Of a stretch of DNA of 64,000 nucleotides, positions 1 through 64,000 are shown piece by piece. The translations under genes were made by a program, and so were the position numbers. How positions within the stretch are numbered: position 1 is the stretch's first letter; each line of letters opens with the position of its first letter. The notes beneath the pieces are model-generated. The model worked only from the letters and a program-made list of their open reading frames with translations. It did not search any database and was not told the origin of the DNA. Source of the DNA: Desulfatiglandales bacterium (GTDB taxonomy: Bacteria; Desulfobacterota; DSM-4660; Desulfatiglandales; Desulfatiglandaceae); contig OY759599.1 of NCBI GenBank assembly GCA_963662465.1, positions 7,776,001 to 7,840,000 on the forward strand, read 5' to 3'.

Positions 1-19
1 TCAGAACATCCGGGCGGTT

Positions 20-1252
20 ATGGTGTTATGGGCACTGGCGGGCCAACTGGATGTGGAGGGGGGGCGCTGTTTTTTGAGAAGGGAGAACAGCATTCCTCTG
101 ACCAGGGACAGGCAGATCGAAACGCCGGGTTATGATAAATCCATCGGTGGGGATAAGTTTCCCGTGTATTCCTATTACTGTGGCGGAGAACCCCATGCTG
201 CTCTTTTACCCAAATCCATTATCGACGGCGACCCGTACAAAATCAGGGGGTTGTTTGTTTTGGGGGCTTCCCTTTTGACCTCATGGCCTAATCCCGGTCT
301 TTGGCGGAAGGCATTGAAAGAATTGGAGTTTATGGTAACCATCAATTTGCAGCTCACCGAGGATGCGGCCTATGCCGATATCGTATTGCCGGCGACAACG
401 GCCTTTGAGCAGGAATCATACTGCTATTATGGAAACGCCATAAGATTGAGAGAAAAGATGATAGAACCCGTGGACGAAGCCAGGTCGAACTATGACATCC
501 TGTCTGAATTGGCCCAGCGGCTTGGATATGGGCATCTGTATCCCCGGAAACCTGAAGAAATTCTGGAATATATTCTCGGTGGTTCCGGGGTTACGGTTCA
601 GGCATTAAGGGATGCCGAAAAACATGTGATTTATGGCGATAGAAAAAAGATGGTCTATCGAAAATGGGAGAAAGGGTTGCTGAGATTTGACGGCAAACCG
701 GGGTTTGAAACGCCCTCCGGTAAATTTGAGATCAAATCGACCGTGTTGGAACGATTCGGTTATGAGGGGCTTCCCAAATATGAAGAATCGGATGAGACGC
801 CCCTCAGTAATCCGAAGATGTATGAAAAATATCCACTGATTTTAGGAACGGGCCCTTTTAAGCCTGACATGAAATCATCTTTACGGGGAATCCCCGCTTT
901 TATGGAAAAGTATCCTTACCCCGTTGTTCAAATAAATCCTTTCGATGCCGGGGATCGTCGTATTAAAACGGGTGACAGGGTGTCCATCAAGACGGCGCGG
1001 GATTCCGTATTCATGAGAGCCTTTGTGACGGACAAAATAATGAAAGGCTATGTCTATGCGCCTGTTGGGGGCGGCGGTCCTCTGGGCACGGATGAATGGC
1101 AGGCGGCCAATGTGAATTGCTTGACGGATTCCGAGCAATTTGACGCCATATCAGGTTTTCCCATCTACAAAACGCTGCTGTGTCAGGTGAAAAAGAAACG
1201 ACAGCGTAAAAGAATTGCCGTTCAAGATCCAACTTTAGGGTGTGTGGGATAA
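20..1252 (+). CDS. Molybdopterin-dependent oxidoreductase, C-terminal part (5' end lies before the window)
   Basis: YADIVLPATTAFE motif, GFETPSGKFEI, and a C-terminal molybdopterin-dinucleotide-binding region (VQINPFDA...IKTGDRVSI...ANVNCLT...DAISGFP). Confidence 0.85.
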   Translation: MVLWALAGQLDVEGGRCFLRRENSIPLTRDRQIETPGYDKSIGGDKFPVYSYYCGGEPHAALLPKSIIDGDPYKIRGLFVLGASLLTSWPNPGLWRKALKELEFMVTINLQLTEDAAYADIVLPATTAFEQESYCYYGNAIRLREKMIEPVDEARSNYDILSELAQRLGYGHLYPRKPEEILEYILGGSGVTVQALRDAEKHVIYGDRKKMVYRKWEKGLLRFDGKPGFETPSGKFEIKSTVLERFGYEGLPKYEESDETPLSNPKMYEKYPLILGTGPFKPDMKSSLRGIPAFMEKYPYPVVQINPFDAGDRRIKTGDRVSIKTARDSVFMRAFVTDKIMKGYVYAPVGGGGPLGTDEWQAANVNCLTDSEQFDAISGFPIYKTLLCQVKKKRQRKRIAVQDPTLGCVG

Positions 1253-1284
1253 ATCGAGAATGTCGGCGCCGATCATGATTAGGT

Positions 1285-3054
1285 TTATGGGTTTGAGTCT
1301 TCATTAAAATAAAATTTTCCCGAACGAAACAGTTCTAAGCAGGTATCTGCAACGGCGTGATCGTAAAGGATGCCTTTCTTCGCTTCAATCTCCTGAAGTG
1401 CCTTTTCAATGCCCAGGGATGCCCTGTAGGGCCTGTGGGAGGCCATGGCCTCCACCACGTCGGCTACCGCAATGATTTTGGCCTCCAACAGAATGGCATT
1501 GCCCGATAACCCTTTGGGATATCCGGACCCATTGATGCGCTCATGGTGTTGAAGTACGATTTCGGAAATGGGCCATGGAAAATTGATATTTTTGAGAATA
1601 TTGTACCCTGCCTCGGAATGGGTTCGGATCAGGTCGATTTCGGGTCTGATCAGTTTCCCTGGTTTGCTGAGGATTTCCGCAGGAACATTGATTTTTCCAA
1701 TGTCGTGTACCAGCGAGGCCAGTCGTAGCCCTTGAAGCCGGTCCTGGTCAATATTCATCTCACGGGCGATGGCGCAGGCGATTTCCGTTACCCTGCGCTG
1801 GTGTCCTGCTGTATAGGGATCCTTCATTTCAAAGGCGGATGCCAGGGAAATAACGGCTTCTTCAAGATTATTGCTTAACCTGATAATGCCTTCTCTGATC
1901 TTTTTCTCCGCACCTTTCCGTTCACTGATGTCTCTCAGGGTTACGATGTGGGCCGGCATTCCCTTGAACATGATATTGGTGCCAAGGCTTTCAACCTCTT
2001 TTTCATCGCCGCTGGGGGTGATGATTCGATATTCATTCAGAATCCTGACATGACGTCTGTTTACCATGAGGTAATTTTTGATGACCGATCTCATATGGTT
2101 TGGGTGGATAAAATTCGCAACGCGCTTGCCAACGGCCTCTTGTGGGGATTTCATGCCGGCGAGTTTTGCTGCGGCGTTATTGGCAAAGAGAATTTTGCCG
2201 CTGCGGGCAATGATCACCGCGGCATCCAGCATGTTGTCCACAAGAGAACGAACCAGTTCCTGACTTTCTCTCAGCTCCAGCTCTTTTCGCTTACGTTCCG
2301 TAATGTCGTTGATGATGATAACGGCATGATCCTGAAGTGGAATGAGATTCAGTGTGGTAAGACGTCCGCAAAACAAGACGGGCGATTCTTCGTTAATTTC
2401 TTCTTTGTTTCGGTTCAGCAATTCCGTGACCCGGGTCTGATGTTCCTCCGCAAAGAGCGCCGTGAATTTAATCCCCAGCAGATCGCTTTCCGATAGACCG
2501 GCCAGGAATCGGGCGCTTGCGTTTACGGAAACGATTCTCCCATCGGCTTCGATCTCCAGGATGCCCTCTTTCATTTTTTCGAGAATGATTTCAAAATGCT
2601 GTTTTGCGGAAAGTAATTCCTGGGTGATTTTTCTCGGCCACATGTATTTAGCGCCAAGGACTTCGCCCATGCGGCATTTTTGGCGATGTTTTTCGGGATT
2701 TTGAGTCACAGAGAGAATAATCCGGCCCATCCCGGAAAAAGGTCCCTTGGCAATCAGGATATCCGCACCCAGCGCAATGATGTCGACCTTTTCTTCCGCT
2801 GCCAGGGCGGATATAACGGCAATGCAGCAATGTTCCTGGTGTTTCATTTTGCGAACGGCACGGCAGAGTTGCCGACCATCGATATTGGGCATGACCAGGT
2901 CCACAAAGATTATGTCCGGGAGGTAGTTTACCAGGATGTCCAAGGCTTCCAAGCCGTCTTCGGCCACCTGGACCTCATGCCCATTTTCCTGAAGCAGGTC
3001 CCTGATAAATTCAAGGATCAGTTTATCATTATCGACAACGAGAATTTTCTTCAT
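1285..3054 (-). CDS. Response regulator with PAS domains and an HD-GYP c-di-GMP phosphodiesterase domain
   Basis: N-terminal REC (MKKILVVDND...DLVMPNIDG), two PAS-like segments, HDIGK and HHERINGSGYP motifs. ATG at 3054 preferred over the longer ORF call. Confidence 0.9.
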   Translation of the reverse strand: MKKILVVDNDKLILEFIRDLLQENGHEVQVAEDGLEALDILVNYLPDIIFVDLVMPNIDGRQLCRAVRKMKHQEHCCIAVISALAAEEKVDIIALGADILIAKGPFSGMGRIILSVTQNPEKHRQKCRMGEVLGAKYMWPRKITQELLSAKQHFEIILEKMKEGILEIEADGRIVSVNASARFLAGLSESDLLGIKFTALFAEEHQTRVTELLNRNKEEINEESPVLFCGRLTTLNLIPLQDHAVIIINDITERKRKELELRESQELVRSLVDNMLDAAVIIARSGKILFANNAAAKLAGMKSPQEAVGKRVANFIHPNHMRSVIKNYLMVNRRHVRILNEYRIITPSGDEKEVESLGTNIMFKGMPAHIVTLRDISERKGAEKKIREGIIRLSNNLEEAVISLASAFEMKDPYTAGHQRRVTEIACAIAREMNIDQDRLQGLRLASLVHDIGKINVPAEILSKPGKLIRPEIDLIRTHSEAGYNILKNINFPWPISEIVLQHHERINGSGYPKGLSGNAILLEAKIIAVADVVEAMASHRPYRASLGIEKALQEIEAKKGILYDHAVADTCLELFRSGKFYFNEDSNP

Positions 3055-3260
3055 GGGTTTTGCCTTAATAAATTTACATATGAGTAGCATTCAGTTCTCG
3101 GTTGTGTCAATACCAAAGGGGCGCGAATCCGGATGTCCGCATAAATTTGAAGGTGGGCTTCAGATTCACCTTGCATATCGGGAAAAAAAGTGTAAATTGC
3201 TCTTGGGTCCCTACTTTGGTACCTATCATCGCTTACGTCAATTTTTTACAATGGTTCAAC

Positions 3261-5096
3261 ATGCAAAGACCCACATATTTCATCAGCCAGCCGATGCTCT
3301 ATCGGAACAACCAGAACTGGTATGGATACAAGAAAATCGACGGAAAAGTTGTTTTTAAGAAGAGCCTTCGAACCACCTCAAAACAGGAAGCCGAAAGCTG
3401 GCTAAGCCGTATGAAGGTTTCTCTTAAAGCAATTGAAGCGAGTAAATCTTTTGCCGACAGTGAATTTTTGCCGGGTCCTGCCATCGGCTGGCTCCATAAG
3501 GACGCGAAGGTCCTTCCTTACGATAAACCGGAGAGTTGGGAAGCCATCAAGAGATTGAATTGTCCCGTTCATATTGTTTTTAAGGACAATTGCCTGGGGC
3601 TCGTCGTCATAAACGGGGACATGCCTGAGGCGATGTTGCGTTCGGATGCGACCATCCCTATTATCGGCAGTTTGGCGGCCTTGCCCGCCGCCAATCTTGG
3701 CGACAGATCCTTTTGTGATGATCACGGAATAGACTATGCTTATTATACCGGGGCCATGGCGAACGGTATCGCTTCCGTCGAAATGGTGGAAGCCGTTGCC
3801 GACTGCGGATTGCTGGGTTTTTTTGGATCGGGGGGGCTTGATCTTGGGGAAATTGGAAGCGCCATTGACCGGCTGACGGAGAGATGTCCGGATAAGCCTT
3901 TCGGATTTAATCTGATACACAGCCCCAACGAGCCGAAGTTGGAAGCGGATACGGTTCAGCTATATCTGGATCGAAATATCCGGCTTGTGGAGGCGGCCGC
4001 CTTTCTTGACGTTACCCTGCCATTGGTGCGATACCGGGTTTCGGGTATTTCACGTGACGATACGGGGCAGGTGGTGACCCCGAATCACGTCATCGCAAAA
4101 TTATCGAGAGAGGAAGTGGCGGAAAAATTTCTCTCTCCGCCACCGAAACATTTTGTCGATGCACTGGTATCCTCCGGTGAACTCAGCTGTGAACAGGCCC
4201 GGATGTGTCTTGAAATCCCCCTGGCCCAGGATATTGCCGCCGAAGCCGATTCGGGGGGACATACGGACAATCGGCCGTCGATGACCCTTTTCCCCACCAT
4301 CCTGGCCCTCAGAGATAGATTGCAGGCGGTATTTAATTTCGCCCAGCCTTCCAGAATCGGGCTGGGCGGCGGGATATCCACCCCATGGTCCGCCGCCGCC
4401 GCCTATGCCATGGGGGCGGCCTTCATTGTGACCGGATCGGTCAACCAGGCCTGTGTTGAGTCGGGCGCCTCCGATGATGTTCGTCAAATGCTGGCTGAGA
4501 CCCGACAGGCGGATGTGGCAATGGCGCCCGCCGCGGACATGTTTGAAATGGGGGTAAAGGTCCAGGTCCTCAAAAGAGGCACCATGTTTGCCATGAGGGC
4601 CGCAAAACTCTATGAGTTATACCGGAATTATGGCGCCATCGAAGAGATCCCCGCGATTGAACGGGAAAAAATTGAAAAATCCATACTGAGATGTTCCTTT
4701 GAAGAGGCCTGGCACGAAACAAAATCCTTTTGGCGATATCGTGATCCCGGGGAGATTGAAAGGGCTTCCACCAATCCGAAACATAAAATGGCGCTCATTT
4801 TCCGTTCATATCTCGGCCGCGCCGCTGTTTGGGCGCGAAACGGCGATGTTTCGCGTAAAATCGACTATCAGATATTTTGCGGACCTGCCATGGGCGCCTT
4901 TAATGAATGGGCCAAAGACAGCTTTTTGGCAATTCCTGAAAACCGTAAAATTGCAACGGTTGCCTTGAATATTCTTTATGGGGCTGCGTTTTTAAGACGT
5001 TGCAATTACATTCAAAATATGGGGATTTCTCTTCCTGAAAAACTCAAAAGGATAAAACCCCTTCAATTAGGCCAGGTTTTGGAGTACCTGAAGTGA
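3261..5096 (+). CDS. pfaD: PfaD-family trans-acting enoyl reductase of a PUFA/PKS synthase, with an atypical N-terminal extension
   Basis: GAMANGIAS, EADSGGHTDNRP, APAADMFEMGVKVQVLKRGT and DYQIFCGPAMGAFN motifs. Start uncertain (ATG 3261). Confidence 0.92.
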   Translation: MQRPTYFISQPMLYRNNQNWYGYKKIDGKVVFKKSLRTTSKQEAESWLSRMKVSLKAIEASKSFADSEFLPGPAIGWLHKDAKVLPYDKPESWEAIKRLNCPVHIVFKDNCLGLVVINGDMPEAMLRSDATIPIIGSLAALPAANLGDRSFCDDHGIDYAYYTGAMANGIASVEMVEAVADCGLLGFFGSGGLDLGEIGSAIDRLTERCPDKPFGFNLIHSPNEPKLEADTVQLYLDRNIRLVEAAAFLDVTLPLVRYRVSGISRDDTGQVVTPNHVIAKLSREEVAEKFLSPPPKHFVDALVSSGELSCEQARMCLEIPLAQDIAAEADSGGHTDNRPSMTLFPTILALRDRLQAVFNFAQPSRIGLGGGISTPWSAAAAYAMGAAFIVTGSVNQACVESGASDDVRQMLAETRQADVAMAPAADMFEMGVKVQVLKRGTMFAMRAAKLYELYRNYGAIEEIPAIEREKIEKSILRCSFEEAWHETKSFWRYRDPGEIERASTNPKHKMALIFRSYLGRAAVWARNGDVSRKIDYQIFCGPAMGAFNEWAKDSFLAIPENRKIATVALNILYGAAFLRRCNYIQNMGISLPEKLKRIKPLQLGQVLEYLK

Positions 5097-8000
5097 AAAC
5101 GATAAAAAATAACAAAAAAAACGCTGCGATAACCGGATGTGAACCGATTGCCGTCATTGGCATCGGTTGCATTTTCCCCCGGGCGAACAACCATGGCGCC
5201 TACTGGGCCAATCTTAAAAACGGCGTGGATGCCATAAGGGATATCCCTGAAGGACATTGGCGGATTGACGACTACTATTCCGCCGATCCTTCTTCCCAGG
5301 ACCATACCCATGCAAAGCGGGGCGGTTTTTTGTCTCCCATTGATTTTGTTCCCCTCGAATTCGGCATTACCCCCAATGCCATCGAGGCCACGGACACCTC
5401 TCAACTGCTCGGCATGGTCGCGGCCAAACAGGCGCTTCTTGACGCAGGGTATAATGATGCGGACCGTTACGACAAGGATCGCGTCAGCGTCATCCTCGGC
5501 GTAACGGGCGCTTTGGAATTGACCATCACCCTCGGCGCCCGCCTGGGCCATCCCAAATGGCGAAAAGCCCTGAGGGATGAAGGGTTGGACGACGCCCTTT
5601 CGGCTAAGATCATTAACCGTATCTCGGAACAGTATGTCCCCTGGCAGGAAAATTCCTTCCCCGGTCTTTTGGGAAATGTGGTGGCGGGCCGGATCGCCAA
5701 TTATCTCGATCTGGGAGGGACCAACTGTGTCGTGGATGCCGCATGCGCCAGCTCTTTTTCCGCCATACACCTGGCCATCATGGAATTGCAGACGGGAAGG
5801 GCCGACATGGCGATCAGCGGCGGCATTGATACCTTTAACGACGTTTTTATGTACACGTGCTTCGGCAAAACCATGGCCCTTTCTCCCACCAGCGATGCCA
5901 AACCCTTTGACAAGGATGCGGACGGTACGATTCTGGGGGAGGGTATCGGCATTGTGGTGTTAAAATGCCTTAAGGATGCAAAACGGGACAAAGACAACAT
6001 ATACGCCGTCATTCGCGCCATCGGCACGTCCAGTGACGGAAAAGGAAAAGCCATCTATGCGCCGAGCGCACAAGGCCAGGTCAAAGCCATTCGCCGGGCT
6101 TACCGACTGGCCGATGTCGACCCTTCCACCATCGATCTGCTTGAGGCCCATGGCACCGGGACAAAGGTCGGCGATGCCGTTGAGGTTAAAGCGATTACCG
6201 AAGTGTATCAAAATGGCGCCGGCGCGCCCTGGTGCGCCATCGGTTCCGTAAAATCCCAGATCGGTCATGCCAAAGCCGCCGCCGGGGCCGCCGGATTGAT
6301 CAAGGCGGCCCTTGCCCTCCATCATAAAGTTCTGCCGCCCACCATCAAAGTGACAACCCCGACGCCGGCCCTTCGCGACAACAGTCCGTTTTACATCAAT
6401 CAGGTTCCCAAACCGTGGGTGAGGCGCCCTGAACATCCCCGACGGGCGGCAGTAAGCGCTTTTGGATTTGGCGGAAGTAATTTTCACTGCGTGCTGGAGG
6501 AATATGACGCCGAAAAAACCGCTTCCGATTTTGATGGCGCCACTGAAATTCTGGCTGTTTCCGCCGACACGCCGAAAGGTCTTATGGGGGCGCTGGATGG
6601 GATTCACCCCGGATCATCATGGGAAGACCTTTCGAGGTTGTTTAAAAAGATGAGAGCCGGGTTTAATGCGCAACATCCCTATCGATTGACTGCCGTCATC
6701 AAGGAAGACGACGATATGGACGCCCTCATGACGCGCATCGGAAAAACCCTTGAAAGCGAGCCCAACGATTGCCGATGGTCCCTGCCGGAAGGGGTCTATT
6801 TCGGTCTGGACGCGTTCAAGGGTAAGCTGGGATTTCTCTTTCCCGGGCAGGGATCTCAATATGTGGGGATGCTTCGGGAGATGAGTTGTCAGTTTCCGCA
6901 AATGCTCTCGTCGCTGGAAGCGGCCGACCTGGCCTTACGGGAAAAAACGCCATTGAAAACCCGTATCAGCGATATCATTTACCCGCCCTATGCCTTTACT
7001 GAAGACGAAAAGAAAGCCCGGCAGCTGGCCCTCAGGTCAACGGATATGGCGCAGCCGGCCATCGGCGCTGTAAGCGCTGGGCTTTGTAAGGTGTTGGCGT
7101 CTTTTGGGGTCAGGCCCGATGTTGTGGCGGGCCACAGTTATGGAGAAGTCGTAGCGCTTTTTGCTGCCAAGATCCTGGATGAGCAATCCCTCTTTGATAT
7201 TTCCGTACTCCGTGGGATGCTCATGGATTCGGGCAGGTCGGACGGGGGTGGCATGGTTGCGGTCATTGCGTCCTTGCGGAAGGTCGAAGCGGTTCTTCGA
7301 GAAACAGGGCTTGATGTTGTGATTGCCAATAAAAACGCGCCGAACCAGGTGGTCCTTTCAGGGGATAAACCTGATTTGGAAAGGGCGAAGGTGGAATTCA
7401 AAAAAAGGAAAATCCCATGCAAATCGCTTCCCGTGGCCAATGCGTTTCACAGCAGGGCCGTGTCGGATGCAGCGGGTGAGTTTCTGGAAGGGCTTAAAAA
7501 GATTGCCTTTTCAAAGGGGGAGATCCCTGTTTTTTCAAACACCACCGGCAGGAAATATTCTGCAACCGCCGGGGCCGCCCGTGAGCTTCTTGCGAACCAA
7601 CTGGCGAAACCCGTTGATTTTATGTCGATGATTCAAAACATGTACGCGGACGGTGTGCGAACCTTCGTGGAAGTGGGTCCGGGCGCCGTCTTGAAGGGGC
7701 TTGTGAGTTCAATCCTCGGCGACAAAGCGCATGTTTGCCTGGGCCTGGATAGCCACTCTTCAAAGCAATCGGGCGTTGTTGCTTTTGCACGTGTTCTGGC
7801 CTATCTATCCGCCCAGGGATATCCGGTTGATCTCAACCAGTGGAACATGAATCTTAAAGACGCGGAGCCGTTTGCCTCAATTAAACCAAAGATGACGGTG
7901 CCCATATCAGGCGTCAACCATGTTTCCAAAAGAGTATTGACGCCGCCTGAACCCAAGACAAAGCTGATACAATCCAAACCACAACCTGGGCCCGGAACAC

Positions 8001-11000
8001 ACGCGGTTACGCAGGCTGACCATCAGGACACAATGATGCGGGAATCAACAGATGAATCTATGAAACGCCTTCAGGCGGGCATGGTGGCCCTTCAGAAACT
8101 TCAGGAAGAAACCGCGCGTCTGCACGGCAAGTTCCTTGAAGGACAGCAGGCCGCCACCCGGATGCTGGCGTCCCTTTTGGGCAACTCTCAGGCCGATGTC
8201 CATTCATCGGCGAAAATCGAAAAATCACCCGAATCGGGGATGGCTGAAATCCGAAAGGCCGAGAATCCACCTGACGTTGAAATGCCGTTGGACCCCGTCG
8301 TTTCAAGGAAAAGATGTGCTGAAGCCGCGGTCTGTATGCGAGAGAAAATCCGCAATCCGCAATCCGCAATCCGCAATTCAAGGGAGCCCCATCTTCGAAG
8401 CGTTTTATTCGGGGTGGTATCGGAAACGACGGGATACCCGGTTGAGATGCTTGAACCCGACATGACGCTGGATCATGATCTTGGGATCGACTCCATCAAG
8501 CGGGTGGAGATTTTTTCGATACTGCGTGACAGGCTGCCCGATGCGCCTGAAATAGAGCCTAAGCATCTTGGTGAACTGGAATCCCTGCGGGACATCGTGA
8601 ATCATCTGGTTGCGGGCAGCGCTGCCGACGGTGAAGGGCGAGATGGAGATCAGGACGTTTCCATTGCACAACCCGTGGAAATTAACGGCAAGGCGACCAA
8701 TGCGATTCTGGAGATTCTTCTGGGGGTCGTTTCGGAAACGACGGGATACCCGGTTGAGATGCTTGAATCTGACATGACCCTTGATCAAGACCTTGGGATC
8801 GATTCCATCAAACGGGTGGAGATTTTTTCGATACTGCGTGACAGGTTGCCCGAAGCGCCTGAAATAGAACCTAAACATCTTGGTGAATTAGAATCCTTGC
8901 GGGATATCGTGAATCATCTGGCCGCGGGCAGCGCTGTTTCCGGTGAAGGGCGAGACGGAGATCGGGATGTTTCCATTGCACAAGCGGTGGAATCAAACAG
9001 GGACGCGACTGACGAGATCCTTAAAGTTCTTCTGGGGGTGGTATCAGAAACAACGGGATACCCGGTGGAGATGCTTGAACCCGACATGACGCTGGATCAT
9101 GACCTTGGGATCGACTCCATCAAGCGGGTGGAGATATTTTCGATTTTGCGGGAGAAGCTGCCCGATGCGCCTGAAATAGAACCTAAGCATCTTGGTGAAC
9201 TGGAATCCTTGCAGGATATCGTGGACCATCTGGTTTCGGGCGTTAAAAAAAATGAGGTAGCCCAAAATAGTGTTTTGAATGCGGATGTGTCCAACGAACC
9301 CGTGAAATGCGCGCCTGCTTCCTCCGATGTTTTTAGAATGGTGGTTTCCTGCGAACCCGTGGCAACTGTTTCTTCCGACGCCGTGCAAATATCCAAGGCC
9401 GGCCCCTTCTGGATTACCCGGGATGATCGTGGACTTTGTGCGGCCCTTCAAGATCGGTTGCATGATTTGGGCTATGAAACGGTTCCCATTTCTTTTGGGG
9501 ACCTGGATCAATTGACGCCGCCCGATTCTCTGGCCGGTTTGATGATTCTTGGGGCTGAGGATACGGACGATCGTTTTATCGCAAACGCTTTTGAACTCCT
9601 TCGCATTGCTGAAAAGAGCCTTCGAAAGACCCAAAAAGATGGGATGTCGCGGTTTGTTACGGTGTCGTTCATGGATGGCAAATTCGGGTTTGGCACCCCT
9701 GCAAAAGAAATGGCGCCGACCCAGGGAGGGCTCGCGGGGCTTTCAAAAACCGCCGGGCATGAATGGCCGGAGGTCGGGTGTCTGGCCCTTGATATGGGCG
9801 CATTTGACGCCAACGAGGAAACGGCGGCGGCAATTGTCTCTGAAATATTCAGGGCGGGTCCCGTGGAAAGGGGGCTTGGCAAAGATCATCTCATTACCTT
9901 GAAACTGGTTCCCAGTCCGCTTAAACGCCTGGAAAAACAGGGCGTTTCCATGCTTAACCCGGATGATGTGGTGATTGTGTCGGGGGGCGCCAGGGGGGTT
10001 ACCGCGGAAGTAACGGCCGCCGTTGCCAAGGCATATGGCCCGGTGATCATACTCCTCGGAAGAAGTCCGGGGCCGGAAAATGAATCCGACCTGCTCGAAC
10101 ACCTGGCGTCTGACTCGGAAATCAAACGCGCTATCCTGGCGGCCGGATCCGGCAACATGACCCCCAAAGAGCTTGAGAATGATTTCAGGAAGGTGATGGC
10201 CAACCGGGAGATCCATCGAAACATTGAACGGTTGACGGGCTTTGGCGCCAAGGTTCAATACCATTCGGTCGACATCCGGGACCGTTTGGCGGTTGCCGAT
10301 GTGTTGGCGCGGGTCAGAGACGAATTCGGCAAAATAACCGCCGTGATTCATGGGGCGGGGGTTCTGGAAGACCGTTTGATCGGGGATAAAACCGTTGCGC
10401 AGTTTGAAAAGGTCTATGGCACCAAGGTCCGGGGATTAAGAAATCTACTTTCCGCAACCGAGTCGGATGATCTGAAGATGATCGCCCTGTTTTCCTCTTC
10501 CTCCGCCCGGTTTGGAAGAAAAGGCCAGATCGATTATGCGGCGGCAAACGAGGTGTTGAATAAGATGGCCCGGGAGGCGGCGAGAAAAAGGCCTGGGTGC
10601 CGAACGGTCGCTTTCAACTGGGGACCCTGGGATGGGGGGATGGTGACGCAGGTTCTCAAACCGCTGTTTAAGGAAGAGGGGATTGACCTGATCAGCAAAA
10701 AGGCGGGATCCGGGTATTTTATTGACGAATTCGAATCCGGCGTAAAAGGTCCCGTTGAGGTAGTCGTCATGGGGGGGCCGTTGGATGCCTCCTTTGGGTT
10801 GGATCTTAGTCTGGAGCATTATCCCATCCTGCGGGATCACGTGATGAACGGGAATGCGGTACTCCCCGCGGCCCTCATGATGGAATGGCTGGCTCAGGGG
10901 GCGCTCAAAAACAACCCGGGATACCGCTTTGTGGGCTTTGACGACTTCAGGGTTTTGAAGGGGATTATCATGAAAAATGGTGATTCGCAACATATCGAGA

Positions 11001-11635
11001 TCACGGCGGGACGTCTTTCAGCCAACAATGGAACCCTCTCCATAACCGCGGAGATTCGGGGAAATGTCAAGGGGGTCATCCCGGCATTGCATGCCTCGGC
11101 AAATGTCATTCTTTCAGAAAAGGCGCCCGACAACGAAAACGGCCGGATTCAGCTGGGGGACTTGAAGTCATATGCCCCCGTGAACGGAACGATTTACAAT
11201 GATGCCCTTTTTCACGGAAAGCGCCTGCAAAACATCCTTTCGGCCCAATGGCGCGGCGATGACATGATGATGGTGGATCTAAGCCCTACCGATGCCCCCT
11301 CCGCGTGGATGGACAGTGGGATTCAAAGCCGCTGGATCGCGGATCCCGGCGCTATCGACGGCGGTTTTCAGGCCATGATCCTCTGGAGTTTTCAACAGTA
11401 CAGCGTGGGTTCTCTTCCCCATAAAATCGGAAAATACCGGCAGTTCAAACGGCAATTTCCACCGGACGGGGTTCGGGCGGCAGTACGGGTAAAGGAAAGA
11501 AGCGAGTCCCGGGCGGTTGCGGATATCGAGTTTTTGGACAAAACATCGGATGAATTGGTGGCCCGTATTGAAGACTACGAGTGTACCCTTGATGCCTCCT
11601 TAAATGAAGCGTTCAGACGCCATGTGCTGGGATGA
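5093..11635 (+). CDS. pfaA: PfaA-like iterative type I PKS/FAS: KS-MAT-ACP x3-KR-DH
   Basis: KS (DAACASS, EAHGTGT, KSQIGH), AT (FPGQGSQY, GHSYG), three LGIDSIKRVEI ACP motifs, KR (GGARGVT, YAAAN), C-terminal PKS-type DH (HVMNGNAVLP). Confidence 0.93.
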   Translation: MKTIKNNKKNAAITGCEPIAVIGIGCIFPRANNHGAYWANLKNGVDAIRDIPEGHWRIDDYYSADPSSQDHTHAKRGGFLSPIDFVPLEFGITPNAIEATDTSQLLGMVAAKQALLDAGYNDADRYDKDRVSVILGVTGALELTITLGARLGHPKWRKALRDEGLDDALSAKIINRISEQYVPWQENSFPGLLGNVVAGRIANYLDLGGTNCVVDAACASSFSAIHLAIMELQTGRADMAISGGIDTFNDVFMYTCFGKTMALSPTSDAKPFDKDADGTILGEGIGIVVLKCLKDAKRDKDNIYAVIRAIGTSSDGKGKAIYAPSAQGQVKAIRRAYRLADVDPSTIDLLEAHGTGTKVGDAVEVKAITEVYQNGAGAPWCAIGSVKSQIGHAKAAAGAAGLIKAALALHHKVLPPTIKVTTPTPALRDNSPFYINQVPKPWVRRPEHPRRAAVSAFGFGGSNFHCVLEEYDAEKTASDFDGATEILAVSADTPKGLMGALDGIHPGSSWEDLSRLFKKMRAGFNAQHPYRLTAVIKEDDDMDALMTRIGKTLESEPNDCRWSLPEGVYFGLDAFKGKLGFLFPGQGSQYVGMLREMSCQFPQMLSSLEAADLALREKTPLKTRISDIIYPPYAFTEDEKKARQLALRSTDMAQPAIGAVSAGLCKVLASFGVRPDVVAGHSYGEVVALFAAKILDEQSLFDISVLRGMLMDSGRSDGGGMVAVIASLRKVEAVLRETGLDVVIANKNAPNQVVLSGDKPDLERAKVEFKKRKIPCKSLPVANAFHSRAVSDAAGEFLEGLKKIAFSKGEIPVFSNTTGRKYSATAGAARELLANQLAKPVDFMSMIQNMYADGVRTFVEVGPGAVLKGLVSSILGDKAHVCLGLDSHSSKQSGVVAFARVLAYLSAQGYPVDLNQWNMNLKDAEPFASIKPKMTVPISGVNHVSKRVLTPPEPKTKLIQSKPQPGPGTHAVTQADHQDTMMRESTDESMKRLQAGMVALQKLQEETARLHGKFLEGQQAATRMLASLLGNSQADVHSSAKIEKSPESGMAEIRKAENPPDVEMPLDPVVSRKRCAEAAVCMREKIRNPQSAIRNSREPHLRSVLFGVVSETTGYPVEMLEPDMTLDHDLGIDSIKRVEIFSILRDRLPDAPEIEPKHLGELESLRDIVNHLVAGSAADGEGRDGDQDVSIAQPVEINGKATNAILEILLGVVSETTGYPVEMLESDMTLDQDLGIDSIKRVEIFSILRDRLPEAPEIEPKHLGELESLRDIVNHLAAGSAVSGEGRDGDRDVSIAQAVESNRDATDEILKVLLGVVSETTGYPVEMLEPDMTLDHDLGIDSIKRVEIFSILREKLPDAPEIEPKHLGELESLQDIVDHLVSGVKKNEVAQNSVLNADVSNEPVKCAPASSDVFRMVVSCEPVATVSSDAVQISKAGPFWITRDDRGLCAALQDRLHDLGYETVPISFGDLDQLTPPDSLAGLMILGAEDTDDRFIANAFELLRIAEKSLRKTQKDGMSRFVTVSFMDGKFGFGTPAKEMAPTQGGLAGLSKTAGHEWPEVGCLALDMGAFDANEETAAAIVSEIFRAGPVERGLGKDHLITLKLVPSPLKRLEKQGVSMLNPDDVVIVSGGARGVTAEVTAAVAKAYGPVIILLGRSPGPENESDLLEHLASDSEIKRAILAAGSGNMTPKELENDFRKVMANREIHRNIERLTGFGAKVQYHSVDIRDRLAVADVLARVRDEFGKITAVIHGAGVLEDRLIGDKTVAQFEKVYGTKVRGLRNLLSATESDDLKMIALFSSSSARFGRKGQIDYAAANEVLNKMAREAARKRPGCRTVAFNWGPWDGGMVTQVLKPLFKEEGIDLISKKAGSGYFIDEFESGVKGPVEVVVMGGPLDASFGLDLSLEHYPILRDHVMNGNAVLPAALMMEWLAQGALKNNPGYRFVGFDDFRVLKGIIMKNGDSQHIEITAGRLSANNGTLSITAEIRGNVKGVIPALHASANVILSEKAPDNENGRIQLGDLKSYAPVNGTIYNDALFHGKRLQNILSAQWRGDDMMMVDLSPTDAPSAWMDSGIQSRWIADPGAIDGGFQAMILWSFQQYSVGSLPHKIGKYRQFKRQFPPDGVRAAVRVKERSESRAVADIEFLDKTSDELVARIEDYECTLDASLNEAFRRHVLG
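8347..8377 (+). repeat. Heptamer tandem repeat (AATCCGC)x4 + AAT inside pfaA
   Basis: aatccgc at 8347, 8354, 8361 and 8368; encodes IRNPQSAIRN. Confidence 0.95.
8411..9235 (+). repeat. Three tandem ACP-coding units, 312-bp period
   Basis: Near-identical GVVSETTGYPVEMLE...LESL units start at 8411, 8723 and 9035. Confidence 0.92.
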
Positions 11636-14600
11636 AAAACAATCAACCGATAGCGATTATTGGCATGGGTGGGGTTTTTCCGGACGCTCCGAATCCGAAA
11701 AAACTCTGGGAAAACATTTTAGAGAAACGAAATTCCTCCCGTGAAGCGCCCCCCGGGCGCTGGGTGATTCCCCCTGACAGGGCGTATGATCCAAAACCCG
11801 GCGTGGTGGACAGGGTATACACGACGCGTGGATGTTTTATCGATGAAGTTCATGTGGATATTGCGGGCCTTGATATTCATCCGGATTTCCTGAATCGTCT
11901 GGACCCGCTTTTTCACCTTCTCCTCATGGCGGGCAAACAGGCCTTTGATGATGCGCATATCCAGGGGGAGGACCACCGGAGGACCGGGGTGATTCTCGGG
12001 AACCTGGTGTTGCCCACCGATGCCTTATCCGCCATCGCCGAAGAAACGCTTTTTCGCACTTTTGAAGAAAAACGCCTTCCCGGAAATCAACGTCGCCGTT
12101 ATCCTGGAACCGATCCCCTGAATGCATACGGCGCGGGGTTGCCGGCGGGAATCCTGTCAAAGGCTCTGGGACTTGGGGGGGACAGTTTTACCCTGGATGC
12201 GGCGTGTGCCTCTTCCTTGTACGCTATGAAACTCGCCGTTGACGAACTTTCCGCCGGCAGGGCCGATACCATGCTCTGCGGCGGCGTTTCCCGACCCAGT
12301 TGCCTTTATACCCAGATGGGTTTTTCCCAGCTGAGAGCCATTTCCCCCAGTGGGCGGAGCGCGCCCTTTGATGCCGACGGCGATGGTCTGGTGGTAGGGG
12401 AGGGCGCGGGGATTTTTGTGCTGAAACGCCTTTCCGACGCCCTCGTTGAGAATCGCAACATCTATGCTGTCATACGCGGTATCGGGCTGTCAAACGATAT
12501 GGGCGGCAGATTGCTGGCCCCCACCTCGGAAGGGCAGCTCAGGGCCATGCGGTCTGCCTATGAAGAAGCGGGCTGGCATCCCCATGATGTGGACCTCATC
12601 GAGTGTCATGCCACCGGGACCCTTGTGGGGGATGCGGTTGAATTCGAGAGTTTGGAAACCCTTTGGGAAGGTGCTGCCGGGGACTCGTCTTGCGTGTTGG
12701 GTTCGGTTAAATCGAACATCGGTCATCTGCTGACGGCGGCAGGCGCCGCGGCATGCATGAAGACCATTTTTGCCCTCCGGGAGAAGACCTTGCCGCCATC
12801 GGCCAATTTTAACAAGGCCCAAAAATCCTTTGAAATAGAAAAAACGCCCTTCACGATCCTTAAATCGCCCAGGCCATGGAACATACGGAATCAAAATGCC
12901 ACCCGGAAGGCTGCGGTGAGCGCTTTTGGGTTCGGTGGGATCAATGCCCACGTTCTGCTTGAAGAGTGGATGGGCACGGCGGAAGATGTTGCTTCGACGG
13001 TGCATCGGGATTTCAGGGCTGACCCGCCGGATGTGGCGGTTATCGGCATGGACGCCCATTTCGGGAAATTGGACAGCCTGGAATCCTTCAAGCAATGTGT
13101 ATTAAAGGGGCTGGCGCCGGCACCCGAAGCCCCCCACAACGCCTGGGGCGTTTATGAGGCAAAATGGTTTAATGAGGCTGGATCATCCCTGCGTCCCTCG
13201 GGTTTCTTTATGGATGAGATCGAACTTCCCACCGGGCTTTTCCGGATTCCCCCGAAAGAACTCTCTGAGATGCTTCCCCAGCAACTGCTGATGCTGAAGA
13301 CGGCCATGGGCGCATGGGTGGACGCAAAACCCGGAAACCAAAAAAATACCCGTGCCGGCGCTTTCATCGGGATTGGGCTTGATCCCAATACCACCAATTA
13401 TCATGTGAGGTGGCTTGTTGAACAAAACGGCGCAAAATGGGCTCAGGAGCTGGACCCTGAAACGAATCATGAAAAATGGCTTTCAGCGCTTCGTGATGCC
13501 GCGGGTTCGGGTCTCACGGCCAACCGCACCATGGGAGGGCTGGGCAGTGTTATTGCCAGCCGGATTGCCAGGGAACTGGGCATGGGAGGTCCCGCTTTTA
13601 CGGTTTCAAGCGAAGAAACTTCAGGGATCAATGCTCTCAAAACCGCTGTAAGGGCGCTTCAAAACGGCTTGATCGATCGGGCCCTGGTGGGCGCTGTGGA
13701 AATGACGGGAGATGTGCGATCCCTCTTGAGTCGGAGGGCCCTCCGGCCCTTTTCCAGGTCTGGAACGATACGCATATTTGATGTGGATTCCGACGGAACC
13801 ATCATGGGTGAAGGCGCCGGGGCTGTCGTCCTTAAACGTCTTTCGGACGCTGTTCGGGACAAGGACAGAATTTATTGCGTCATCAAGGGGATCGGTGCTT
13901 CAGCGGGCGGGAAAACCGAAGATCTGCTGCCGGATATCCCTTCATATTTGTCTTCCATGAAAAAGGCCTGTGATGAAGGGCATTGCCTTCCGGAACGCTT
14001 GGGATATGTGGAAACCCATGGAAGCGGTTATCCTGCCGAAGACAGGATGGAAATGGAAGCCCTGGTTTCATATTTCGGTGCATCGGATAAACTTCATGGG
14101 CCGGGCGTCCGGGAAGTTTCGGGACGGCAAGTTGTTTTTGGCAGCGTAAAAGGGAACATCGGCCATACGGGCGCGGCATCGTCTATGGCATCCTTTATCA
14201 AGGCCGCCCTTTGCGTGTACCATGAAATTCTGCCGCCGCTGAAAGCCGCGGAAAATCCCATCGGGGAATTGGCTGAACCGGGTCTCCTTATCCCTTCCAC
14301 GCCCCGTTATTGGCTGCATGATCGTGCTGACGGTCCTCGAAGAGCCCTTGTCAGCGCTTTCAGCATCATCGGCAATTGTGCGCATGTCCTGCTGGAGGCA
14401 TTCGAACCGGAAGCCCCGTTGTTGACGGAGGTTCTAAAACGTGCGCCCCTGGGCCCGAGGGACGAAGGGTTGTTTGTGGTTGGCGCCGATACTCACGGGG
14501 GCATCTTTAACGGGCTTGATCATTTCCGTAAATTTCTTCAAAGCGACCCCGGCGTTTCCGCTTCGAACATGGAGGCGCTTGCCCGGTTGTGGTGGCGGCA

Positions 14601-17600
14601 TCAGAAACGTTCCCGGCTTTCGGCAACCTTTATCGCTCGAAACAGAGGAGAACTTCTGAAACAGATCTCCCAGTTTCAAAAGACCATCCAGGCAAATCCT
14701 CATCAACGGGTGGGTTACGAGCGGTCGTCCATTCCCGATGCATCGTTTCAGGACCGGGTTTTTTACAATCCTCAACCCCCGGTATCCGGGAACGGCAACA
14801 GGATCTGTTTCGTGTTCCCCGGTTCCGGGAACACTTTTTCCCATATGGGTCGGGAATTATTTGTTCAGTGGCCGGAAATCCTGAGACGGCAGCATCAGGA
14901 GAATCTCTACCTGCGGGGTCAATATCGTCCCGATTGTTTCTGGGACATTGAAAAGGGGCATGAAGATGCCGTCTCCCAAAAGCGCTGCGACCGCAGAGCC
15001 ATGATATTCGGTCATGTTTCACTTTGCACGGGGATCAGCGACCTGGTTCAAACCTTCGGCATCAAACCGAATTTCGTTGTGGGCTACAGTCTGGGGGAAA
15101 CCGCCGGGCTTTTCGCCTTGAGAGCGTGGTCAGGCAGGGATGAAATGCTGAGGAAAATCCAAGAATCGACCCTGTTTACCAAAGAATTGGCGGGAGAATT
15201 CCGGGCTGCCCGAAGGCACTGGAAATGGCCCTGGAACAAAAAGCTTGACTGGGTGTTGTTTACCATAGACCGGTCCATGGGTACTTTAAAAGACATGCTG
15301 AAAAAACATGAGCATGTCTATCCGTTGATCTCAAATACGGACCGGGAATGCGTCATCGGCGGTGAACGTGGGGCGGTTGAGGCGTTCATCCATGCCATTG
15401 GCTGCAGGCATGTGCCCATTGAGGGCGTCTCAATCGCCCACTGTGAAGTCTTAAAGGAAGTTGAAGGACCCTACCGGGAATTGCATCTACAGGAAACCAT
15501 TGCGCCCCCCCACATAAAATTTTACAGCGGCGCCCAAGGCAAATCTTATGATGTCACCCGGGAGTCGGCGGCTGATGCCATTCTCTCCCACGCCCTCAAG
15601 GGTGTCGATTTTGTCAAAACCATTAAAACTGCCCATGATGACGGGGCAAGGGTATTTCTGGAAATGGGTCCAGGCGCTTCCTGCACCCGGATGATTCATC
15701 ATATCCTCCACGGACGGCCCCATGTTGCAAGGTCATTTTGTATCCAGGGGCAGGACCCGTACTCTCTGATACTGCGGGGTCTGGGGCAATGCATTGCAGA
15801 GGGCATTCCGGTCAATATGGAGGGGTTGTACGGTCAGGATTTTCACCCGGCGACCCAAAAGGAAAGCGATGAGCCCCACGGTTCACCGACTATCCGAATA
15901 AAAACAGGCGGGAAGCCCTTTGTTATGCCGAAATTGATGGGGGCTGCTCAAAAAGAGACGGTCAGCACCTTTGAACCAAAGGGGTTCGCGGACCCAATGG
16001 GAAAATCGACTGAACCTGATGAACTGATCGAGCAGTTTACCCAAACCGAGCAGGCAAAGATGGATGCCCACGGAAGGTACTTGCAATTCGCATCCGAAAT
16101 AACCGAGGCCATGGCGGATAATCTGGCAAAACAGCTTGCGATTCTTAAAAAATCCCGGGGTGGAACCGCCCTAACCGTTCCGGACGAACCGTCCGGAAGC
16201 CTGACCCGGGAGCAGTGCCTGGAGTATGCAATCGGATCTATTGCAACGGTGTTTGGTGCAAAATATGCGGAAATCGACGGGTATCCCACCCGTGTCCGCC
16301 TTCCGGACGAACCCTTGATGCTGGTGGACAGGGTCGTTTCCATCGAAGGCGAACCTTTGGTCTTGGGTCCTTTACGAATCATCACCGAGCATCATGTCAG
16401 GAACGGGGCATGGTATCTTGATTCGGGGAGGATGCCCATCTGCATCACCGTGGAGGCCGGTCAGGCGGATCTGATGCTCTCCGGCTTTGCGGGGATCGAT
16501 TTCCATACCAGGGGGTTGGCCGTGTACCGGCTCCTGGATGCGGATATTGCCTTTCACCGGCATTTACCCCTGCCGGGCGAGACCATTCGCTATGATATCC
16601 GGATAAAGCGATTCTTTATGTTGAACGGCACTCATTTCTTTAATTTTGAATATGATGGAACCATTGACAATGTGCCCTTGTTGACCATGAGAAACGGCTG
16701 TGCCGGTTTTTTTACGGAAGAGGCCCTTGCCGCGGGAAGGGGATTAACCCATCATCGTCTGAGCAGCGGCTCAAAAAAGGGTAAAGTGGATCCGGGGTGG
16801 CGGGAATTGACCCCCATGAAAGTTGAATCCTATGATGAAACGCAGCTGGACGCCCTTCGGCGGGGTGATTTGGCGGCGTGCTTCGGTCCCGCATTTGATA
16901 AATCCTTAGGGTTGCGGCATCCCCTGGGCATACCGGGGGGCAGGATGAAGCTGGTGGACCGTATTGTGAAAATAGATCCGAAGGGCGGTCGTTACGGCCT
17001 CGGGTTCATTCGGGCCGAAGCCGATATTCACCCTGACGACTGGTTTTTGAGGTGCCATTTTGTGGATGACCCCGTCATGCCGGGGACCCTCATGTATGAA
17101 TGCTGCATGCATACCCTCAGGATTTTTCTGTTGAGGATGGGCTGGGTGGCCGAAAGCAGCGAAGTCTCTCTTGAACCGGTTCAAGCGGTCGCGAGCCGGT
17201 TGAAATGCAGGGGTCAGGTGCTTCAAACCACATCCGTTGTCACCTACGAAATTACCATCAAAGAGTTGGGTATCCACCCTGAACCCTACGTCATTGCCGA
17301 CGCCGGCATGTATGCGGATGGAAAATATATCGTCCATATGGAAAACATGTCCATCCGAATGGCGGGGATCTCCTTTGAAAAACTGGCGGCCTCATGGCAA
17401 CCGGAATCGAAAAAGGATCAAGTACCGCAAAAATTCAAACCGGCGGTTTATGATGAAAGCCGGATTATCGCCTTTACCCAGGGGAAACCCTCCGCGGCGT
17501 TCGGCGCCCCGTACAAAATATTTGATGAAAAACGCCGTATCGCCCGCCTGCCGAGAGCCCCGTATCAATTTCTGGATCGCATTACCCATGTGGTGGGAGA

Positions 17601-18549
17601 ACCCTGGAAGATGGTTTCAGGGGCCGTTGCCGAAGCCCAATACCGGATTCCGGAGGATGCGTGGTATTTTACCGCCAATAGGCAGCGAATCATGCCCTTT
17701 GCCGTACTCCTTGAGATTGCCCTGCAACCGTGCGGATGGCTTGCCGCCTACATGGGAAGCGCCTTGACCAGCGATATGGATTTGAAATTCAGAAATCTCG
17801 GCGGCGAAGGGGTTCAGCATCTGCCGGTGACCCGCACATCGGGGATACTGACCACAAGGGTCAAGGTTACCAATGTGGCCGATTCCGGCGGCATGATTAT
17901 TCAGCATTTCACTTTTGAGGTGACAGGTTCGGAAGGAACCCTCTACAAGGGAACCACCTATTTCGGTTTTTTTTCAGCCCAGGCCCTTCTGGATCAGAAA
18001 GGGATTCAAGACGCGAAACCCCATGAACCGTCCCGGTCCGAGATGGAACGCGGGATCATCAACGTGGAATATCCGACCGAACCACCTTTTCCTGAAAAGA
18101 AAATGCGGATGGTGGATCATATAGACCTGTTTATCCCCGACGGCGGACCCAATGGGTTTGGCTTTATCCGCGGCAGCAAAAAGGTGGACCCGGATGAATG
18201 GTTTTTTAAAGCCCATTTCTATCAGGACCCTGTGACGCCCGGTTCTTTGGGTGTGGAAGCCTTTATTCAGCTGCTGAAATTTGTTGCAACAAGGCGATGG
18301 GGGGCATTGCCTGAAACAGTGTTTGAAGGAATGACCGAAAAACATCAATGGCTCTATCGCGGACAGGTTGTCCCCACGGACCAAATTGTTACGGTTGAAG
18401 CGGTTATTACCGAAATGAATGACAATGTCAGGTCGATTAAAGCTGATGGGTTTCTGATGGTGGACGGGCGCGTCGTTTACAAACTGACGGACTTCACTTT
18501 GACGGTGAGGGATAATGAAAATGGAAAATGTCTTTTTGATCCTCATTAA
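11632..18549 (+). CDS. pfaBC: Fused PfaB/C-like protein: KS-CLF-AT plus FabA-type dehydratase domains
   Basis: KS (DAACASS, ECHATGT); second KS-like domain with SSEETSG instead of the catalytic Cys (CLF); AT (FPGSG, GYSLGE); FabA-like DH motifs HFVDDPVMPGTL and HFYQDPVTPGSLG. Confidence 0.92.
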   Translation: MKNNQPIAIIGMGGVFPDAPNPKKLWENILEKRNSSREAPPGRWVIPPDRAYDPKPGVVDRVYTTRGCFIDEVHVDIAGLDIHPDFLNRLDPLFHLLLMAGKQAFDDAHIQGEDHRRTGVILGNLVLPTDALSAIAEETLFRTFEEKRLPGNQRRRYPGTDPLNAYGAGLPAGILSKALGLGGDSFTLDAACASSLYAMKLAVDELSAGRADTMLCGGVSRPSCLYTQMGFSQLRAISPSGRSAPFDADGDGLVVGEGAGIFVLKRLSDALVENRNIYAVIRGIGLSNDMGGRLLAPTSEGQLRAMRSAYEEAGWHPHDVDLIECHATGTLVGDAVEFESLETLWEGAAGDSSCVLGSVKSNIGHLLTAAGAAACMKTIFALREKTLPPSANFNKAQKSFEIEKTPFTILKSPRPWNIRNQNATRKAAVSAFGFGGINAHVLLEEWMGTAEDVASTVHRDFRADPPDVAVIGMDAHFGKLDSLESFKQCVLKGLAPAPEAPHNAWGVYEAKWFNEAGSSLRPSGFFMDEIELPTGLFRIPPKELSEMLPQQLLMLKTAMGAWVDAKPGNQKNTRAGAFIGIGLDPNTTNYHVRWLVEQNGAKWAQELDPETNHEKWLSALRDAAGSGLTANRTMGGLGSVIASRIARELGMGGPAFTVSSEETSGINALKTAVRALQNGLIDRALVGAVEMTGDVRSLLSRRALRPFSRSGTIRIFDVDSDGTIMGEGAGAVVLKRLSDAVRDKDRIYCVIKGIGASAGGKTEDLLPDIPSYLSSMKKACDEGHCLPERLGYVETHGSGYPAEDRMEMEALVSYFGASDKLHGPGVREVSGRQVVFGSVKGNIGHTGAASSMASFIKAALCVYHEILPPLKAAENPIGELAEPGLLIPSTPRYWLHDRADGPRRALVSAFSIIGNCAHVLLEAFEPEAPLLTEVLKRAPLGPRDEGLFVVGADTHGGIFNGLDHFRKFLQSDPGVSASNMEALARLWWRHQKRSRLSATFIARNRGELLKQISQFQKTIQANPHQRVGYERSSIPDASFQDRVFYNPQPPVSGNGNRICFVFPGSGNTFSHMGRELFVQWPEILRRQHQENLYLRGQYRPDCFWDIEKGHEDAVSQKRCDRRAMIFGHVSLCTGISDLVQTFGIKPNFVVGYSLGETAGLFALRAWSGRDEMLRKIQESTLFTKELAGEFRAARRHWKWPWNKKLDWVLFTIDRSMGTLKDMLKKHEHVYPLISNTDRECVIGGERGAVEAFIHAIGCRHVPIEGVSIAHCEVLKEVEGPYRELHLQETIAPPHIKFYSGAQGKSYDVTRESAADAILSHALKGVDFVKTIKTAHDDGARVFLEMGPGASCTRMIHHILHGRPHVARSFCIQGQDPYSLILRGLGQCIAEGIPVNMEGLYGQDFHPATQKESDEPHGSPTIRIKTGGKPFVMPKLMGAAQKETVSTFEPKGFADPMGKSTEPDELIEQFTQTEQAKMDAHGRYLQFASEITEAMADNLAKQLAILKKSRGGTALTVPDEPSGSLTREQCLEYAIGSIATVFGAKYAEIDGYPTRVRLPDEPLMLVDRVVSIEGEPLVLGPLRIITEHHVRNGAWYLDSGRMPICITVEAGQADLMLSGFAGIDFHTRGLAVYRLLDADIAFHRHLPLPGETIRYDIRIKRFFMLNGTHFFNFEYDGTIDNVPLLTMRNGCAGFFTEEALAAGRGLTHHRLSSGSKKGKVDPGWRELTPMKVESYDETQLDALRRGDLAACFGPAFDKSLGLRHPLGIPGGRMKLVDRIVKIDPKGGRYGLGFIRAEADIHPDDWFLRCHFVDDPVMPGTLMYECCMHTLRIFLLRMGWVAESSEVSLEPVQAVASRLKCRGQVLQTTSVVTYEITIKELGIHPEPYVIADAGMYADGKYIVHMENMSIRMAGISFEKLAASWQPESKKDQVPQKFKPAVYDESRIIAFTQGKPSAAFGAPYKIFDEKRRIARLPRAPYQFLDRITHVVGEPWKMVSGAVAEAQYRIPEDAWYFTANRQRIMPFAVLLEIALQPCGWLAAYMGSALTSDMDLKFRNLGGEGVQHLPVTRTSGILTTRVKVTNVADSGGMIIQHFTFEVTGSEGTLYKGTTYFGFFSAQALLDQKGIQDAKPHEPSRSEMERGIINVEYPTEPPFPEKKMRMVDHIDLFIPDGGPNGFGFIRGSKKVDPDEWFFKAHFYQDPVTPGSLGVEAFIQLLKFVATRRWGALPETVFEGMTEKHQWLYRGQVVPTDQIVTVEAVITEMNDNVRSIKADGFLMVDGRVVYKLTDFTLTVRDNENGKCLFDPH

Positions 18550-19522
18550 CTTATTGATCTTCGCCGCTGTCTATTTGGGTATTGCCCTTTTGTTCATCCT
18601 GACCGGCAAACGTAAGAAGTCAAATAATGATAAAAAGGGTCTGACCTTCAATGAGTTGTTCTTCGATTATGCCAACCTGCCACAACTGAAAATGTTTGCC
18701 GCAAGGGACGGCAAGCCATTAGCGTATCGGCATTATACAGCTCAATCCGACAAGGTGATCATCCTTCTACATGGCTCGGGTTGGCATAGCCGGTATTTCT
18801 TACCTTTAGCTGAATTCCTTAGTTCCGAAGGACTGGCTCAGGTATTTACACCAGACCTCCGTGGACATGGACATGCACCCGAAAGACGCGGCGACGTGGA
18901 CTACATTGGCCAATTTGAAGATGATTTGGCTGATTTTATTTCCATTATTCGAAAAGATAACCCGAATGCAATGCTGATTGTGGGGGGACACTCATCCGGA
19001 GGCGGGCTTGCGATACGCTTTGGGGGAAGCAGATATGGTCATCAAGCCGACGCCTATATGCTGCTTTCTCCTTTTCTGAAATATAATGCGCCTACGATGC
19101 GTGCCAATTCAGGAGGATGGGCGCATGTTCATTTTTGGCGAATTGCCGGTTTGGCGATGCTGAATAATGTGGGGATTCATGGGTTGGATTATTTGACGAC
19201 GCTTGAGTTTAACATGCCGGAAGAAGCCCGGGATGGAACCGAAACCCTGGCCTATTCTCATCGACTCAACACGGCCTACGCGCCTCGCAACTACAAAAAA
19301 GATCTCAGGGCCATAACGCAATCATTGCTGGTTGTCGTCGGCAGCGCTGATGAAGCCTTCATTGCGGATCAATTTGAACCCATAATTTCTCAGTACACAT
19401 CGGTTCGTGTGGCACTTTTGCCGGACGTATCACACATGGGCGCAGTGGTTGGACCTGAAGTGCGACCCGTTGTGAAAAATTGGCTGGAAACTCTTGGGAC
19501 GTCATCGCCGTTGCTCTCATAA
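18515..19522 (+). CDS. Alpha/beta-hydrolase (lysophospholipase-like) with N-terminal membrane anchor
   Basis: LLHGSG, PDLRGHG, nucleophile elbow GHSSGG, hydrophobic N-terminus; overlaps the pfaBC stop. Confidence 0.85.
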   Translation: MKMENVFLILINLLIFAAVYLGIALLFILTGKRKKSNNDKKGLTFNELFFDYANLPQLKMFAARDGKPLAYRHYTAQSDKVIILLHGSGWHSRYFLPLAEFLSSEGLAQVFTPDLRGHGHAPERRGDVDYIGQFEDDLADFISIIRKDNPNAMLIVGGHSSGGGLAIRFGGSRYGHQADAYMLLSPFLKYNAPTMRANSGGWAHVHFWRIAGLAMLNNVGIHGLDYLTTLEFNMPEEARDGTETLAYSHRLNTAYAPRNYKKDLRAITQSLLVVVGSADEAFIADQFEPIISQYTSVRVALLPDVSHMGAVVGPEVRPVVKNWLETLGTSSPLLS

Positions 19523-19587
19523 CATCGTGGGCTTGGCGTCCCACGCATGCCTGGTTCAGGCACTATTTGCGAACAGAGGTTTTTTTC

Positions 19588-20067
19588 ATGATAAAAAAGT
19601 GCGAAGACACTGATTTTGAAACGATTCTTCAGATTATCAATGACGGGGCAAGTGCATATGACGGGGTGATACCGGAAGACTGTTGGCATGATCCTTATAT
19701 GAGGTCCAAAGAATTGGAACATGAGATAACCGACGGCGTTGTTTTCTGGGGGTACGGGGAAGGAGACCGCCTGATGGCGGTCATGGGCATTCAGGACAGG
19801 GGCCATGTGACGCTTATTCGCCATGCCTATGTTCGAACGTCGCAGCGAAATCGGGGAATCGGTGGCCGGCTTCTCCGATTTCTCGAAGCCGCAACAACCA
19901 AGCCGATACTCATCGGCACATGGTCCGCCGCCACCTGGGCAATTGCCTTTTACAAAAAAAACGGCTACAGGTGTCTCAATAGAGAGGAGACGGCACGGCT
20001 GTTGAGGACTTACTGGACGATTTCCGAACGTCAATTGGAAACATCCGTGGTGCTTGCCAAAAAATAA
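19588..20067 (+). CDS. GNAT family N-acetyltransferase
   Basis: YVRTSQRNRGIGGRLL acetyl-CoA motif and AIAFYKKNGY; ATG at 19588. Confidence 0.85.
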   Translation: MIKKCEDTDFETILQIINDGASAYDGVIPEDCWHDPYMRSKELEHEITDGVVFWGYGEGDRLMAVMGIQDRGHVTLIRHAYVRTSQRNRGIGGRLLRFLEAATTKPILIGTWSAATWAIAFYKKNGYRCLNREETARLLRTYWTISERQLETSVVLAKK

Positions 20068-20152
20068 CACCATCAGGGGTTGGTCTAAAAAAATAGAACA
20101 TTTTGAAAGTTGAACTTGCAAAGTACACCTTTTTTGGCTTAATCTGTTTTCT

Positions 20153-21328
20153 ATGCCGTTAATAAACCGTACCATTGAAGCTGTCTTGCGGACTCATGCC
20201 GCCAATTTTCCGGTGCTCACGATTACCGGTCCGCGGCAAAGCGGGAAAACCACGCTCTGCAAAAAGGTTTTTACCCATAAACCCTATGCCAACCTGGAAT
20301 CGCCCGATATCCGTCAATTCGCCATTGATGATCCAAGAGGGTTTCTAGACCAATATCCGGATGGGGCCATACTCGATGAAATCCAGAGAGCACCCGACCT
20401 GGTTTCATATCTCCAGCCGATGGTTGACGAGGACCAGCGGGAAGGCCTTTTTATTCTGACCGGCAGTCAACAACTTGAAGTGAGCAACGCCATCAATCAA
20501 TCATTGGCCGGTCGAACCGCACTGCTGAAATTGCTCCCTTTTTCTATTGAAGAAATCCAGTCCGTATTTTCTCTGCCGGACATTGACAGTTTGCTCTACC
20601 ATGGGTTTTATCCCCGCATATGGGATAAACAACTGAATCCGACGCAGGTCCTTGGCGACTATTTTGAGACTTATGTCGAGAGGGATTTGAGGCAGCTCAT
20701 TACAATTAAGGACCTGAACCTTTTTCAGCGCTTTATCAAGTTATGCGCGGGTCGGACCGGCCAATTGCTGAATGTGAGCAGTCTGGCAAACGATGCCGGC
20801 ATTTCCCACACAACAGCTGGAAACTGGCTATCTCTTCTGGAAGAAAGCTATATCATTTTTCTCTTGCAGCCATATTACAGGAATATTTCCAAACGTTTGG
20901 TCAAATCACCAAAGCTGTATTTCTACGATGTGGGATTGGCTTCTTTTTTAATTAATATCGAAAATGAAAAGCAGATCGCACGAGATCCGTTGCGGGGTAA
21001 CCTTTTTGAAAACATGGTTGTCGCAGAGGCTCTCAAGTATCGGTTAAATCAAGGGAAACGAAGTAATCTCTATTTTTATCGGGATAGCAAGGGAAACGAG
21101 GTCGATCTGCTGATGGTCAACGGATCCGATCTTTTTCCTATTGAGGTCAAAGCCGGTATGACCATAACCAGAGACTATTTCAAGGGTCTGAACCATTTTG
21201 TAAAAATATTTCCAGAACATATTCCCAACGGCACGGGCCTTGTTTATGCCGGCGACGAAAGTCAAAAAAGAACGGATGTTTCGATTGTTCCGTTTAAACA
21301 CTTGAATGATCTTTTTGGGCGCGTATAA
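20153..21328 (+). CDS. AAA_14/DUF4143 ATP-binding protein
   Basis: Walker A GPRQSGKT, ILDEIQ, KSPKLYFYDVG, C-terminal EVDLL...PIEVKAG. Confidence 0.9.
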   Translation: MPLINRTIEAVLRTHAANFPVLTITGPRQSGKTTLCKKVFTHKPYANLESPDIRQFAIDDPRGFLDQYPDGAILDEIQRAPDLVSYLQPMVDEDQREGLFILTGSQQLEVSNAINQSLAGRTALLKLLPFSIEEIQSVFSLPDIDSLLYHGFYPRIWDKQLNPTQVLGDYFETYVERDLRQLITIKDLNLFQRFIKLCAGRTGQLLNVSSLANDAGISHTTAGNWLSLLEESYIIFLLQPYYRNISKRLVKSPKLYFYDVGLASFLINIENEKQIARDPLRGNLFENMVVAEALKYRLNQGKRSNLYFYRDSKGNEVDLLMVNGSDLFPIEVKAGMTITRDYFKGLNHFVKIFPEHIPNGTGLVYAGDESQKRTDVSIVPFKHLNDLFGRV

Positions 21329-21534
21329 TCGCGCAAATTTGCCGGGGCCGCGTTTATTTCGGCAATGAAGAAGAACTCACCACATAGCGAGAACACGCAT
21401 TTTCATATCACGTGATGGTGTTCATTATGCTAACAACTCGTTCACAGTGGTGATATGTTCCATTTTTTCCCCGCGAAAATACAGAATTGCCGCTTGTTCA
21501 GTACTGCCTCATATGCCGCCGATGTCCCGTTGCT

Positions 21535-22323
21535 CTATTTAATGTAGTACCCAGAGACGCGCCACTTGCCATCCTTGTCCATCATGGGTGTAATAGTCTC
21601 AATCGCGGATTTCTTGTTCTCGAACGAGGCCTTGAACTGGATCACAACATATTCACCGTCTGGTGCGCCAGGCAAGGAAGTGTGGCAGCTTTTTGAGATG
21701 AACTCGCGCGCGAGATTCTTCCCGAGTGGCTTTCTGGCAGCTCGGATAGCTTGTTTCCATTGGTCTTTCGAAATCACGCTTTTGAAGTATTGCGCAGCTT
21801 CAAACCAGCTTTTCTCATATTTGCCTTTTTCAACCAGCGACAACCAGGCCTCCGCGACTGAGACGGCGGTTTCTTCACGATCACATTTCGGTGATGAAGC
21901 TTTTTTATCAGCCGTCTGAAATACAAGCAAATACGGCACTGCCGAATTATTCTCTACATCCTTGAAATGGTTGAACTCTTGTGTGTTGATCCAAATAATG
22001 TACGTTTTTCCGGGCTTCAATTTGACGGGAAGTACACACGTACGTTTGTCCTCCAGATATCTGATTTTGCTTTTGTCTATTTCAGGAAAGGTCTCAGGAG
22101 ATTGGCTGCACCATGACCACATCGCCTTCGTCATCATCTCTTTGCTGAACGTAACAGTGATTTCCTTGAGAGATGGATCAACTTTTGTATCTCCCGCCTG
22201 GGGAATTGTCTTGACAACTGACGGAGACATTGTTTTGACAGTGATCTCCGCTCTATCCTGCGCTCCAACAACAGCCACCACCAAAATTGTCAGCAGCAGC
22301 GACATTCCAAAGCATCTGGTCAT
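21535..22323 (-). CDS. Secreted protein with an Ig-like domain and a DUF4019-like domain
   Basis: Signal peptide; PSVVKTIPQAGDTKVDP Ig-like segment; C-terminal LPGAPDGEYVVIQF...KWRVSGYYIK. Confidence 0.75.
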   Translation of the reverse strand: MTRCFGMSLLLTILVVAVVGAQDRAEITVKTMSPSVVKTIPQAGDTKVDPSLKEITVTFSKEMMTKAMWSWCSQSPETFPEIDKSKIRYLEDKRTCVLPVKLKPGKTYIIWINTQEFNHFKDVENNSAVPYLLVFQTADKKASSPKCDREETAVSVAEAWLSLVEKGKYEKSWFEAAQYFKSVISKDQWKQAIRAARKPLGKNLAREFISKSCHTSLPGAPDGEYVVIQFKASFENKKSAIETITPMMDKDGKWRVSGYYIK

Positions 22324-22414
22324 CTCTTTTCTCCTGTACTTCCTTCAACTCCGAATATTTCGTTTTCCATTTACCATCGATATCTCTGATATCAACGATC
22401 GCAGATACGGCAGA

Positions 22415-23240
22415 TCAACCGCGCTGTAAGGGATGATCTTGAGTGCGGCTATAGGACCGGCTTTCTTCTGTCTCAATGGGCGCTCCATATCGACTGGCCG
22501 TTTTTCCCGCCTCTGTCCGGATCTCTTCTCTCAGTGATGCCGGCTCGAGGACTTCGGCTTTCGATCCCCATGTCATGATTCAGAACCTGATTTCATCTGT
22601 TCCCGCAACTTCAGCCTCAAAAATGATGGAACCATCATTCTGAAGGTGGATCTTCTGTGATTTGTGCCAGATCTTTTCTTTGATATAACCCGAAACATCC
22701 GGATGAAACCACACCTTTATATAAGTGGGCTCTCCTTGGTACACCCCGAAGCTTGAACCCGTAAACTTCTCAAGGCTGAAATCCTCGGGGATTTCGAAGC
22801 TCGCTTTTGTTTGATGGAGCATCTTGATGCGGTCAAGGGCGAATATCCTGACTTCTTTTCTCGTGTGGCATAAACCGATCAGATAAAAAGTCCCGTTGAA
22901 AAACCAGATCCGGTAGGGGTCCACCCGGCGCCGGGACTCTTTCCTCCGGCTCATCGTGTAATAGACAATTTCGATGGATTTTCGGTTGACGGCGGCATCG
23001 TTGACCCGGTTCAAAATCCCCTTGAATTTGCCGTATTCCTTGTATGGCTTTATGCCCAGGTGAAGGGTCTGCTCCACATTTTTCAGATATTTAATGGATT
23101 CCTTGGGCAGGGTCGTCTTGACCTTCTGAAAAAGCGACTCCAATGAGTCATAAAATGCGGTATCTTTGAAAACTTTGAGCATGTCTCTTCCGAAATAAAG
23201 GGCCATCAACTCGGTGAGGTTGAACGGAACAGGGAAAAGG
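22415..23240 (-). pseudogene. WYL-domain transcriptional regulator, 5'-truncated and with an in-frame stop
   Basis: RRVDPYRIWFFNGTFYLIGLCH...RIFALDRI WYL domain. TGA at 22580-22582 (probably from TGG); the frame continues IMTWGSKAEVLEPASLREEI to a stop at 22415. The N-terminal HTH is missing and the gene abuts the Y1-element end. Confidence 0.85.
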
Positions 23241-23450
23241 GGGACGTTCGTCAGATTATAAGTTGCGTTTTGATTTTTCATTTGATAGAGCGTCTGCATG
23301 CCAAGAAAAGCCCGCATAGATGCCCCAGGAGCGCTACACCACGTTATTGCCAGGAGGATAGGCCGTCGAGAGGAAATATCGCTTGAAGGCCAAGGGGATT
23401 GATGTCGGCAGGATTGCCGAGAGAGTTGCCGACATTATGGGCATGGCCCC
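23241..23450 (+). mobile_element. Internally deleted copy of the Y1/RAYT-like element, retaining the left 24-bp inverted repeat
   Basis: 23262-23370 matches 27763-27870, then jumps at a TCGA microhomology to match 28521-28601. Confidence 0.85.
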
Positions 23451-23452
23451 TT

Positions 23453-23608
23453 CCCTTAAACCTTGCCTTTCTCAATCAAGTCGCCTAGGCCTGGGTCGAA
23501 CAGGACTGCCACTGCGGAATGCACAGGGAAATCAAAACAACCCCCTTGGATCGCGAAGCTGATTATGAAAGGGCTTATAGGGTCTTCAAGGAACGATACG
23601 GAGAGTGA
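23453..23608 (+). pseudogene. Possible fragment of a DDE integrase-core transposase
   Basis: Translates LAFLNQVA*AWVEQDCHCGMHREIKTTPLDR, which resembles the AW-x-EY-N/H...H...TP segment after rve cores; internal TAG. Confidence 0.4.
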
Positions 23609-23808
23609 AAAGAGCGTTTCATGTTCGAGAAAAAGTTGATTAAGAAAAAGACTGTTTTTATAAGTTTTTGAGATTCAAACGTCAAAAATATTGATTTAAT
23701 TCAAAAATTGTCTTATGAAAATCATGAATATTGTGATTTTATCTTCTTTTTAAAGTCTTTTGATGAATTTTTTGACCTAATTTTACTCTGAAACAGGAAC
23801 CGAACAAA

Positions 23809-25164
23809 ATGCTCATTCAATTTACCATAGAGAATTTTCTATCCTTCAAGGAAGAAAATACACTCAATATGTTGGCCACCACCGACAGCAAACACAAGCA
23901 CCACCTGCTGCCCAACAAAAAGAAAAAACCCCTGCTCCGTACAGCCATCTTATACGGGGCCAACGGTTCCGGAAAATCCAATTTGATCCGGGCCATGGCT
24001 TTTGCTCAAGATTTGATTGTTGAGGGAACCCGGCCCAAACAGCGGATTGATATCACCCCGTTCAAGCTTGATAAATCATACTGGCAGATGCCCAGCTGTT
24101 TTGAGTTCATTATTAATTACCAGGATACCATCTATACTTATGGATTTGTGGTAGACGAGAAAGAGGTGCGGGAGGAGTGGCTTTTTGCCATCCATAATGT
24201 CAAGGAGGTTCTTTTTTTTGAGCGGTTGACCACGAAGGACGGCAAAATAAAGGTAGAGGTCGGCCCGTCGCTGGCCGGAAAGAAAACTAAGAAACACCAG
24301 TTCGTCAAATTTATTGCGGAAGGGACCCGGCCCAACAATCTCTTTCTCCACGAGTTGTACGAAAAAAATGTGCCGAAGATTATGCCGCTCATTGACTGGT
24401 TTCGATCGGTATTGATTATTATCGGACCGGAATCAAATTATCGGGACCTGATCTTCGATGCCCACATGAACGGACAATTCCTTCAGTTTATGGGAGATTT
24501 TTTGAAAGCAGCGGATACGGGTGTGGATGGCATTGTGTCGGAAAAGGTTGAGTTTGATTTTGAAAAACTTTTTCCGGGTATTCCGGAGTCATTGAAATCA
24601 AAGCTCACGAATATCAGTGCCAATGAAAGAATCTTGCTTTCTGTGCCTGACGGCAGGCGGTTTGCCATGATGCGGGAACAGAGCGGTGAGCTGACCCTGT
24701 TGAAGCTTAAGGCCAGGCATCATCTTAAGGATGCAAAAGAGCATATTGATTTTGAAATCGAAGATGAATCAGATGGGACGCGCCGGTTGATGGACCTTCT
24801 GCCGGCACTCCTTCACTCAAAAAGCAGTGAAAAGGTCTATCTGATTGATGAAATTGATCGCTCCATGCATCCACTGCTATCCCGGATGTTTTTAGAGAGC
24901 TACCTCAATGGCCAGGATTGCGGCAGGGGACAATTGATCATCACAACCCATGAGAGTCAGCTGTTGGACCGTAACCTTCTGAGGAGGGATGAAATCTGGT
25001 TTTCGGAGAAAGACAAAAACGGCGGTTCCCATCTCTACTCTCTTTCTGAATATAAAGTACGCAATGATTTGAAACTGGAAAAAGGCTACCTCGATGGCCG
25101 TTTCGGCGCAATTCCGTTTTTGGGTGATCTTGAAAACCTCCCGTTCTGTCGGGCGGGGGCTTAG
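23809..25164 (+). CDS. RloA-like AAA_21 ATPase (abortive-infection/TA associated)
   Basis: ENFLSFK, GANGSGKSN, ESDGTRRL, IDEIDRSMHP, TTHE, YLDGRFGAIP. Confidence 0.88.
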   Translation: MLIQFTIENFLSFKEENTLNMLATTDSKHKHHLLPNKKKKPLLRTAILYGANGSGKSNLIRAMAFAQDLIVEGTRPKQRIDITPFKLDKSYWQMPSCFEFIINYQDTIYTYGFVVDEKEVREEWLFAIHNVKEVLFFERLTTKDGKIKVEVGPSLAGKKTKKHQFVKFIAEGTRPNNLFLHELYEKNVPKIMPLIDWFRSVLIIIGPESNYRDLIFDAHMNGQFLQFMGDFLKAADTGVDGIVSEKVEFDFEKLFPGIPESLKSKLTNISANERILLSVPDGRRFAMMREQSGELTLLKLKARHHLKDAKEHIDFEIEDESDGTRRLMDLLPALLHSKSSEKVYLIDEIDRSMHPLLSRMFLESYLNGQDCGRGQLIITTHESQLLDRNLLRRDEIWFSEKDKNGGSHLYSLSEYKVRNDLKLEKGYLDGRFGAIPFLGDLENLPFCRAGA

Positions 25165-25170
25165 ACAGCA

Positions 25171-25766
25171 ATGGCATTAACGTCGAGAAAGAAATGCCCT
25201 ATCGACAGGCAAAGCAAACCGGCCCCCCATCGGGATGCCCGCCTGTTTATCATTGCCACCGAAGGCAGGAAGACGGAAAAACAGTACTTTTCCTTTGGCA
25301 ATAAACGATGTCAGGTGCGGGTGATTCCCAACGAAGACAACAAGTCTGCTCCCGCCCATATTCTGCAGCAGCTTAAGAATTTCAAAAGGGAATTCCAGCT
25401 TAAAGCCGATTATGAATTATGGCTGATGGTTGACGTCGACAGGTGGGAAATAAAAACCTGGCTTCCGTGTCAGCTCAGGCCGGGCATAATAAATTCCAAC
25501 TGGCGGTGAGCAACCCCTGTTTTGAAGTCTGGCTCTATTTGCATCACGATGACTTGGATTACCAGCCTATCAAAGCAAAGGTAATGAAGCAAAAACTGCG
25601 GGCCCTTTTTGGCGAATATAACAGCTCCAGGCTTTCGCTCAGCCAATTTTCAGAAAGGATTGATGATGCCATTGACCGTGCCAAGGCCCTCGATACGAAA
25701 CGGGATGAACGGTGGCCATCCAGAACCGGAAGCCATGTATACAGGGTCGTGGAAAAGGTTAAGTAG
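25171..25766 (+). pseudogene. rloB: RloB-like protein with a single frameshift
   Basis: IATEGRKTEKQYF...WLMVDVDRW in one frame and GNKNLASV...SNPCFEVWLYLH in another; apparent 1-bp loss near 25445. Confidence 0.85.
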
Positions 25767-25829
25767 CGTTTTCAGTGTCGACTAGCCGAGGGGTGGCGTT
25801 GCCTGCGTGAAAAGTGAAAAGGGGCGTTA

Positions 25830-27628
25830 TCACGGTAAATTTGTTCTAACAGGTATCACGCTTGGGGCACTGAATTTTTGGTCATCTTGAGATAGTCGAA
25901 GACACCCCCTTACGTTCTGCGTGAGCTGGCGCATTTTCTGGGCTACACTGCGAACGCCTTTCGCCTTAATGACGTCCACCGCGAATCTACGCAGCCTGGT
26001 CATGTTTTCAGGACCATTGCCGGTTCTTATTCGGCTTCGATCTTCGTCGTAGTTCCAGTCGATGATGTAATGGCACTCGTTTTCAATGGTCCAGTGACCG
26101 CGATTGATAGAAAGTACACGTTCGGGATTCGCCTGATCAGGTGATTGACTCGTTATGCCGTAAGCAACCTCAACTGTGCATTTACCGGTTTTCTTGTTTG
26201 TAACTTCTCTCTGGATCATAAAAGCCTGGCCGACATACGGGAAATCCAGGTATAGGTTAAGTTCGGTAGTCGTCCATATTTTGCGCACTTCGATGCGACC
26301 ATGATCGGGAGCATCGTGTTGTATGAAATCAGGATCGTTGCAGCCCTCAAAATACAGGGAAATGTCTTGAAGTAATGTGGGCTGGTTGTTTTTGGCGATG
26401 AAATGGTAATGGGCGTTGCGTTGCTCGACCAAATATTTAGCAAAAGTCCTTTGGGTTAGCAGTGCGTCAGCTGAAATGACTTTGCCTTCGATATCGATCG
26501 CGTCCAGTAAAGGGGCAGCCGTTTTGATTTCATTGGTTCGCTTGAGTTCGTCTTTGCCTTCTACAGGGAGAGAACCGACTTTTTTTGGGTGTAACAGGTC
26601 TTAGTTTGATGGCCGACAGCACTCATGATGTGAGTCTGATAACCTTGTTCATCGATGGCATTACACATGGTTTTTCCATCGATGGCCAAGCTTTCGTCCT
26701 GTTCACCGTAAAGCAGATTCCAACGCTGGAGAGCTTTGTCGAGTTCTGTGGGGTCAACGCGAACCAGAACATCACGGATAGTAGACTGACTGGGAGCTAC
26801 ATAGCGCTTATTTTCATATCGGCAACGGAAACGCTCAAGGGCTTTTTGTCCAAGACCATTTACCCAATCGGATATCGCCAGATAACCGCGCATTCCGCAC
26901 AGTGTTGCGGCGGTGGCAATGGCCAGAACAGTGGAGAGCCTGTGACGTCGTCCCTGGGATCGACGCGGGTCGGGAATTTGAGCAAAAAAGTCGGGTAGCG
27001 ATTTCATATGTTCCGCACTGAGCATGATTTTGTAACCTCCCGTAAGATATGGTTTTTTGAGAACAGGTCGGGATAACAGCGATTGAACATTGGAAACCAA
27101 TGGTTTAAGAAAAACCATTTTCGGTGAATCCGCTTTATCGCTGTAGCCTTGGCGAGTTCGATGAAAACCCTTTGTTTTACCGACATATATCCAATTGGAC
27201 GCTCGATATACGGTTCCGTGGAATTGCTTTGGGTCCACAAAGGTTTCCAGGAGTACAACCGGATGCCCGAAACGCCCCTGCCAATCAGCCTGCATTCGCT
27301 TCCGGCATAATGAAAGGATACGGGATGCGAGATTCGGAATATGCCATTCGGGCAAAATCAGAAAACGACTGTTATTGGTCACCAGTTTCAGTCGATCGTA
27401 TTGATGGCGAAAATTCCATCCGATCCAGCTGTCCCTTGGTGTACATTTCAAAGCGGGAGCAGAAAAACTGACAAGCGCAATCCACTCACTATTTAGTCTA
27501 GCTGTATACCAGAGGGTTTCGCTGATCTTGGGAAGAGCGCCCAAATAATGATGCGACTGCATCAGATGCTGAAAGCGTTGTTCTTCAAGCGGGCGGACTA
27601 TTTGAATGCGGACTTGCTTAACGTTCAA
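25830..27628 (-). CDS. ISAs1 transposase with N-terminal DUF4338 (DruA-like) domain; probable -1 frameshift; extra base near the 3' end
   Basis: IPDPRRSQGRRH, AIDGKT, ISADAL, RGHWTIEN. A7G slippery run at 26579-26586. C5 versus C4 near 25905 alters the C-terminus relative to copy 2. Confidence 0.85.
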
Positions 27629-27752
27629 GAATTTAAACCCCGAATTGGTTTGGTGCCTGTCACAGTATATACACCATCCGAGGGTTTCTGTTCATAATGT
27701 AGCGCAACTTTTATATTTTATTTGGATAATTCGGAAGAATAAATTCACCCTG
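25831..27752 (-). mobile_element. ISAs1-family insertion sequence, copy 1 (1922 bp)
   Basis: Imperfect 18-bp TIRs (CAGGGTGAATTTATTCTT / CACGGTAAATTTGTTCTA) and a 10-bp TSD GGGGCGTTAT at 25821-25830 and 27753-27762. Confidence 0.95.
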
Positions 27753-27798
27753 GGGGCGTTATGTTGCGTTTTGATTTTTCATTTGATAGAGTGTTTGC

Positions 27799-28803
27799 AT
27801 GCCAAGAAAAGCCCGCATAGATGCCCTAGGAGCGCTACACCACGTTATTGCCAGGGGGATAGGCCGTCGAAAAGTGTTTGATGATGATGACGACCGAGAT
27901 TTTTTTATTGAACGGTTGGGGGAAATTGTTTCTGATACGGAAACACAATGTTTTGCGTGGGCGCTGATGCCCAATCATTTCCATTTGCTTTTGAAAACCG
28001 GTATTATCCCTATCTCTACGGTCATGAAACGCCTCTTAACCGGTTACGCCATGCACTATAACCGGAGACACAAGCGGTATGGCCATCTGTTTCAAAACCG
28101 ATACAAGTCAATCCTTTGCCAGGAAGATTCATATCTATTGGAACTGACTCGCTATGTGCATTTGAACCCGCTTCGGGCAAAATTGGTATCTGATATGAAG
28201 GAGTTGAGCAACTATCCTTACAGTGGGCATAGCGTACTTATGGGGCGGGAAACTGCAGAGTGGCAGAATACGACAATCCTCGGGCTATTTGGTGATAAGA
28301 CGTCTGTTGCGCGGCGGCGGTATTTGGAATTTATAAAAAAGGGGATAGCTGCCGGTAAAAGGCAAGATCTCACGGGTGGGGGACTGGTTCGGAGCGTTGG
28401 TGGGTGGTCCGCTGTGAAATCATTGCGGAAGACCGGCGTATTCCAGAAGGGGGATGAGCGTATCCTTGGCGATGGTGAATTTGTGGAGAAGGTGCTTTCT
28501 CAAGCCGAGGAGGCATTCGAGAGGAAATATCGCTTGAAGGCCAAGGGGATTGATGTCGGCAGGATTGCCGAGAGAGTTGCCGACATTATGGGCATGGCCC
28601 CCGAAGCGATTTGGGCTTCGGGAAAACAGCCTAAGATTGTGCAGGCTCGCAGCCTTCTTTGCTACTGGGCGACCAGTGAATTGGGAATTCGTCAGGCGTG
28701 GCTGAGCCGGAAACTGGGGATTTCCCAAGCAGCGGTAAGTCTTTCGGTAAGCAGAGGACGTCGGATTGCATTAGAAAATCACTATGAGATTGGGAACTTA
28801 TAA
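27799..28803 (+). CDS. HUH Y1 transposase (RAYT/IS200-like) with C-terminal HTH
   Basis: HHVIARG, LMPNHFHLL (HUH), GHLFQNRYKS, YVHLNPLRA (catalytic Tyr), YPYSG, C-terminal HTH LSRKLGISQAAVSLSV. Confidence 0.9.
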   Translation: MPRKARIDALGALHHVIARGIGRRKVFDDDDDRDFFIERLGEIVSDTETQCFAWALMPNHFHLLLKTGIIPISTVMKRLLTGYAMHYNRRHKRYGHLFQNRYKSILCQEDSYLLELTRYVHLNPLRAKLVSDMKELSNYPYSGHSVLMGRETAEWQNTTILGLFGDKTSVARRRYLEFIKKGIAAGKRQDLTGGGLVRSVGGWSAVKSLRKTGVFQKGDERILGDGEFVEKVLSQAEEAFERKYRLKAKGIDVGRIAERVADIMGMAPEAIWASGKQPKIVQARSLLCYWATSELGIRQAWLSRKLGISQAAVSLSVSRGRRIALENHYEIGNL

Positions 28804-28818
28804 ACTGATGAACGTCCC
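28795..28818. repeat. Right 24-bp inverted repeat pairing with 23241-23264
   Basis: AACTTATAAACTGATGAACGTCCC versus the reverse complement of GGGACGTTCGTCAGATTATAAGTT: 22/24 identical. Confidence 0.9.
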
Positions 28819-29126
28819 TGCCCCCTCTGTACCGTTCGTAAATCTTTAAGATTTTTAGGACGTTGAAGGTTTTCTAATACCGGAAAACTTTTGTTTAGGT
28901 ACTTATATTGTCAGTTACATCAAGTGGAGGCCTTGCCATGATTGAGCCAAAATCCTCGACTATGTTTGCGCCAAAATTGAAAAATGCTGACAGGAATGGC
29001 TGTTGGATGCAAGGAATTTAGAGAGAGATTAAGAGTCGATCCGGGCGAGGTAATGAAGGTATCCGGAAGCGGCCGGATCGGTTCGCGTGACGAGAGACTG
29101 AGGAAAACAAAAAAGGAGTTAAAAAG

Positions 29127-32100
29127 ATGAAAAGGAATTTTGTGCAGAGGCTACCGGTCTCATTGATGTTCATTCTGCTGCTGCTTTTGTTTCACTCAAC
29201 CGGATATGCCACCATGGGAGGCGAAAACGGTACCAGCGGCGTCAACAAGACCGTTTCCAATGATGTGAAAAGCGGCGACCCCATCTATACGGGCAGCGGC
29301 TCGGTGGACTTCCGAATGCCACTTCTGGATTGCAGGGGGTTGATGGGACTCTCCTTCACCTTTATCTATAACCGTGCCATTGACAACTGGTGGGGAGGAC
29401 CGGGCATTTATTTTCCCACCCACAACGACAATAGCAACGGCCCTACGAACTATTTCTGGTTCACCCCCTATTCGGCGGGGGCCATGTGGCATGAGCCGGA
29501 AGACATCCACCTTCCTTCCGGCGACTCGGCTTCTTTCAAGTTGAACGGCACGGTCTATGAACTCATCGAAAACGATCAATTTGATTACAAGGAAAACGGT
29601 TCCGTCATAAAATTTGCCGCCAAGGCGACTTACAGTCCTGATCGGTTCTGGGTCATGGATCCTGTAAGGGAACAGGTCCATGTCTATGAGTTGTACGGCC
29701 GCGGCAAACTCCTCTATACCCTTGACCGGAACGGAAATAAACTCTCCTATACCTATCGCCTGGATAATCGCCTGGATGAAATTTCGGACGGACTGGGCAG
29801 GAAATTCAGTTTCACCTATACCACGGTGGGGAGCAAGACATATCTTGAAACCGTATCGGACCAAACGGAACCCGACAATCCCCGCACCGTCGCTTTTGCC
29901 TATGAGGAGTCCGCCCCGGACATGGGGAATCTCCATGCTCTCCGCTCCATCACGGATGCTCTTGGTAATACCTACACCCTTCGCTGGCAGGGGGTGACCT
30001 CTGGAAGCAACACCTATTACGATAATCTGGTCAAAGTGGAAAACCCAAAAGGTCCGACTTATTTCCACGGGGAAAACACCTGGGATTATACGGGTTATAA
30101 AAATGCCCAGGGGGATGCCCGTTCCGGTATCAAGGTGGTCAACCAGAAAGATCCCTACGACAACGAAACCACGTTCGCTTACAACTACACCCCCTACTAT
30201 ACACAGGAAACCACGCCTGACGACAGTGTCCGCAAATACTATCACAACAACGCCCACGTGCCGCCGAGCCGGATCAACGATCCCACGGGAAAAGATATGA
30301 ATTTCACCAAGGATGCCAATAACCGTTTGACTTCGGTGACCGACCGCATGGTCGACACCACAACGGTTTCTTATCACGCGGAGACCGGGAAAGTCACGTC
30401 CATGCTCAACAACAAAGGCGATACCATCACCTATACCTACGTGCCGCAGAATCAGACCTTTGCCGATCCCGATACCCCGGCAAACACGGCGGAATTCACC
30501 TTTTACAACCTCACCCGGATCGATTACCCGGACGGCACAAACGAACAATTCACCTATGACGCCAGAGGCAATAGGCTCACCCGAACGGACCGAAACGGAA
30601 AGACCCGGACCTACACCTACAATGATAGGGGACAGGTCCTGACGATCACCAATCCTTTGGGCGGCGTGACCACCTACACCTACAACGCCGATGCCACCCC
30701 GGCATCCGCCACCAATTCGGACACGGGGACCACCACCTATGAATACGATGCCTATAAGCGCCTGAAAAAGATCATTCATCCCAATACGACCTTTGTGCAA
30801 ATGGCCTACGACCTGAACACTCGGATAACCTCCGTGACCGATGAGCTGGACCATGTCTACACCTACGCCTATGACGCCAACGGCAATCTGATATCAATCA
30901 CCGATCCCGCCAACAAGGCATCGCAGTATGCCCATGATCTCATGGACCGGGTAAATGAATTCACCAACCGGCTGGGAAAAAAGAGCCAATTGGCCTACGA
31001 CAACATGAATCGTCTGAAATCCGCCACGGATCCCAACGGAAACAAGACCCAATACGCCTACAACTCCCGCGGCTGGATGGACCGGGTCACGGACGCGGCG
31101 AACAAGGTGTGGCAAACCGGGTATGACGATGAAGGGCTCAGCGTCTCCCGAACCACGCCCCTTAATCTCACCACCACCATCACCCGCGACAAGCTGGGGT
31201 ATGTCACGGGCGTGACCGATCCCCTGGACCAGACTACAACCCTCACCCGGGACACCATGAGCCGGATCACCGCCTTCACGAACCCCATGGGCAGACAGAC
31301 GACCTACGGGTATGATGGAAACGAGCTTTTGACCTCCGTCACACTGCCGGTGGTTGGAACGGCTCAATACACTCGGAACGACCTGGGGCTGTTGAGCAAT
31401 ATACAGGATCTCAAGGGGAGCCACTGGACATTCGCCCATACGGACATGGGCAGGCTCGCGTCCATGACCGATCCTCTGACAAACCAGTGGCAGTATGCCT
31501 ATGACCCGCGAGGCCGACTCAACCGGGTGACCTACCCGGGCGGCGCCACCCAGACCCGAACCCTGGATGCCGCGAACAATGTCACGGCCGTGACCTATTC
31601 CGAAGGTCCCACCCTTAATTACACCTATGACGAACTGAACCGCCTGCTGACGGCCGACAGCATCGCCTTTACCTACAACGACACCGGTCAAGTCACGGCC
31701 ACCACCAATCCGGGGACGACTTTCGGGGCCACCTATGACGACGGTGGGCGTATCCTGACCGCTACCTACGCCGGTCTTTTCAGTGCGACCTATGAATACG
31801 ACAGCCGAAACCGCCTGAGCCGGGTGAGCGATTCCCTGACCAGTACCGCTGTCCAGTTCACCCATGACGACGATGGAAGGCTCACGGCCATCACCCGGTC
31901 CAGCGGGGCAAATACCGCCTTCACTCTGGATGACGCCTCGTGCATCACCCGTATTCAGCATGGCGCCCTGGCTGATCTCCAGTACGCCTACAACGGGGCG
32001 GGGGAAGTTACCCGCGTGGATTATGACCTCCCCCTGGACCCGGCCGATTACCTGACAGGCGAAACGGACACCTTCACCCACGATGCCGCAAGCCGGGTCA

Positions 32101-33329
32101 ATACTACCGGCTACACTTATGACGCCAGGGGTCGGTTGATCGCATCCCCCCGCAACACCTTTTCCTGGGACGGTGCCACCCGGCTGACATCCACTTCTGA
32201 TGCCACCCTCACCTACAACGGCCTGAACGACCTCCTGACCCGGGAAGCAAACGGCACCACGCTGCACGGCTATTACAACTACGCCCTGGGTCTGAAACCG
32301 ATGGTGGCCGAGAAAAACGACGACACGACCGCATGGGTGCGGTTTTATGTCCTGACCCCGGGCGGCCGACTTCTTTATATGATCGATGCCGCCGACGGCA
32401 ATAAGGTCTATTTTTACCATTTTGACAAAATGGGCAATACCCTGTTTTTGACCGATGCATCGGGAACCATCACCGACAAATACGCCTACAGCCCCTACGG
32501 CAAACTCCTGGCCCATGAAGGAAGCAATGATCAGCCCTTTACCTTTGTGGGGGCCTGGCAGATACGGCAGGAGGGAAACGCCGGTCTCTATCAGATGCGG
32601 GCAAGATATTATGATGCGGTCACGGCCCGGTTTATCTCCAGGGAGTCCCTGTGGCCCAGGGTTGGCAGGCCAATAGCATTGAATCCGTACCAATATGCGG
32701 CCCTGAATCCCCTGAAGTATGCGGACAGAACAGGGAATGATTTCGGGGAACCGAACAACGATATCTTCGAATTTGGGGAAGGCGAAATCTGGGGAGAAAC
32801 AGCAAACGGAGGTAACTTATTAGGGGCACCGGATAACGATCTCCATGAGTTTGCTGACCATGCCAATACTTGGAGAGATTTGGACGACGGAGGCAGCTTA
32901 GGGGTACCGGATAACGATATGTGGGAATATGAAGAAAAGGAAGATAGTTGGGGGGAAGTGGCAAGCGGAGGCAGCTTAGAGGCACCGGATAACGATATGT
33001 GGGAATATGGCGAAGATGATAATACCTGGCAGAAGGTGCCGGGAGGCAGCCTGGGGGTACCGAAGAATGACCTGTGGATATATGGACAGGGTGGAACATC
33101 GTTTCAGAAAGTGGGCGGAGGTGGTTTAGAAGTACCAAAAAATGATTTGTGGGAATATGGCGAAGATGATAATACCTGGCAGAGGGTGCCCGCCCGCCAC
33201 CTGGGGAAACGCAAGGCGGCAAAGAAGCTAAGCAAAAAACTGCCCAAGAGCAACAGAATCGGTATCCATACCCGTTGGAAAGGTTCTGCCCACTCATTGA
33301 AATTGAAGCCACTGCGTTTACACCGCTAA
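29127..33329 (+). CDS. Secreted RHS/YD-repeat protein with a repetitive C-terminal extension
   Basis: Signal peptide, GDPI motif, many YD repeats, RHS core (GLYQMRARYYDAVTARFISRE...LNPYQYAALNPLKYADRTG). Confidence 0.92.
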   Translation: MKRNFVQRLPVSLMFILLLLLFHSTGYATMGGENGTSGVNKTVSNDVKSGDPIYTGSGSVDFRMPLLDCRGLMGLSFTFIYNRAIDNWWGGPGIYFPTHNDNSNGPTNYFWFTPYSAGAMWHEPEDIHLPSGDSASFKLNGTVYELIENDQFDYKENGSVIKFAAKATYSPDRFWVMDPVREQVHVYELYGRGKLLYTLDRNGNKLSYTYRLDNRLDEISDGLGRKFSFTYTTVGSKTYLETVSDQTEPDNPRTVAFAYEESAPDMGNLHALRSITDALGNTYTLRWQGVTSGSNTYYDNLVKVENPKGPTYFHGENTWDYTGYKNAQGDARSGIKVVNQKDPYDNETTFAYNYTPYYTQETTPDDSVRKYYHNNAHVPPSRINDPTGKDMNFTKDANNRLTSVTDRMVDTTTVSYHAETGKVTSMLNNKGDTITYTYVPQNQTFADPDTPANTAEFTFYNLTRIDYPDGTNEQFTYDARGNRLTRTDRNGKTRTYTYNDRGQVLTITNPLGGVTTYTYNADATPASATNSDTGTTTYEYDAYKRLKKIIHPNTTFVQMAYDLNTRITSVTDELDHVYTYAYDANGNLISITDPANKASQYAHDLMDRVNEFTNRLGKKSQLAYDNMNRLKSATDPNGNKTQYAYNSRGWMDRVTDAANKVWQTGYDDEGLSVSRTTPLNLTTTITRDKLGYVTGVTDPLDQTTTLTRDTMSRITAFTNPMGRQTTYGYDGNELLTSVTLPVVGTAQYTRNDLGLLSNIQDLKGSHWTFAHTDMGRLASMTDPLTNQWQYAYDPRGRLNRVTYPGGATQTRTLDAANNVTAVTYSEGPTLNYTYDELNRLLTADSIAFTYNDTGQVTATTNPGTTFGATYDDGGRILTATYAGLFSATYEYDSRNRLSRVSDSLTSTAVQFTHDDDGRLTAITRSSGANTAFTLDDASCITRIQHGALADLQYAYNGAGEVTRVDYDLPLDPADYLTGETDTFTHDAASRVNTTGYTYDARGRLIASPRNTFSWDGATRLTSTSDATLTYNGLNDLLTREANGTTLHGYYNYALGLKPMVAEKNDDTTAWVRFYVLTPGGRLLYMIDAADGNKVYFYHFDKMGNTLFLTDASGTITDKYAYSPYGKLLAHEGSNDQPFTFVGAWQIRQEGNAGLYQMRARYYDAVTARFISRESLWPRVGRPIALNPYQYAALNPLKYADRTGNDFGEPNNDIFEFGEGEIWGETANGGNLLGAPDNDLHEFADHANTWRDLDDGGSLGVPDNDMWEYEEKEDSWGEVASGGSLEAPDNDMWEYGEDDNTWQKVPGGSLGVPKNDLWIYGQGGTSFQKVGGGGLEVPKNDLWEYGEDDNTWQRVPARHLGKRKAAKKLSKKLPKSNRIGIHTRWKGSAHSLKLKPLRLHR
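32742..33190 (+). repeat. Six ~25-aa coding repeats in the RHS C-terminus
   Basis: Consensus LGVPDNDMWEYGEDDNTWQKVPGGS; 33001-33040 and 33151-33190 are nearly identical DNA. Confidence 0.9.
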
Positions 33330-33398
33330 AGCCCCTGGCGCCATGCGGTCCGCAAGTATGTAAAATGATAACATCACATGAAGGGGGGTAACACGATC

Positions 33399-34088
33399 AT
33401 GAAAACAATAATAACGGTAATGATTGCCTCGCTTTTAAGCCTTTTTATTTGGGCTTCCGCTTTTGCCGGAACCATTCAATACACCTACGACAACGCCGGC
33501 CGCTTGACCGGGGCCGACTACGGAAGCAGCAGAACCATTCAATATACCTACGACAACAACGGGAATCTCTTGACGCGAAACGTATCGGTCCCGGCGACCG
33601 AGTATACTATCACGGTGAGCGCGGACCCGGCGGCAGGCGGCACGGTGTCAGGCGGCGGAACGTACGACAAGGATGCTCAGGTGACGGTTATTGCCTCGGC
33701 GAAAGCCGGCTACAGTTTTTTGAAATGGACGGAAGCCGACACGGAAGTTTCCTCCGACAGCACGTATACATTTTCCGTCACAAGGGCGCGGACCCTCTCG
33801 GCGCAATTCAAAAATACCCTCTATGTGAGTTCCGGTAACTGCGGGGGGCTTAGCCCCTGTTATCACACCATCAATGATGCGATCAGCCAGGCACCGGACG
33901 ATGCCCTCATCAAAGTAGCCGCGGAAATCTTTTCGGGGGATGCGACGGTGGATGCCGGGAAAATTCTGACCATTATTTGGGGGTATAACTCGAATTTCAG
34001 CGCCATCACGGGCGCCACCCAGATTGAGGGTCGCTTCACCGCAAAAAACAAAACGATTATCCGTGGCGGCACGATTCGGGCAAAGTAG
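33399..34088 (+). CDS. Secreted protein with two YD repeats, an InlB-B/Flg_new-like domain and an unknown C-terminal domain
   Basis: Signal peptide ending AFA, YTYDNAGRLT and YTYDNNGNLL, YTITVSADPAAGGTVSGGGTY...GYSFLKW. Confidence 0.75.
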   Translation: MKTIITVMIASLLSLFIWASAFAGTIQYTYDNAGRLTGADYGSSRTIQYTYDNNGNLLTRNVSVPATEYTITVSADPAAGGTVSGGGTYDKDAQVTVIASAKAGYSFLKWTEADTEVSSDSTYTFSVTRARTLSAQFKNTLYVSSGNCGGLSPCYHTINDAISQAPDDALIKVAAEIFSGDATVDAGKILTIIWGYNSNFSAITGATQIEGRFTAKNKTIIRGGTIRAK

Positions 34089-34318
34089 GCTGTACGGTTA
34101 CAAGATTTGTTTTTGAGCGGATAGATACAATGTCCGTGGTAATCATGCCATTGCGCTTGGAATGAATTCCACGGTTGTGAGAACAATTAATTCGAGCGAA
34201 GTAGGGTTGGACCATTAGTTCCATGGCATGTCTTAAAAACACTGATGATAAAGAAAATCATAACAATATTTCAGTATATGGTAAATTACTTGCAAATGCA
34301 TTGTTACTGGAGCAGATC

Positions 34319-34792
34319 ATGAATCAAGAAATTTTAAAAAATATGGCCCATATGACGTATGGGATTTACATCCTGACCACGCGGTTTGAAAATGTCATGA
34401 ATGGCATGATCGCCTCCTGGGCGAGCCAGGTTTCCTACGACCCACCGCTGGTTATGGCGGCAATCCACCCCCACCGCTATTCTCACGAGTTGCTGGTGCA
34501 AAGCGGTCATTTTGCACTGCACATCCTTTCCAGGGAACAAAAAGACCTTTTGGCCCGTTTCAAAGGGCCGCTTGCCGGCCAAAAATTTGAATCCATTGCC
34601 TGGGAAGAAGGCATAACCGGATGTCCGATCCTGGGAGACTGCATTGGTTGCATGGAGTGCCGTATTATTCAGCGCCTGGCGCCGGGTAACCATACACTGT
34701 TCGTCGGAGAGGTGGTGAATGCTGTTTTCAACGGGGAGAAAACGCCGCTTTGCACTTTGGATTACGAAGGCTGTTATCTGGGTAAAGCTTAA
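34319..34792 (+). CDS. Flavin reductase family protein
   Basis: TYGIYILTT, NGMIASWASQVSYDPP, GNHTLFVGEVV. Confidence 0.88.
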   Translation: MNQEILKNMAHMTYGIYILTTRFENVMNGMIASWASQVSYDPPLVMAAIHPHRYSHELLVQSGHFALHILSREQKDLLARFKGPLAGQKFESIAWEEGITGCPILGDCIGCMECRIIQRLAPGNHTLFVGEVVNAVFNGEKTPLCTLDYEGCYLGKA

Positions 34793-34817
34793 AGCTTAAA
34801 ACGTAAAACGTAAAACC

Positions 34818-34846
34818 GTGCCTGAACGAGGTTTTCGTTCAGGCAC
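34818..34846. terminator. 12-bp-stem hairpin between convergent genes (probable terminator)
   Basis: GTGCCTGAACGA-GGTTT-TCGTTCAGGCAC perfect inverted repeat. Confidence 0.7.
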
Positions 34847-34853
34847 TAATATT

Positions 34854-36452
34854 TTATATACTCTCAAAACAATGGGCAATATGCTCTTTTTCCAAGGGAC
34901 GGGAGAGCAGGCTCACGATGACGGTCACCACCAGGGATATGGGAAGGCCGATCAATATGGGATCCACCACGGGCCAGGGATCCGCGGAAATCAAAAAGGG
35001 TTTTCCGAACAGGGCTTTGCAGATTCCCAAAGGGGCCGCTTCCTTTGCATGGACGAAGAAAAGCCAGAACAGGGCGCTGAACGTGCCGACCACCATGCCG
35101 GCGGTGGCGCCGGCCCGGGTAATCCCTTTCCAATAGATGCCGAGCATAAACATGGGTAGAAATGCTGCGGCGGCAATGCCGAAAAACATGGCCGTGGCCC
35201 TGGCCACAATGCTGATGGGCAGTTGATATCCCAAAATGAGGCTCATGATGATCCCGATCACAATCCCGATTCGAACAAACAAAATCGTATGTTTTGATGT
35301 GGATGCCGTACTCTTTTTCTTGCTGATCTGCTCATAGATGTCTTTCCCCAAAGCCGTGCCCATGGAATGGAAAAGGTTGGAGAGTGTGGAGATCCCGGCG
35401 GCGAGAAGGGTCACCATAAATACATAGGCGAACCATTCGGGCATGGCGGATTTGATGTAAAGGGGAATGATTTTATCAAAGTTTCCGGCCACCGCCGCCA
35501 GGGCCGTTTTGCCTTCCGTATTCATAAAATGGACATTGGAAAGCGCCCCCACAATAAAGGCGACCCCCGTCATGGCAAAAATGAAAACCCCGCCCACCAG
35601 ACAGGCCCGGTTGAGGGATTTTCCGCTTTTAACCGTCATGAATTTAACCGCCAGTTGCGGTTGGGCCAATGTGCCGATACCCACGCCCATGATCAGGGTG
35701 GAAACCAGCACCCACCACAGGTTGGAACCGAACACGGGCATTTGGGTCCACCCCTGATGTCCCATGGCCTTGAGTTTTTCGGGAACCATGGCGGCCATAT
35801 CGGAAAGGGCGCTGTGCGCCTCGGTCACCCCGCCTAACTTCATGTAGGTAAAAATAAGGAGAAAAACCATGCCGAAAAACATGATGCTTCCTTGAAGGGC
35901 GTCTGAATACATGACCCCTTTAATGCCTCCCGTCGTCACATAGACGGCGATCAGGGCGGTAAAGATAATCAGAGATGTGGTGTAGTTGAGGTTGAGAGCG
36001 GTTTCCAGAAAACGCGCGGCCCCGATGAGGACTGCGCCGGCATACAGGGGCATGAAAATAAAAATGATCATGGCGCTGAACATGTGGATGAAAGAGGAAT
36101 TATACCGTTTTCCCATCAGTTCAGGCAATGTCATGGCGTTCAGGTTGTTGCCCATGGTGCGGGTCCGTTTTCCAAAAAACACAAAGGCGATGAAAACCCC
36201 CACAAAGATGGTAAAAAACGTTAGCCAGAGAAGTCCCATTCCAAAAACGCCCGCGGCGCCCCCGAATCCGATAATGGCGGAAGTGCTGATAAAGGCGGCG
36301 CCGTAGGACATGGCCATCACAAAGGGGTTCACATTCCCGCCGGCTAAAATATAATCCCCGGCGGATTGGGTACTCCGGTATCCCAGATACCCCATCAGGG
36401 CGATCATGGCTACATATACAAAAATAATGCTGTTTAATAATGTATAATTCAT
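34854..36452 (-). CDS. Sodium:solute symporter (SSS) family protein
   Basis: Many hydrophobic helices; GGIKGVMYSDALQG, QPQLAVKF, LLAAGISTL. Confidence 0.92.
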   Translation of the reverse strand: MNYTLLNSIIFVYVAMIALMGYLGYRSTQSAGDYILAGGNVNPFVMAMSYGAAFISTSAIIGFGGAAGVFGMGLLWLTFFTIFVGVFIAFVFFGKRTRTMGNNLNAMTLPELMGKRYNSSFIHMFSAMIIFIFMPLYAGAVLIGAARFLETALNLNYTTSLIIFTALIAVYVTTGGIKGVMYSDALQGSIMFFGMVFLLIFTYMKLGGVTEAHSALSDMAAMVPEKLKAMGHQGWTQMPVFGSNLWWVLVSTLIMGVGIGTLAQPQLAVKFMTVKSGKSLNRACLVGGVFIFAMTGVAFIVGALSNVHFMNTEGKTALAAVAGNFDKIIPLYIKSAMPEWFAYVFMVTLLAAGISTLSNLFHSMGTALGKDIYEQISKKKSTASTSKHTILFVRIGIVIGIIMSLILGYQLPISIVARATAMFFGIAAAAFLPMFMLGIYWKGITRAGATAGMVVGTFSALFWLFFVHAKEAAPLGICKALFGKPFLISADPWPVVDPILIGLPISLVVTVIVSLLSRPLEKEHIAHCFESI

Positions 36453-36530
36453 TTAATATTTGTCTCCTTGGATCATTATGGGAAATGTCAGCCTCAAAAG
36501 GGGCACAGGTTTCCACCGGGTGATTGAAAA

Positions 36531-36635
36531 TCAGTCTTTATTCCATTTAATGATGCCGTAAATCACACAAAGCAAAACACTGAGTGTTGTTAAAACATAA
36601 GCCGATAAAATCCATGGATCCGTCAGTCCGAACAT
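36531..36635 (-). CDS. Small SSS-symporter accessory membrane protein (34 aa; absent from the ORF track)
   Basis: MFGLTDPWILSAYVLTTLSVLLCVIYGIIKWNKD with an AGGAGG RBS, directly upstream of the symporter. Confidence 0.85.
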   Translation of the reverse strand: MFGLTDPWILSAYVLTTLSVLLCVIYGIIKWNKD

Positions 36636-36694
36636 AAAAATATCCCTCCTTTTTTGGAATTGACCCTCTAAATAGCGGATTGAACCCTGATAAG

Positions 36695-36711
36695 AGCAAA
36701 GAGCGCGCCAA
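36695..36711 (-). promoter_or_regulatory. Sigma54 (-24/-12) promoter for the symporter operon
   Basis: Minus strand TTGGCGCGCTCTTTGCT = GG-N10-GC, next to a sigma54 activator gene. Confidence 0.8.
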
Positions 36712-36795
36712 AACGGTATGCTTGACGCTTTAACGATTCATATCAATTGATTATCTCAGGTGATGTTAAAAACGACGGGCTTTTGGGATAAAACC

Positions 36796-36833
36796 TGTTT
36801 CAGTATGAAAAGGGGAACGTTCCAAAATGAAAA
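36796..36833. promoter_or_regulatory. Tandem putative enhancer (bEBP-binding) sites
   Basis: TGTTTCAGTATGAAAA and CGTTCCAAAATGAAAA, 22 bp apart, about 85-120 bp upstream of the sigma54 motif. Confidence 0.6.
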
Positions 36834-36839
36834 GGTCGA

Positions 36840-38180
36840 TCAGTTGATGGCGATGCCGTGGGATTTAATTTTTCTCCAAAGGGTGGTTCGCCCGATGCCC
36901 AGGTATCTGGCCACCCGACTCTGATTGCCGTCAAACTTTTGAAGGGCCGTGATGATGTGTTCCCGTTCCTGGTCGGCAAGACTGGAACAGTCCTTCGTGT
37001 CTTGGGACTTGCCAACCGGCAGAAGGCCGTGGATATCCTCCCCATTGACCCGATCTTTCTCGACGAGCAGGGTAAGCCTCTCCGCAAAATTTTCCAGTTC
37101 CCGGATGTTCCCCTTCCACTGCCGGGACGTTATGAGATCCAGGGCCCGTGAACTTAATGTCAAAGGGGGCTTGTGAAATTTTTCAGCAAACCGATGGAGG
37201 AAGGTCGTCATCAAAAGGGGAATATCTTCTTTTCGGCTCCGCAAGGGAGGAATATTGATTGGGACCACGCAAAGGCGAAAATAGAGATCTTCCCTGAAGT
37301 TGCCCCTGCTGATTTGGGAAATCAGATCGCGGTTTGTTGCCGCAATGATGCGAACGTCCACCGGTCGGGAAACAGTACTCCCCACGGGCATTACGACCCG
37401 TTCCTGGAGAACGCGCAGCAGCTTGATCTGCATGGCCTGGGGCATTTCGCCCACTTCATCCAGGAACAGGGTTCCCCGGTCGGCCGCAACAAAAAGCCCC
37501 TCCTTGTCCCGGGACGCCCCCGTGAAGCTTCCCTTCATGTACCCGAAGAGTTCGCTTTCAAGGAGGGTATCCGGAAAAGCCCCGCAGTTAACGGCCAAAA
37601 ATGGATGATGTTTTCGATGGCTTTTTTGGTGAACCGCTTTGGCAATGAGTTCTTTTCCCGTTCCCGATTCTCCCTGGATGAGGAGGGTGCTGTCCGTGGG
37701 CGCTACCTTGTCCACGAGGCGCAAAACCGCCATTATGGCTTTACCGCGGCCGATGATTTGTTCACGAGCGTCAGGATATTCAGTGTTTCGTGGGTCGTGT
37801 TCATGGTTTGTCGGGTTGTTCCGCCGCAGGGCGCGATCCACCTTTTGAAGAAACTCCTGGTTGGTGAAACCCTTTGTGATGTAATCAAAAGCCCCCGCCT
37901 TGATGGCGTCCACCGCATTCTCGATGGTGGCGTAGCCGGTCATAATGATCACCGGCGTCGAAGGTCGGCGTGCCTGGGTTGCCCGGAGGACCTCCATTCC
38001 CGCCAATGGGTTGCGCATTCGCAGATCGGTAATGACCAGATCAAAGGGCTCTCTACCCAGATGCTTCGCTGCTTCCGCCCCGTTTTGATCACAGGTTACC
38101 ACGTGCCCATGTCTTTTGAGCAAAATTGAAAGACTGGTTAAAATGGAAGGCTGATCGTCAATCAGCAGAATTCGGGCCAT
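36840..38180 (-). CDS. NtrC-family sigma54-dependent response regulator
   Basis: REC domain, GESGTGKE, ESELFGYMKGSFTGA, WKGNIREL, Fis-type HTH. Confidence 0.95.
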   Translation of the reverse strand: MARILLIDDQPSILTSLSILLKRHGHVVTCDQNGAEAAKHLGREPFDLVITDLRMRNPLAGMEVLRATQARRPSTPVIIMTGYATIENAVDAIKAGAFDYITKGFTNQEFLQKVDRALRRNNPTNHEHDPRNTEYPDAREQIIGRGKAIMAVLRLVDKVAPTDSTLLIQGESGTGKELIAKAVHQKSHRKHHPFLAVNCGAFPDTLLESELFGYMKGSFTGASRDKEGLFVAADRGTLFLDEVGEMPQAMQIKLLRVLQERVVMPVGSTVSRPVDVRIIAATNRDLISQISRGNFREDLYFRLCVVPINIPPLRSRKEDIPLLMTTFLHRFAEKFHKPPLTLSSRALDLITSRQWKGNIRELENFAERLTLLVEKDRVNGEDIHGLLPVGKSQDTKDCSSLADQEREHIITALQKFDGNQSRVARYLGIGRTTLWRKIKSHGIAIN

Positions 38181-38191
38181 TTTTTGGAACC

Positions 38192-40273
38192 TCAGGAAAC
38201 AATGGGCAATCGAACGGTGAATTGCGATCCTTTTCCCAGGACGCTCTCAACCTGAATAACGCCTTCGTGGGACAAAACAATCTGTTGAACCAGGGCCAGC
38301 CCCATTCCGACGCCGTCGGATTTGGTTGAAAAAAACGGTTTGAAGATCTCTTCCGACAAGGTTTCATCAAACCCCTGTCCCGTATCTTCAACCGTCATAT
38401 AAAGGCTCTTGCGGCGATGGGGGCCTCCAGCGGCCTCCCATCGGGTGGAGATTTTTATAAGGCCTCGCAGAGGGATGGCGTCTCGCGCATTTTGAAGCAG
38501 GTTCCAAAGGATTTGACCCATCTGCCGTCTGTCCAGATACGCCTCCGGCAAATCCGCCGCCAGTGCCTTCTCGATTTGAAGACGCGGCACAAAATCCTCC
38601 CGCTTCATCACAATCCGCAATATTTCTTCTATCAGATCATTTAATTGAAAAAGCGCCGGTTCCGGTCGCGGCGGCTGGGCGTAAACCAGAAATTCTTGAA
38701 TCACTTTCTCCAGTTGGCTGGCTTCCTTGAAAATAATATCGGCCAGGGTTTTTTCTTCCTCATTGTGATGGGGGCTTTCCCGCAGCATCTCAATGGCGGA
38801 ACGGATGGAAATGAGGGGGTTTCGCATCTCATGGGCAATGCCGGCCGCCATTTCTCCCACAGTGGCCAGTTTTTTCGATTGGGTGAGCTTGCGCCTCAAA
38901 CGGGTTTCGGATGTCAAGTCTTTCAGGTAACAGAAGATGTATGGCCTCTCTTCTTTGGACCGGGTTAAAGGAATGGTCAGAACCCCGGCGGAAAAGGCCT
39001 TTCCGGAAGGGGGCGTCAGGTGTTTTTGCGCATTGGCCGGTCTTCCCCGGTTCCAGGTTTCATCCAGCGGACAATCGTCGCACCGACTCTCCCGGCCCAT
39101 GAAAACACGATAACACTCGTGCCCCACAACCTCTTTTTCATTCATTCCGATGCGTTTTGCCACCATGCGGTTGGCGGTTTCAATTCGAAAATCAGGTCTT
39201 AAAATACAGAACCCATCCTCCATGGAATGAAAAATCTCCATCAGGCGGCCCCGGGATCGCTCCTCCATGCGCATGGTATAAATGCGGCGCACCAGAAGCA
39301 TGACCGTGACGCCTGAGCCCAGGATAACGAAGATGACGAATGCCAGGAGAATGCGTTCTTTTCCAAAGGTATTTTGCATGTATTGCTTCACTTCATTCAC
39401 GGGTGCGCAGACCGCCACGGAACATAACTGATCCCCGAGACGAAAGGGGCTGAAGGCCGCATATTTGGTTATATCATGGTAGGTATACCGGCTGATGTTG
39501 GTTTCCCCCTTCTCCATGCGGATAAAGAGGTCCTTCATTTTGTTCTCGCCCGCTTCGCCCAAAAGGATTTGAACATTGCGCCCCTCCATTTCCGGATGGG
39601 TGGGATGAATGATCACCGTTCCCGCCGAGTCCATAAGCCATCCATACCCGGTTTGGGCTACGGTGATGGGCTTGATAAAGCGGTTGCGGATTTGTTCCAC
39701 GCTGACGGTGGCCGCGATCAGTCCGTCAAATTGAGGTGTTTTAGATGGCCCTCGATCGATCAAAATGGGACAGGTCAGCACAAGGGTCCAGTAATGTTCC
39801 CGGACTTGAAGAAATCGGCTGATATGGGGTTTGAGGGACTTTCTGGTTTGCTGGAAGTAGTTGCGATGCGCGAAATTCTCCCCTTTGGCGGAACTGGGCG
39901 GGTATATGTCGATCATTACCCCTTCCCTGTCGAGACGGTAAAAATGGACCACATCCTGATCGTCTTTTTCATAAAACTGTTTCAGCATCCGATCGGTTTC
40001 AGGATTTTCCCCTGTTTTCATTTGAGGATATTGCGCCAGGAGCTTCAAATCTCGGAGGATGTCCACCAGGAATTTTTCAATGCCCGCTGCCGTCTGGCGC
40101 GCCACATTGATCTGCTGGGTATAAAATTGGTCCAGAACATCCTTTACCATGCTGTTTCGATACTCACTTGCCAGGATCAGGGTTTCGACCGCCAGAAAGA
40201 GGGTCACAAGCCCCAAAAGACAGATAATCAGGCTCAGTTTTCGAATATCCCTATGGAAAATCGTGTATCGCAT
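38192..40273 (-). CDS. Membrane sensor histidine kinase (Cache-PAS-HisKA-HATPase)
   Basis: Two TM helices flanking a Cache-like domain, AHEMRNPL H-box, NLLQNA, DTGQG, GVGMGL. Start set at ATG 40273. Confidence 0.9.
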   Translation of the reverse strand: MRYTIFHRDIRKLSLIICLLGLVTLFLAVETLILASEYRNSMVKDVLDQFYTQQINVARQTAAGIEKFLVDILRDLKLLAQYPQMKTGENPETDRMLKQFYEKDDQDVVHFYRLDREGVMIDIYPPSSAKGENFAHRNYFQQTRKSLKPHISRFLQVREHYWTLVLTCPILIDRGPSKTPQFDGLIAATVSVEQIRNRFIKPITVAQTGYGWLMDSAGTVIIHPTHPEMEGRNVQILLGEAGENKMKDLFIRMEKGETNISRYTYHDITKYAAFSPFRLGDQLCSVAVCAPVNEVKQYMQNTFGKERILLAFVIFVILGSGVTVMLLVRRIYTMRMEERSRGRLMEIFHSMEDGFCILRPDFRIETANRMVAKRIGMNEKEVVGHECYRVFMGRESRCDDCPLDETWNRGRPANAQKHLTPPSGKAFSAGVLTIPLTRSKEERPYIFCYLKDLTSETRLRRKLTQSKKLATVGEMAAGIAHEMRNPLISIRSAIEMLRESPHHNEEEKTLADIIFKEASQLEKVIQEFLVYAQPPRPEPALFQLNDLIEEILRIVMKREDFVPRLQIEKALAADLPEAYLDRRQMGQILWNLLQNARDAIPLRGLIKISTRWEAAGGPHRRKSLYMTVEDTGQGFDETLSEEIFKPFFSTKSDGVGMGLALVQQIVLSHEGVIQVESVLGKGSQFTVRLPIVS

Positions 40274-40503
40274 GGGTTGACCTTTTCTATTTATGAATGG
40301 GGAACGCTTGAAATAACCGTATTGAAATCGCAAAGATCTCGCGGCACAATAGGGATGAAAACAATCCCATGTCAAGGAAAAATGAGTAATTTTTCAGACC
40401 GCGCTATTGACTAATGAAAAAGAACGGCTTATGGTGCCGTCCCATAAAGCTTCGGTAAAAAATCACTTTCACATATGGTTTATCTTCCACTGGAACAGAG
40501 CAT

Positions 40504-42456
40504 ATGAACGACTTTCCCCTGCCGCGCATTCTCGATTTTATTCAGAAGGTCTCCCCCTTTGATACGCTCGATGACGAAGAACGCTCCCGGGTCGTGGCCC
40601 GGATGGAAATCGCCTATTATCCCCGCGGTGAAGTCCTTATCAGACGCGGCGACAACCCCCCTGAATACCTCTATATCATTCAGGTCGGTTCTGCCCGGAT
40701 TACCATATCGGACGGTTCCGATGAAGAGGTTCTGGTGGATGTACGGGGGGAGGGGGATGTCTTTGGGTCGTTAAACATTCTGGAATCCAAAGCCGCCCTT
40801 TTGGACGTGACCGCTGACGAAGACATGATTGTTTATCTTTTGCCGGCGGAAGTCCTGAAAAATCTGGTGGAAAGCCATCCGGCATTTAAGCAGTATTTCC
40901 GGTTTTCTTTATTTTCTCTGGCGCGCGACATCAAAAATGTTTACCAGTCCGACGATTCCCGGTTTTCCCAAATGACCGGCATCAAAACCCTCAACCTGGA
41001 CATGTTTCTGGTGGGAAAGCATGTGGCGGATCTCATGGCAACCGATGTTTTAACTTGTACGGCAGCCCGATCCGTACAATTCGCCGCACGGCAAATGACC
41101 CGACGCGGCGCGGGTTCCATTGTCATAAACGATGATTCGGGCGTTCCCCTGGGTATTCTCACGGACAGCGATCTTCGAAAAAAAGTGGTGGCGGAGGGAT
41201 CGCCTTTGGACGTTTCCGTAGCGGAAATCATGAGCCATCCTTTGTATACCATTAATGCCGGCGCTTTTGCCTTTGACGCGTTGCTGGACATGAGCCGATA
41301 CGGCGTAAGGCATCTTCTGGTGATGGAAAATGACCGATTGACCGGCATCATCAGCGATCACGATTTCCAGATGGAAACCGGCAGTTCGCCTGTGGGCGTC
41401 ATTGGCGACATCGACAAGTCCCAATCCGTGGACGAACTGGTGGGCATGCATTCAAAAGTTGACCGCGTTCTGGAGATGCTGTTGCGCCAGGGAGGGTCCG
41501 TCAAAAGAATGGTGGAACTGGTAACGGAGTTGAATGATCGCGTGACCCGGAAATTGCTTTTTCTCATTGAAGGGGAAATGAAAGATGAAGGCCTGGGAGC
41601 GCCCCCTTCACCCTACACCTGGATGGCCCTTGGGAGTGAAGGACGACGGGAGCAGACTCTCTTGACGGATCAGGACAATGCACTTTTTTTTGCCGCGGTC
41701 CCCGAACAAAACGAAGAAGAAGTGAAAGCGTGGTTTTTGAAGTTCTCCAAACGGGTGGTGGACGGTTTGGTGCGATATGGGTTTCCCCCTTGTCCGGGGG
41801 GCATTATGGCTTCCAACCCCCGATGGTGTCAGAGCGAAAGTCGGTGGCTGAAAACCTTTCTGGACTGGATCAATGAACCTGAGCCTTTCACCCTCAGAAT
41901 GGCCACGATTTTTTTTGATTTCCGACCCATTTATGAAGGCGCCGATTTCCTGAACACCTTCAGGCCACAGCTGAGCAAGGCCATTCAGGGCAATCCCCAT
42001 TTCCTGCGCTCTTTGGCCAAAAATGGTTTATATAACGCCCCATTGGGGTTTTTACGACAGTTTGTGGTGGAAAAATCGGGTGAACACAAAAATAAGCTCA
42101 ATTTGAAAGTCAGGGGTCTTGTCCCCATTGTGGATGCTGCGCGGGTCATGGCCCTGGACCTGGGTGTGGAGACCACCAACACCCTGGAAAGGCTGGCCGA
42201 GGTCCACCGAATGGGCATACTGGACACGCAACTTCACAACGATCTGCGGGAAGCGTACAATTTTATTAATCTGCTGAGAATCAGCCGACATCTGGAAGCC
42301 CGGGCCAGGGGCCATGAACCGGACAATTTCGTGGATCCCGTGGAGCTGAACAGCTTGCAGCGAAAAATGCTCAAGGAAAGCTTTGCCGTCATTAACCGGC
42401 TGCTTCACGATCTGGTGGAATGGCGATACCAGGCCAGGGGAATGGAGGATCAATAG
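40504..42456 (+). CDS. cNMP-CBS-DUF294 nucleotidyltransferase-like signal transduction protein
   Basis: cNMP-binding start (LYIIQVGS...GDVFG), CBS pair (GILTDSDLR), LGSEGRREQTLLTDQDNA, GIMASNPRW. Confidence 0.92.
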   Translation: MNDFPLPRILDFIQKVSPFDTLDDEERSRVVARMEIAYYPRGEVLIRRGDNPPEYLYIIQVGSARITISDGSDEEVLVDVRGEGDVFGSLNILESKAALLDVTADEDMIVYLLPAEVLKNLVESHPAFKQYFRFSLFSLARDIKNVYQSDDSRFSQMTGIKTLNLDMFLVGKHVADLMATDVLTCTAARSVQFAARQMTRRGAGSIVINDDSGVPLGILTDSDLRKKVVAEGSPLDVSVAEIMSHPLYTINAGAFAFDALLDMSRYGVRHLLVMENDRLTGIISDHDFQMETGSSPVGVIGDIDKSQSVDELVGMHSKVDRVLEMLLRQGGSVKRMVELVTELNDRVTRKLLFLIEGEMKDEGLGAPPSPYTWMALGSEGRREQTLLTDQDNALFFAAVPEQNEEEVKAWFLKFSKRVVDGLVRYGFPPCPGGIMASNPRWCQSESRWLKTFLDWINEPEPFTLRMATIFFDFRPIYEGADFLNTFRPQLSKAIQGNPHFLRSLAKNGLYNAPLGFLRQFVVEKSGEHKNKLNLKVRGLVPIVDAARVMALDLGVETTNTLERLAEVHRMGILDTQLHNDLREAYNFINLLRISRHLEARARGHEPDNFVDPVELNSLQRKMLKESFAVINRLLHDLVEWRYQARGMEDQ

Positions 42457-43187
42457 GCTTGAACCTTCTTTTCCCCCGGATCAAAAATCGGTTCATCAGA
42501 GCCGGTCTCAAGGGCAAGAAACTGCACCCCCTGGCCCGCGCCAACCTGGCCGCCCTCGATCACATCGATCTTTCCCGGAAAGCGCGCTCTCAGCGTTATG
42601 TTGTGGCGGATCTTGAAACCACGGGACTGGATTTGAAGCGGGACCGTGTGGTGAGCGTAGCGGCCCTCCGCGTGGTGGAGGGACGCATTCCATTAAACGA
42701 TATCTTTAACCGGCTCATCAATCCGGGGCAATACATTCCCCCCATCGCCATTAAAATTCACGGCATTGTGCCCGATATGGTGTCGGAAGCCGACTCCGCC
42801 GCAAAGGTCCTGGATGATTTCATGGCTTTTCTGGGGACCGATATTCTGGTGGGGCACCATTCCCGTTTTGATCTCTTTTTTCTGAATAAAGGCGCTCGCA
42901 GGCGTTACGGCATAAAGCTGCAAAATCTGGTGCTGGATACGGTCCCCCTTTGTCGAACCATCGCATTTCCGCCCCATAATTACCCCTACGGCATTGATTT
43001 GGATGATGAGCCTTCAAGTCTGGACAACGTGGCCGAACATTTCGGCATCGACATCCATGAACGGCACACGGCTTTAGGGGACGCGCTCGCCACCGCCATG
43101 ATTCTTCAGCACATATTGGTCCGTGCGGAAAAAACCGGATTGGGCCGGTTGCGAGACCTGGTGAAAGTCGGGGGCATTATGTTGTAA
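42420..43187 (+). CDS. DEDDh 3'-5' exonuclease (DnaQ-like); start uncertain
   Basis: VADLETTG, GHHSRFD, RHTALGDA. Confidence 0.88.
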   Translation: MAIPGQGNGGSIGLNLLFPRIKNRFIRAGLKGKKLHPLARANLAALDHIDLSRKARSQRYVVADLETTGLDLKRDRVVSVAALRVVEGRIPLNDIFNRLINPGQYIPPIAIKIHGIVPDMVSEADSAAKVLDDFMAFLGTDILVGHHSRFDLFFLNKGARRRYGIKLQNLVLDTVPLCRTIAFPPHNYPYGIDLDDEPSSLDNVAEHFGIDIHERHTALGDALATAMILQHILVRAEKTGLGRLRDLVKVGGIML

Positions 43188-43368
43188 GCCCTTGTTTTCC
43201 TATACGACCTATACTCAAAAACGCTTGACTCTCAAGTGAGTTCATGTAAAAGGGAAATTCTGCGGTCTGAATTGAGCGGGAACAGGATGGAAATCAATCG
43301 GATCTTGACATGTGGACTTATGCGTGCACTATATTGCGCATATTAATGCCCATTGAAGGAGTCATCCT

Positions 43369-43617
43369 ATGCGTGCAGATGTTGTACGAATGAATATTAC
43401 GCTCCCAAAGGAGGTCGCGGAATCATTGAACCGAATGGCCGGCGCCGGAAAACGAAGTCGTTTTATCACGGAAGCCATTGTGGATCGGATCGAACGGAAG
43501 AAGAAAGAGGCTCTTGAATTGGCTCTGGAAGAAGGTTACCGGGCAAACAGAAAACAGGCCCTTGCAATTTCGAAAGAGTTTGAAACCGTTGATCTGGAGG
43601 GGTGGGATGAATATTAG
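43369..43617 (+). CDS. Ribbon-helix-helix antitoxin-like protein
   Basis: RMNITLPKEV...KRSRFITEAI...LEEGY; GAAGGAG RBS; overlaps a toxin-like start. Confidence 0.75.
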   Translation: MRADVVRMNITLPKEVAESLNRMAGAGKRSRFITEAIVDRIERKKKEALELALEEGYRANRKQALAISKEFETVDLEGWDEY

Positions 43618-43648
43618 GCGGGGGCGATGCTATCTTGCCGCTTTATAA
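43607..43648 (+). pseudogene. Truncated PemK/MazF-like toxin start
   Basis: MNIRRGRCYLAAL* overlapping the antitoxin stop; resembles the RG-x-I/V-Y-x-A-x-L-DP N-terminus of MazF. Confidence 0.55.
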
Positions 43649-43687
43649 AGATTGCCGTTTTTTGGAAAAAGCGAAAGGCGTTGTTCT

Positions 43688-43709
43688 TTCCCATGCGTCG
43701 GCGTGGGAA
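43688..43709. repeat. REP-like palindrome
   Basis: TTCCCATGC-GTCG-GCGTGGGAA. Confidence 0.5.
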
Positions 43710-43738
43710 CGCATCCTGCACCCGGGAGAAATGACCGA

Positions 43739-44853
43739 ATGAAAATCGACGCCCACTACTATGCGGTTCTGGCCTTTTGCCGCGCCATCGGTTTTAATAG
43801 AGAGAGCGCCTGCACCATTGCCTGTGCCTCACAGTTCGTGGATGATGCCAGGATCAATCATGTGGTGATCGAGGGGGATATTCCCGAAGGCGTCTTGTAC
43901 GACGCCATCGAGGGTAAACCGTCCTTTTTCAATATGGCCACCTGCCATTCCTACACCCGCATCAAGACCTTCAATTACAGCGCCATGATCAACAACACCT
44001 CGGCCTTTCATTTTGTGCCGGGGTGCAGCGGAAACCATTTTGTGAAGCAGTTGCGGTGTATGGAAGAGGGGCCGGTGATCTCTGGGATTCTGAAGGAAGC
44101 CCTTTTGACGGACGATCTCGTCAAGCTGGGCATCGTGCTTCATGCCTGGGCGGATACCTTCTCCCACCAGGGGTTTTCGGGTCTTTTGAGCAAGGTGAAC
44201 GATATCGAACAGGTGCGGATACTGAACGACTCGGGAATCGTGATGGACAAATTCAAATTCATTTTCAAATGGTTGAAGGATGCCGTTTCCGAACAATTCG
44301 ATCTGTTGATCCCCGCCTACGGCCACGGCTAGGCCATGGTCTATCCGGATCTTCCCTATCTGATCTGGCGCTATGAATATGATTACACCGATGAATTTTC
44401 CAGGGGGCTCAAGTCTTCCGGAATCGTTGACAACCGGGAAAGGTTTAAGCGGGCGTTTCAAGGGATGTCCAGGCACCTGACCCGCTATCTGCGGGAGCAT
44501 GGACAATACCGGGGAAAAAAACCCGTCTCGATTGCCTGCAAGCCCTCTTTGATGCCCTTCTGATCCGAAAAATGGACGGCGGCAGAATCCGGAACTGGCG
44601 GAATGTTCTGGTGGATCAGGGTCTTTTCCACCCCGACGATCACGAGGCCCTTGAATATGACCCCATGGGATGGCTGAAGCAGGCGTTTGCCGATTTTGAC
44701 CCAAAGAAGTATGATCAGCGAACGGTCAACGGCGCAAAACTGCGTCCCGACTTTGGGCAATCCAACTGGTATCGGTATTACCGGGCCGTGAAATGGTACA
44801 AGAAACGATTTTTTCATCACTGCGAAAAGCAGGGGCTCATGATCTGCGGTTGA
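43739..44853 (+). pseudogene. DUF6765-like protein, disrupted
   Basis: MKIDAHYYAV, ASQFVDD, FHFVPG, LGIVLHAWADTFSHQGFSG. In-frame TAG at 44330 (GHG*A) and a frame change near 44510-44575. Confidence 0.75.
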
Positions 44854-44906
44854 GGGGCGGGCAGGACGTCTGGTGTGCGCCGTGGGGCTGTTATGTTAAA
44901 TGACGA

Positions 44907-45572
44907 GTGGGGGGGAGCGCTGTGTCCTCGGCTGTAAATTTCAGGCAAAAGACCCTTTATCCGGACACGAAAAATGGGTGTTTCACGGTCCGCTCCTTCT
45001 GTACGCCCCGTCAGATTGAAAAACTCTCTTTCATAAAACCGCCACCCGTTCACGGTTCACCCCCTCCTCTGGTTGTGGACAAGGAAAAGCTGATCAAAAC
45101 CGCGTCCCGAAAAGATGTCAACGTCACCCTGGCCTTTAGGGAGGACGGTGTGATTGCGGGTCTGGGAATACTGGAATATCCCGGCCCTCAGGATCGCTGG
45201 AACCTTGTGGGAGACCGGGCCATGATGGAAGTCTCGATTATCGAGGTGAGGCGACCCTGGCGCGGGAACGGCCTGGCCCAAAACATTCTGCACCTCACCG
45301 TGGATCATCCCATGGCGGAAAACCGGATATTTTATATGGTGGGATACTCCTGGACATGGGACCTGAACGGGAACAACGACACGGCCATGGAATACCGCAA
45401 TGCATTGATTCAGCTCTTTTCCGGGGAAGGTTTCAACCTTTTCCAAACCAATGAGCCCAATGTGATGTTGCGATCGGAGAATCTCTTCATGGCCCGTATC
45501 GGAAGTGCCGTTTCATCGGAAATGGTGTATCGATTCAAATTGACAAGGTTCAACCTTTTGAAGTCTGCATAG
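44907..45572 (+). CDS. AcuA-like GNAT protein acetyltransferase
   Basis: VNVTLAF...ERW-like QDRW, IEVRRPWRGNGLA, GYSWTWDL, ENLFMARIG. Confidence 0.7.
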   Translation: MGGSAVSSAVNFRQKTLYPDTKNGCFTVRSFCTPRQIEKLSFIKPPPVHGSPPPLVVDKEKLIKTASRKDVNVTLAFREDGVIAGLGILEYPGPQDRWNLVGDRAMMEVSIIEVRRPWRGNGLAQNILHLTVDHPMAENRIFYMVGYSWTWDLNGNNDTAMEYRNALIQLFSGEGFNLFQTNEPNVMLRSENLFMARIGSAVSSEMVYRFKLTRFNLLKSA

Positions 45573-45632
45573 GGGATGCTCCGCCGGCCTTTTTTACCAT
45601 GAAAATACATTCACGTTCACTCGGTTCTACCT

Positions 45633-45680
45633 GTGAGAGAGGCTTGTAGCCTCGACCATCGCGGCGGGACGCCGCTATAC
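45633..45680. repeat. Degenerate REP-like doublet
   Basis: Two adjacent hairpins, GAGGCT-TGT-AGCCTC and GCGGCG-GGA-CGCCGC. Confidence 0.45.
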
Positions 45681-45768
45681 CCTGTTACAGCTTCCTGAAA
45701 AAAGATCTGAATGCCGGCCCCTTATGTCCTCATTGCGCATTTAAACCCTAACACTTCTGGGAGAAAAT

Positions 45769-46484
45769 TTGGGAGTCAGCAACTCCCAAATCCATTCCGA
45801 GCTGTACATCAGCGGAAAAAAGCTTATTTCCAATCTTTACGATTTTCTGTCCGTCCTCCATGCCGATAAAAAAATCAACCACGATGTGCGGGTGACCGAG
45901 CAGTTCTTGGATGTGGATGGGAAAACGGTTTTGGCTTTTCATATTGCCGAAAACCCACGAACCCGTAAACCCGTGTACCTGGATGGCGACATCAGACGGA
46001 CCTTTCTGCGCAAAGGCAGTGGAGATTACAAGGCCCAGGTGCAGGATATAGAGCGGATGCTGCGGGATGCCACCTCCGAACGATGGGACAGTCAGCCATT
46101 TGAACGGGTGGATATCGAAGAGGCTTTCAACCCCAGCAGTCTGGGCTGGTATCGTGACCGCTTCCATGCGGTCAACGATAACTTTGACCCCCGCCGGCCG
46201 GACCTGGATTTCCTCTATGACTGGGGGTATGTCATTAAGAAGGATGGCAAAAGGCGACTGCCCACCCGGGCGAAAAGGAAGTCCGCAATCCGGCCATCGC
46301 CATGGCCATGCGCCGTATCGCCATGTGCGAACAGGCCGGCAGCGGTATGCGCATGATGCGCGAGGAATGGCAAAAACTCGGCCATCCCGTTCCCATCTAC
46401 AACAATGACCGGGCATGGAAGGCCTTCGAGTTCTTTATCTGGGAACTGGTGCATCATTCGAACGTCCCTGCACCCTTGTGTTGA
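45769..46484 (+). pseudogene. Fragments of an AlbA_2/HATPase_c_4 (RecG-C-like) protein
   Basis: KPVYLDGDIRRTFLRKGSGD segment; a second frame gives RRIAMCEQAGSGMRMM; N-terminus and middle are missing. Confidence 0.6.
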
Positions 46485-46555
46485 GATGGGAATCTGACGT
46501 GTTCTGTGGTATATGAGTCTCGAACTGTCATTTTTGATGTTGAAAGGGGGGCAAA

Positions 46556-47824
46556 ATGATTATTTCAAGTGGTAAGGATGAAAGATTATCTGAAATTGTA
46601 GGATACAGCGCTTTGTGGCGACTGTATAACACTTTTGAATTCTATAAGGATGCTTGCTATATCGCAGAAACCCCAGAGTCGCTGCGGACGTTCAAGAAAG
46701 AGCCGAATTATCTCCCGGAAGAAAAATATGAGACTGTTGAAGTTTCTGTTTCGGATGTGCTTGAAGACTTTTCTTTTTCCAATGGGTGGTATGCTTTTGA
46801 ACCCGGGGCCTTGGAAAAATTCAGGCAGTTGGTTGATAGTATTGGAATTGAGTGCAGGATAACAGCGGATAATTTTGAAAGCGGCCCTGGAGAGAACATA
46901 TCCCGGGTTCATATCCAGGGTCCGGATTATGATCATGATCCTGCTGATATGCTTCGGAGCATTTTGGAAGACCTCACGGTTGCTGATGGGGTGTACAAAA
47001 GGGAGTCTGTTGACGCGGCCATAGAGTATCAGGATGAGATTACCCCTCTGCTACTTGATGTTCTGGAAGAAGTCCTTGCCTCTCCTGATGAGTACGACTT
47101 TAACTCTGATTCCATGCTTCCGACTTATGCTTTGATGCTGCTCGGCCACTTCAAAGAAACAAAGAGCCATACACGGATTATTGGAATTCTTTGTCTCCCC
47201 GATGTTGCTGTCTTTGAGCTTCTGGGTGACATTATTGATGATGACATTCCTGCCGTTTTACTGAGAACTTCCGGCGGTTCATTTGATGAGATTAAATCGC
47301 TGGCACTGAAAAATTCGGCGTGGGTTTATTCAAGGATTGCAGCTTTGAAGGCCATGGTGCTTGGCGTTCTCGAAGGTGTTCTTGAACGTGATGAAGCTTT
47401 GAGATTTCTCAGTTCGCTCGTTCTGGAAAAGAGGGATGATTTTTCAAAAGTATTTTTGACAAATTTTGCGCGGTGTGTTTATGACCTGTATCCGGAAGAA
47501 CTAATGGATACCATAGAAAAGTGCTATGCTGAAGATTTGATTGACAACTTTGTCATAAGCTTACAGGAATTTCAATTCGCTCTTGAACAGGACAAAGAAG
47601 CATTCTTGGAAGAACGGAGAAATGTAAAAGAGCGGCAGTCACTTGACGACATTCATAACGCAATGTCCTGGTGGGCCTGTTTCAATGACCGTGAGGAGGA
47701 TACTCCCCGTATCAGTAGTTCACGGAACATACGCCCTCAAAAGGAAAAAAAATCAAAAACTCAGAAAAAAATGAAGAGCAAGAAAAAATTGAAAAAAGCC
47801 TCCAGAAAGAAAAATCGGCGGTGA
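46556..47824 (+). CDS. DUF1186-domain protein
   Basis: AAIEYQDEITPLLL, YALMLLGHFKE, DLYPEELMDTI, MSWWACF; basic tail. Confidence 0.7.
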   Translation: MIISSGKDERLSEIVGYSALWRLYNTFEFYKDACYIAETPESLRTFKKEPNYLPEEKYETVEVSVSDVLEDFSFSNGWYAFEPGALEKFRQLVDSIGIECRITADNFESGPGENISRVHIQGPDYDHDPADMLRSILEDLTVADGVYKRESVDAAIEYQDEITPLLLDVLEEVLASPDEYDFNSDSMLPTYALMLLGHFKETKSHTRIIGILCLPDVAVFELLGDIIDDDIPAVLLRTSGGSFDEIKSLALKNSAWVYSRIAALKAMVLGVLEGVLERDEALRFLSSLVLEKRDDFSKVFLTNFARCVYDLYPEELMDTIEKCYAEDLIDNFVISLQEFQFALEQDKEAFLEERRNVKERQSLDDIHNAMSWWACFNDREEDTPRISSSRNIRPQKEKKSKTQKKMKSKKKLKKASRKKNRR

Positions 47825-48365
47825 AATGTTAAAACTTTGTGGAACACGACAATCCTCAGCCCCGGGCTGACGTTGCATTCTACAAAGCAGGCTTTTTAAG
47901 AGCGGCTTAAACAGCAATCCAAAAGAAGGCGTTTTATATGGATTTATATTGACTTATTCAGTAGCCGGGTGTAGGCAATATGATAAACAATTCATGGGCC
48001 GTATTTCTTCTCCAATGCAATGAAGAAAAGAGGATTCAGAATGGTTTTTTTGTCTCACTGAGAACCCCGTTACTCCCGTACCGTTGGAGAGCGGGGTTTT
48101 GTATTTTGTGCCCAAGGAAAAATGTAACTCGTTAATTTTGTGAGCGTAAAGCGAAGGTGAAGGGATACGGCCGGATGGCCCGGTAAGCATTATCAATGTA
48201 AAATGGAACGGCGATGACGTTAGTGTGGACAAGTTTACTCAATTGATTATGCATTTTCAGCTTTTCGCATTCAGTGCATTTAAATACGCTCTATTCCGTT
48301 GACAAGCACTTATCTTCCTGACACGAATAGACACATGGAATCGGGTCAAAAAGAGTACGGAAAAA

Positions 48366-48476
48366 TTGAACCAACAAATTGATATCAAAATTAAAAGTCA
48401 CATTTATGGCCACGGAAAAGGTTGGGTTGTTTCCCCTGCCCATTTTCCTGGCCTGGAGATGACCGGGGTCCGGTGA
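48366..48476 (+). pseudogene. N-terminal remnant of a DUF6088/AbiEi-like protein
   Basis: IDIKIKSHIYGHGKGWVVSPAHF; stop overlaps the next ATG (TGATG). Confidence 0.5.
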
Positions 48477-49432
48477 TGACGATTTTACCTGAGGATCTTC
48501 AGCGCTTGATGAACGCTATGGAAGGTGAAAACCTCGAGTTCAAAGAAGCAAAACAAAGTTATCCCTTCGATAAACTCTTCAAATACTGTGCTGCCCTCGC
48601 CAACGAAGGCGGCGGCAAGGTGATCCTTGGCGTAACGGATCGAAGACCCCGGCGGATTGTTGGAACCCGGGCCTTCACGCAACCTGAACGGACCCGCGCA
48701 GGCTTGATTGAAAAACTCCGAATCAGAGTGGATGTAACCGCGCTCCGCCCCTCTGAGGGAAGGGTTCTCGTCTTCACGGTACCTTCAAGACCCGTGGGCG
48801 TTCCCATACAGGCGGATGGCATCTACTGGGCCAGACAGGGAGACAGCCTGGTTCCCATGACCGAAGAGCAGCTTAGGGACATCTTCGATGAAATCGGTCA
48901 TGACTTTTCGGCGGATGTTTGCCCTGCGGCAACTTTGGAAGACCTGGACCCGGTTGCCATTGAAGACTTTCGGAAACGGTGGATCGAAAAATCCGGAAAG
49001 AGTGCATTAGCCCGGCTGGATCAAAAACAACTCCTTCAGGATGCGGAAGCCGTTGCCGGTGAAAATATTACATACGCGGCCCTTATTCTATTCGGAACGT
49101 ACAAAGCCTTAGGACGGCATCTGGCCCAGTCCGAGGTGGTTTTTGAATACCGATCTTCGGAAGCGCCGGGCCCGGCCCAGCAGCGAAAGGAATACCGCCG
49201 GGGATTTTTCTCCTTCTATGATGAAGTCTGGAACATCATCAACCTTCGTAACGATCTCCAACACTATCAGGACGGATTGTTCATGCGGGATATTCCCACC
49301 TTTGAAGAGCGATCCGTCAGGGAAGCCATCCTCAATGCGGTGAGCCATCGAGATTACCGTCACGGCGGAAACGTATTTGTGCGTCAGTACCCCCGATACA
49401 TCAAAATCGAAAGCCCGAACGGAGGATCTTAA
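48476..49432 (+). pseudogene. AlbA_2 (Schlafen-like) protein, probably 3'-truncated within the HATPase_c_4 region
   Basis: EGENLEFKEA, ALANEGGGKVILGVTD, REAILNAVSHRDY; ends abruptly at IESPNGGS. Confidence 0.75.
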
Positions 49433-49588
49433 CATTGTGCGTTTTGATTGTGCGCGAACAAAGACACCGCACAATCCAAAACCATTGACACCTATAAAAA
49501 TTAAAAAAATCAGCTAATTAAATTTGATCGCTATTGAAATAAAAGTACAATCGACGCACAATTAACAAAGCAATAAGGACCGTGAAGC

Positions 49589-49660
49589 ATGACCTGTAAA
49601 AAGAAACGCATCGAAGTCGCCCTTCCGCCGGCATTCGATAAGAGAAAAGATCCCATTCAT
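49589..49660 (+). pseudogene. Possible N-terminal remnant of a DUF1156 methyltransferase
   Basis: MTCKKKRIEVALP resembles the KKLIEVALPL start of DUF1156 proteins; AAGGA RBS. Confidence 0.45.
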
Positions 49661-49676
49661 AAAACAGGGAGTTCAA

Positions 49677-50228
49677 ATGAGAAAATCGGATATCGATAAA
49701 ATTTTATATATTCAACTCATTATTGCCCGTATGGGTGAAAAAGAGTTGATGAACTGGTGGAACACAGATATCGCCTATGAAATGGGAGGAGCTGATTTTT
49801 TGAAAAGACTCCTGGGAGATACCCTCGCACCTCTTTCAGCGGGAGAAGGCATTTTAAAGGCGGCCCAATTAAAAGAGACCCAACTCATCAGCGAGATGCC
49901 GGACAACCAAAAAGTTTATACGTTGTTCAGGCCGGAACCTGAAGTGGATATCGCCATTGAAGAGCGCCTCAGGCATTTCAAACGTTATCCTGAAGACCTG
50001 CCGGAAGAAATTTCACAGATCCTGGCGCCTGAAAAGGATTGGGCGACACAAGAGCTTGCTGATTTGATCTCAACAGAGAAGTATCCCGAATTCACTGGGA
50101 CAAGTTTTGGTAGAGAGATCGAAAAGACAATTGGACTCGGGATGTCTGATGTCATGATAAGCCTTGCCTCAATCATAAAAACGAATGAAAAAGGCAACTA
50201 TGGTTTGTCCTACTACAGAGGGGCATAA
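49677..50228 (+). CDS. brxE: BREX type 6 protein BrxE
   Basis: IDKILYIQLIIARMGE...WWNTD...GGADFLKRL; first gene of the brx operon. Confidence 0.75.
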   Translation: MRKSDIDKILYIQLIIARMGEKELMNWWNTDIAYEMGGADFLKRLLGDTLAPLSAGEGILKAAQLKETQLISEMPDNQKVYTLFRPEPEVDIAIEERLRHFKRYPEDLPEEISQILAPEKDWATQELADLISTEKYPEFTGTSFGREIEKTIGLGMSDVMISLASIIKTNEKGNYGLSYYRGA

Positions 50229-50229
50229 C

Positions 50230-51000
50230 GTGCCTCTTCCTGATTGTTATAAAATCGGGCATTCATCGGCCCTGAACAAAATAAGCGGACGATTGCCCGA
50301 AGGACGTGAATTTATAGCGTCCTTTGATATTTTCCTACCCGTTCCGGATAATTCCCGGAAAGCCTATATGAACCGATGGTATGGGAATGCCAGTGAACGA
50401 AAATGCAATGAACTGACCCGGCATTTCAATCAGAGATACATCCTCACACCTGAAAACTTCGAATCTCTTCGACAATATATACTAGGGACTTCCGGTGTGG
50501 ACTTTCCCTGGATCAATCATTTTTACATGCTATTGGATGACCCATACTATCGCTGGGCTGTTGCGGATTTCATACCTGACCGCTATCAAAAGGGGCTCAT
50601 GGAGATCCCCAGGTCCCGTTTTGATCAGGAGTTGAAAAAGCAGCTGCCGGATACAGTGGGCGCCGGGAGCCTTGCCAGATATGGCCAGAACCTGTTAACA
50701 GCCATTCGTGATAACGGCCTGCTCGAAGGAAAGGGAAAAAAGACCATTGTAAGTCCTGGTCTTTCTGTGAAGACAATGGCATTTATGCTTTACACCCTTT
50801 CTGATCTAGGGGTTGGAACTAATGAGTTTGATATGTCTCCATTGTTTTTATCTACCCTCAAAACACGGGATTTTTTGGTTCCCATTTTTTATGAAGGAGA
50901 ACAACTGGGTTACTGGGAATTTACAGGGGACCGTGAAAGGATAAAACTGAACCTGAATCAGCCGGGTCTCAACCATTGGCTGGAGGCGTGCATATTATGA
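50230..51000 (+). CDS. brxA: BrxA-like protein
   Basis: Position between brxE and brxB; DDPYYRW...LLTAIRDNGLL. GTG start inferred. Confidence 0.6.
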   Translation: MPLPDCYKIGHSSALNKISGRLPEGREFIASFDIFLPVPDNSRKAYMNRWYGNASERKCNELTRHFNQRYILTPENFESLRQYILGTSGVDFPWINHFYMLLDDPYYRWAVADFIPDRYQKGLMEIPRSRFDQELKKQLPDTVGAGSLARYGQNLLTAIRDNGLLEGKGKKTIVSPGLSVKTMAFMLYTLSDLGVGTNEFDMSPLFLSTLKTRDFLVPIFYEGEQLGYWEFTGDRERIKLNLNQPGLNHWLEACIL

Positions 51001-51611
51001 GTCTGGAATCTAGAATCGATGCGCTGAAAAAGGATCTGCTTAATCCCGCGGGGCCATGTATCAGCACCAATAGAAACTATCCATTTGCCCTTTTTCATTA
51101 CCCGCCACAGGAAGAATTTAAGATGCGGGCCAAATTGGTGGCGCTTCTGGATACCCTTCGCAGTAAGGGATGGACGATTCTGAATGTGGATTTGTTTTCC
51201 ACTCTTGTTGAATACTTGGGAAAACAAGAAGGAGGAGAGCTTATTGAGGCGCTTATCCAGGAAGAAAAACTCCAGTACAAGGCGAGTCGGAAAAATCATT
51301 CAATGCCCTTAAGTGTATTACAAAACAGTCTGGATGTATTTTTGAAAGACACAAAAGAATATCCCAAGGTTGTTTTTGACAGGATTATGGAAAAAACAGA
51401 GCATAGTGATGAGACGAAAACCGTTATCTTTCTATCCAGAATCGGAGCCTTGTACCCCTTTTATAGAACTTCATCATTATTACGCTACTTAGACAAGGGC
51501 ATTCGAGTCCCCACAATAGTACTCTATCCCGGGGAGCGAACGGAACAGTACTACCTCTCTTTTATGGGCGAAATGGATGCCGACAGAGACTATCGCCCCA
51601 GGATCTATTAG
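50997..51611 (+). CDS. brxB: BrxB (DUF1788)
   Basis: NYPFALFHYPPQEEF, GALYPFYRTSSLL, LYPGER...LSFMG...DYRPRIY. Confidence 0.85.
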   Translation: MSLESRIDALKKDLLNPAGPCISTNRNYPFALFHYPPQEEFKMRAKLVALLDTLRSKGWTILNVDLFSTLVEYLGKQEGGELIEALIQEEKLQYKASRKNHSMPLSVLQNSLDVFLKDTKEYPKVVFDRIMEKTEHSDETKTVIFLSRIGALYPFYRTSSLLRYLDKGIRVPTIVLYPGERTEQYYLSFMGEMDADRDYRPRIY

Positions 51612-52993
51612 TGAAGGAGAAAATATGAGCCGGATCAAAGATGTCTTTTTTAGGAACATCGAGGAAAACATCGCGCCTGTAATCTATTTTCATCAGCTTG
51701 AACCGGAGGTGGCCGCCCAGGAAGTGGCGGAATACATATTCACCACCCGCTCTGCATCCCATGGCAACCGGTTGGGAGGAATCCATGAGCAGATGGTGTC
51801 CCTTTTAAATCAGATATCCATTGCCATCGATGAGGGACACAAACTTCCTGCCTCCTGGATATCCGGTTTTTTTGGTTCCGGCAAGTCCTCCTTTGCAAAG
51901 CTCTTTGGATTAGCCCTCGATCATATGGAACTCCCCAATGGGACCACCATGGATAAGGCCCTCATGGAAAGGGATGATACTCCCAACTTCAAAGAACTCC
52001 ATGAGGCATTCGACAAATTAAGCCGTCAGATAAACAGTATGTCTGTGATCTTTGATATTGGCACAGCAGCAAAGAATAATGAGAGCACACCCCATACGGT
52101 TTACCGGCATATTCTGCAAAAGCTGGGATATTCACGCCATGATGGGGTGGCTTACTATGAGGTCGCCCTGGAAGATGAGTCCCGCTACGATGAATTTTTA
52201 AAATTGTACAATGAGCAGTATCAAAATCCCTGGGCGGAAAAATGCAGCTCTGCCTTGGCGCCGCAGCAGTTCCGGGCAATTTATAAAAAAATCTTCCCTG
52301 AACAGGATGACCTTCTGGAGACCAGCACCTTTAACCTGAACTCGTTAAATATCCAGAATATGGTCTCCAATATATACAAGGTTGTAGCGCGACGGGCTCC
52401 GGGAAAGACAATTTTTGTCGTGGTGGATGAGGTCTCTCAATACATTGCCAAAGATCAGAATAAGATGCTGGACCTCCAATCCTTTGTTTCAGAGATAGGG
52501 GGTCGGGTTAAGCCCGGTAAAAGTCCCCTGTGGTTACTGGTTACCGGCCAGGAAAAGCTGGAAGAAGAGAGCAACGAATCAGTCCTTTTTAAACTCAAAG
52601 ACCGTTTTCCTCCCGCCCTGCGGGTACATCTCGACAGGGCCAACGTCAAGGAGGTTGTCAGCCGCAGGCTCCTGAAAAAAACAGCTGGGTCTGAACTGGA
52701 AACCATTGTTTCGGATTCCAATTTAGATAGCCTTAAACTCCATGGATACGAATGCGCAAACGTAACAAAAGAGCAGATCATTGAACATTATCCCTTGCTC
52801 CCGGGGTATATTTCCCTGTTTATGGATATTACGCAATGCATCAGGAGCCGCTCCTCACGTACCCAGAGTGATGCCGGCGGTGTACGATCCGTGCTGAATA
52901 ACATCTGGGACCTGTTTAACCGTGAACCTGTCACCCTTAAGGATCGCCCTCTCGGTAAGCTGATGACCCTTGATATGCTCTACGATATTATCG

Positions 52994-54914
52994 CAGGGTG
53001 AATTTATTCTTCCGAATTATCCAAATAAAATATAAAAGTTGCGCTACATTATGGACAGAAACCCTCGGATGGTGTATATACTGTGACAGGCACCAAACCA
53101 ATTCGGGGTTTAAATTCTTGAACGTTAAGCAAGTCCGCATTCAAATAGTCCGCCCGCTTGAAGAACAACGCTTTCAGCATCTGATGCAGTCGCATCATTA
53201 TTTGGGCGCTCTTCCCAAGATCAGCGAAACCCTCTGGTATACAGCTAGACTAAATAGTGAGTGGATTGCGCTTGTCAGTTTTTCTGCTCCCGCTTTGAAA
53301 TGTACACCAAGGGACAGCTGGATCGGATGGAATTTTCGCCATCAATACGATCGACTGAAACTGGTAACCAATAACAGTCGTTTTCTAATTTTGCCCGAAT
53401 GGCATATTCCGAATCTCGCATCCCGTATCCTTTCATTATGTCGGAAGCGAATGCAGGCTGATTGGCAGGAGCGTTTCGGGCATCCGGTTGTACTCCTGGA
53501 AACCTTTGTGGACCCAAAGCAATTCCACGGAACCGTATATCGAGCGTCTAATTGGATATATGTTGGTAAAACAAAGGGTTTTCATCGAACTCGCCAAGGC
53601 TACAGCGATAAAGCGGATTCACCGAAAATGGTTTTTCTTAAACCATTGGTTTCCAATGTTCAAGCACTGTTATCCCGACCTGTTCTCAAAAAACCATATC
53701 TTACAGGAGGTTACAAAATCATGCTCAGTGCGGAACATATGAAATCTCTACCCGACTTTTTTGCTCAAATTCCCGACCCGCGTCGATCCCAGGGACGACG
53801 TCACAGGCTCTCCACTGTTCTGGCCATTGCCACCGCCGCAACACTGTGCGGAATGCGCGGTTATCTGGCGATATCCGATTGGGTAAATGGTCTTGGACAA
53901 AAAGCCCTTGAGCGTTTCCGTTGCCGATATGAAAATAAGCGCTATGTAGCTCCCAGTCAGTCTACTATCCGTGATGTTCTGGTTCGCGTTGACCCCACAG
54001 AACTCGACAAAGCTCTCCAGCGTTGGAATCTGCTTTACGGTGAACAGGACGAAAGCTTGGCCATCGATGGAAAAACCATGTGTAATGCCATCGATGAACA
54101 AGGTTATCAGACTCACATCATGAGTGCTGTCGGCCATCAAACTAAGACCTGTTACACCCAAAAAAAGTCGGTTCTCTCCCTGTAGAAGGCAAAGACGAAC
54201 TCAAGCGAACCAATGAAATCAAAACGGCTGCCCCTTTACTGGACGCGATCGATATCGAAGGCAAAGTCATTTCAGCTGACGCACTGCTAACCCAAAGGAC
54301 TTTTGCTAAATATTTGGTCGAGCAACGCAACGCCCATTACCATTTCATCGCCAAAAACAACCAGCCCACATTACTTCAAGACATTTCCCTGTATTTTGAG
54401 GGCTGCAACGATCCTGATTTCATACAACACGATGCTCCCGATCATGGTCGCATCGAAGTGCGCAAAATATGGACGACTACCGAACTTAACCTATACCTGG
54501 ATTTCCCGTATGTCGGCCAGGCTTTTATGATCCAGAGAGAAGTTACAAACAAGAAAACCGGTAAATGCACAGTTGAGGTTGCTTACGGCATAACGAGTCA
54601 ATCACCTGATCAGGCGAATCCCGAACGTGTACTTTCTATCAATCGCGGTCACTGGAGCATTGAAAACGAGTGCCATTACATCATCGACTGGAACTACGAC
54701 GAAGATCGAAGCCGAATAAGAACCGGCAATGGTCCTGAAAACATGACCAGGCTGCGTAGATTCGCGGTGGGCGTCATTAAGGCGAAAGGCGTTCGCAGTG
54801 TAGCCCAGAAAATGCGCCAGCTCACGCAGAACGTAAGGGGTGTCTTCGACTATCTCAAGATGACCAAAAATTCAGTGCCCCAAGCGTGATACCTGTTAGA
54901 ACAAATTTACCGTG
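52994..54914 (+). mobile_element. ISAs1-family insertion sequence, copy 2 (1921 bp)
   Basis: Same TIRs as copy 1; 10-bp TSD GATATTATCG at 52984-52993 and 54915-54924. Confidence 0.95.
53118..54889 (+). CDS. DUF4338-ISAs1 transposase, probable -1 frameshift at 54160-54167
   Basis: The -1 frame after CYTQKK reads VGSLPVEGKDELKRTNEIKTAAPLLDAIDIEGKVISADALLTQ and joins the 54314-54889 ORF. Confidence 0.88.
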
Positions 54915-57900
54915 GATATTATCGGGTCAAGCATTGACAGTGATGTACAGTTGACCCTCCACAAGGTGTTTGAAAAACAAGGACCGGACACATGGGAAAC
55001 CAAGGTGATTAAAGCGATTTCACTCTTGGAGATGAATGCTGAACAGCTGCCTGTGCAGTTGAGGCTTCTTTCCTCTCTTCTCTACCCGGAACTTGGCGCC
55101 CCTTCCGTTGAAGACGAGGTGAAAATCGCTCTCGAAAACCTAAACAAGGATAATTGGATTCAGTATCATGAAAAGTATGGCTGGCGAATTCAAAACAATG
55201 CAGCTCAGGACTGGAGCCGGCAGAAGAGTGAAATATCCATCCCCTCCAGTCGAATCGTTGAGCTTCTTACGGATTTGCAGAAAGATATTGTATCCACTGT
55301 GAATCAACCTACCCTCAATGGCGCCCGCTTTCCCCTGGAATCCTATTGGGGGCTCGAACAGAAAATCACAGGTAAAAACGACTCCACCAAGGTGAAACTC
55401 TGTTTTCACTGGGTTAAAAATACCAGTAAACGCAAGGATCTGGATCAATGGATAAACCTGAGCCGACAGCATAAGAGGATGTTTCATTGGGTATCCGGTG
55501 ATCCAAGCGACCTGGAAAATAAGGTGAGAGAATATGAGCGTTCGCAGAAAATGATACTCCGTTACAAAGGTCAGGGACAGCTGCAACCCCTGCAGCAGCA
55601 GCTCATGTACCAGGAACAGGCGGAAAGTGAACGTCTTTGGGAGGTGATCAAAAAGGATCTCAGACAGGTTTGGATTCGCGGAGTTTTCTTTTTTGATGGC
55701 GACATTTTTGAAATGAGTCAGGCCGGCGTCTCCTTTGAGAACGCATTAAAGACCGAAATAGAAAAGAGGATGGTGCAGCTGTTTCATAAATTTTCTCAAG
55801 GCCATATCTCAATAACGGAATCAGATTATAAGCAGCTCCTGGAAAAGGACACTTCCGGCCTGGGGACCGTGTTTTTTGATGGGGATGGCGCCCTGGGGAT
55901 TGCACAGAACGACGCGGGACGGATCATTTTTAAGTGTGACGGCCAAGTTCCCCGGGAACTATTTCAATATCTCGAAGAAAGAACATACCTGACAGGGGAA
56001 CAACTGATCAAACATTTTGGCGCGGACCCGTTCGGCTATTCAGCCACAGTGGTTAAAGCCTCTGTTTTGGGGCTTTTACGGGAGGAACGACTTCGCGTTA
56101 GTGATCACAAAAAGAATGAAATCACCTCAATTCAGGACCCGGGGGCTAAATCCCTGTTTGAACAGCATCGGGAATTCCTTCGCGCGGAGATTGAAATCAA
56201 CAAGGACACCACTCTGACAGGAAGGGACAGGACCACCTTGCGCCGATTCTTTGAGGATTCCCTGGGCTTGACCCATGTGGACAGTGCATCGGATATACTG
56301 GCAGACCTGGTTTTTAAACACTTCCCCGAATGGAAAGATAAGGTGTCAGAGCTAAACAGCAAACTCGGAAGCCTCAATATTTCCGTTCCCGTGGAGATGA
56401 AAGAATTTAACAAGGCCTTAACCGCCTGTTTGGAAAATCGTCAAGTTCAAAAAACCCTTGAGCGGTTTAAGCGAAATCTCGATGTTATCCAGAAAGGTGT
56501 TGCCAGGGTAAAGGAGCTGGAGGAAAGCCTTAATGAGGATACTGAAAAAGAGCTGCGCCGGTTAAAAAACATACTGGAGGTGCAGGCGAAGCAGTTGGAG
56601 CAGGTGGGGGAAGCATCAGCCGTTCAAGGCTCCATTTCATTCCTTGAGAACCACATGCAGGGCAGTGCCCCCTGGCGGGGATATGCGGATGTAAAGCCCG
56701 GGGCCGAACAGATTATCGTCCAATACAAGCAGATAAGAAGGCTTTACAAAGATCAGCAGCAGGAGGAACTGGACAAGCAACTATCTCAAATTAAGCTAAG
56801 GCCAGATTTTGGGGGCCTTGATCAGGATAAACAGCAGGAGGTTTTACAACGCATCCGCAAGGTATTTGTGGATGTGGACGAAGATGCCGTACAGCCTCAG
56901 CTCTTGCTGATTAAGCAGACCCCGGACAGGATTCGGGAAGCGACATCCGAGGCCCACCTTTTTGTGGACCAGTTGGTCAATGAGGCTGCGGATAATGGAG
57001 AAGATTCTGAAAAAGATCCTCCCAAACCACGCGTGCATACCATACGCCTGGGTTTACGCAACAGGATTATCAGTGATACGGATGAACTGGAGCAGGTTCT
57101 TTCCAACTTAAAAGAGAAATGTCTAAAAGAGTTAGAGGCAGGCATAAAGGTAAGGTTTGAAGAATGACTGGGATACGGGAAACAACCAAGAGAAGCTTTA
57201 AAAATTGTGTCATCGCCATAAGAAACAGGCTGTTGGAAGACTTGGAGCAGGCCTGTTATCAGCGCTATTCCCTGAATGCAAAGGACCGCGGGAAAGTTCA
57301 ATTAACCTATCAGGAAGACCTCCACTACAAAAGGCTTTTTGCCTGGCTGGAAGATTCTGGAAGGTCCCATAAAGATTGGAAATCCAATTTAAAAGATTTG
57401 GTCAAAGAACGGGCCTACACCCTGACGAACCGTCTGGTTATTCTGATGCAGCTGGAATGCCGGGACCTGAGAAAGGTGAAACTCATCAGCCAAGGCATTG
57501 AAAAGTCGGCGTTTCGTACAGAGCAGGAGTTCTTTGTGGCCTTGACCCAGGGCGATGATCAGGGATTTGGTTTTATCCTCCAGCAGGTGTGGGATCAGTT
57601 GGCCCTGGAGCTTCCCGCACTGTTTGAATACAACGAGACCCACGAATGCGTGCCTATGCCAGGACCCACACTGCTTTGGCTGATCCAGGAGCTTAATCGA
57701 GATGATCTTCAAGAGGCCTGGAAGGATGACACCACGTTAGGCTGGCTGTACCAATTCTGGAATGACCCGGACCGTAAAGCCGTGGATGCAAAGCTCAACA
57801 CCACTTCCGGTAAAGTCGAAGCTCACGAAATTTCTGAAAAGACACAGCTTTTTACAGAGCGTTATATGGTTGAGTGGCTGGTGCAGAATTCCCTGGGAGC

Positions 57901-59708
57901 CCAATGGCTTGCAATTTGTGGGAAGCATGGCTGGATTCCTCGCGCCCAGGAAAAGATTGAGAAACTTGAAATCAGAAGAAAAGAGTGGAATCAAAGGATC
58001 GCAAATGAAGAGGTCCTTGAAACTGAGCCAATGCCAATCAACGGCGATGAAGAGCTTTGGAAATATTATGTGGCCCAGGACTTAGCTGAAGAAACTATTG
58101 AATCCGCTCCGTTATCTTTAGACAAGGTTAAGGTTCTCGATCCTGCAATGGGGAGCGGACATTTTTTGGTCTATGTGTTTGATTTCCTATGGGAGCTCTA
58201 CCAGGACCAGGCCCGTCTTCAAGGGAAAGAGTACAATTCCAAACAGACAATAGACTGGATACTGAATAATAACCTTCACGGGATCGATATTGATAACCGA
58301 GCGGTCCAGATAGGGGCGGCGGCGCTTTACATTAAGGCCCAGGAGAATATGCCTGGATACAGGATCGAAGAGCTGAATCTTGTGGCTTCTGATTTGGGCT
58401 TGAGCCATCTTGAAAAAGACAATCCGGCAGTTCTTGGATTCATCAAAATCCTTGAACAAGAGCTGGGGTTGCACCAGGAAATCAGCCTTGAAATTATCAA
58501 TGCCCTGAAAGGGGCTGAGTATCTTGGTTCTTTGCTTCAAGTGGAAAAAGAGATTGAGAGGATAGTCAAGTACTATCATGCTTTCACTATGACTAAAGAT
58601 ATTAAGGAGGTGCAGGAAAAAATCCTTCAGGCGTTAACCGGTTTTATTCATGATCATGATCAGGGGGAAGACTTAGGCGTCAGATCATTGGCTGAGCAAA
58701 TGGGGAAAGGACTTAGACTTATTGAGCTGTTGGGAAAAAAATATGATGTGGTTGTGGCCAATCCTCCCTATTTAGGAATTGCAAAAGCGAGAAAGGAAAT
58801 TGCAGATCAAATTCAATTGCATTATCAGGATGGCAAGGCTGATCTCTATTCTATTTTTATGTTGAGGTCCTTTCAACTTGCACAAGATTATGGAAAAGTT
58901 GCAATGGTAACTCTTCGCGGTTGGATGTTCCTCTCCCAATTTGAAGATGTTCGCATCAAATTGTTAAGAGAGTCAAATTTCATATCTTTTGGAGACCTTC
59001 ATCTTGGAGCTTTTAATGATATGAAAGATGTTTCTGCAACAATGTTTGTTTGTCAGAAATCCAATCTTAAAAGTCTATCCACTAAAATTGTTAGACCAGT
59101 TCCAAAACTTCAGATTCGTAGAGATCAGCATCAGGTTGGTAAAAATGTAAGAGGGCTCATTCGCGCAGATGAAGTCTACACCTTCCTCCAATCCCGTTTT
59201 GCCGAAATCCCCGGTTCGCCAATAATCTATTGGTGGCCCGAAGAGTTTCGCCAGACCTATTTGAAGGCCCCGAAATTGGGTAACCTATCTGATGTTAGAC
59301 AAGGTTTGGCGTCTTCTTTGAATAATCGGTTTCTAAGAAGACCTTATGAGATAGATTTACAGAGTCTTGAGCTAAATCCTCCAAACTTTGTTGATCAAAA
59401 TGTGGATTATTTCAAATGGCAACCATATGTGAAAGGAGCTTCCGGAAAACGATGGTATGAGGGGCTTGTTGATATAATTATTTGGCAGGGAAATGGTCTA
59501 GAAGTAAAAGCATATGCAAGTAAATTATATGGTTCAGCATCAAGATCCCGGGCGGCCACCCAAAATCCCCCACCTGTGGCCACTTGAAAATCCCCCACCT
59601 AAAGAGGTTCAAAATGTAGATTTTTGATCTTCGGCTCAATTCACAAAATGGTGACAGGACGTTATACCATCTCCCAATGCAATTTAATTGAATTGGGAGG
59701 AAGAAAGG

Positions 59709-62393
59709 ATGAACGTTTTGAAGCCGGACAAGAAATCTACCATCATTACCCTACTTAAAAATGGCGTTGGTCAGCGTGAAGTACATCGTAAGACCAATAT
59801 TGACAGGAAAACGATCCGAAAATACGCAAAAGAAAGTGGCTTTTTACCCGAAGATTCCGACTTAAATTCAAGATCCCCCACCCTGGCCACCGGGGCTGAT
59901 TGCATCATCAGTGAAAATCCCCCACCCCGGCCACCGGTAAACAGCACATTCAAGGGAGAAAAACGGGCGATTCCACTCCATGCCAGATCAGCATGTGAGC
60001 CTCACCGAGAATGGATTGAAAAGCAGGTGAAGCTCGGGAGGAATGCCGTAGCGATTTACCAAGATTTGGTCGAGCGATTTGCCTTTACCCACAAATACAA
60101 CAGCGTAAAGCGGTTTGTAAGGGGACTGAGAAAAGAGGACCCCAAGCAATTCGATCGATTGGAGTTTTTACCAGGGGAAGAGGCTCAGGTAGACTATGGC
60201 ACGGGAGCCAAAACGCTTCATTCGACAGGGAAATACCGTAAAACTCGTCTCTTTATAATGACGTTGAAATACTCCAGGCGCTCATTCCGGAAAGTAGTTT
60301 GGCAATCAAGCAAAGAAACATGGGCAAAACTTCATGAGGAGTCATTTCGATATTTCGGAGGTTGCCCCCAATATGTGGTTCTGGACAATTTGAAAGAGGG
60401 CGTCATCAAACCGGATCTTTACGAACCTGAATTGAACACCGTCTATGCGGCCATGCTGGAGCATTACGGGGTTGTTGCAGATCCGGCAAGAGTTAGAGAC
60501 CCAAACCGGAAAGGGACTGTTGAAAATGCCGTACAGCATACCCAAGACACAGCTTTAAAAGGTCGCACATTTGAATCGATTGAACGACAGAATGAATGGC
60601 TTATGCACTGGGAGGAACAATGGGCTGCTCAGCGGATACACGGGAGAACCAAGCGACAGGTTGAAGAAATGTTTCAAGAAGAAAAACCGTACCTTAAACA
60701 ACTTCCCTTAACTGCATTCAGCTATTTCAGCCAAGAAATCCGTACGGTCTGGGATGACGGCGCCATTCAGGTGGGGAAATCCTATTATTCAGCCTTGCCG
60801 GCGCCCCTTTATACAAAGGTTATTGTCAGGATTTATGACAGAGAGATTGAGATTATCAATCCTGTAACAATGGAGATTTTCCGCAGGCACGCCAAGAACA
60901 GCAGGCCGGGATCTGTCAATATACCGCCGGAAGATAGGATTTTTAATCCTTCACGTCAAACAACGTATCTCTTTGCCAAAGCAGAGAGCATTGGTCCCGC
61001 AACTTTAAAATTATGCAAGGTCTTGTTTGAGGAAGAAGGCAGAACCGGTCAAAGACGAATACAGGGGATTGTCAACCTGGTCCGACATTATGAGGCCCGT
61101 TACGTGGAACAGGCCTGCATCAAAGCCAATAATGTGGGGCTGCGCAATTACAAATCCATCCGCAACCTTGTCAAAACGTTAGCCGAAAAAAACCAGGAAG
61201 AAAAGGATTCTGAGGGGCTGATTCAGGAACATAAATTAATACGCCCTCCGGAAGATTATGCTGCATTCTGGGAGCAGCACGCCGCACAGACACCGGTTTC
61301 GGAGGAAGGAGCAAACCGTTTTGTCATGCCCAAAGAGCAACTACCCGCAGTTTGGAAAAATGCAAGCTGGGAGAGAGTGATTGATGTTTTTGGCCTGGAA
61401 GTTGATGGAAACCGCCGCTGTAAGGCCAACGAGACATGGATCAAATCGCCTTTTACAGGCGAAAAAACTGCTTCGCTGCATTTGAACCTGACGGAGAATA
61501 TCTTCAAGGATTTCAGCAGTGGCCTGGGGGCGAAAGTCGGTGTACTCAATTTCTGCCAGGATCTTTTAGCGCTGCGAGGCCAGGCAATGAATTGCTATGA
61601 AGTTGCCTCCTGGATGGTGGAAAATGGAATTTCAAATTTGGATATACGTTCACGCGAGGTTAAAAACCATGTTCCTGAACTCAAAAAACCGAAAGAAAAC
61701 AAACCGATTCAAGTGGATTTAAGGCGTTTTGTACAGCCGCAACATCCAGAATTAAAACATCGACAGGTTTCAGAGGCGACATGTCGCTATCTGGGATGTG
61801 GTTTTCTCCCGGAAAGGCCGAATGGAAACAAACAGTCACCTCTCAATGGCCGGTTGGTGTTTCAAGTGCGGGGAATGTCCGGCGCTATACTGACACATGT
61901 CGGTCGTGCATTGACACTGCAGCAAGAAAAAACGAATGGGAAATACTGGAGCTTTCCGTTCTTCAAAAAACTGGAAATATACAACCAGGACAAACTGTTA
62001 TCAGATGCTTCAGCAAAGGATCAAGTTCAGCGGCTTGGCTTGGTGCTGGTAGAAGGTTTTTTTGATGTGGCAGTTTTGGTCGAATCGGGTTGTTTGAACG
62101 TCGGAGCACTGATGGGGTCGCACATGACCGAACAACAGGCAGCCCGAATAAAGTTAATCAGCTCACACATTGAGATTCCCAAAATTACCGTTTTTTTGGA
62201 CAGGGATGAAGCTGGGAGGATTGGCGCACAAAAAGCAGTTACTGTGCTGCGGAAAAATGGGTTTTCAGCCGAGGCCTTTGACTGGAACCAGACCCTTGGG
62301 TCGTCATTTGTGAAAATCCCAATGGCCGTTATGGATCCAGGCGATATGTCGTTAAGGCAGCTAAAGTGGTTGAGAAAAAAGGGAAACATTTGA
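59709..62393 (+). CDS. istA: IstA DDE transposase fused to a DnaG-like primase (TOPRIM) module
   Basis: HTH (IDRKTIRKY); DDE (QVDYG, VLDNLKEGV, KGTVE); then SPFTGEKTASL...FKDFSSG, GRLVFQV...VGRAL, VLVEGFFD, LMGSHMT, FLDRDEAG, DPGD. Confidence 0.88.
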   Translation: MNVLKPDKKSTIITLLKNGVGQREVHRKTNIDRKTIRKYAKESGFLPEDSDLNSRSPTLATGADCIISENPPPRPPVNSTFKGEKRAIPLHARSACEPHREWIEKQVKLGRNAVAIYQDLVERFAFTHKYNSVKRFVRGLRKEDPKQFDRLEFLPGEEAQVDYGTGAKTLHSTGKYRKTRLFIMTLKYSRRSFRKVVWQSSKETWAKLHEESFRYFGGCPQYVVLDNLKEGVIKPDLYEPELNTVYAAMLEHYGVVADPARVRDPNRKGTVENAVQHTQDTALKGRTFESIERQNEWLMHWEEQWAAQRIHGRTKRQVEEMFQEEKPYLKQLPLTAFSYFSQEIRTVWDDGAIQVGKSYYSALPAPLYTKVIVRIYDREIEIINPVTMEIFRRHAKNSRPGSVNIPPEDRIFNPSRQTTYLFAKAESIGPATLKLCKVLFEEEGRTGQRRIQGIVNLVRHYEARYVEQACIKANNVGLRNYKSIRNLVKTLAEKNQEEKDSEGLIQEHKLIRPPEDYAAFWEQHAAQTPVSEEGANRFVMPKEQLPAVWKNASWERVIDVFGLEVDGNRRCKANETWIKSPFTGEKTASLHLNLTENIFKDFSSGLGAKVGVLNFCQDLLALRGQAMNCYEVASWMVENGISNLDIRSREVKNHVPELKKPKENKPIQVDLRRFVQPQHPELKHRQVSEATCRYLGCGFLPERPNGNKQSPLNGRLVFQVRGMSGAILTHVGRALTLQQEKTNGKYWSFPFFKKLEIYNQDKLLSDASAKDQVQRLGLVLVEGFFDVAVLVESGCLNVGALMGSHMTEQQAARIKLISSHIEIPKITVFLDRDEAGRIGAQKAVTVLRKNGFSAEAFDWNQTLGSSFVKIPMAVMDPGDMSLRQLKWLRKKGNI

Positions 62394-62450
62394 TTTCCAT
62401 CGCCACGTTCTCGGTGGCGCGGAAATTTGTTTAACCTAAACGGCCATCCG

Positions 62451-62926
62451 AAGGAATCGGGCTTATGTATAAGCGAATATGGTCGGACTTTTTGAATCTC
62501 GTTACACGATAATCATAGGGCTTGATTGTTTTGGAGGTGAAAATGGGAGGCGGAAAACGTATGGGAGCCAGTCGAAAAAAGAAATCAGATCATTTGAGAC
62601 GTGAACTGCTGACAATTCGATTGCCGAAGTGGATGATTTCACAGCTCAAAAACAAATGTGAAATTGGCTATTTGATCGAGGATCAATTAAGGAATCGGGC
62701 TTATGTATAGGCGAATATGGTCGGACTTTTTGAATCTCGTTACACGATAATCATAGGGCTTGATTGTTTTGGAGGTGAAAATGCGAGGCGGAAAACGTAC
62801 GGGAGCCGGTCGAAAAAAGAAATCAGATCATTTGAGACGTGAACTGCTGACAATTCGATTGCCGAAGTGGATGATTTCACAGCTCAAAAACAAATGTGAA
62901 ATTGGCTATTTGATCGAGGATCAATT
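62451..62926 (+). repeat. 238-bp tandem duplication inside the IS21 element
   Basis: 62451-62688 versus 62689-62926; four substitutions seen. Confidence 0.95.
62543..62710 (+). CDS. Truncated, degenerate copy of the small basic protein
   Basis: MGGGKRMGASRKKK...; GGAGGT RBS; C-terminus replaced at the duplication junction. Confidence 0.55.
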   Translation: MGGGKRMGASRKKKSDHLRRELLTIRLPKWMISQLKNKCEIGYLIEDQLRNRAYV

Positions 62927-62978
62927 GAGGAAGATAGATTTTTTGGATATCCCGGATGACTATGACATTGATAACTGA
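62781..62978 (+). CDS. Small basic putative DNA-binding protein (RGGxRxGAGRK plus RHH-like segment)
   Basis: MRGGKRTGAGRKKKSDHLRRELLTIRLPKWMISQLK; GGAGGT RBS. Confidence 0.7.
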   Translation: MRGGKRTGAGRKKKSDHLRRELLTIRLPKWMISQLKNKCEIGYLIEDQLRKIDFLDIPDDYDIDN

Positions 62979-63001
62979 AATCGAGAAAGGAGAAACTGAA
63001 T

Positions 63002-63775
63002 ATGCCGATGTCAATGCAGGAAATAGAGAAAAGTCTAGGAACGCTACGTTTAAGCGGTATGCGAGCAACATTAGAAACCCGAGTGATACAGGCAAATCAA
63101 GGAGAATCTTCTTTCCTGGAAGTCTTTTCATGCCTGCTTCAGGATGAGTTAGATTACAGGCGGTCGTGCCTGATAGAACGTAGATTTAATGCTTCCGGTC
63201 TTCGTGAGAGAAAAACATTGACTGAGTTTGATTGGGGCTTTAATCCAAGACTTCCAAAAAAGGAAATTTTTGAACTGGTGACCATCAAATTTATACACAA
63301 CGGTGAAGACGCACTCCTGATCGGTTCTCCCGGGACTGGGAAAAGCCATATCGTTAAAACAATTGCTCATGCTGCAACACAGGCATGCCATCAGGTTGTT
63401 TATCGTGAGGCCCATACTTTCTTTGAAGATGTCTTCGAAGCAGCCCAAACAGGGAAGACAAAAAAAATAACAAAGCTTTTTTCAGAAGCAGACTTGCTAA
63501 TAATAGATGATCTTTTCCTGAGAAAAAGGGTCCCTGAACATGCGGCAGATGATCTTCTTGATATCATACTGAATCGTTATTCCAAAAGAAAAAGTACACT
63601 CATAACATCAAACCGTCCGGTGGAGGACTGGGGTAAACTGCTCAGAGACAATGCCGCATCCTCTGCGATCCTTGACAGGTTGCTCCACCGAGGCCATTTG
63701 CTCAAATTTGAAGGAAAAAGCTACAGGCTAAAGGAGGCTGCAGAAAAACTTGCCATAGGGAAGAAAAAAGAATAA
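63002..63775 (+). CDS. istB: IstB AAA+ helper ATPase
   Basis: LRLSGM, FDWGFNP, GSPGTGKSH, LLIIDD, TSNRP, AILDRLLH, GKSYRL. Confidence 0.95.
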   Translation: MPMSMQEIEKSLGTLRLSGMRATLETRVIQANQGESSFLEVFSCLLQDELDYRRSCLIERRFNASGLRERKTLTEFDWGFNPRLPKKEIFELVTIKFIHNGEDALLIGSPGTGKSHIVKTIAHAATQACHQVVYREAHTFFEDVFEAAQTGKTKKITKLFSEADLLIIDDLFLRKRVPEHAADDLLDIILNRYSKRKSTLITSNRPVEDWGKLLRDNAASSAILDRLLHRGHLLKFEGKSYRLKEAAEKLAIGKKKE

Positions 63776-64000
63776 AGTGTAACCGTTCTGTCGCTGAAGA
63801 TCTTTCCAATGCCACGGTCAAGATCCTACATGGCCACCTTCACAGGTGGGGGATTTTGGGGTGGCCACAAGTGGGGGATTTTGAAGTGGCCATCCGGGTC
63901 AAGAACAATAAAATCACAAGATAAGTACTTCAAACAAGGCCTAGCCTTCAGCTACATTGGTACTAATGGCTTTCTATGTCGTCTGCGAAAATTCAAATCT

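Follow-up and report, generated by a model that had tools for sequence, protein, structure and literature searches.

The window, by which is meant the whole 64,000-nucleotide stretch of Desulfatiglandales DNA that was analysed, contains an IS21-family insertion sequence lying within a BREX locus, where it splits the methyltransferase gene pglX; pglX resumes in frame from position 63899. The coordinates of the element, its genes and its repeats are collected in Table 1. The element is present in three 100%-identical copies at different genomic sites, and the contig loose ends seen in runs X1, X4, X8 and X11 coincide with the ends, 59547 and 63898, that comparison of the copies gives. The fused gene described below is bounded by these ends, with its primase module lying between the terminal inverted repeats (TIRs), just as the sequence-only reading that preceded this analysis had placed it. 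A joint of the kind expected from a circle or tandem (63898 to 59547) was not among the contigs of four runs, in which rare forms are dropped.

Two of the copies are flanked by perfect 5-bp target-site duplications (TSDs), TCCAC and CCGTC, while in the window copy the left flank reads TCAAGA-T and the right flank TCAAGA-A, a pair that can be taken as 6 bp with one base added or as 7 bp containing a single mismatch, so that the "clean" duplication initially ascribed to the element is true of the other two copies and only imperfectly of this one. Judged from the identity of the copies and the perfect duplications in two of them, the element is an active member of the IS21 family, and the features by which that family is recognised are all in place: an IstA with a DDE triad, an IstB downstream, TIRs with subterminal units, and a short TSD together with signs of mobility.

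Table 1. Positions of the element and its features in the window
Feature	Position	Strand	Remarks
pglX, 5' part (BREX methyltransferase)	57164..59546	+	PADLOC PglX 2.4e-208, model positions 7-825 of 1428
Whole IS21-family element	59547..63898	+	4352 bp; ends from comparison of the three copies
Left terminal inverted repeat	59547..59600	+	terminal CCCGGGCGGCCAC plus two direct GGCCAC-N3-AAAATCCCCCAC units, 25 nt apart
Conserved hairpin	59671..59699	+	directly ahead of the fused gene's Shine-Dalgarno sequence
istA-primase fusion gene	59709..62393	+	894 aa, stop included
IstA part	59709..61202	+	aa 8-505; HTH domains, DDE core, beta-barrel, helical C-terminal domain
Two internal terminal-repeat units within the coding region	59868..59937	+	two frames: SPTLATG, NPPPRPP
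Linker	61203..61331	+	aa 506-548; conserved QEHKLIRPPEDYAAFW motif, then variable indel-rich stretch (alignment A1)
ZBD-like DnaG fold without zinc ligands	61332..61622	+	aa 549-645; AF2 block pLDDT mostly 74-93
DnaG-type RNA-polymerase domain (RPD)	61755..62390	+	aa 690-901, includes TOPRIM
TOPRIM	62040..62282	+	aa 785-865; Pfam Toprim_2/Toprim_4
Tandem duplication, 238-nt unit	62451..62926	+	copies 98% identical; between fused gene and istB
Two small ORFs, one per 238-nt copy	62522..62710, 62760..62978	+	ribbon-helix-helix-like (RHH-like) sequence
istB, AAA+ helper ATPase	63002..63775	+	NF038214 IS21_help_AAA 6.5e-63; PF01695 7.2e-51
Right terminal inverted repeat	63841..63898	-	two repeat units

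The layout of the left end, with its terminal part and two units, recurs in the distant relatives L101, L068 and L059, which likewise have an internal repeat unit at about +320 nt, and the terminal-repeat unit hardly varies across the family. RNAalifold, run on 54 non-redundant left ends, predicts 8 pairs for the hairpin ahead of the fused gene, and compensatory changes occur in 5 of these. It was the only hairpin found when the non-coding left part of the aligned elements was searched for a primase recognition (ssi-like) structure, and its place upstream of the ribosome-binding site fits expression control more naturally than primase recognition. The 238-nt unit is single in the closest relatives, L034-L036, and a contig joint in run X4 skips 238 nt, giving the single-copy form; for the small ORFs, the ESM Atlas yields RHH-type leads only, with scores <0.9. 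The sequence-only reading was silent on these two ORFs, as it was on the loss of zinc ligands (S/T/D/S) described below. The IstB match to NF038214 lies above that model's 200-bit cut-off.

In common with IS21 and IS5376, the element has a DDE transposase IstA followed by the AAA+ helper IstB, repeat units in its TIRs, short target duplications and multiple genomic copies. It differs in that its IstA carries about 360 extra C-terminal residues, the primase module; in size, the element group measuring 3.7-4.35 kb where typical IS21 elements have roughly 2-2.7 kb; in its ends, which are CCCGG...CCGGG where many members have TG...CA; and, in the present lineage, in the added small RHH-like ORF, duplicated in the window element.

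The fused protein and its primase module

The single open frame runs from 59688 to 62393 (+) and would give 901 aa if counted from TTG, the numbering used for all residues here (D169, E789 etc.). Because the homologues begin at MNVLKP, the true start is taken to be the ATG at 59709, which agrees exactly with the ORF of about 894 aa originally read from the sequence. Profile searches, alignment and models give the order of its parts as a complete IS21 IstA, a 40-aa linker and a DnaG-type module. The NCBIfam model transpos_IS21 (NF033546) matches aa 21-340 with an E value of 1e-77, above its 160-bit cut-off, and aa 100-360 align to the solved IS5376 IstA (8q4d/8b4h; E 5.5e-24 for 8q4d). D169, D233 and E279 are invariant in 21/21 aligned homologues; from their spacing and from known motifs we take them to be the DDE triad, which had been reported as intact. 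The full-length AF2 model is poor (pLDDT 55.5, pTM 0.26, with the linker at pLDDT <50); it supports only rough domain limits, with the secondary structure of the IstA domains read from it, and, with values this low, was dropped as a guide to how the primase packs against IstA.

For the primase module, the AF2 model has a pLDDT of 83, and its best Foldseek match is the ZBD+RPD of the Aquifex primase (2au3, E 1.5e-16), with DnaG RPDs and the T7 gp4 primase next in rank. TIGR01391 (dnaG) matches aa 705-868 at model positions 184-337, with an E value of 5.5e-21 that is below the full-length cut-off, and DnaG RPDs in the PDB match the RPD both by sequence and by fold. The motifs that had first pointed to a primase-like C-terminus are all found: SPFTGEKTASLHL...FKDFSSG, GRLVFQVRG..ILTHVGRAL, VLVEGFFD, LMGS, FLDRDEAG and DPGD. 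When columns conserved in 14/14 housekeeping DnaG were scored in 21 fused sequences, R692, R722, R740, Y753, K760, E789, G790, D793, D838, D840 and G843 were present in 21/21 and K752 in 18/21; G739 is also invariant among the aligned fused sequences, and D883 is invariant across 41 sequences. The TOPRIM acidic residues, on whose conservation among homologues the sequence-only reading had made its proposal depend, are thus invariant. Judged by its basic residues and TOPRIM acidic ligands, the module has the RNA-polymerase domain of a DnaG-type primase. Losses in the fused sequences affect the basic cluster of DnaG (YDRFR), part of which is gone, and its KYLNSPET motif, which lacks N, S and E.

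The ZBD-like part is matched in Foldseek by 2au3 (ZBD+RPD) and 1d0q (ZBD). Its zinc ligands, C/H/C/C in 14/14 housekeeping DnaG, are S/T/D/S in 20-21/21 fused sequences, and all four are substituted in each fused sequence examined; a Pfam profile search did not report zf-CHC2 for the window protein. Of the domains originally put forward for checking, Toprim was borne out and the CHC2 zinc-binding domain was not: its fold is predicted, its ligands are absent. The C-terminal helicase (DnaB) interaction domain is absent as well, the fold matches spanning the ZBD and RPD only; the protein ends about 35 residues past the last TOPRIM motif, and the match to the 414-position DnaG model goes no further than position 337. 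Compared with DnaG, then, the ZBD fold, the RPD with TOPRIM and the Arg/Lys/Tyr and acidic residues are shared, while the zinc ligands, the DnaB-binding domain and part of the basic motif are missing and the module is fused to a transposase and falls in a clade separate from housekeeping DnaG. The genome has a separate dnaG-like gene (632-aa frame).

The TOPRIM domains of OLD, RNase M5 and related proteins are nucleases, and IstA itself cleaves 3' ends only. The TOPRIM centre might on these grounds be a nuclease or strand processor, for example one that cuts the non-transferred 5' strand like TnsA of Tn7, which would shift the pathway to cut-and-paste or resolve intermediates. TOPRIM folds of RNase M5 and RecR do match the module, across about 100 residues and weakly (E 5e-3 to 3e-2, none of the nuclease/RecR folds doing better than 5e-3), but primases score better by many orders of magnitude, whether sequence or fold is compared. 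The module has kept its ZBD fold and, complete, the DnaG-specific N-terminal subdomain of the RPD, along with the NTP-contacting basic residues, and a nuclease is accordingly an improbable reading of the module.

Conservation, selection and origin of the fusion

Related loci were searched with the fused alignment A2 and the 6-sequence alignment A5. Both halves lie in one ORF of at least 872 aa, followed by istB, at 59/65 uncut related loci, with no stop at the junction -- the feature whose presence in homologous elements the sequence-only reading had named as telling against it -- and the TIR layout is kept in the three distant relatives mentioned above. At 75 of 80 related genome loci istB is directly downstream; in the metagenome set the fused gene and then istB were found at 48 of 80 loci. 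Among the best 120 proteins listed, 96 are 813-948 aa long, and the hosts of the fusion include Desulfobacterota and Acidobacteriota. One protein of only 383 aa, P0122, hints at a split form. A contig of organism A bridges the IstA-primase junction gap-free with 0 differences over 59570-62502, and one of organism B does so with 25 differences over 60678-61753. Two metatranscriptome libraries yield contigs that match the two halves with 90-99% identity, which does not show transcription.

By NG86, with the median taken over 223 pairs, dN/dS is 0.142 for IstA and 0.18 for the primase half, with 0.118 for the ZBD-like part and 0.171 for the RPD; the linker stands at 0.324. By these ratios, which the sequence-only reading had proposed to obtain for the primase half, purifying selection on the primase module is about as strong as on the transposase. 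An artefact -- read-through, assembly error or a decaying passenger gene -- is refuted by the three identical copies, by the contigs from other runs that span the junction, by the open frames in many taxa and by the dN/dS of the primase half, and nothing was found in its favour; its probability is negligible. The alignments and ratios support a genuine, conserved and selected IstA-primase fusion, and an element belonging to a widespread IS21 subgroup.

In the tree a single clade (SH-aLRT 98) unites the fused modules and lies within a 47-row clade (100) of stand-alone proteins; housekeeping DnaG is separate from the stand-alone and fused proteins together (100). The stand-alone relatives are 350-450 aa long, show 35-45% identity over the whole module with the same domain set and C-terminal end, and are mostly zinc-less too. 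Unlike the fused modules they are encoded by separate genes, with no IstA or IstB match at any of the 22 uncut stand-alone loci. On 8 of 9 long contigs the gene lies amid genes for a MobA/VirD2 or TrwC relaxase, MobC/NikA, a T4 coupling protein, ParA and Rep3, and in G279 it is near a T4SS pilin gene. In plasmid and phage record collections the window module has no match at E 1e-10, and a stand-alone relative finds only distant annotated DNA primases, at 24-29% identity. No member of this stand-alone family, as delimited in the present analysis, appears to have been characterised; we take it to be comparable to the RP4 TraC, ColIb Sog and NBU1 PrmN1 primases of conjugative or mobilizable elements. 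According to the tree and the gene neighbourhoods, the module has one origin, within the stand-alone family found beside the relaxase, MobC and coupling-protein genes of mobilizable plasmids and ICEs, and we infer that its ancestor was a plasmid or ICE primase working on circular single-stranded DNA.

With its zinc ligands all lost, the basic cluster incomplete and no helicase-binding domain, the module may no longer polymerise at all and may have become a DNA- or ssDNA-binding, targeting or assembly domain, which could, for example, guide insertions towards replication forks or into single-stranded regions, or stabilise the transpososome; that the ZBD-like part is the most constrained segment is consistent with a binding surface. 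That the three acidic TOPRIM clusters and the Arg, Lys and Tyr residues shared with DnaG do not vary (21/21, 41/41) would, however, be hard to explain without catalysis, and the stand-alone relatives, mostly zinc-less themselves, yet occupy the position of a plasmid primase. Such a change of function is on balance unlikely, though less so than a nuclease.

A possible role in copy-out transposition

In the preprint 10.1101/2023.06.07.543989, IS21 is listed among the circle-forming, presumably copy-out-paste-in families, and this pathway is presumed here for IS21, including the primase-bearing subgroup. IstA would nick one end of the element and connect it, within that strand, to the opposite end; extension of the freed donor 3'-OH across the element would then displace a circularised single strand which, since it has no 3'-OH, would need a de novo primer. 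A primase tethered to IstA at the abutted ends could lay that primer on the displaced circle, much as the plasmid ancestors presumably primed the recircularised transferred strand after conjugation, and the resulting double-stranded circle would be inserted by IstA and IstB. The element would thereby be independent of the assembly of a host PriA/DnaB/DnaG primosome. That the module derives from relaxase-linked plasmid primases lends further plausibility to priming on single-stranded DNA, and favours the displaced single-strand circle over the strand-transfer intermediate as its site. That the tethered primase primes complementary-strand synthesis on the single-stranded IS circle displaced in copy-out is given a probability of about one half; the fuller proposal, a self-priming DDE insertion sequence in which a zinc-independent DnaG-like primase acquired from a conjugative or mobilizable plasmid primes the copy-out circle, is more tentative and rates slightly below even odds.

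In the DnaG-type primases that have been studied, the ZBD is required for template recognition and initiation, so with all the zinc ligands lost de novo priming may be impaired or altered. Most IS21 elements work without a primase domain, and the priming step can therefore not be generally limiting. An active primase might also serve some other end: restart or gap repair where the element inserts, donor replication following excision, or some advantage outside transposition. Its active-site residues would be conserved all the same, and the covalent tether tells only that the primase acts where IstA is. By the established mechanism, however, the gaps that result from DDE insertion already have 3'-OH ends, so that no primer is needed there, and the one origin and strict linkage to IstA and IstB over wide divergence favour a role in the transposition cycle; these other jobs seem about as improbable as the nuclease.

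Other mobile elements and integrases supply their own DNA-synthesis enzyme, among them casposons, Polintons and Cas1-PrimPol fusions, which pair Cas1 or a retroviral-like integrase with a protein-primed family B polymerase or an AEP PrimPol; we know of no DnaG-type primase fused to a bacterial DDE transposase among them. According to the preprint 10.1101/2023.06.07.543989, IEE is a PrimPol-helicase that stimulates excision of copy-out-paste-in insertion sequences, and so is, in its function, a primase tied to the replicative step of circle-forming elements, as the module proposed here would be; it differs in having an AEP-fold primase and a helicase, in being encoded outside the insertion sequence, and in aborting transposition rather than serving it. 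Searches of the literature found no description of an IS21 IstA-primase fusion, in agreement with the impression that this architecture had not been described. Two text matches were set aside: IS21 and Toprim occur in unrelated passages of PMC8649781, and a BREX paper matched IstA and DnaG only through "iSTAND".

Since these elements are annotated merely as "IS21 family transposase", the fusion architecture is invisible in current annotation. The analysis also delimits a family of DnaG-like primases, zinc-less and hitherto uncharacterised, that belongs to mobilizable plasmids, and it shows how a function in plasmid replication or transfer came to be part of a transposase. Little is understood of how circle-forming insertion sequences are replicated after the first strand transfer and before integration, and the task is usually credited wholesale to the host. 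A transposase-primase fusion kept for long across several phyla is a natural experiment, indicating that priming matters where and when IstA acts, and the IstA-primase and IstB together make up a compact two-protein system in which the priming step can be dissected. The fusion suggests that, in a widespread group of jumping genes, part of the DNA copying is started by the element itself.

The insertion sequence and its setting

By flank alignment of the three copies in its own 8.16-Mb genome, which are 100% identical and are accompanied by three end fragments, the ends of the element were placed at 59547 and 63898 (4352 bp), and contigs of other sequencing runs stop at precisely these positions. 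Each end carries two GGCCAC-N3-AAAATCCCCCAC units at a spacing of 25 nt, with the orientation inverted between the ends, and the element belongs firmly to the IS21 family. The fused gene, primase module included, is enclosed by these ends, as the sequence-only reading had claimed; the clean target duplication that it also reported is only nearly right: the window copy is flanked by TCAAGA-T and TCAAGA-A, and the other two copies have perfect 5-bp duplications (TCCAC, CCGTC). In the public sequencing run X1, the contig over 59570-62502 has a word depth of 225 against ~34 for the flanking contigs, compared with three full copies in the assembly, though word depth is not copy number.

The BREX gene pglX is split by the window copy and resumes in frame beyond 63899. 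This type-1-like locus (BrxA, BrxB, BrxC, PglX; 50185-59546 and 63899-64000) is disrupted twice, brxC being split by a 1.9-kb insert with a 395-aa ORF (DruA-like plus DDE_Tnp_1_assoc) and a 191-aa DDE_Tnp_1 fragment. A related element of strain NaphS2 (locus L101) lies inside a repeat array of period 64-65 nt (3040-3271 and 7022-7383), with four units on one side and six (or seven, by another repeat count) on the other. This looks like a CRISPR array; the L101 copy would then sit in a defence locus, as the window copy does in BREX.

Features of the BREX locus and of the element (window positions)
Feature	Position	Remarks
brxC, first part	51577..53001	model positions 2-462
brxC, second part	54912..57167	model positions 464-1205
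GGCGACAGAACGT box	~59652-59664	13 nt, upstream of the hairpin
Hairpin	59671-59699	just upstream of the Shine-Dalgarno of the fused gene; compensatory changes
Fused istA-primase gene	59709..62393 (+)	
Two extra terminal-repeat units (AAAATCCCCCACC..GGCCAC)	59868-59893, 59912-59937	inside istA, ~320-390 nt from the left end
238-nt unit, tandem duplication	62451-62926	between the fused gene and istB
istB	63002..63775	after the fused gene; IS21_help_AAA 6.5e-63

Across 54 non-redundant elements the hairpin is kept, 5 of its 8 pairs showing compensatory changes, and the box is strongly conserved; together they probably control expression of the transposase. The two internal repeat units are translated in different frames (SPTLATG and NPPPRPP), and a copy at ~+320 nt is found in all three distant relatives examined (L101, L068 and L059), which suggests constraint at the DNA level, i.e. 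internal IstA sites that would shape a protein linker. Each copy of the 238-nt unit holds a small ORF with a ribbon-helix-helix (RHH)-like sequence; the unit is single in the closest relatives and in organism B, the source of a contig from public runs, and missing from more distant ones. The genome has a 76%-identical homologue of it at ~30 places, and at the sole place examined (L010, 1556-1765) this lies downstream of the istB of a different IS21-like element. The small ORF may represent an accessory gene of IS21 elements that has so far gone undescribed. One identical copy of the element (loci L002, own genome C1:6818096-6822449, and L008) lies just downstream of an 88%-identical homologue of the unit, and its right flank resembles the stretch preceding istB in the window element; judged by these flanks, it may have inserted into another IS21-like element.

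Conservation of the fusion

A single open frame runs from 59688 to 62393 (+), 901 aa from a TTG, and residue numbers here follow it. All homologues begin with MNVLKP, which places the true start at the ATG at 59709 (894 aa), the start given in the sequence-only reading. By sequence, the protein begins with an IS21 transposase: aa 21-340 score above the cut-off of NCBIfam transpos_IS21 (E 1e-77), aa 100-360 align with the solved IS5376 IstA (8q4d/8b4h), and all 21 aligned homologues share D169, D233 and E279.

With aa 540-901 as query, 558 proteins were retrieved at E <= 1e-3; 96 of the best 120 are 813-948 aa long, and where the source gives the listed homologues a name at all, it is no more than "transposase" or "IS21 family transposase". 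Scanning a single genome for each species gave 104 relatives, from which 80 loci were kept: at least 10 in the cultured strain NaphS2, others in Desulfatiglandales, Desulfobacteraceae, Desulfobulbaceae, Desulfospira, Syntrophobacteraceae, Desulfoferrobacter and several Acidobacteriota/Terriglobia MAGs, and one short contig each binned as Anaerolineales, Neomarinimicrobiota and Treponemataceae. In 75 of the 80, istB follows 25-70 nt downstream. A contig end truncates fifteen loci; of the remaining 65, 59 have both halves in one ORF of at least 872 aa, rather than parted by a stop, and the other six are broken copies. Independently assembled contigs from public runs cross the junction gap-free in organism A (59570-62502, 0 differences) and organism B (60678-61753, 25 substitutions). 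The fusion is real and conserved, and an artefact is hardly conceivable. The family is sparse: among 401 genomes sampled from the phylum the fused form occurs in the window's genome and one other only, and the IstA half (E <= 1e-90) in those two and one fragment only; its absence from six genomes of the window's family fits horizontal spread. In agreement with the earlier reading, searches of the accessible full-text literature turned up no account of an IstA fused to a primase, and the architecture appears undescribed; apparent matches were checked and are unrelated.

The primase module

By sequence and predicted fold, the C-terminal part is primase-like, as had been read from its motifs. TIGR01391 (dnaG, model positions 184-337) matches aa 705-868 with E 5.5e-21, Pfam Toprim_2 and Toprim_4 match aa 785-865, and the closest solved proteins are the DnaG RNA-polymerase domains of S. 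aureus, Aquifex and B. subtilis (E 2e-7 to 2e-6). An AlphaFold2 model of aa 540-901 (41 aligned sequences, mean pLDDT 83) is matched by Foldseek to the Aquifex primase zinc-binding and RNA-polymerase domains (2au3, E 1.5e-16), then to DnaG catalytic cores, the T4 and T7 primases and the isolated Bacillus zinc-binding domain 1d0q. A nuclease role for the TOPRIM is improbable, TOPRIM-only proteins (RecR, RNase M5) matching the model only at E >= 5e-3. The PADLOC models RT_UG29 (7.5e-19) and RTasDnaG-like (9.3e-7) match 61845-62342 (aa 720-884); DnaG-like modules also occur fused to defence-associated reverse transcriptases.

When 21 fused modules were aligned with 14 housekeeping DnaG of the same phylum, the DnaG-conserved R692, R722, G739, R740, Y753, P757 and K760 were retained in all 21, as were the TOPRIM motifs E789-G-x-x-D793 and D838-x-D840-x-A-G, while K752 was retained in 18; across 41 sequences D883 of DPGD does not vary. 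These residues, which correspond to the basic ridge and the metal ligands contacting NTP in DnaG, make the catalytic centre look intact, and a non-catalytic binding or targeting domain is an unlikely reading of the module. Unlike DnaG, with which it shares both folds and the catalytic residues, the fused protein lacks all four zinc ligands (S, T, D, S in place of C, H, C, C in 20-21 of 21), together with the YDRFR cluster and three residues of KYLNSPET; the last TOPRIM motif lies ~35 residues from its end, and the helicase-binding domain is therefore absent. Median dN/dS (Nei-Gojobori, 223 pairs from 54 distinct full-length genes, dS 0.05-1.2) is 0.176 for the whole module (ZBD-like part 0.118, RNA-polymerase domain 0.171), against 0.142 for IstA and 0.324 for the linker. 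The zinc finger has thus, on sequence and model, become a putatively zinc-free fold, yet it is the most constrained segment of the module.

Stand-alone relatives and a possible role in transposition

An exhaustive profile-free search with the module gave 2765 matches at E <= 1e-3 (70 at E <= 1e-30), many of them proteins of 350-450 aa with 35-45% identity across the whole module; most stand-alone relatives are also zinc-less, and a few distant ones retain CPFH...CFGC. A maximum-likelihood analysis of 69 sequences groups the fused modules in a single clade (SH-aLRT 98), which includes a 383-aa protein, possibly a split or miscalled copy, and is nested in a 47-sequence clade of stand-alone proteins (support 100); housekeeping DnaG is in a separate clade (support 100). 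Starting from stand-alone members, a scan of metagenomes gave 80 loci: 48 were scored by script as fused with istB downstream, three more proved on inspection to be fused or broken copies, three cut loci are followed by istB, and 22 uncut and 4 cut stand-alone genes, unlike the fused genes, have no IstA or IstB match in the locus. On eight of nine long contigs, a Pfam scan found mobilisation genes adjoining the primase-like gene, which assigns the family to mobilizable plasmids and ICEs; seven carry a MobA/VirD2 or TrwC relaxase, some each MobC/NikA, a type IV coupling protein, ParA or Rep3 initiators, and the ninth a tyrosine integrase. In genome G279 the stand-alone gene is part of a region present in three copies, close to a T4SS pilin gene. 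No close relative was found in annotated plasmid and phage collections. In conjugation, primases start complementary-strand synthesis on the transferred single strand once it has recircularised, and it is their position that the stand-alone family takes.

A preprint lists IS21 among the circular-intermediate families presumably using copy-out-paste-in (10.1101/2023.06.07.543989). In such a scheme the donor 3'-OH from the first strand transfer would prime the synthesis that regenerates the donor, and the circularised transposon strand would be displaced without a primer. Contigs assembled from four runs, in which rare forms cannot appear, showed no circle junction. The loss of the zinc ligands counts against priming by the tethered module, and a primase active at another step is conceivable, though improbable. 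At roughly even odds (about 0.5), the tethered primase would prime the displaced circular strand: joined to the transposase at the abutted ends, it would be well placed to do so, and priming a circular single strand would be the same task as that of its plasmid ancestors, one for which a helicase-binding domain would be unnecessary.
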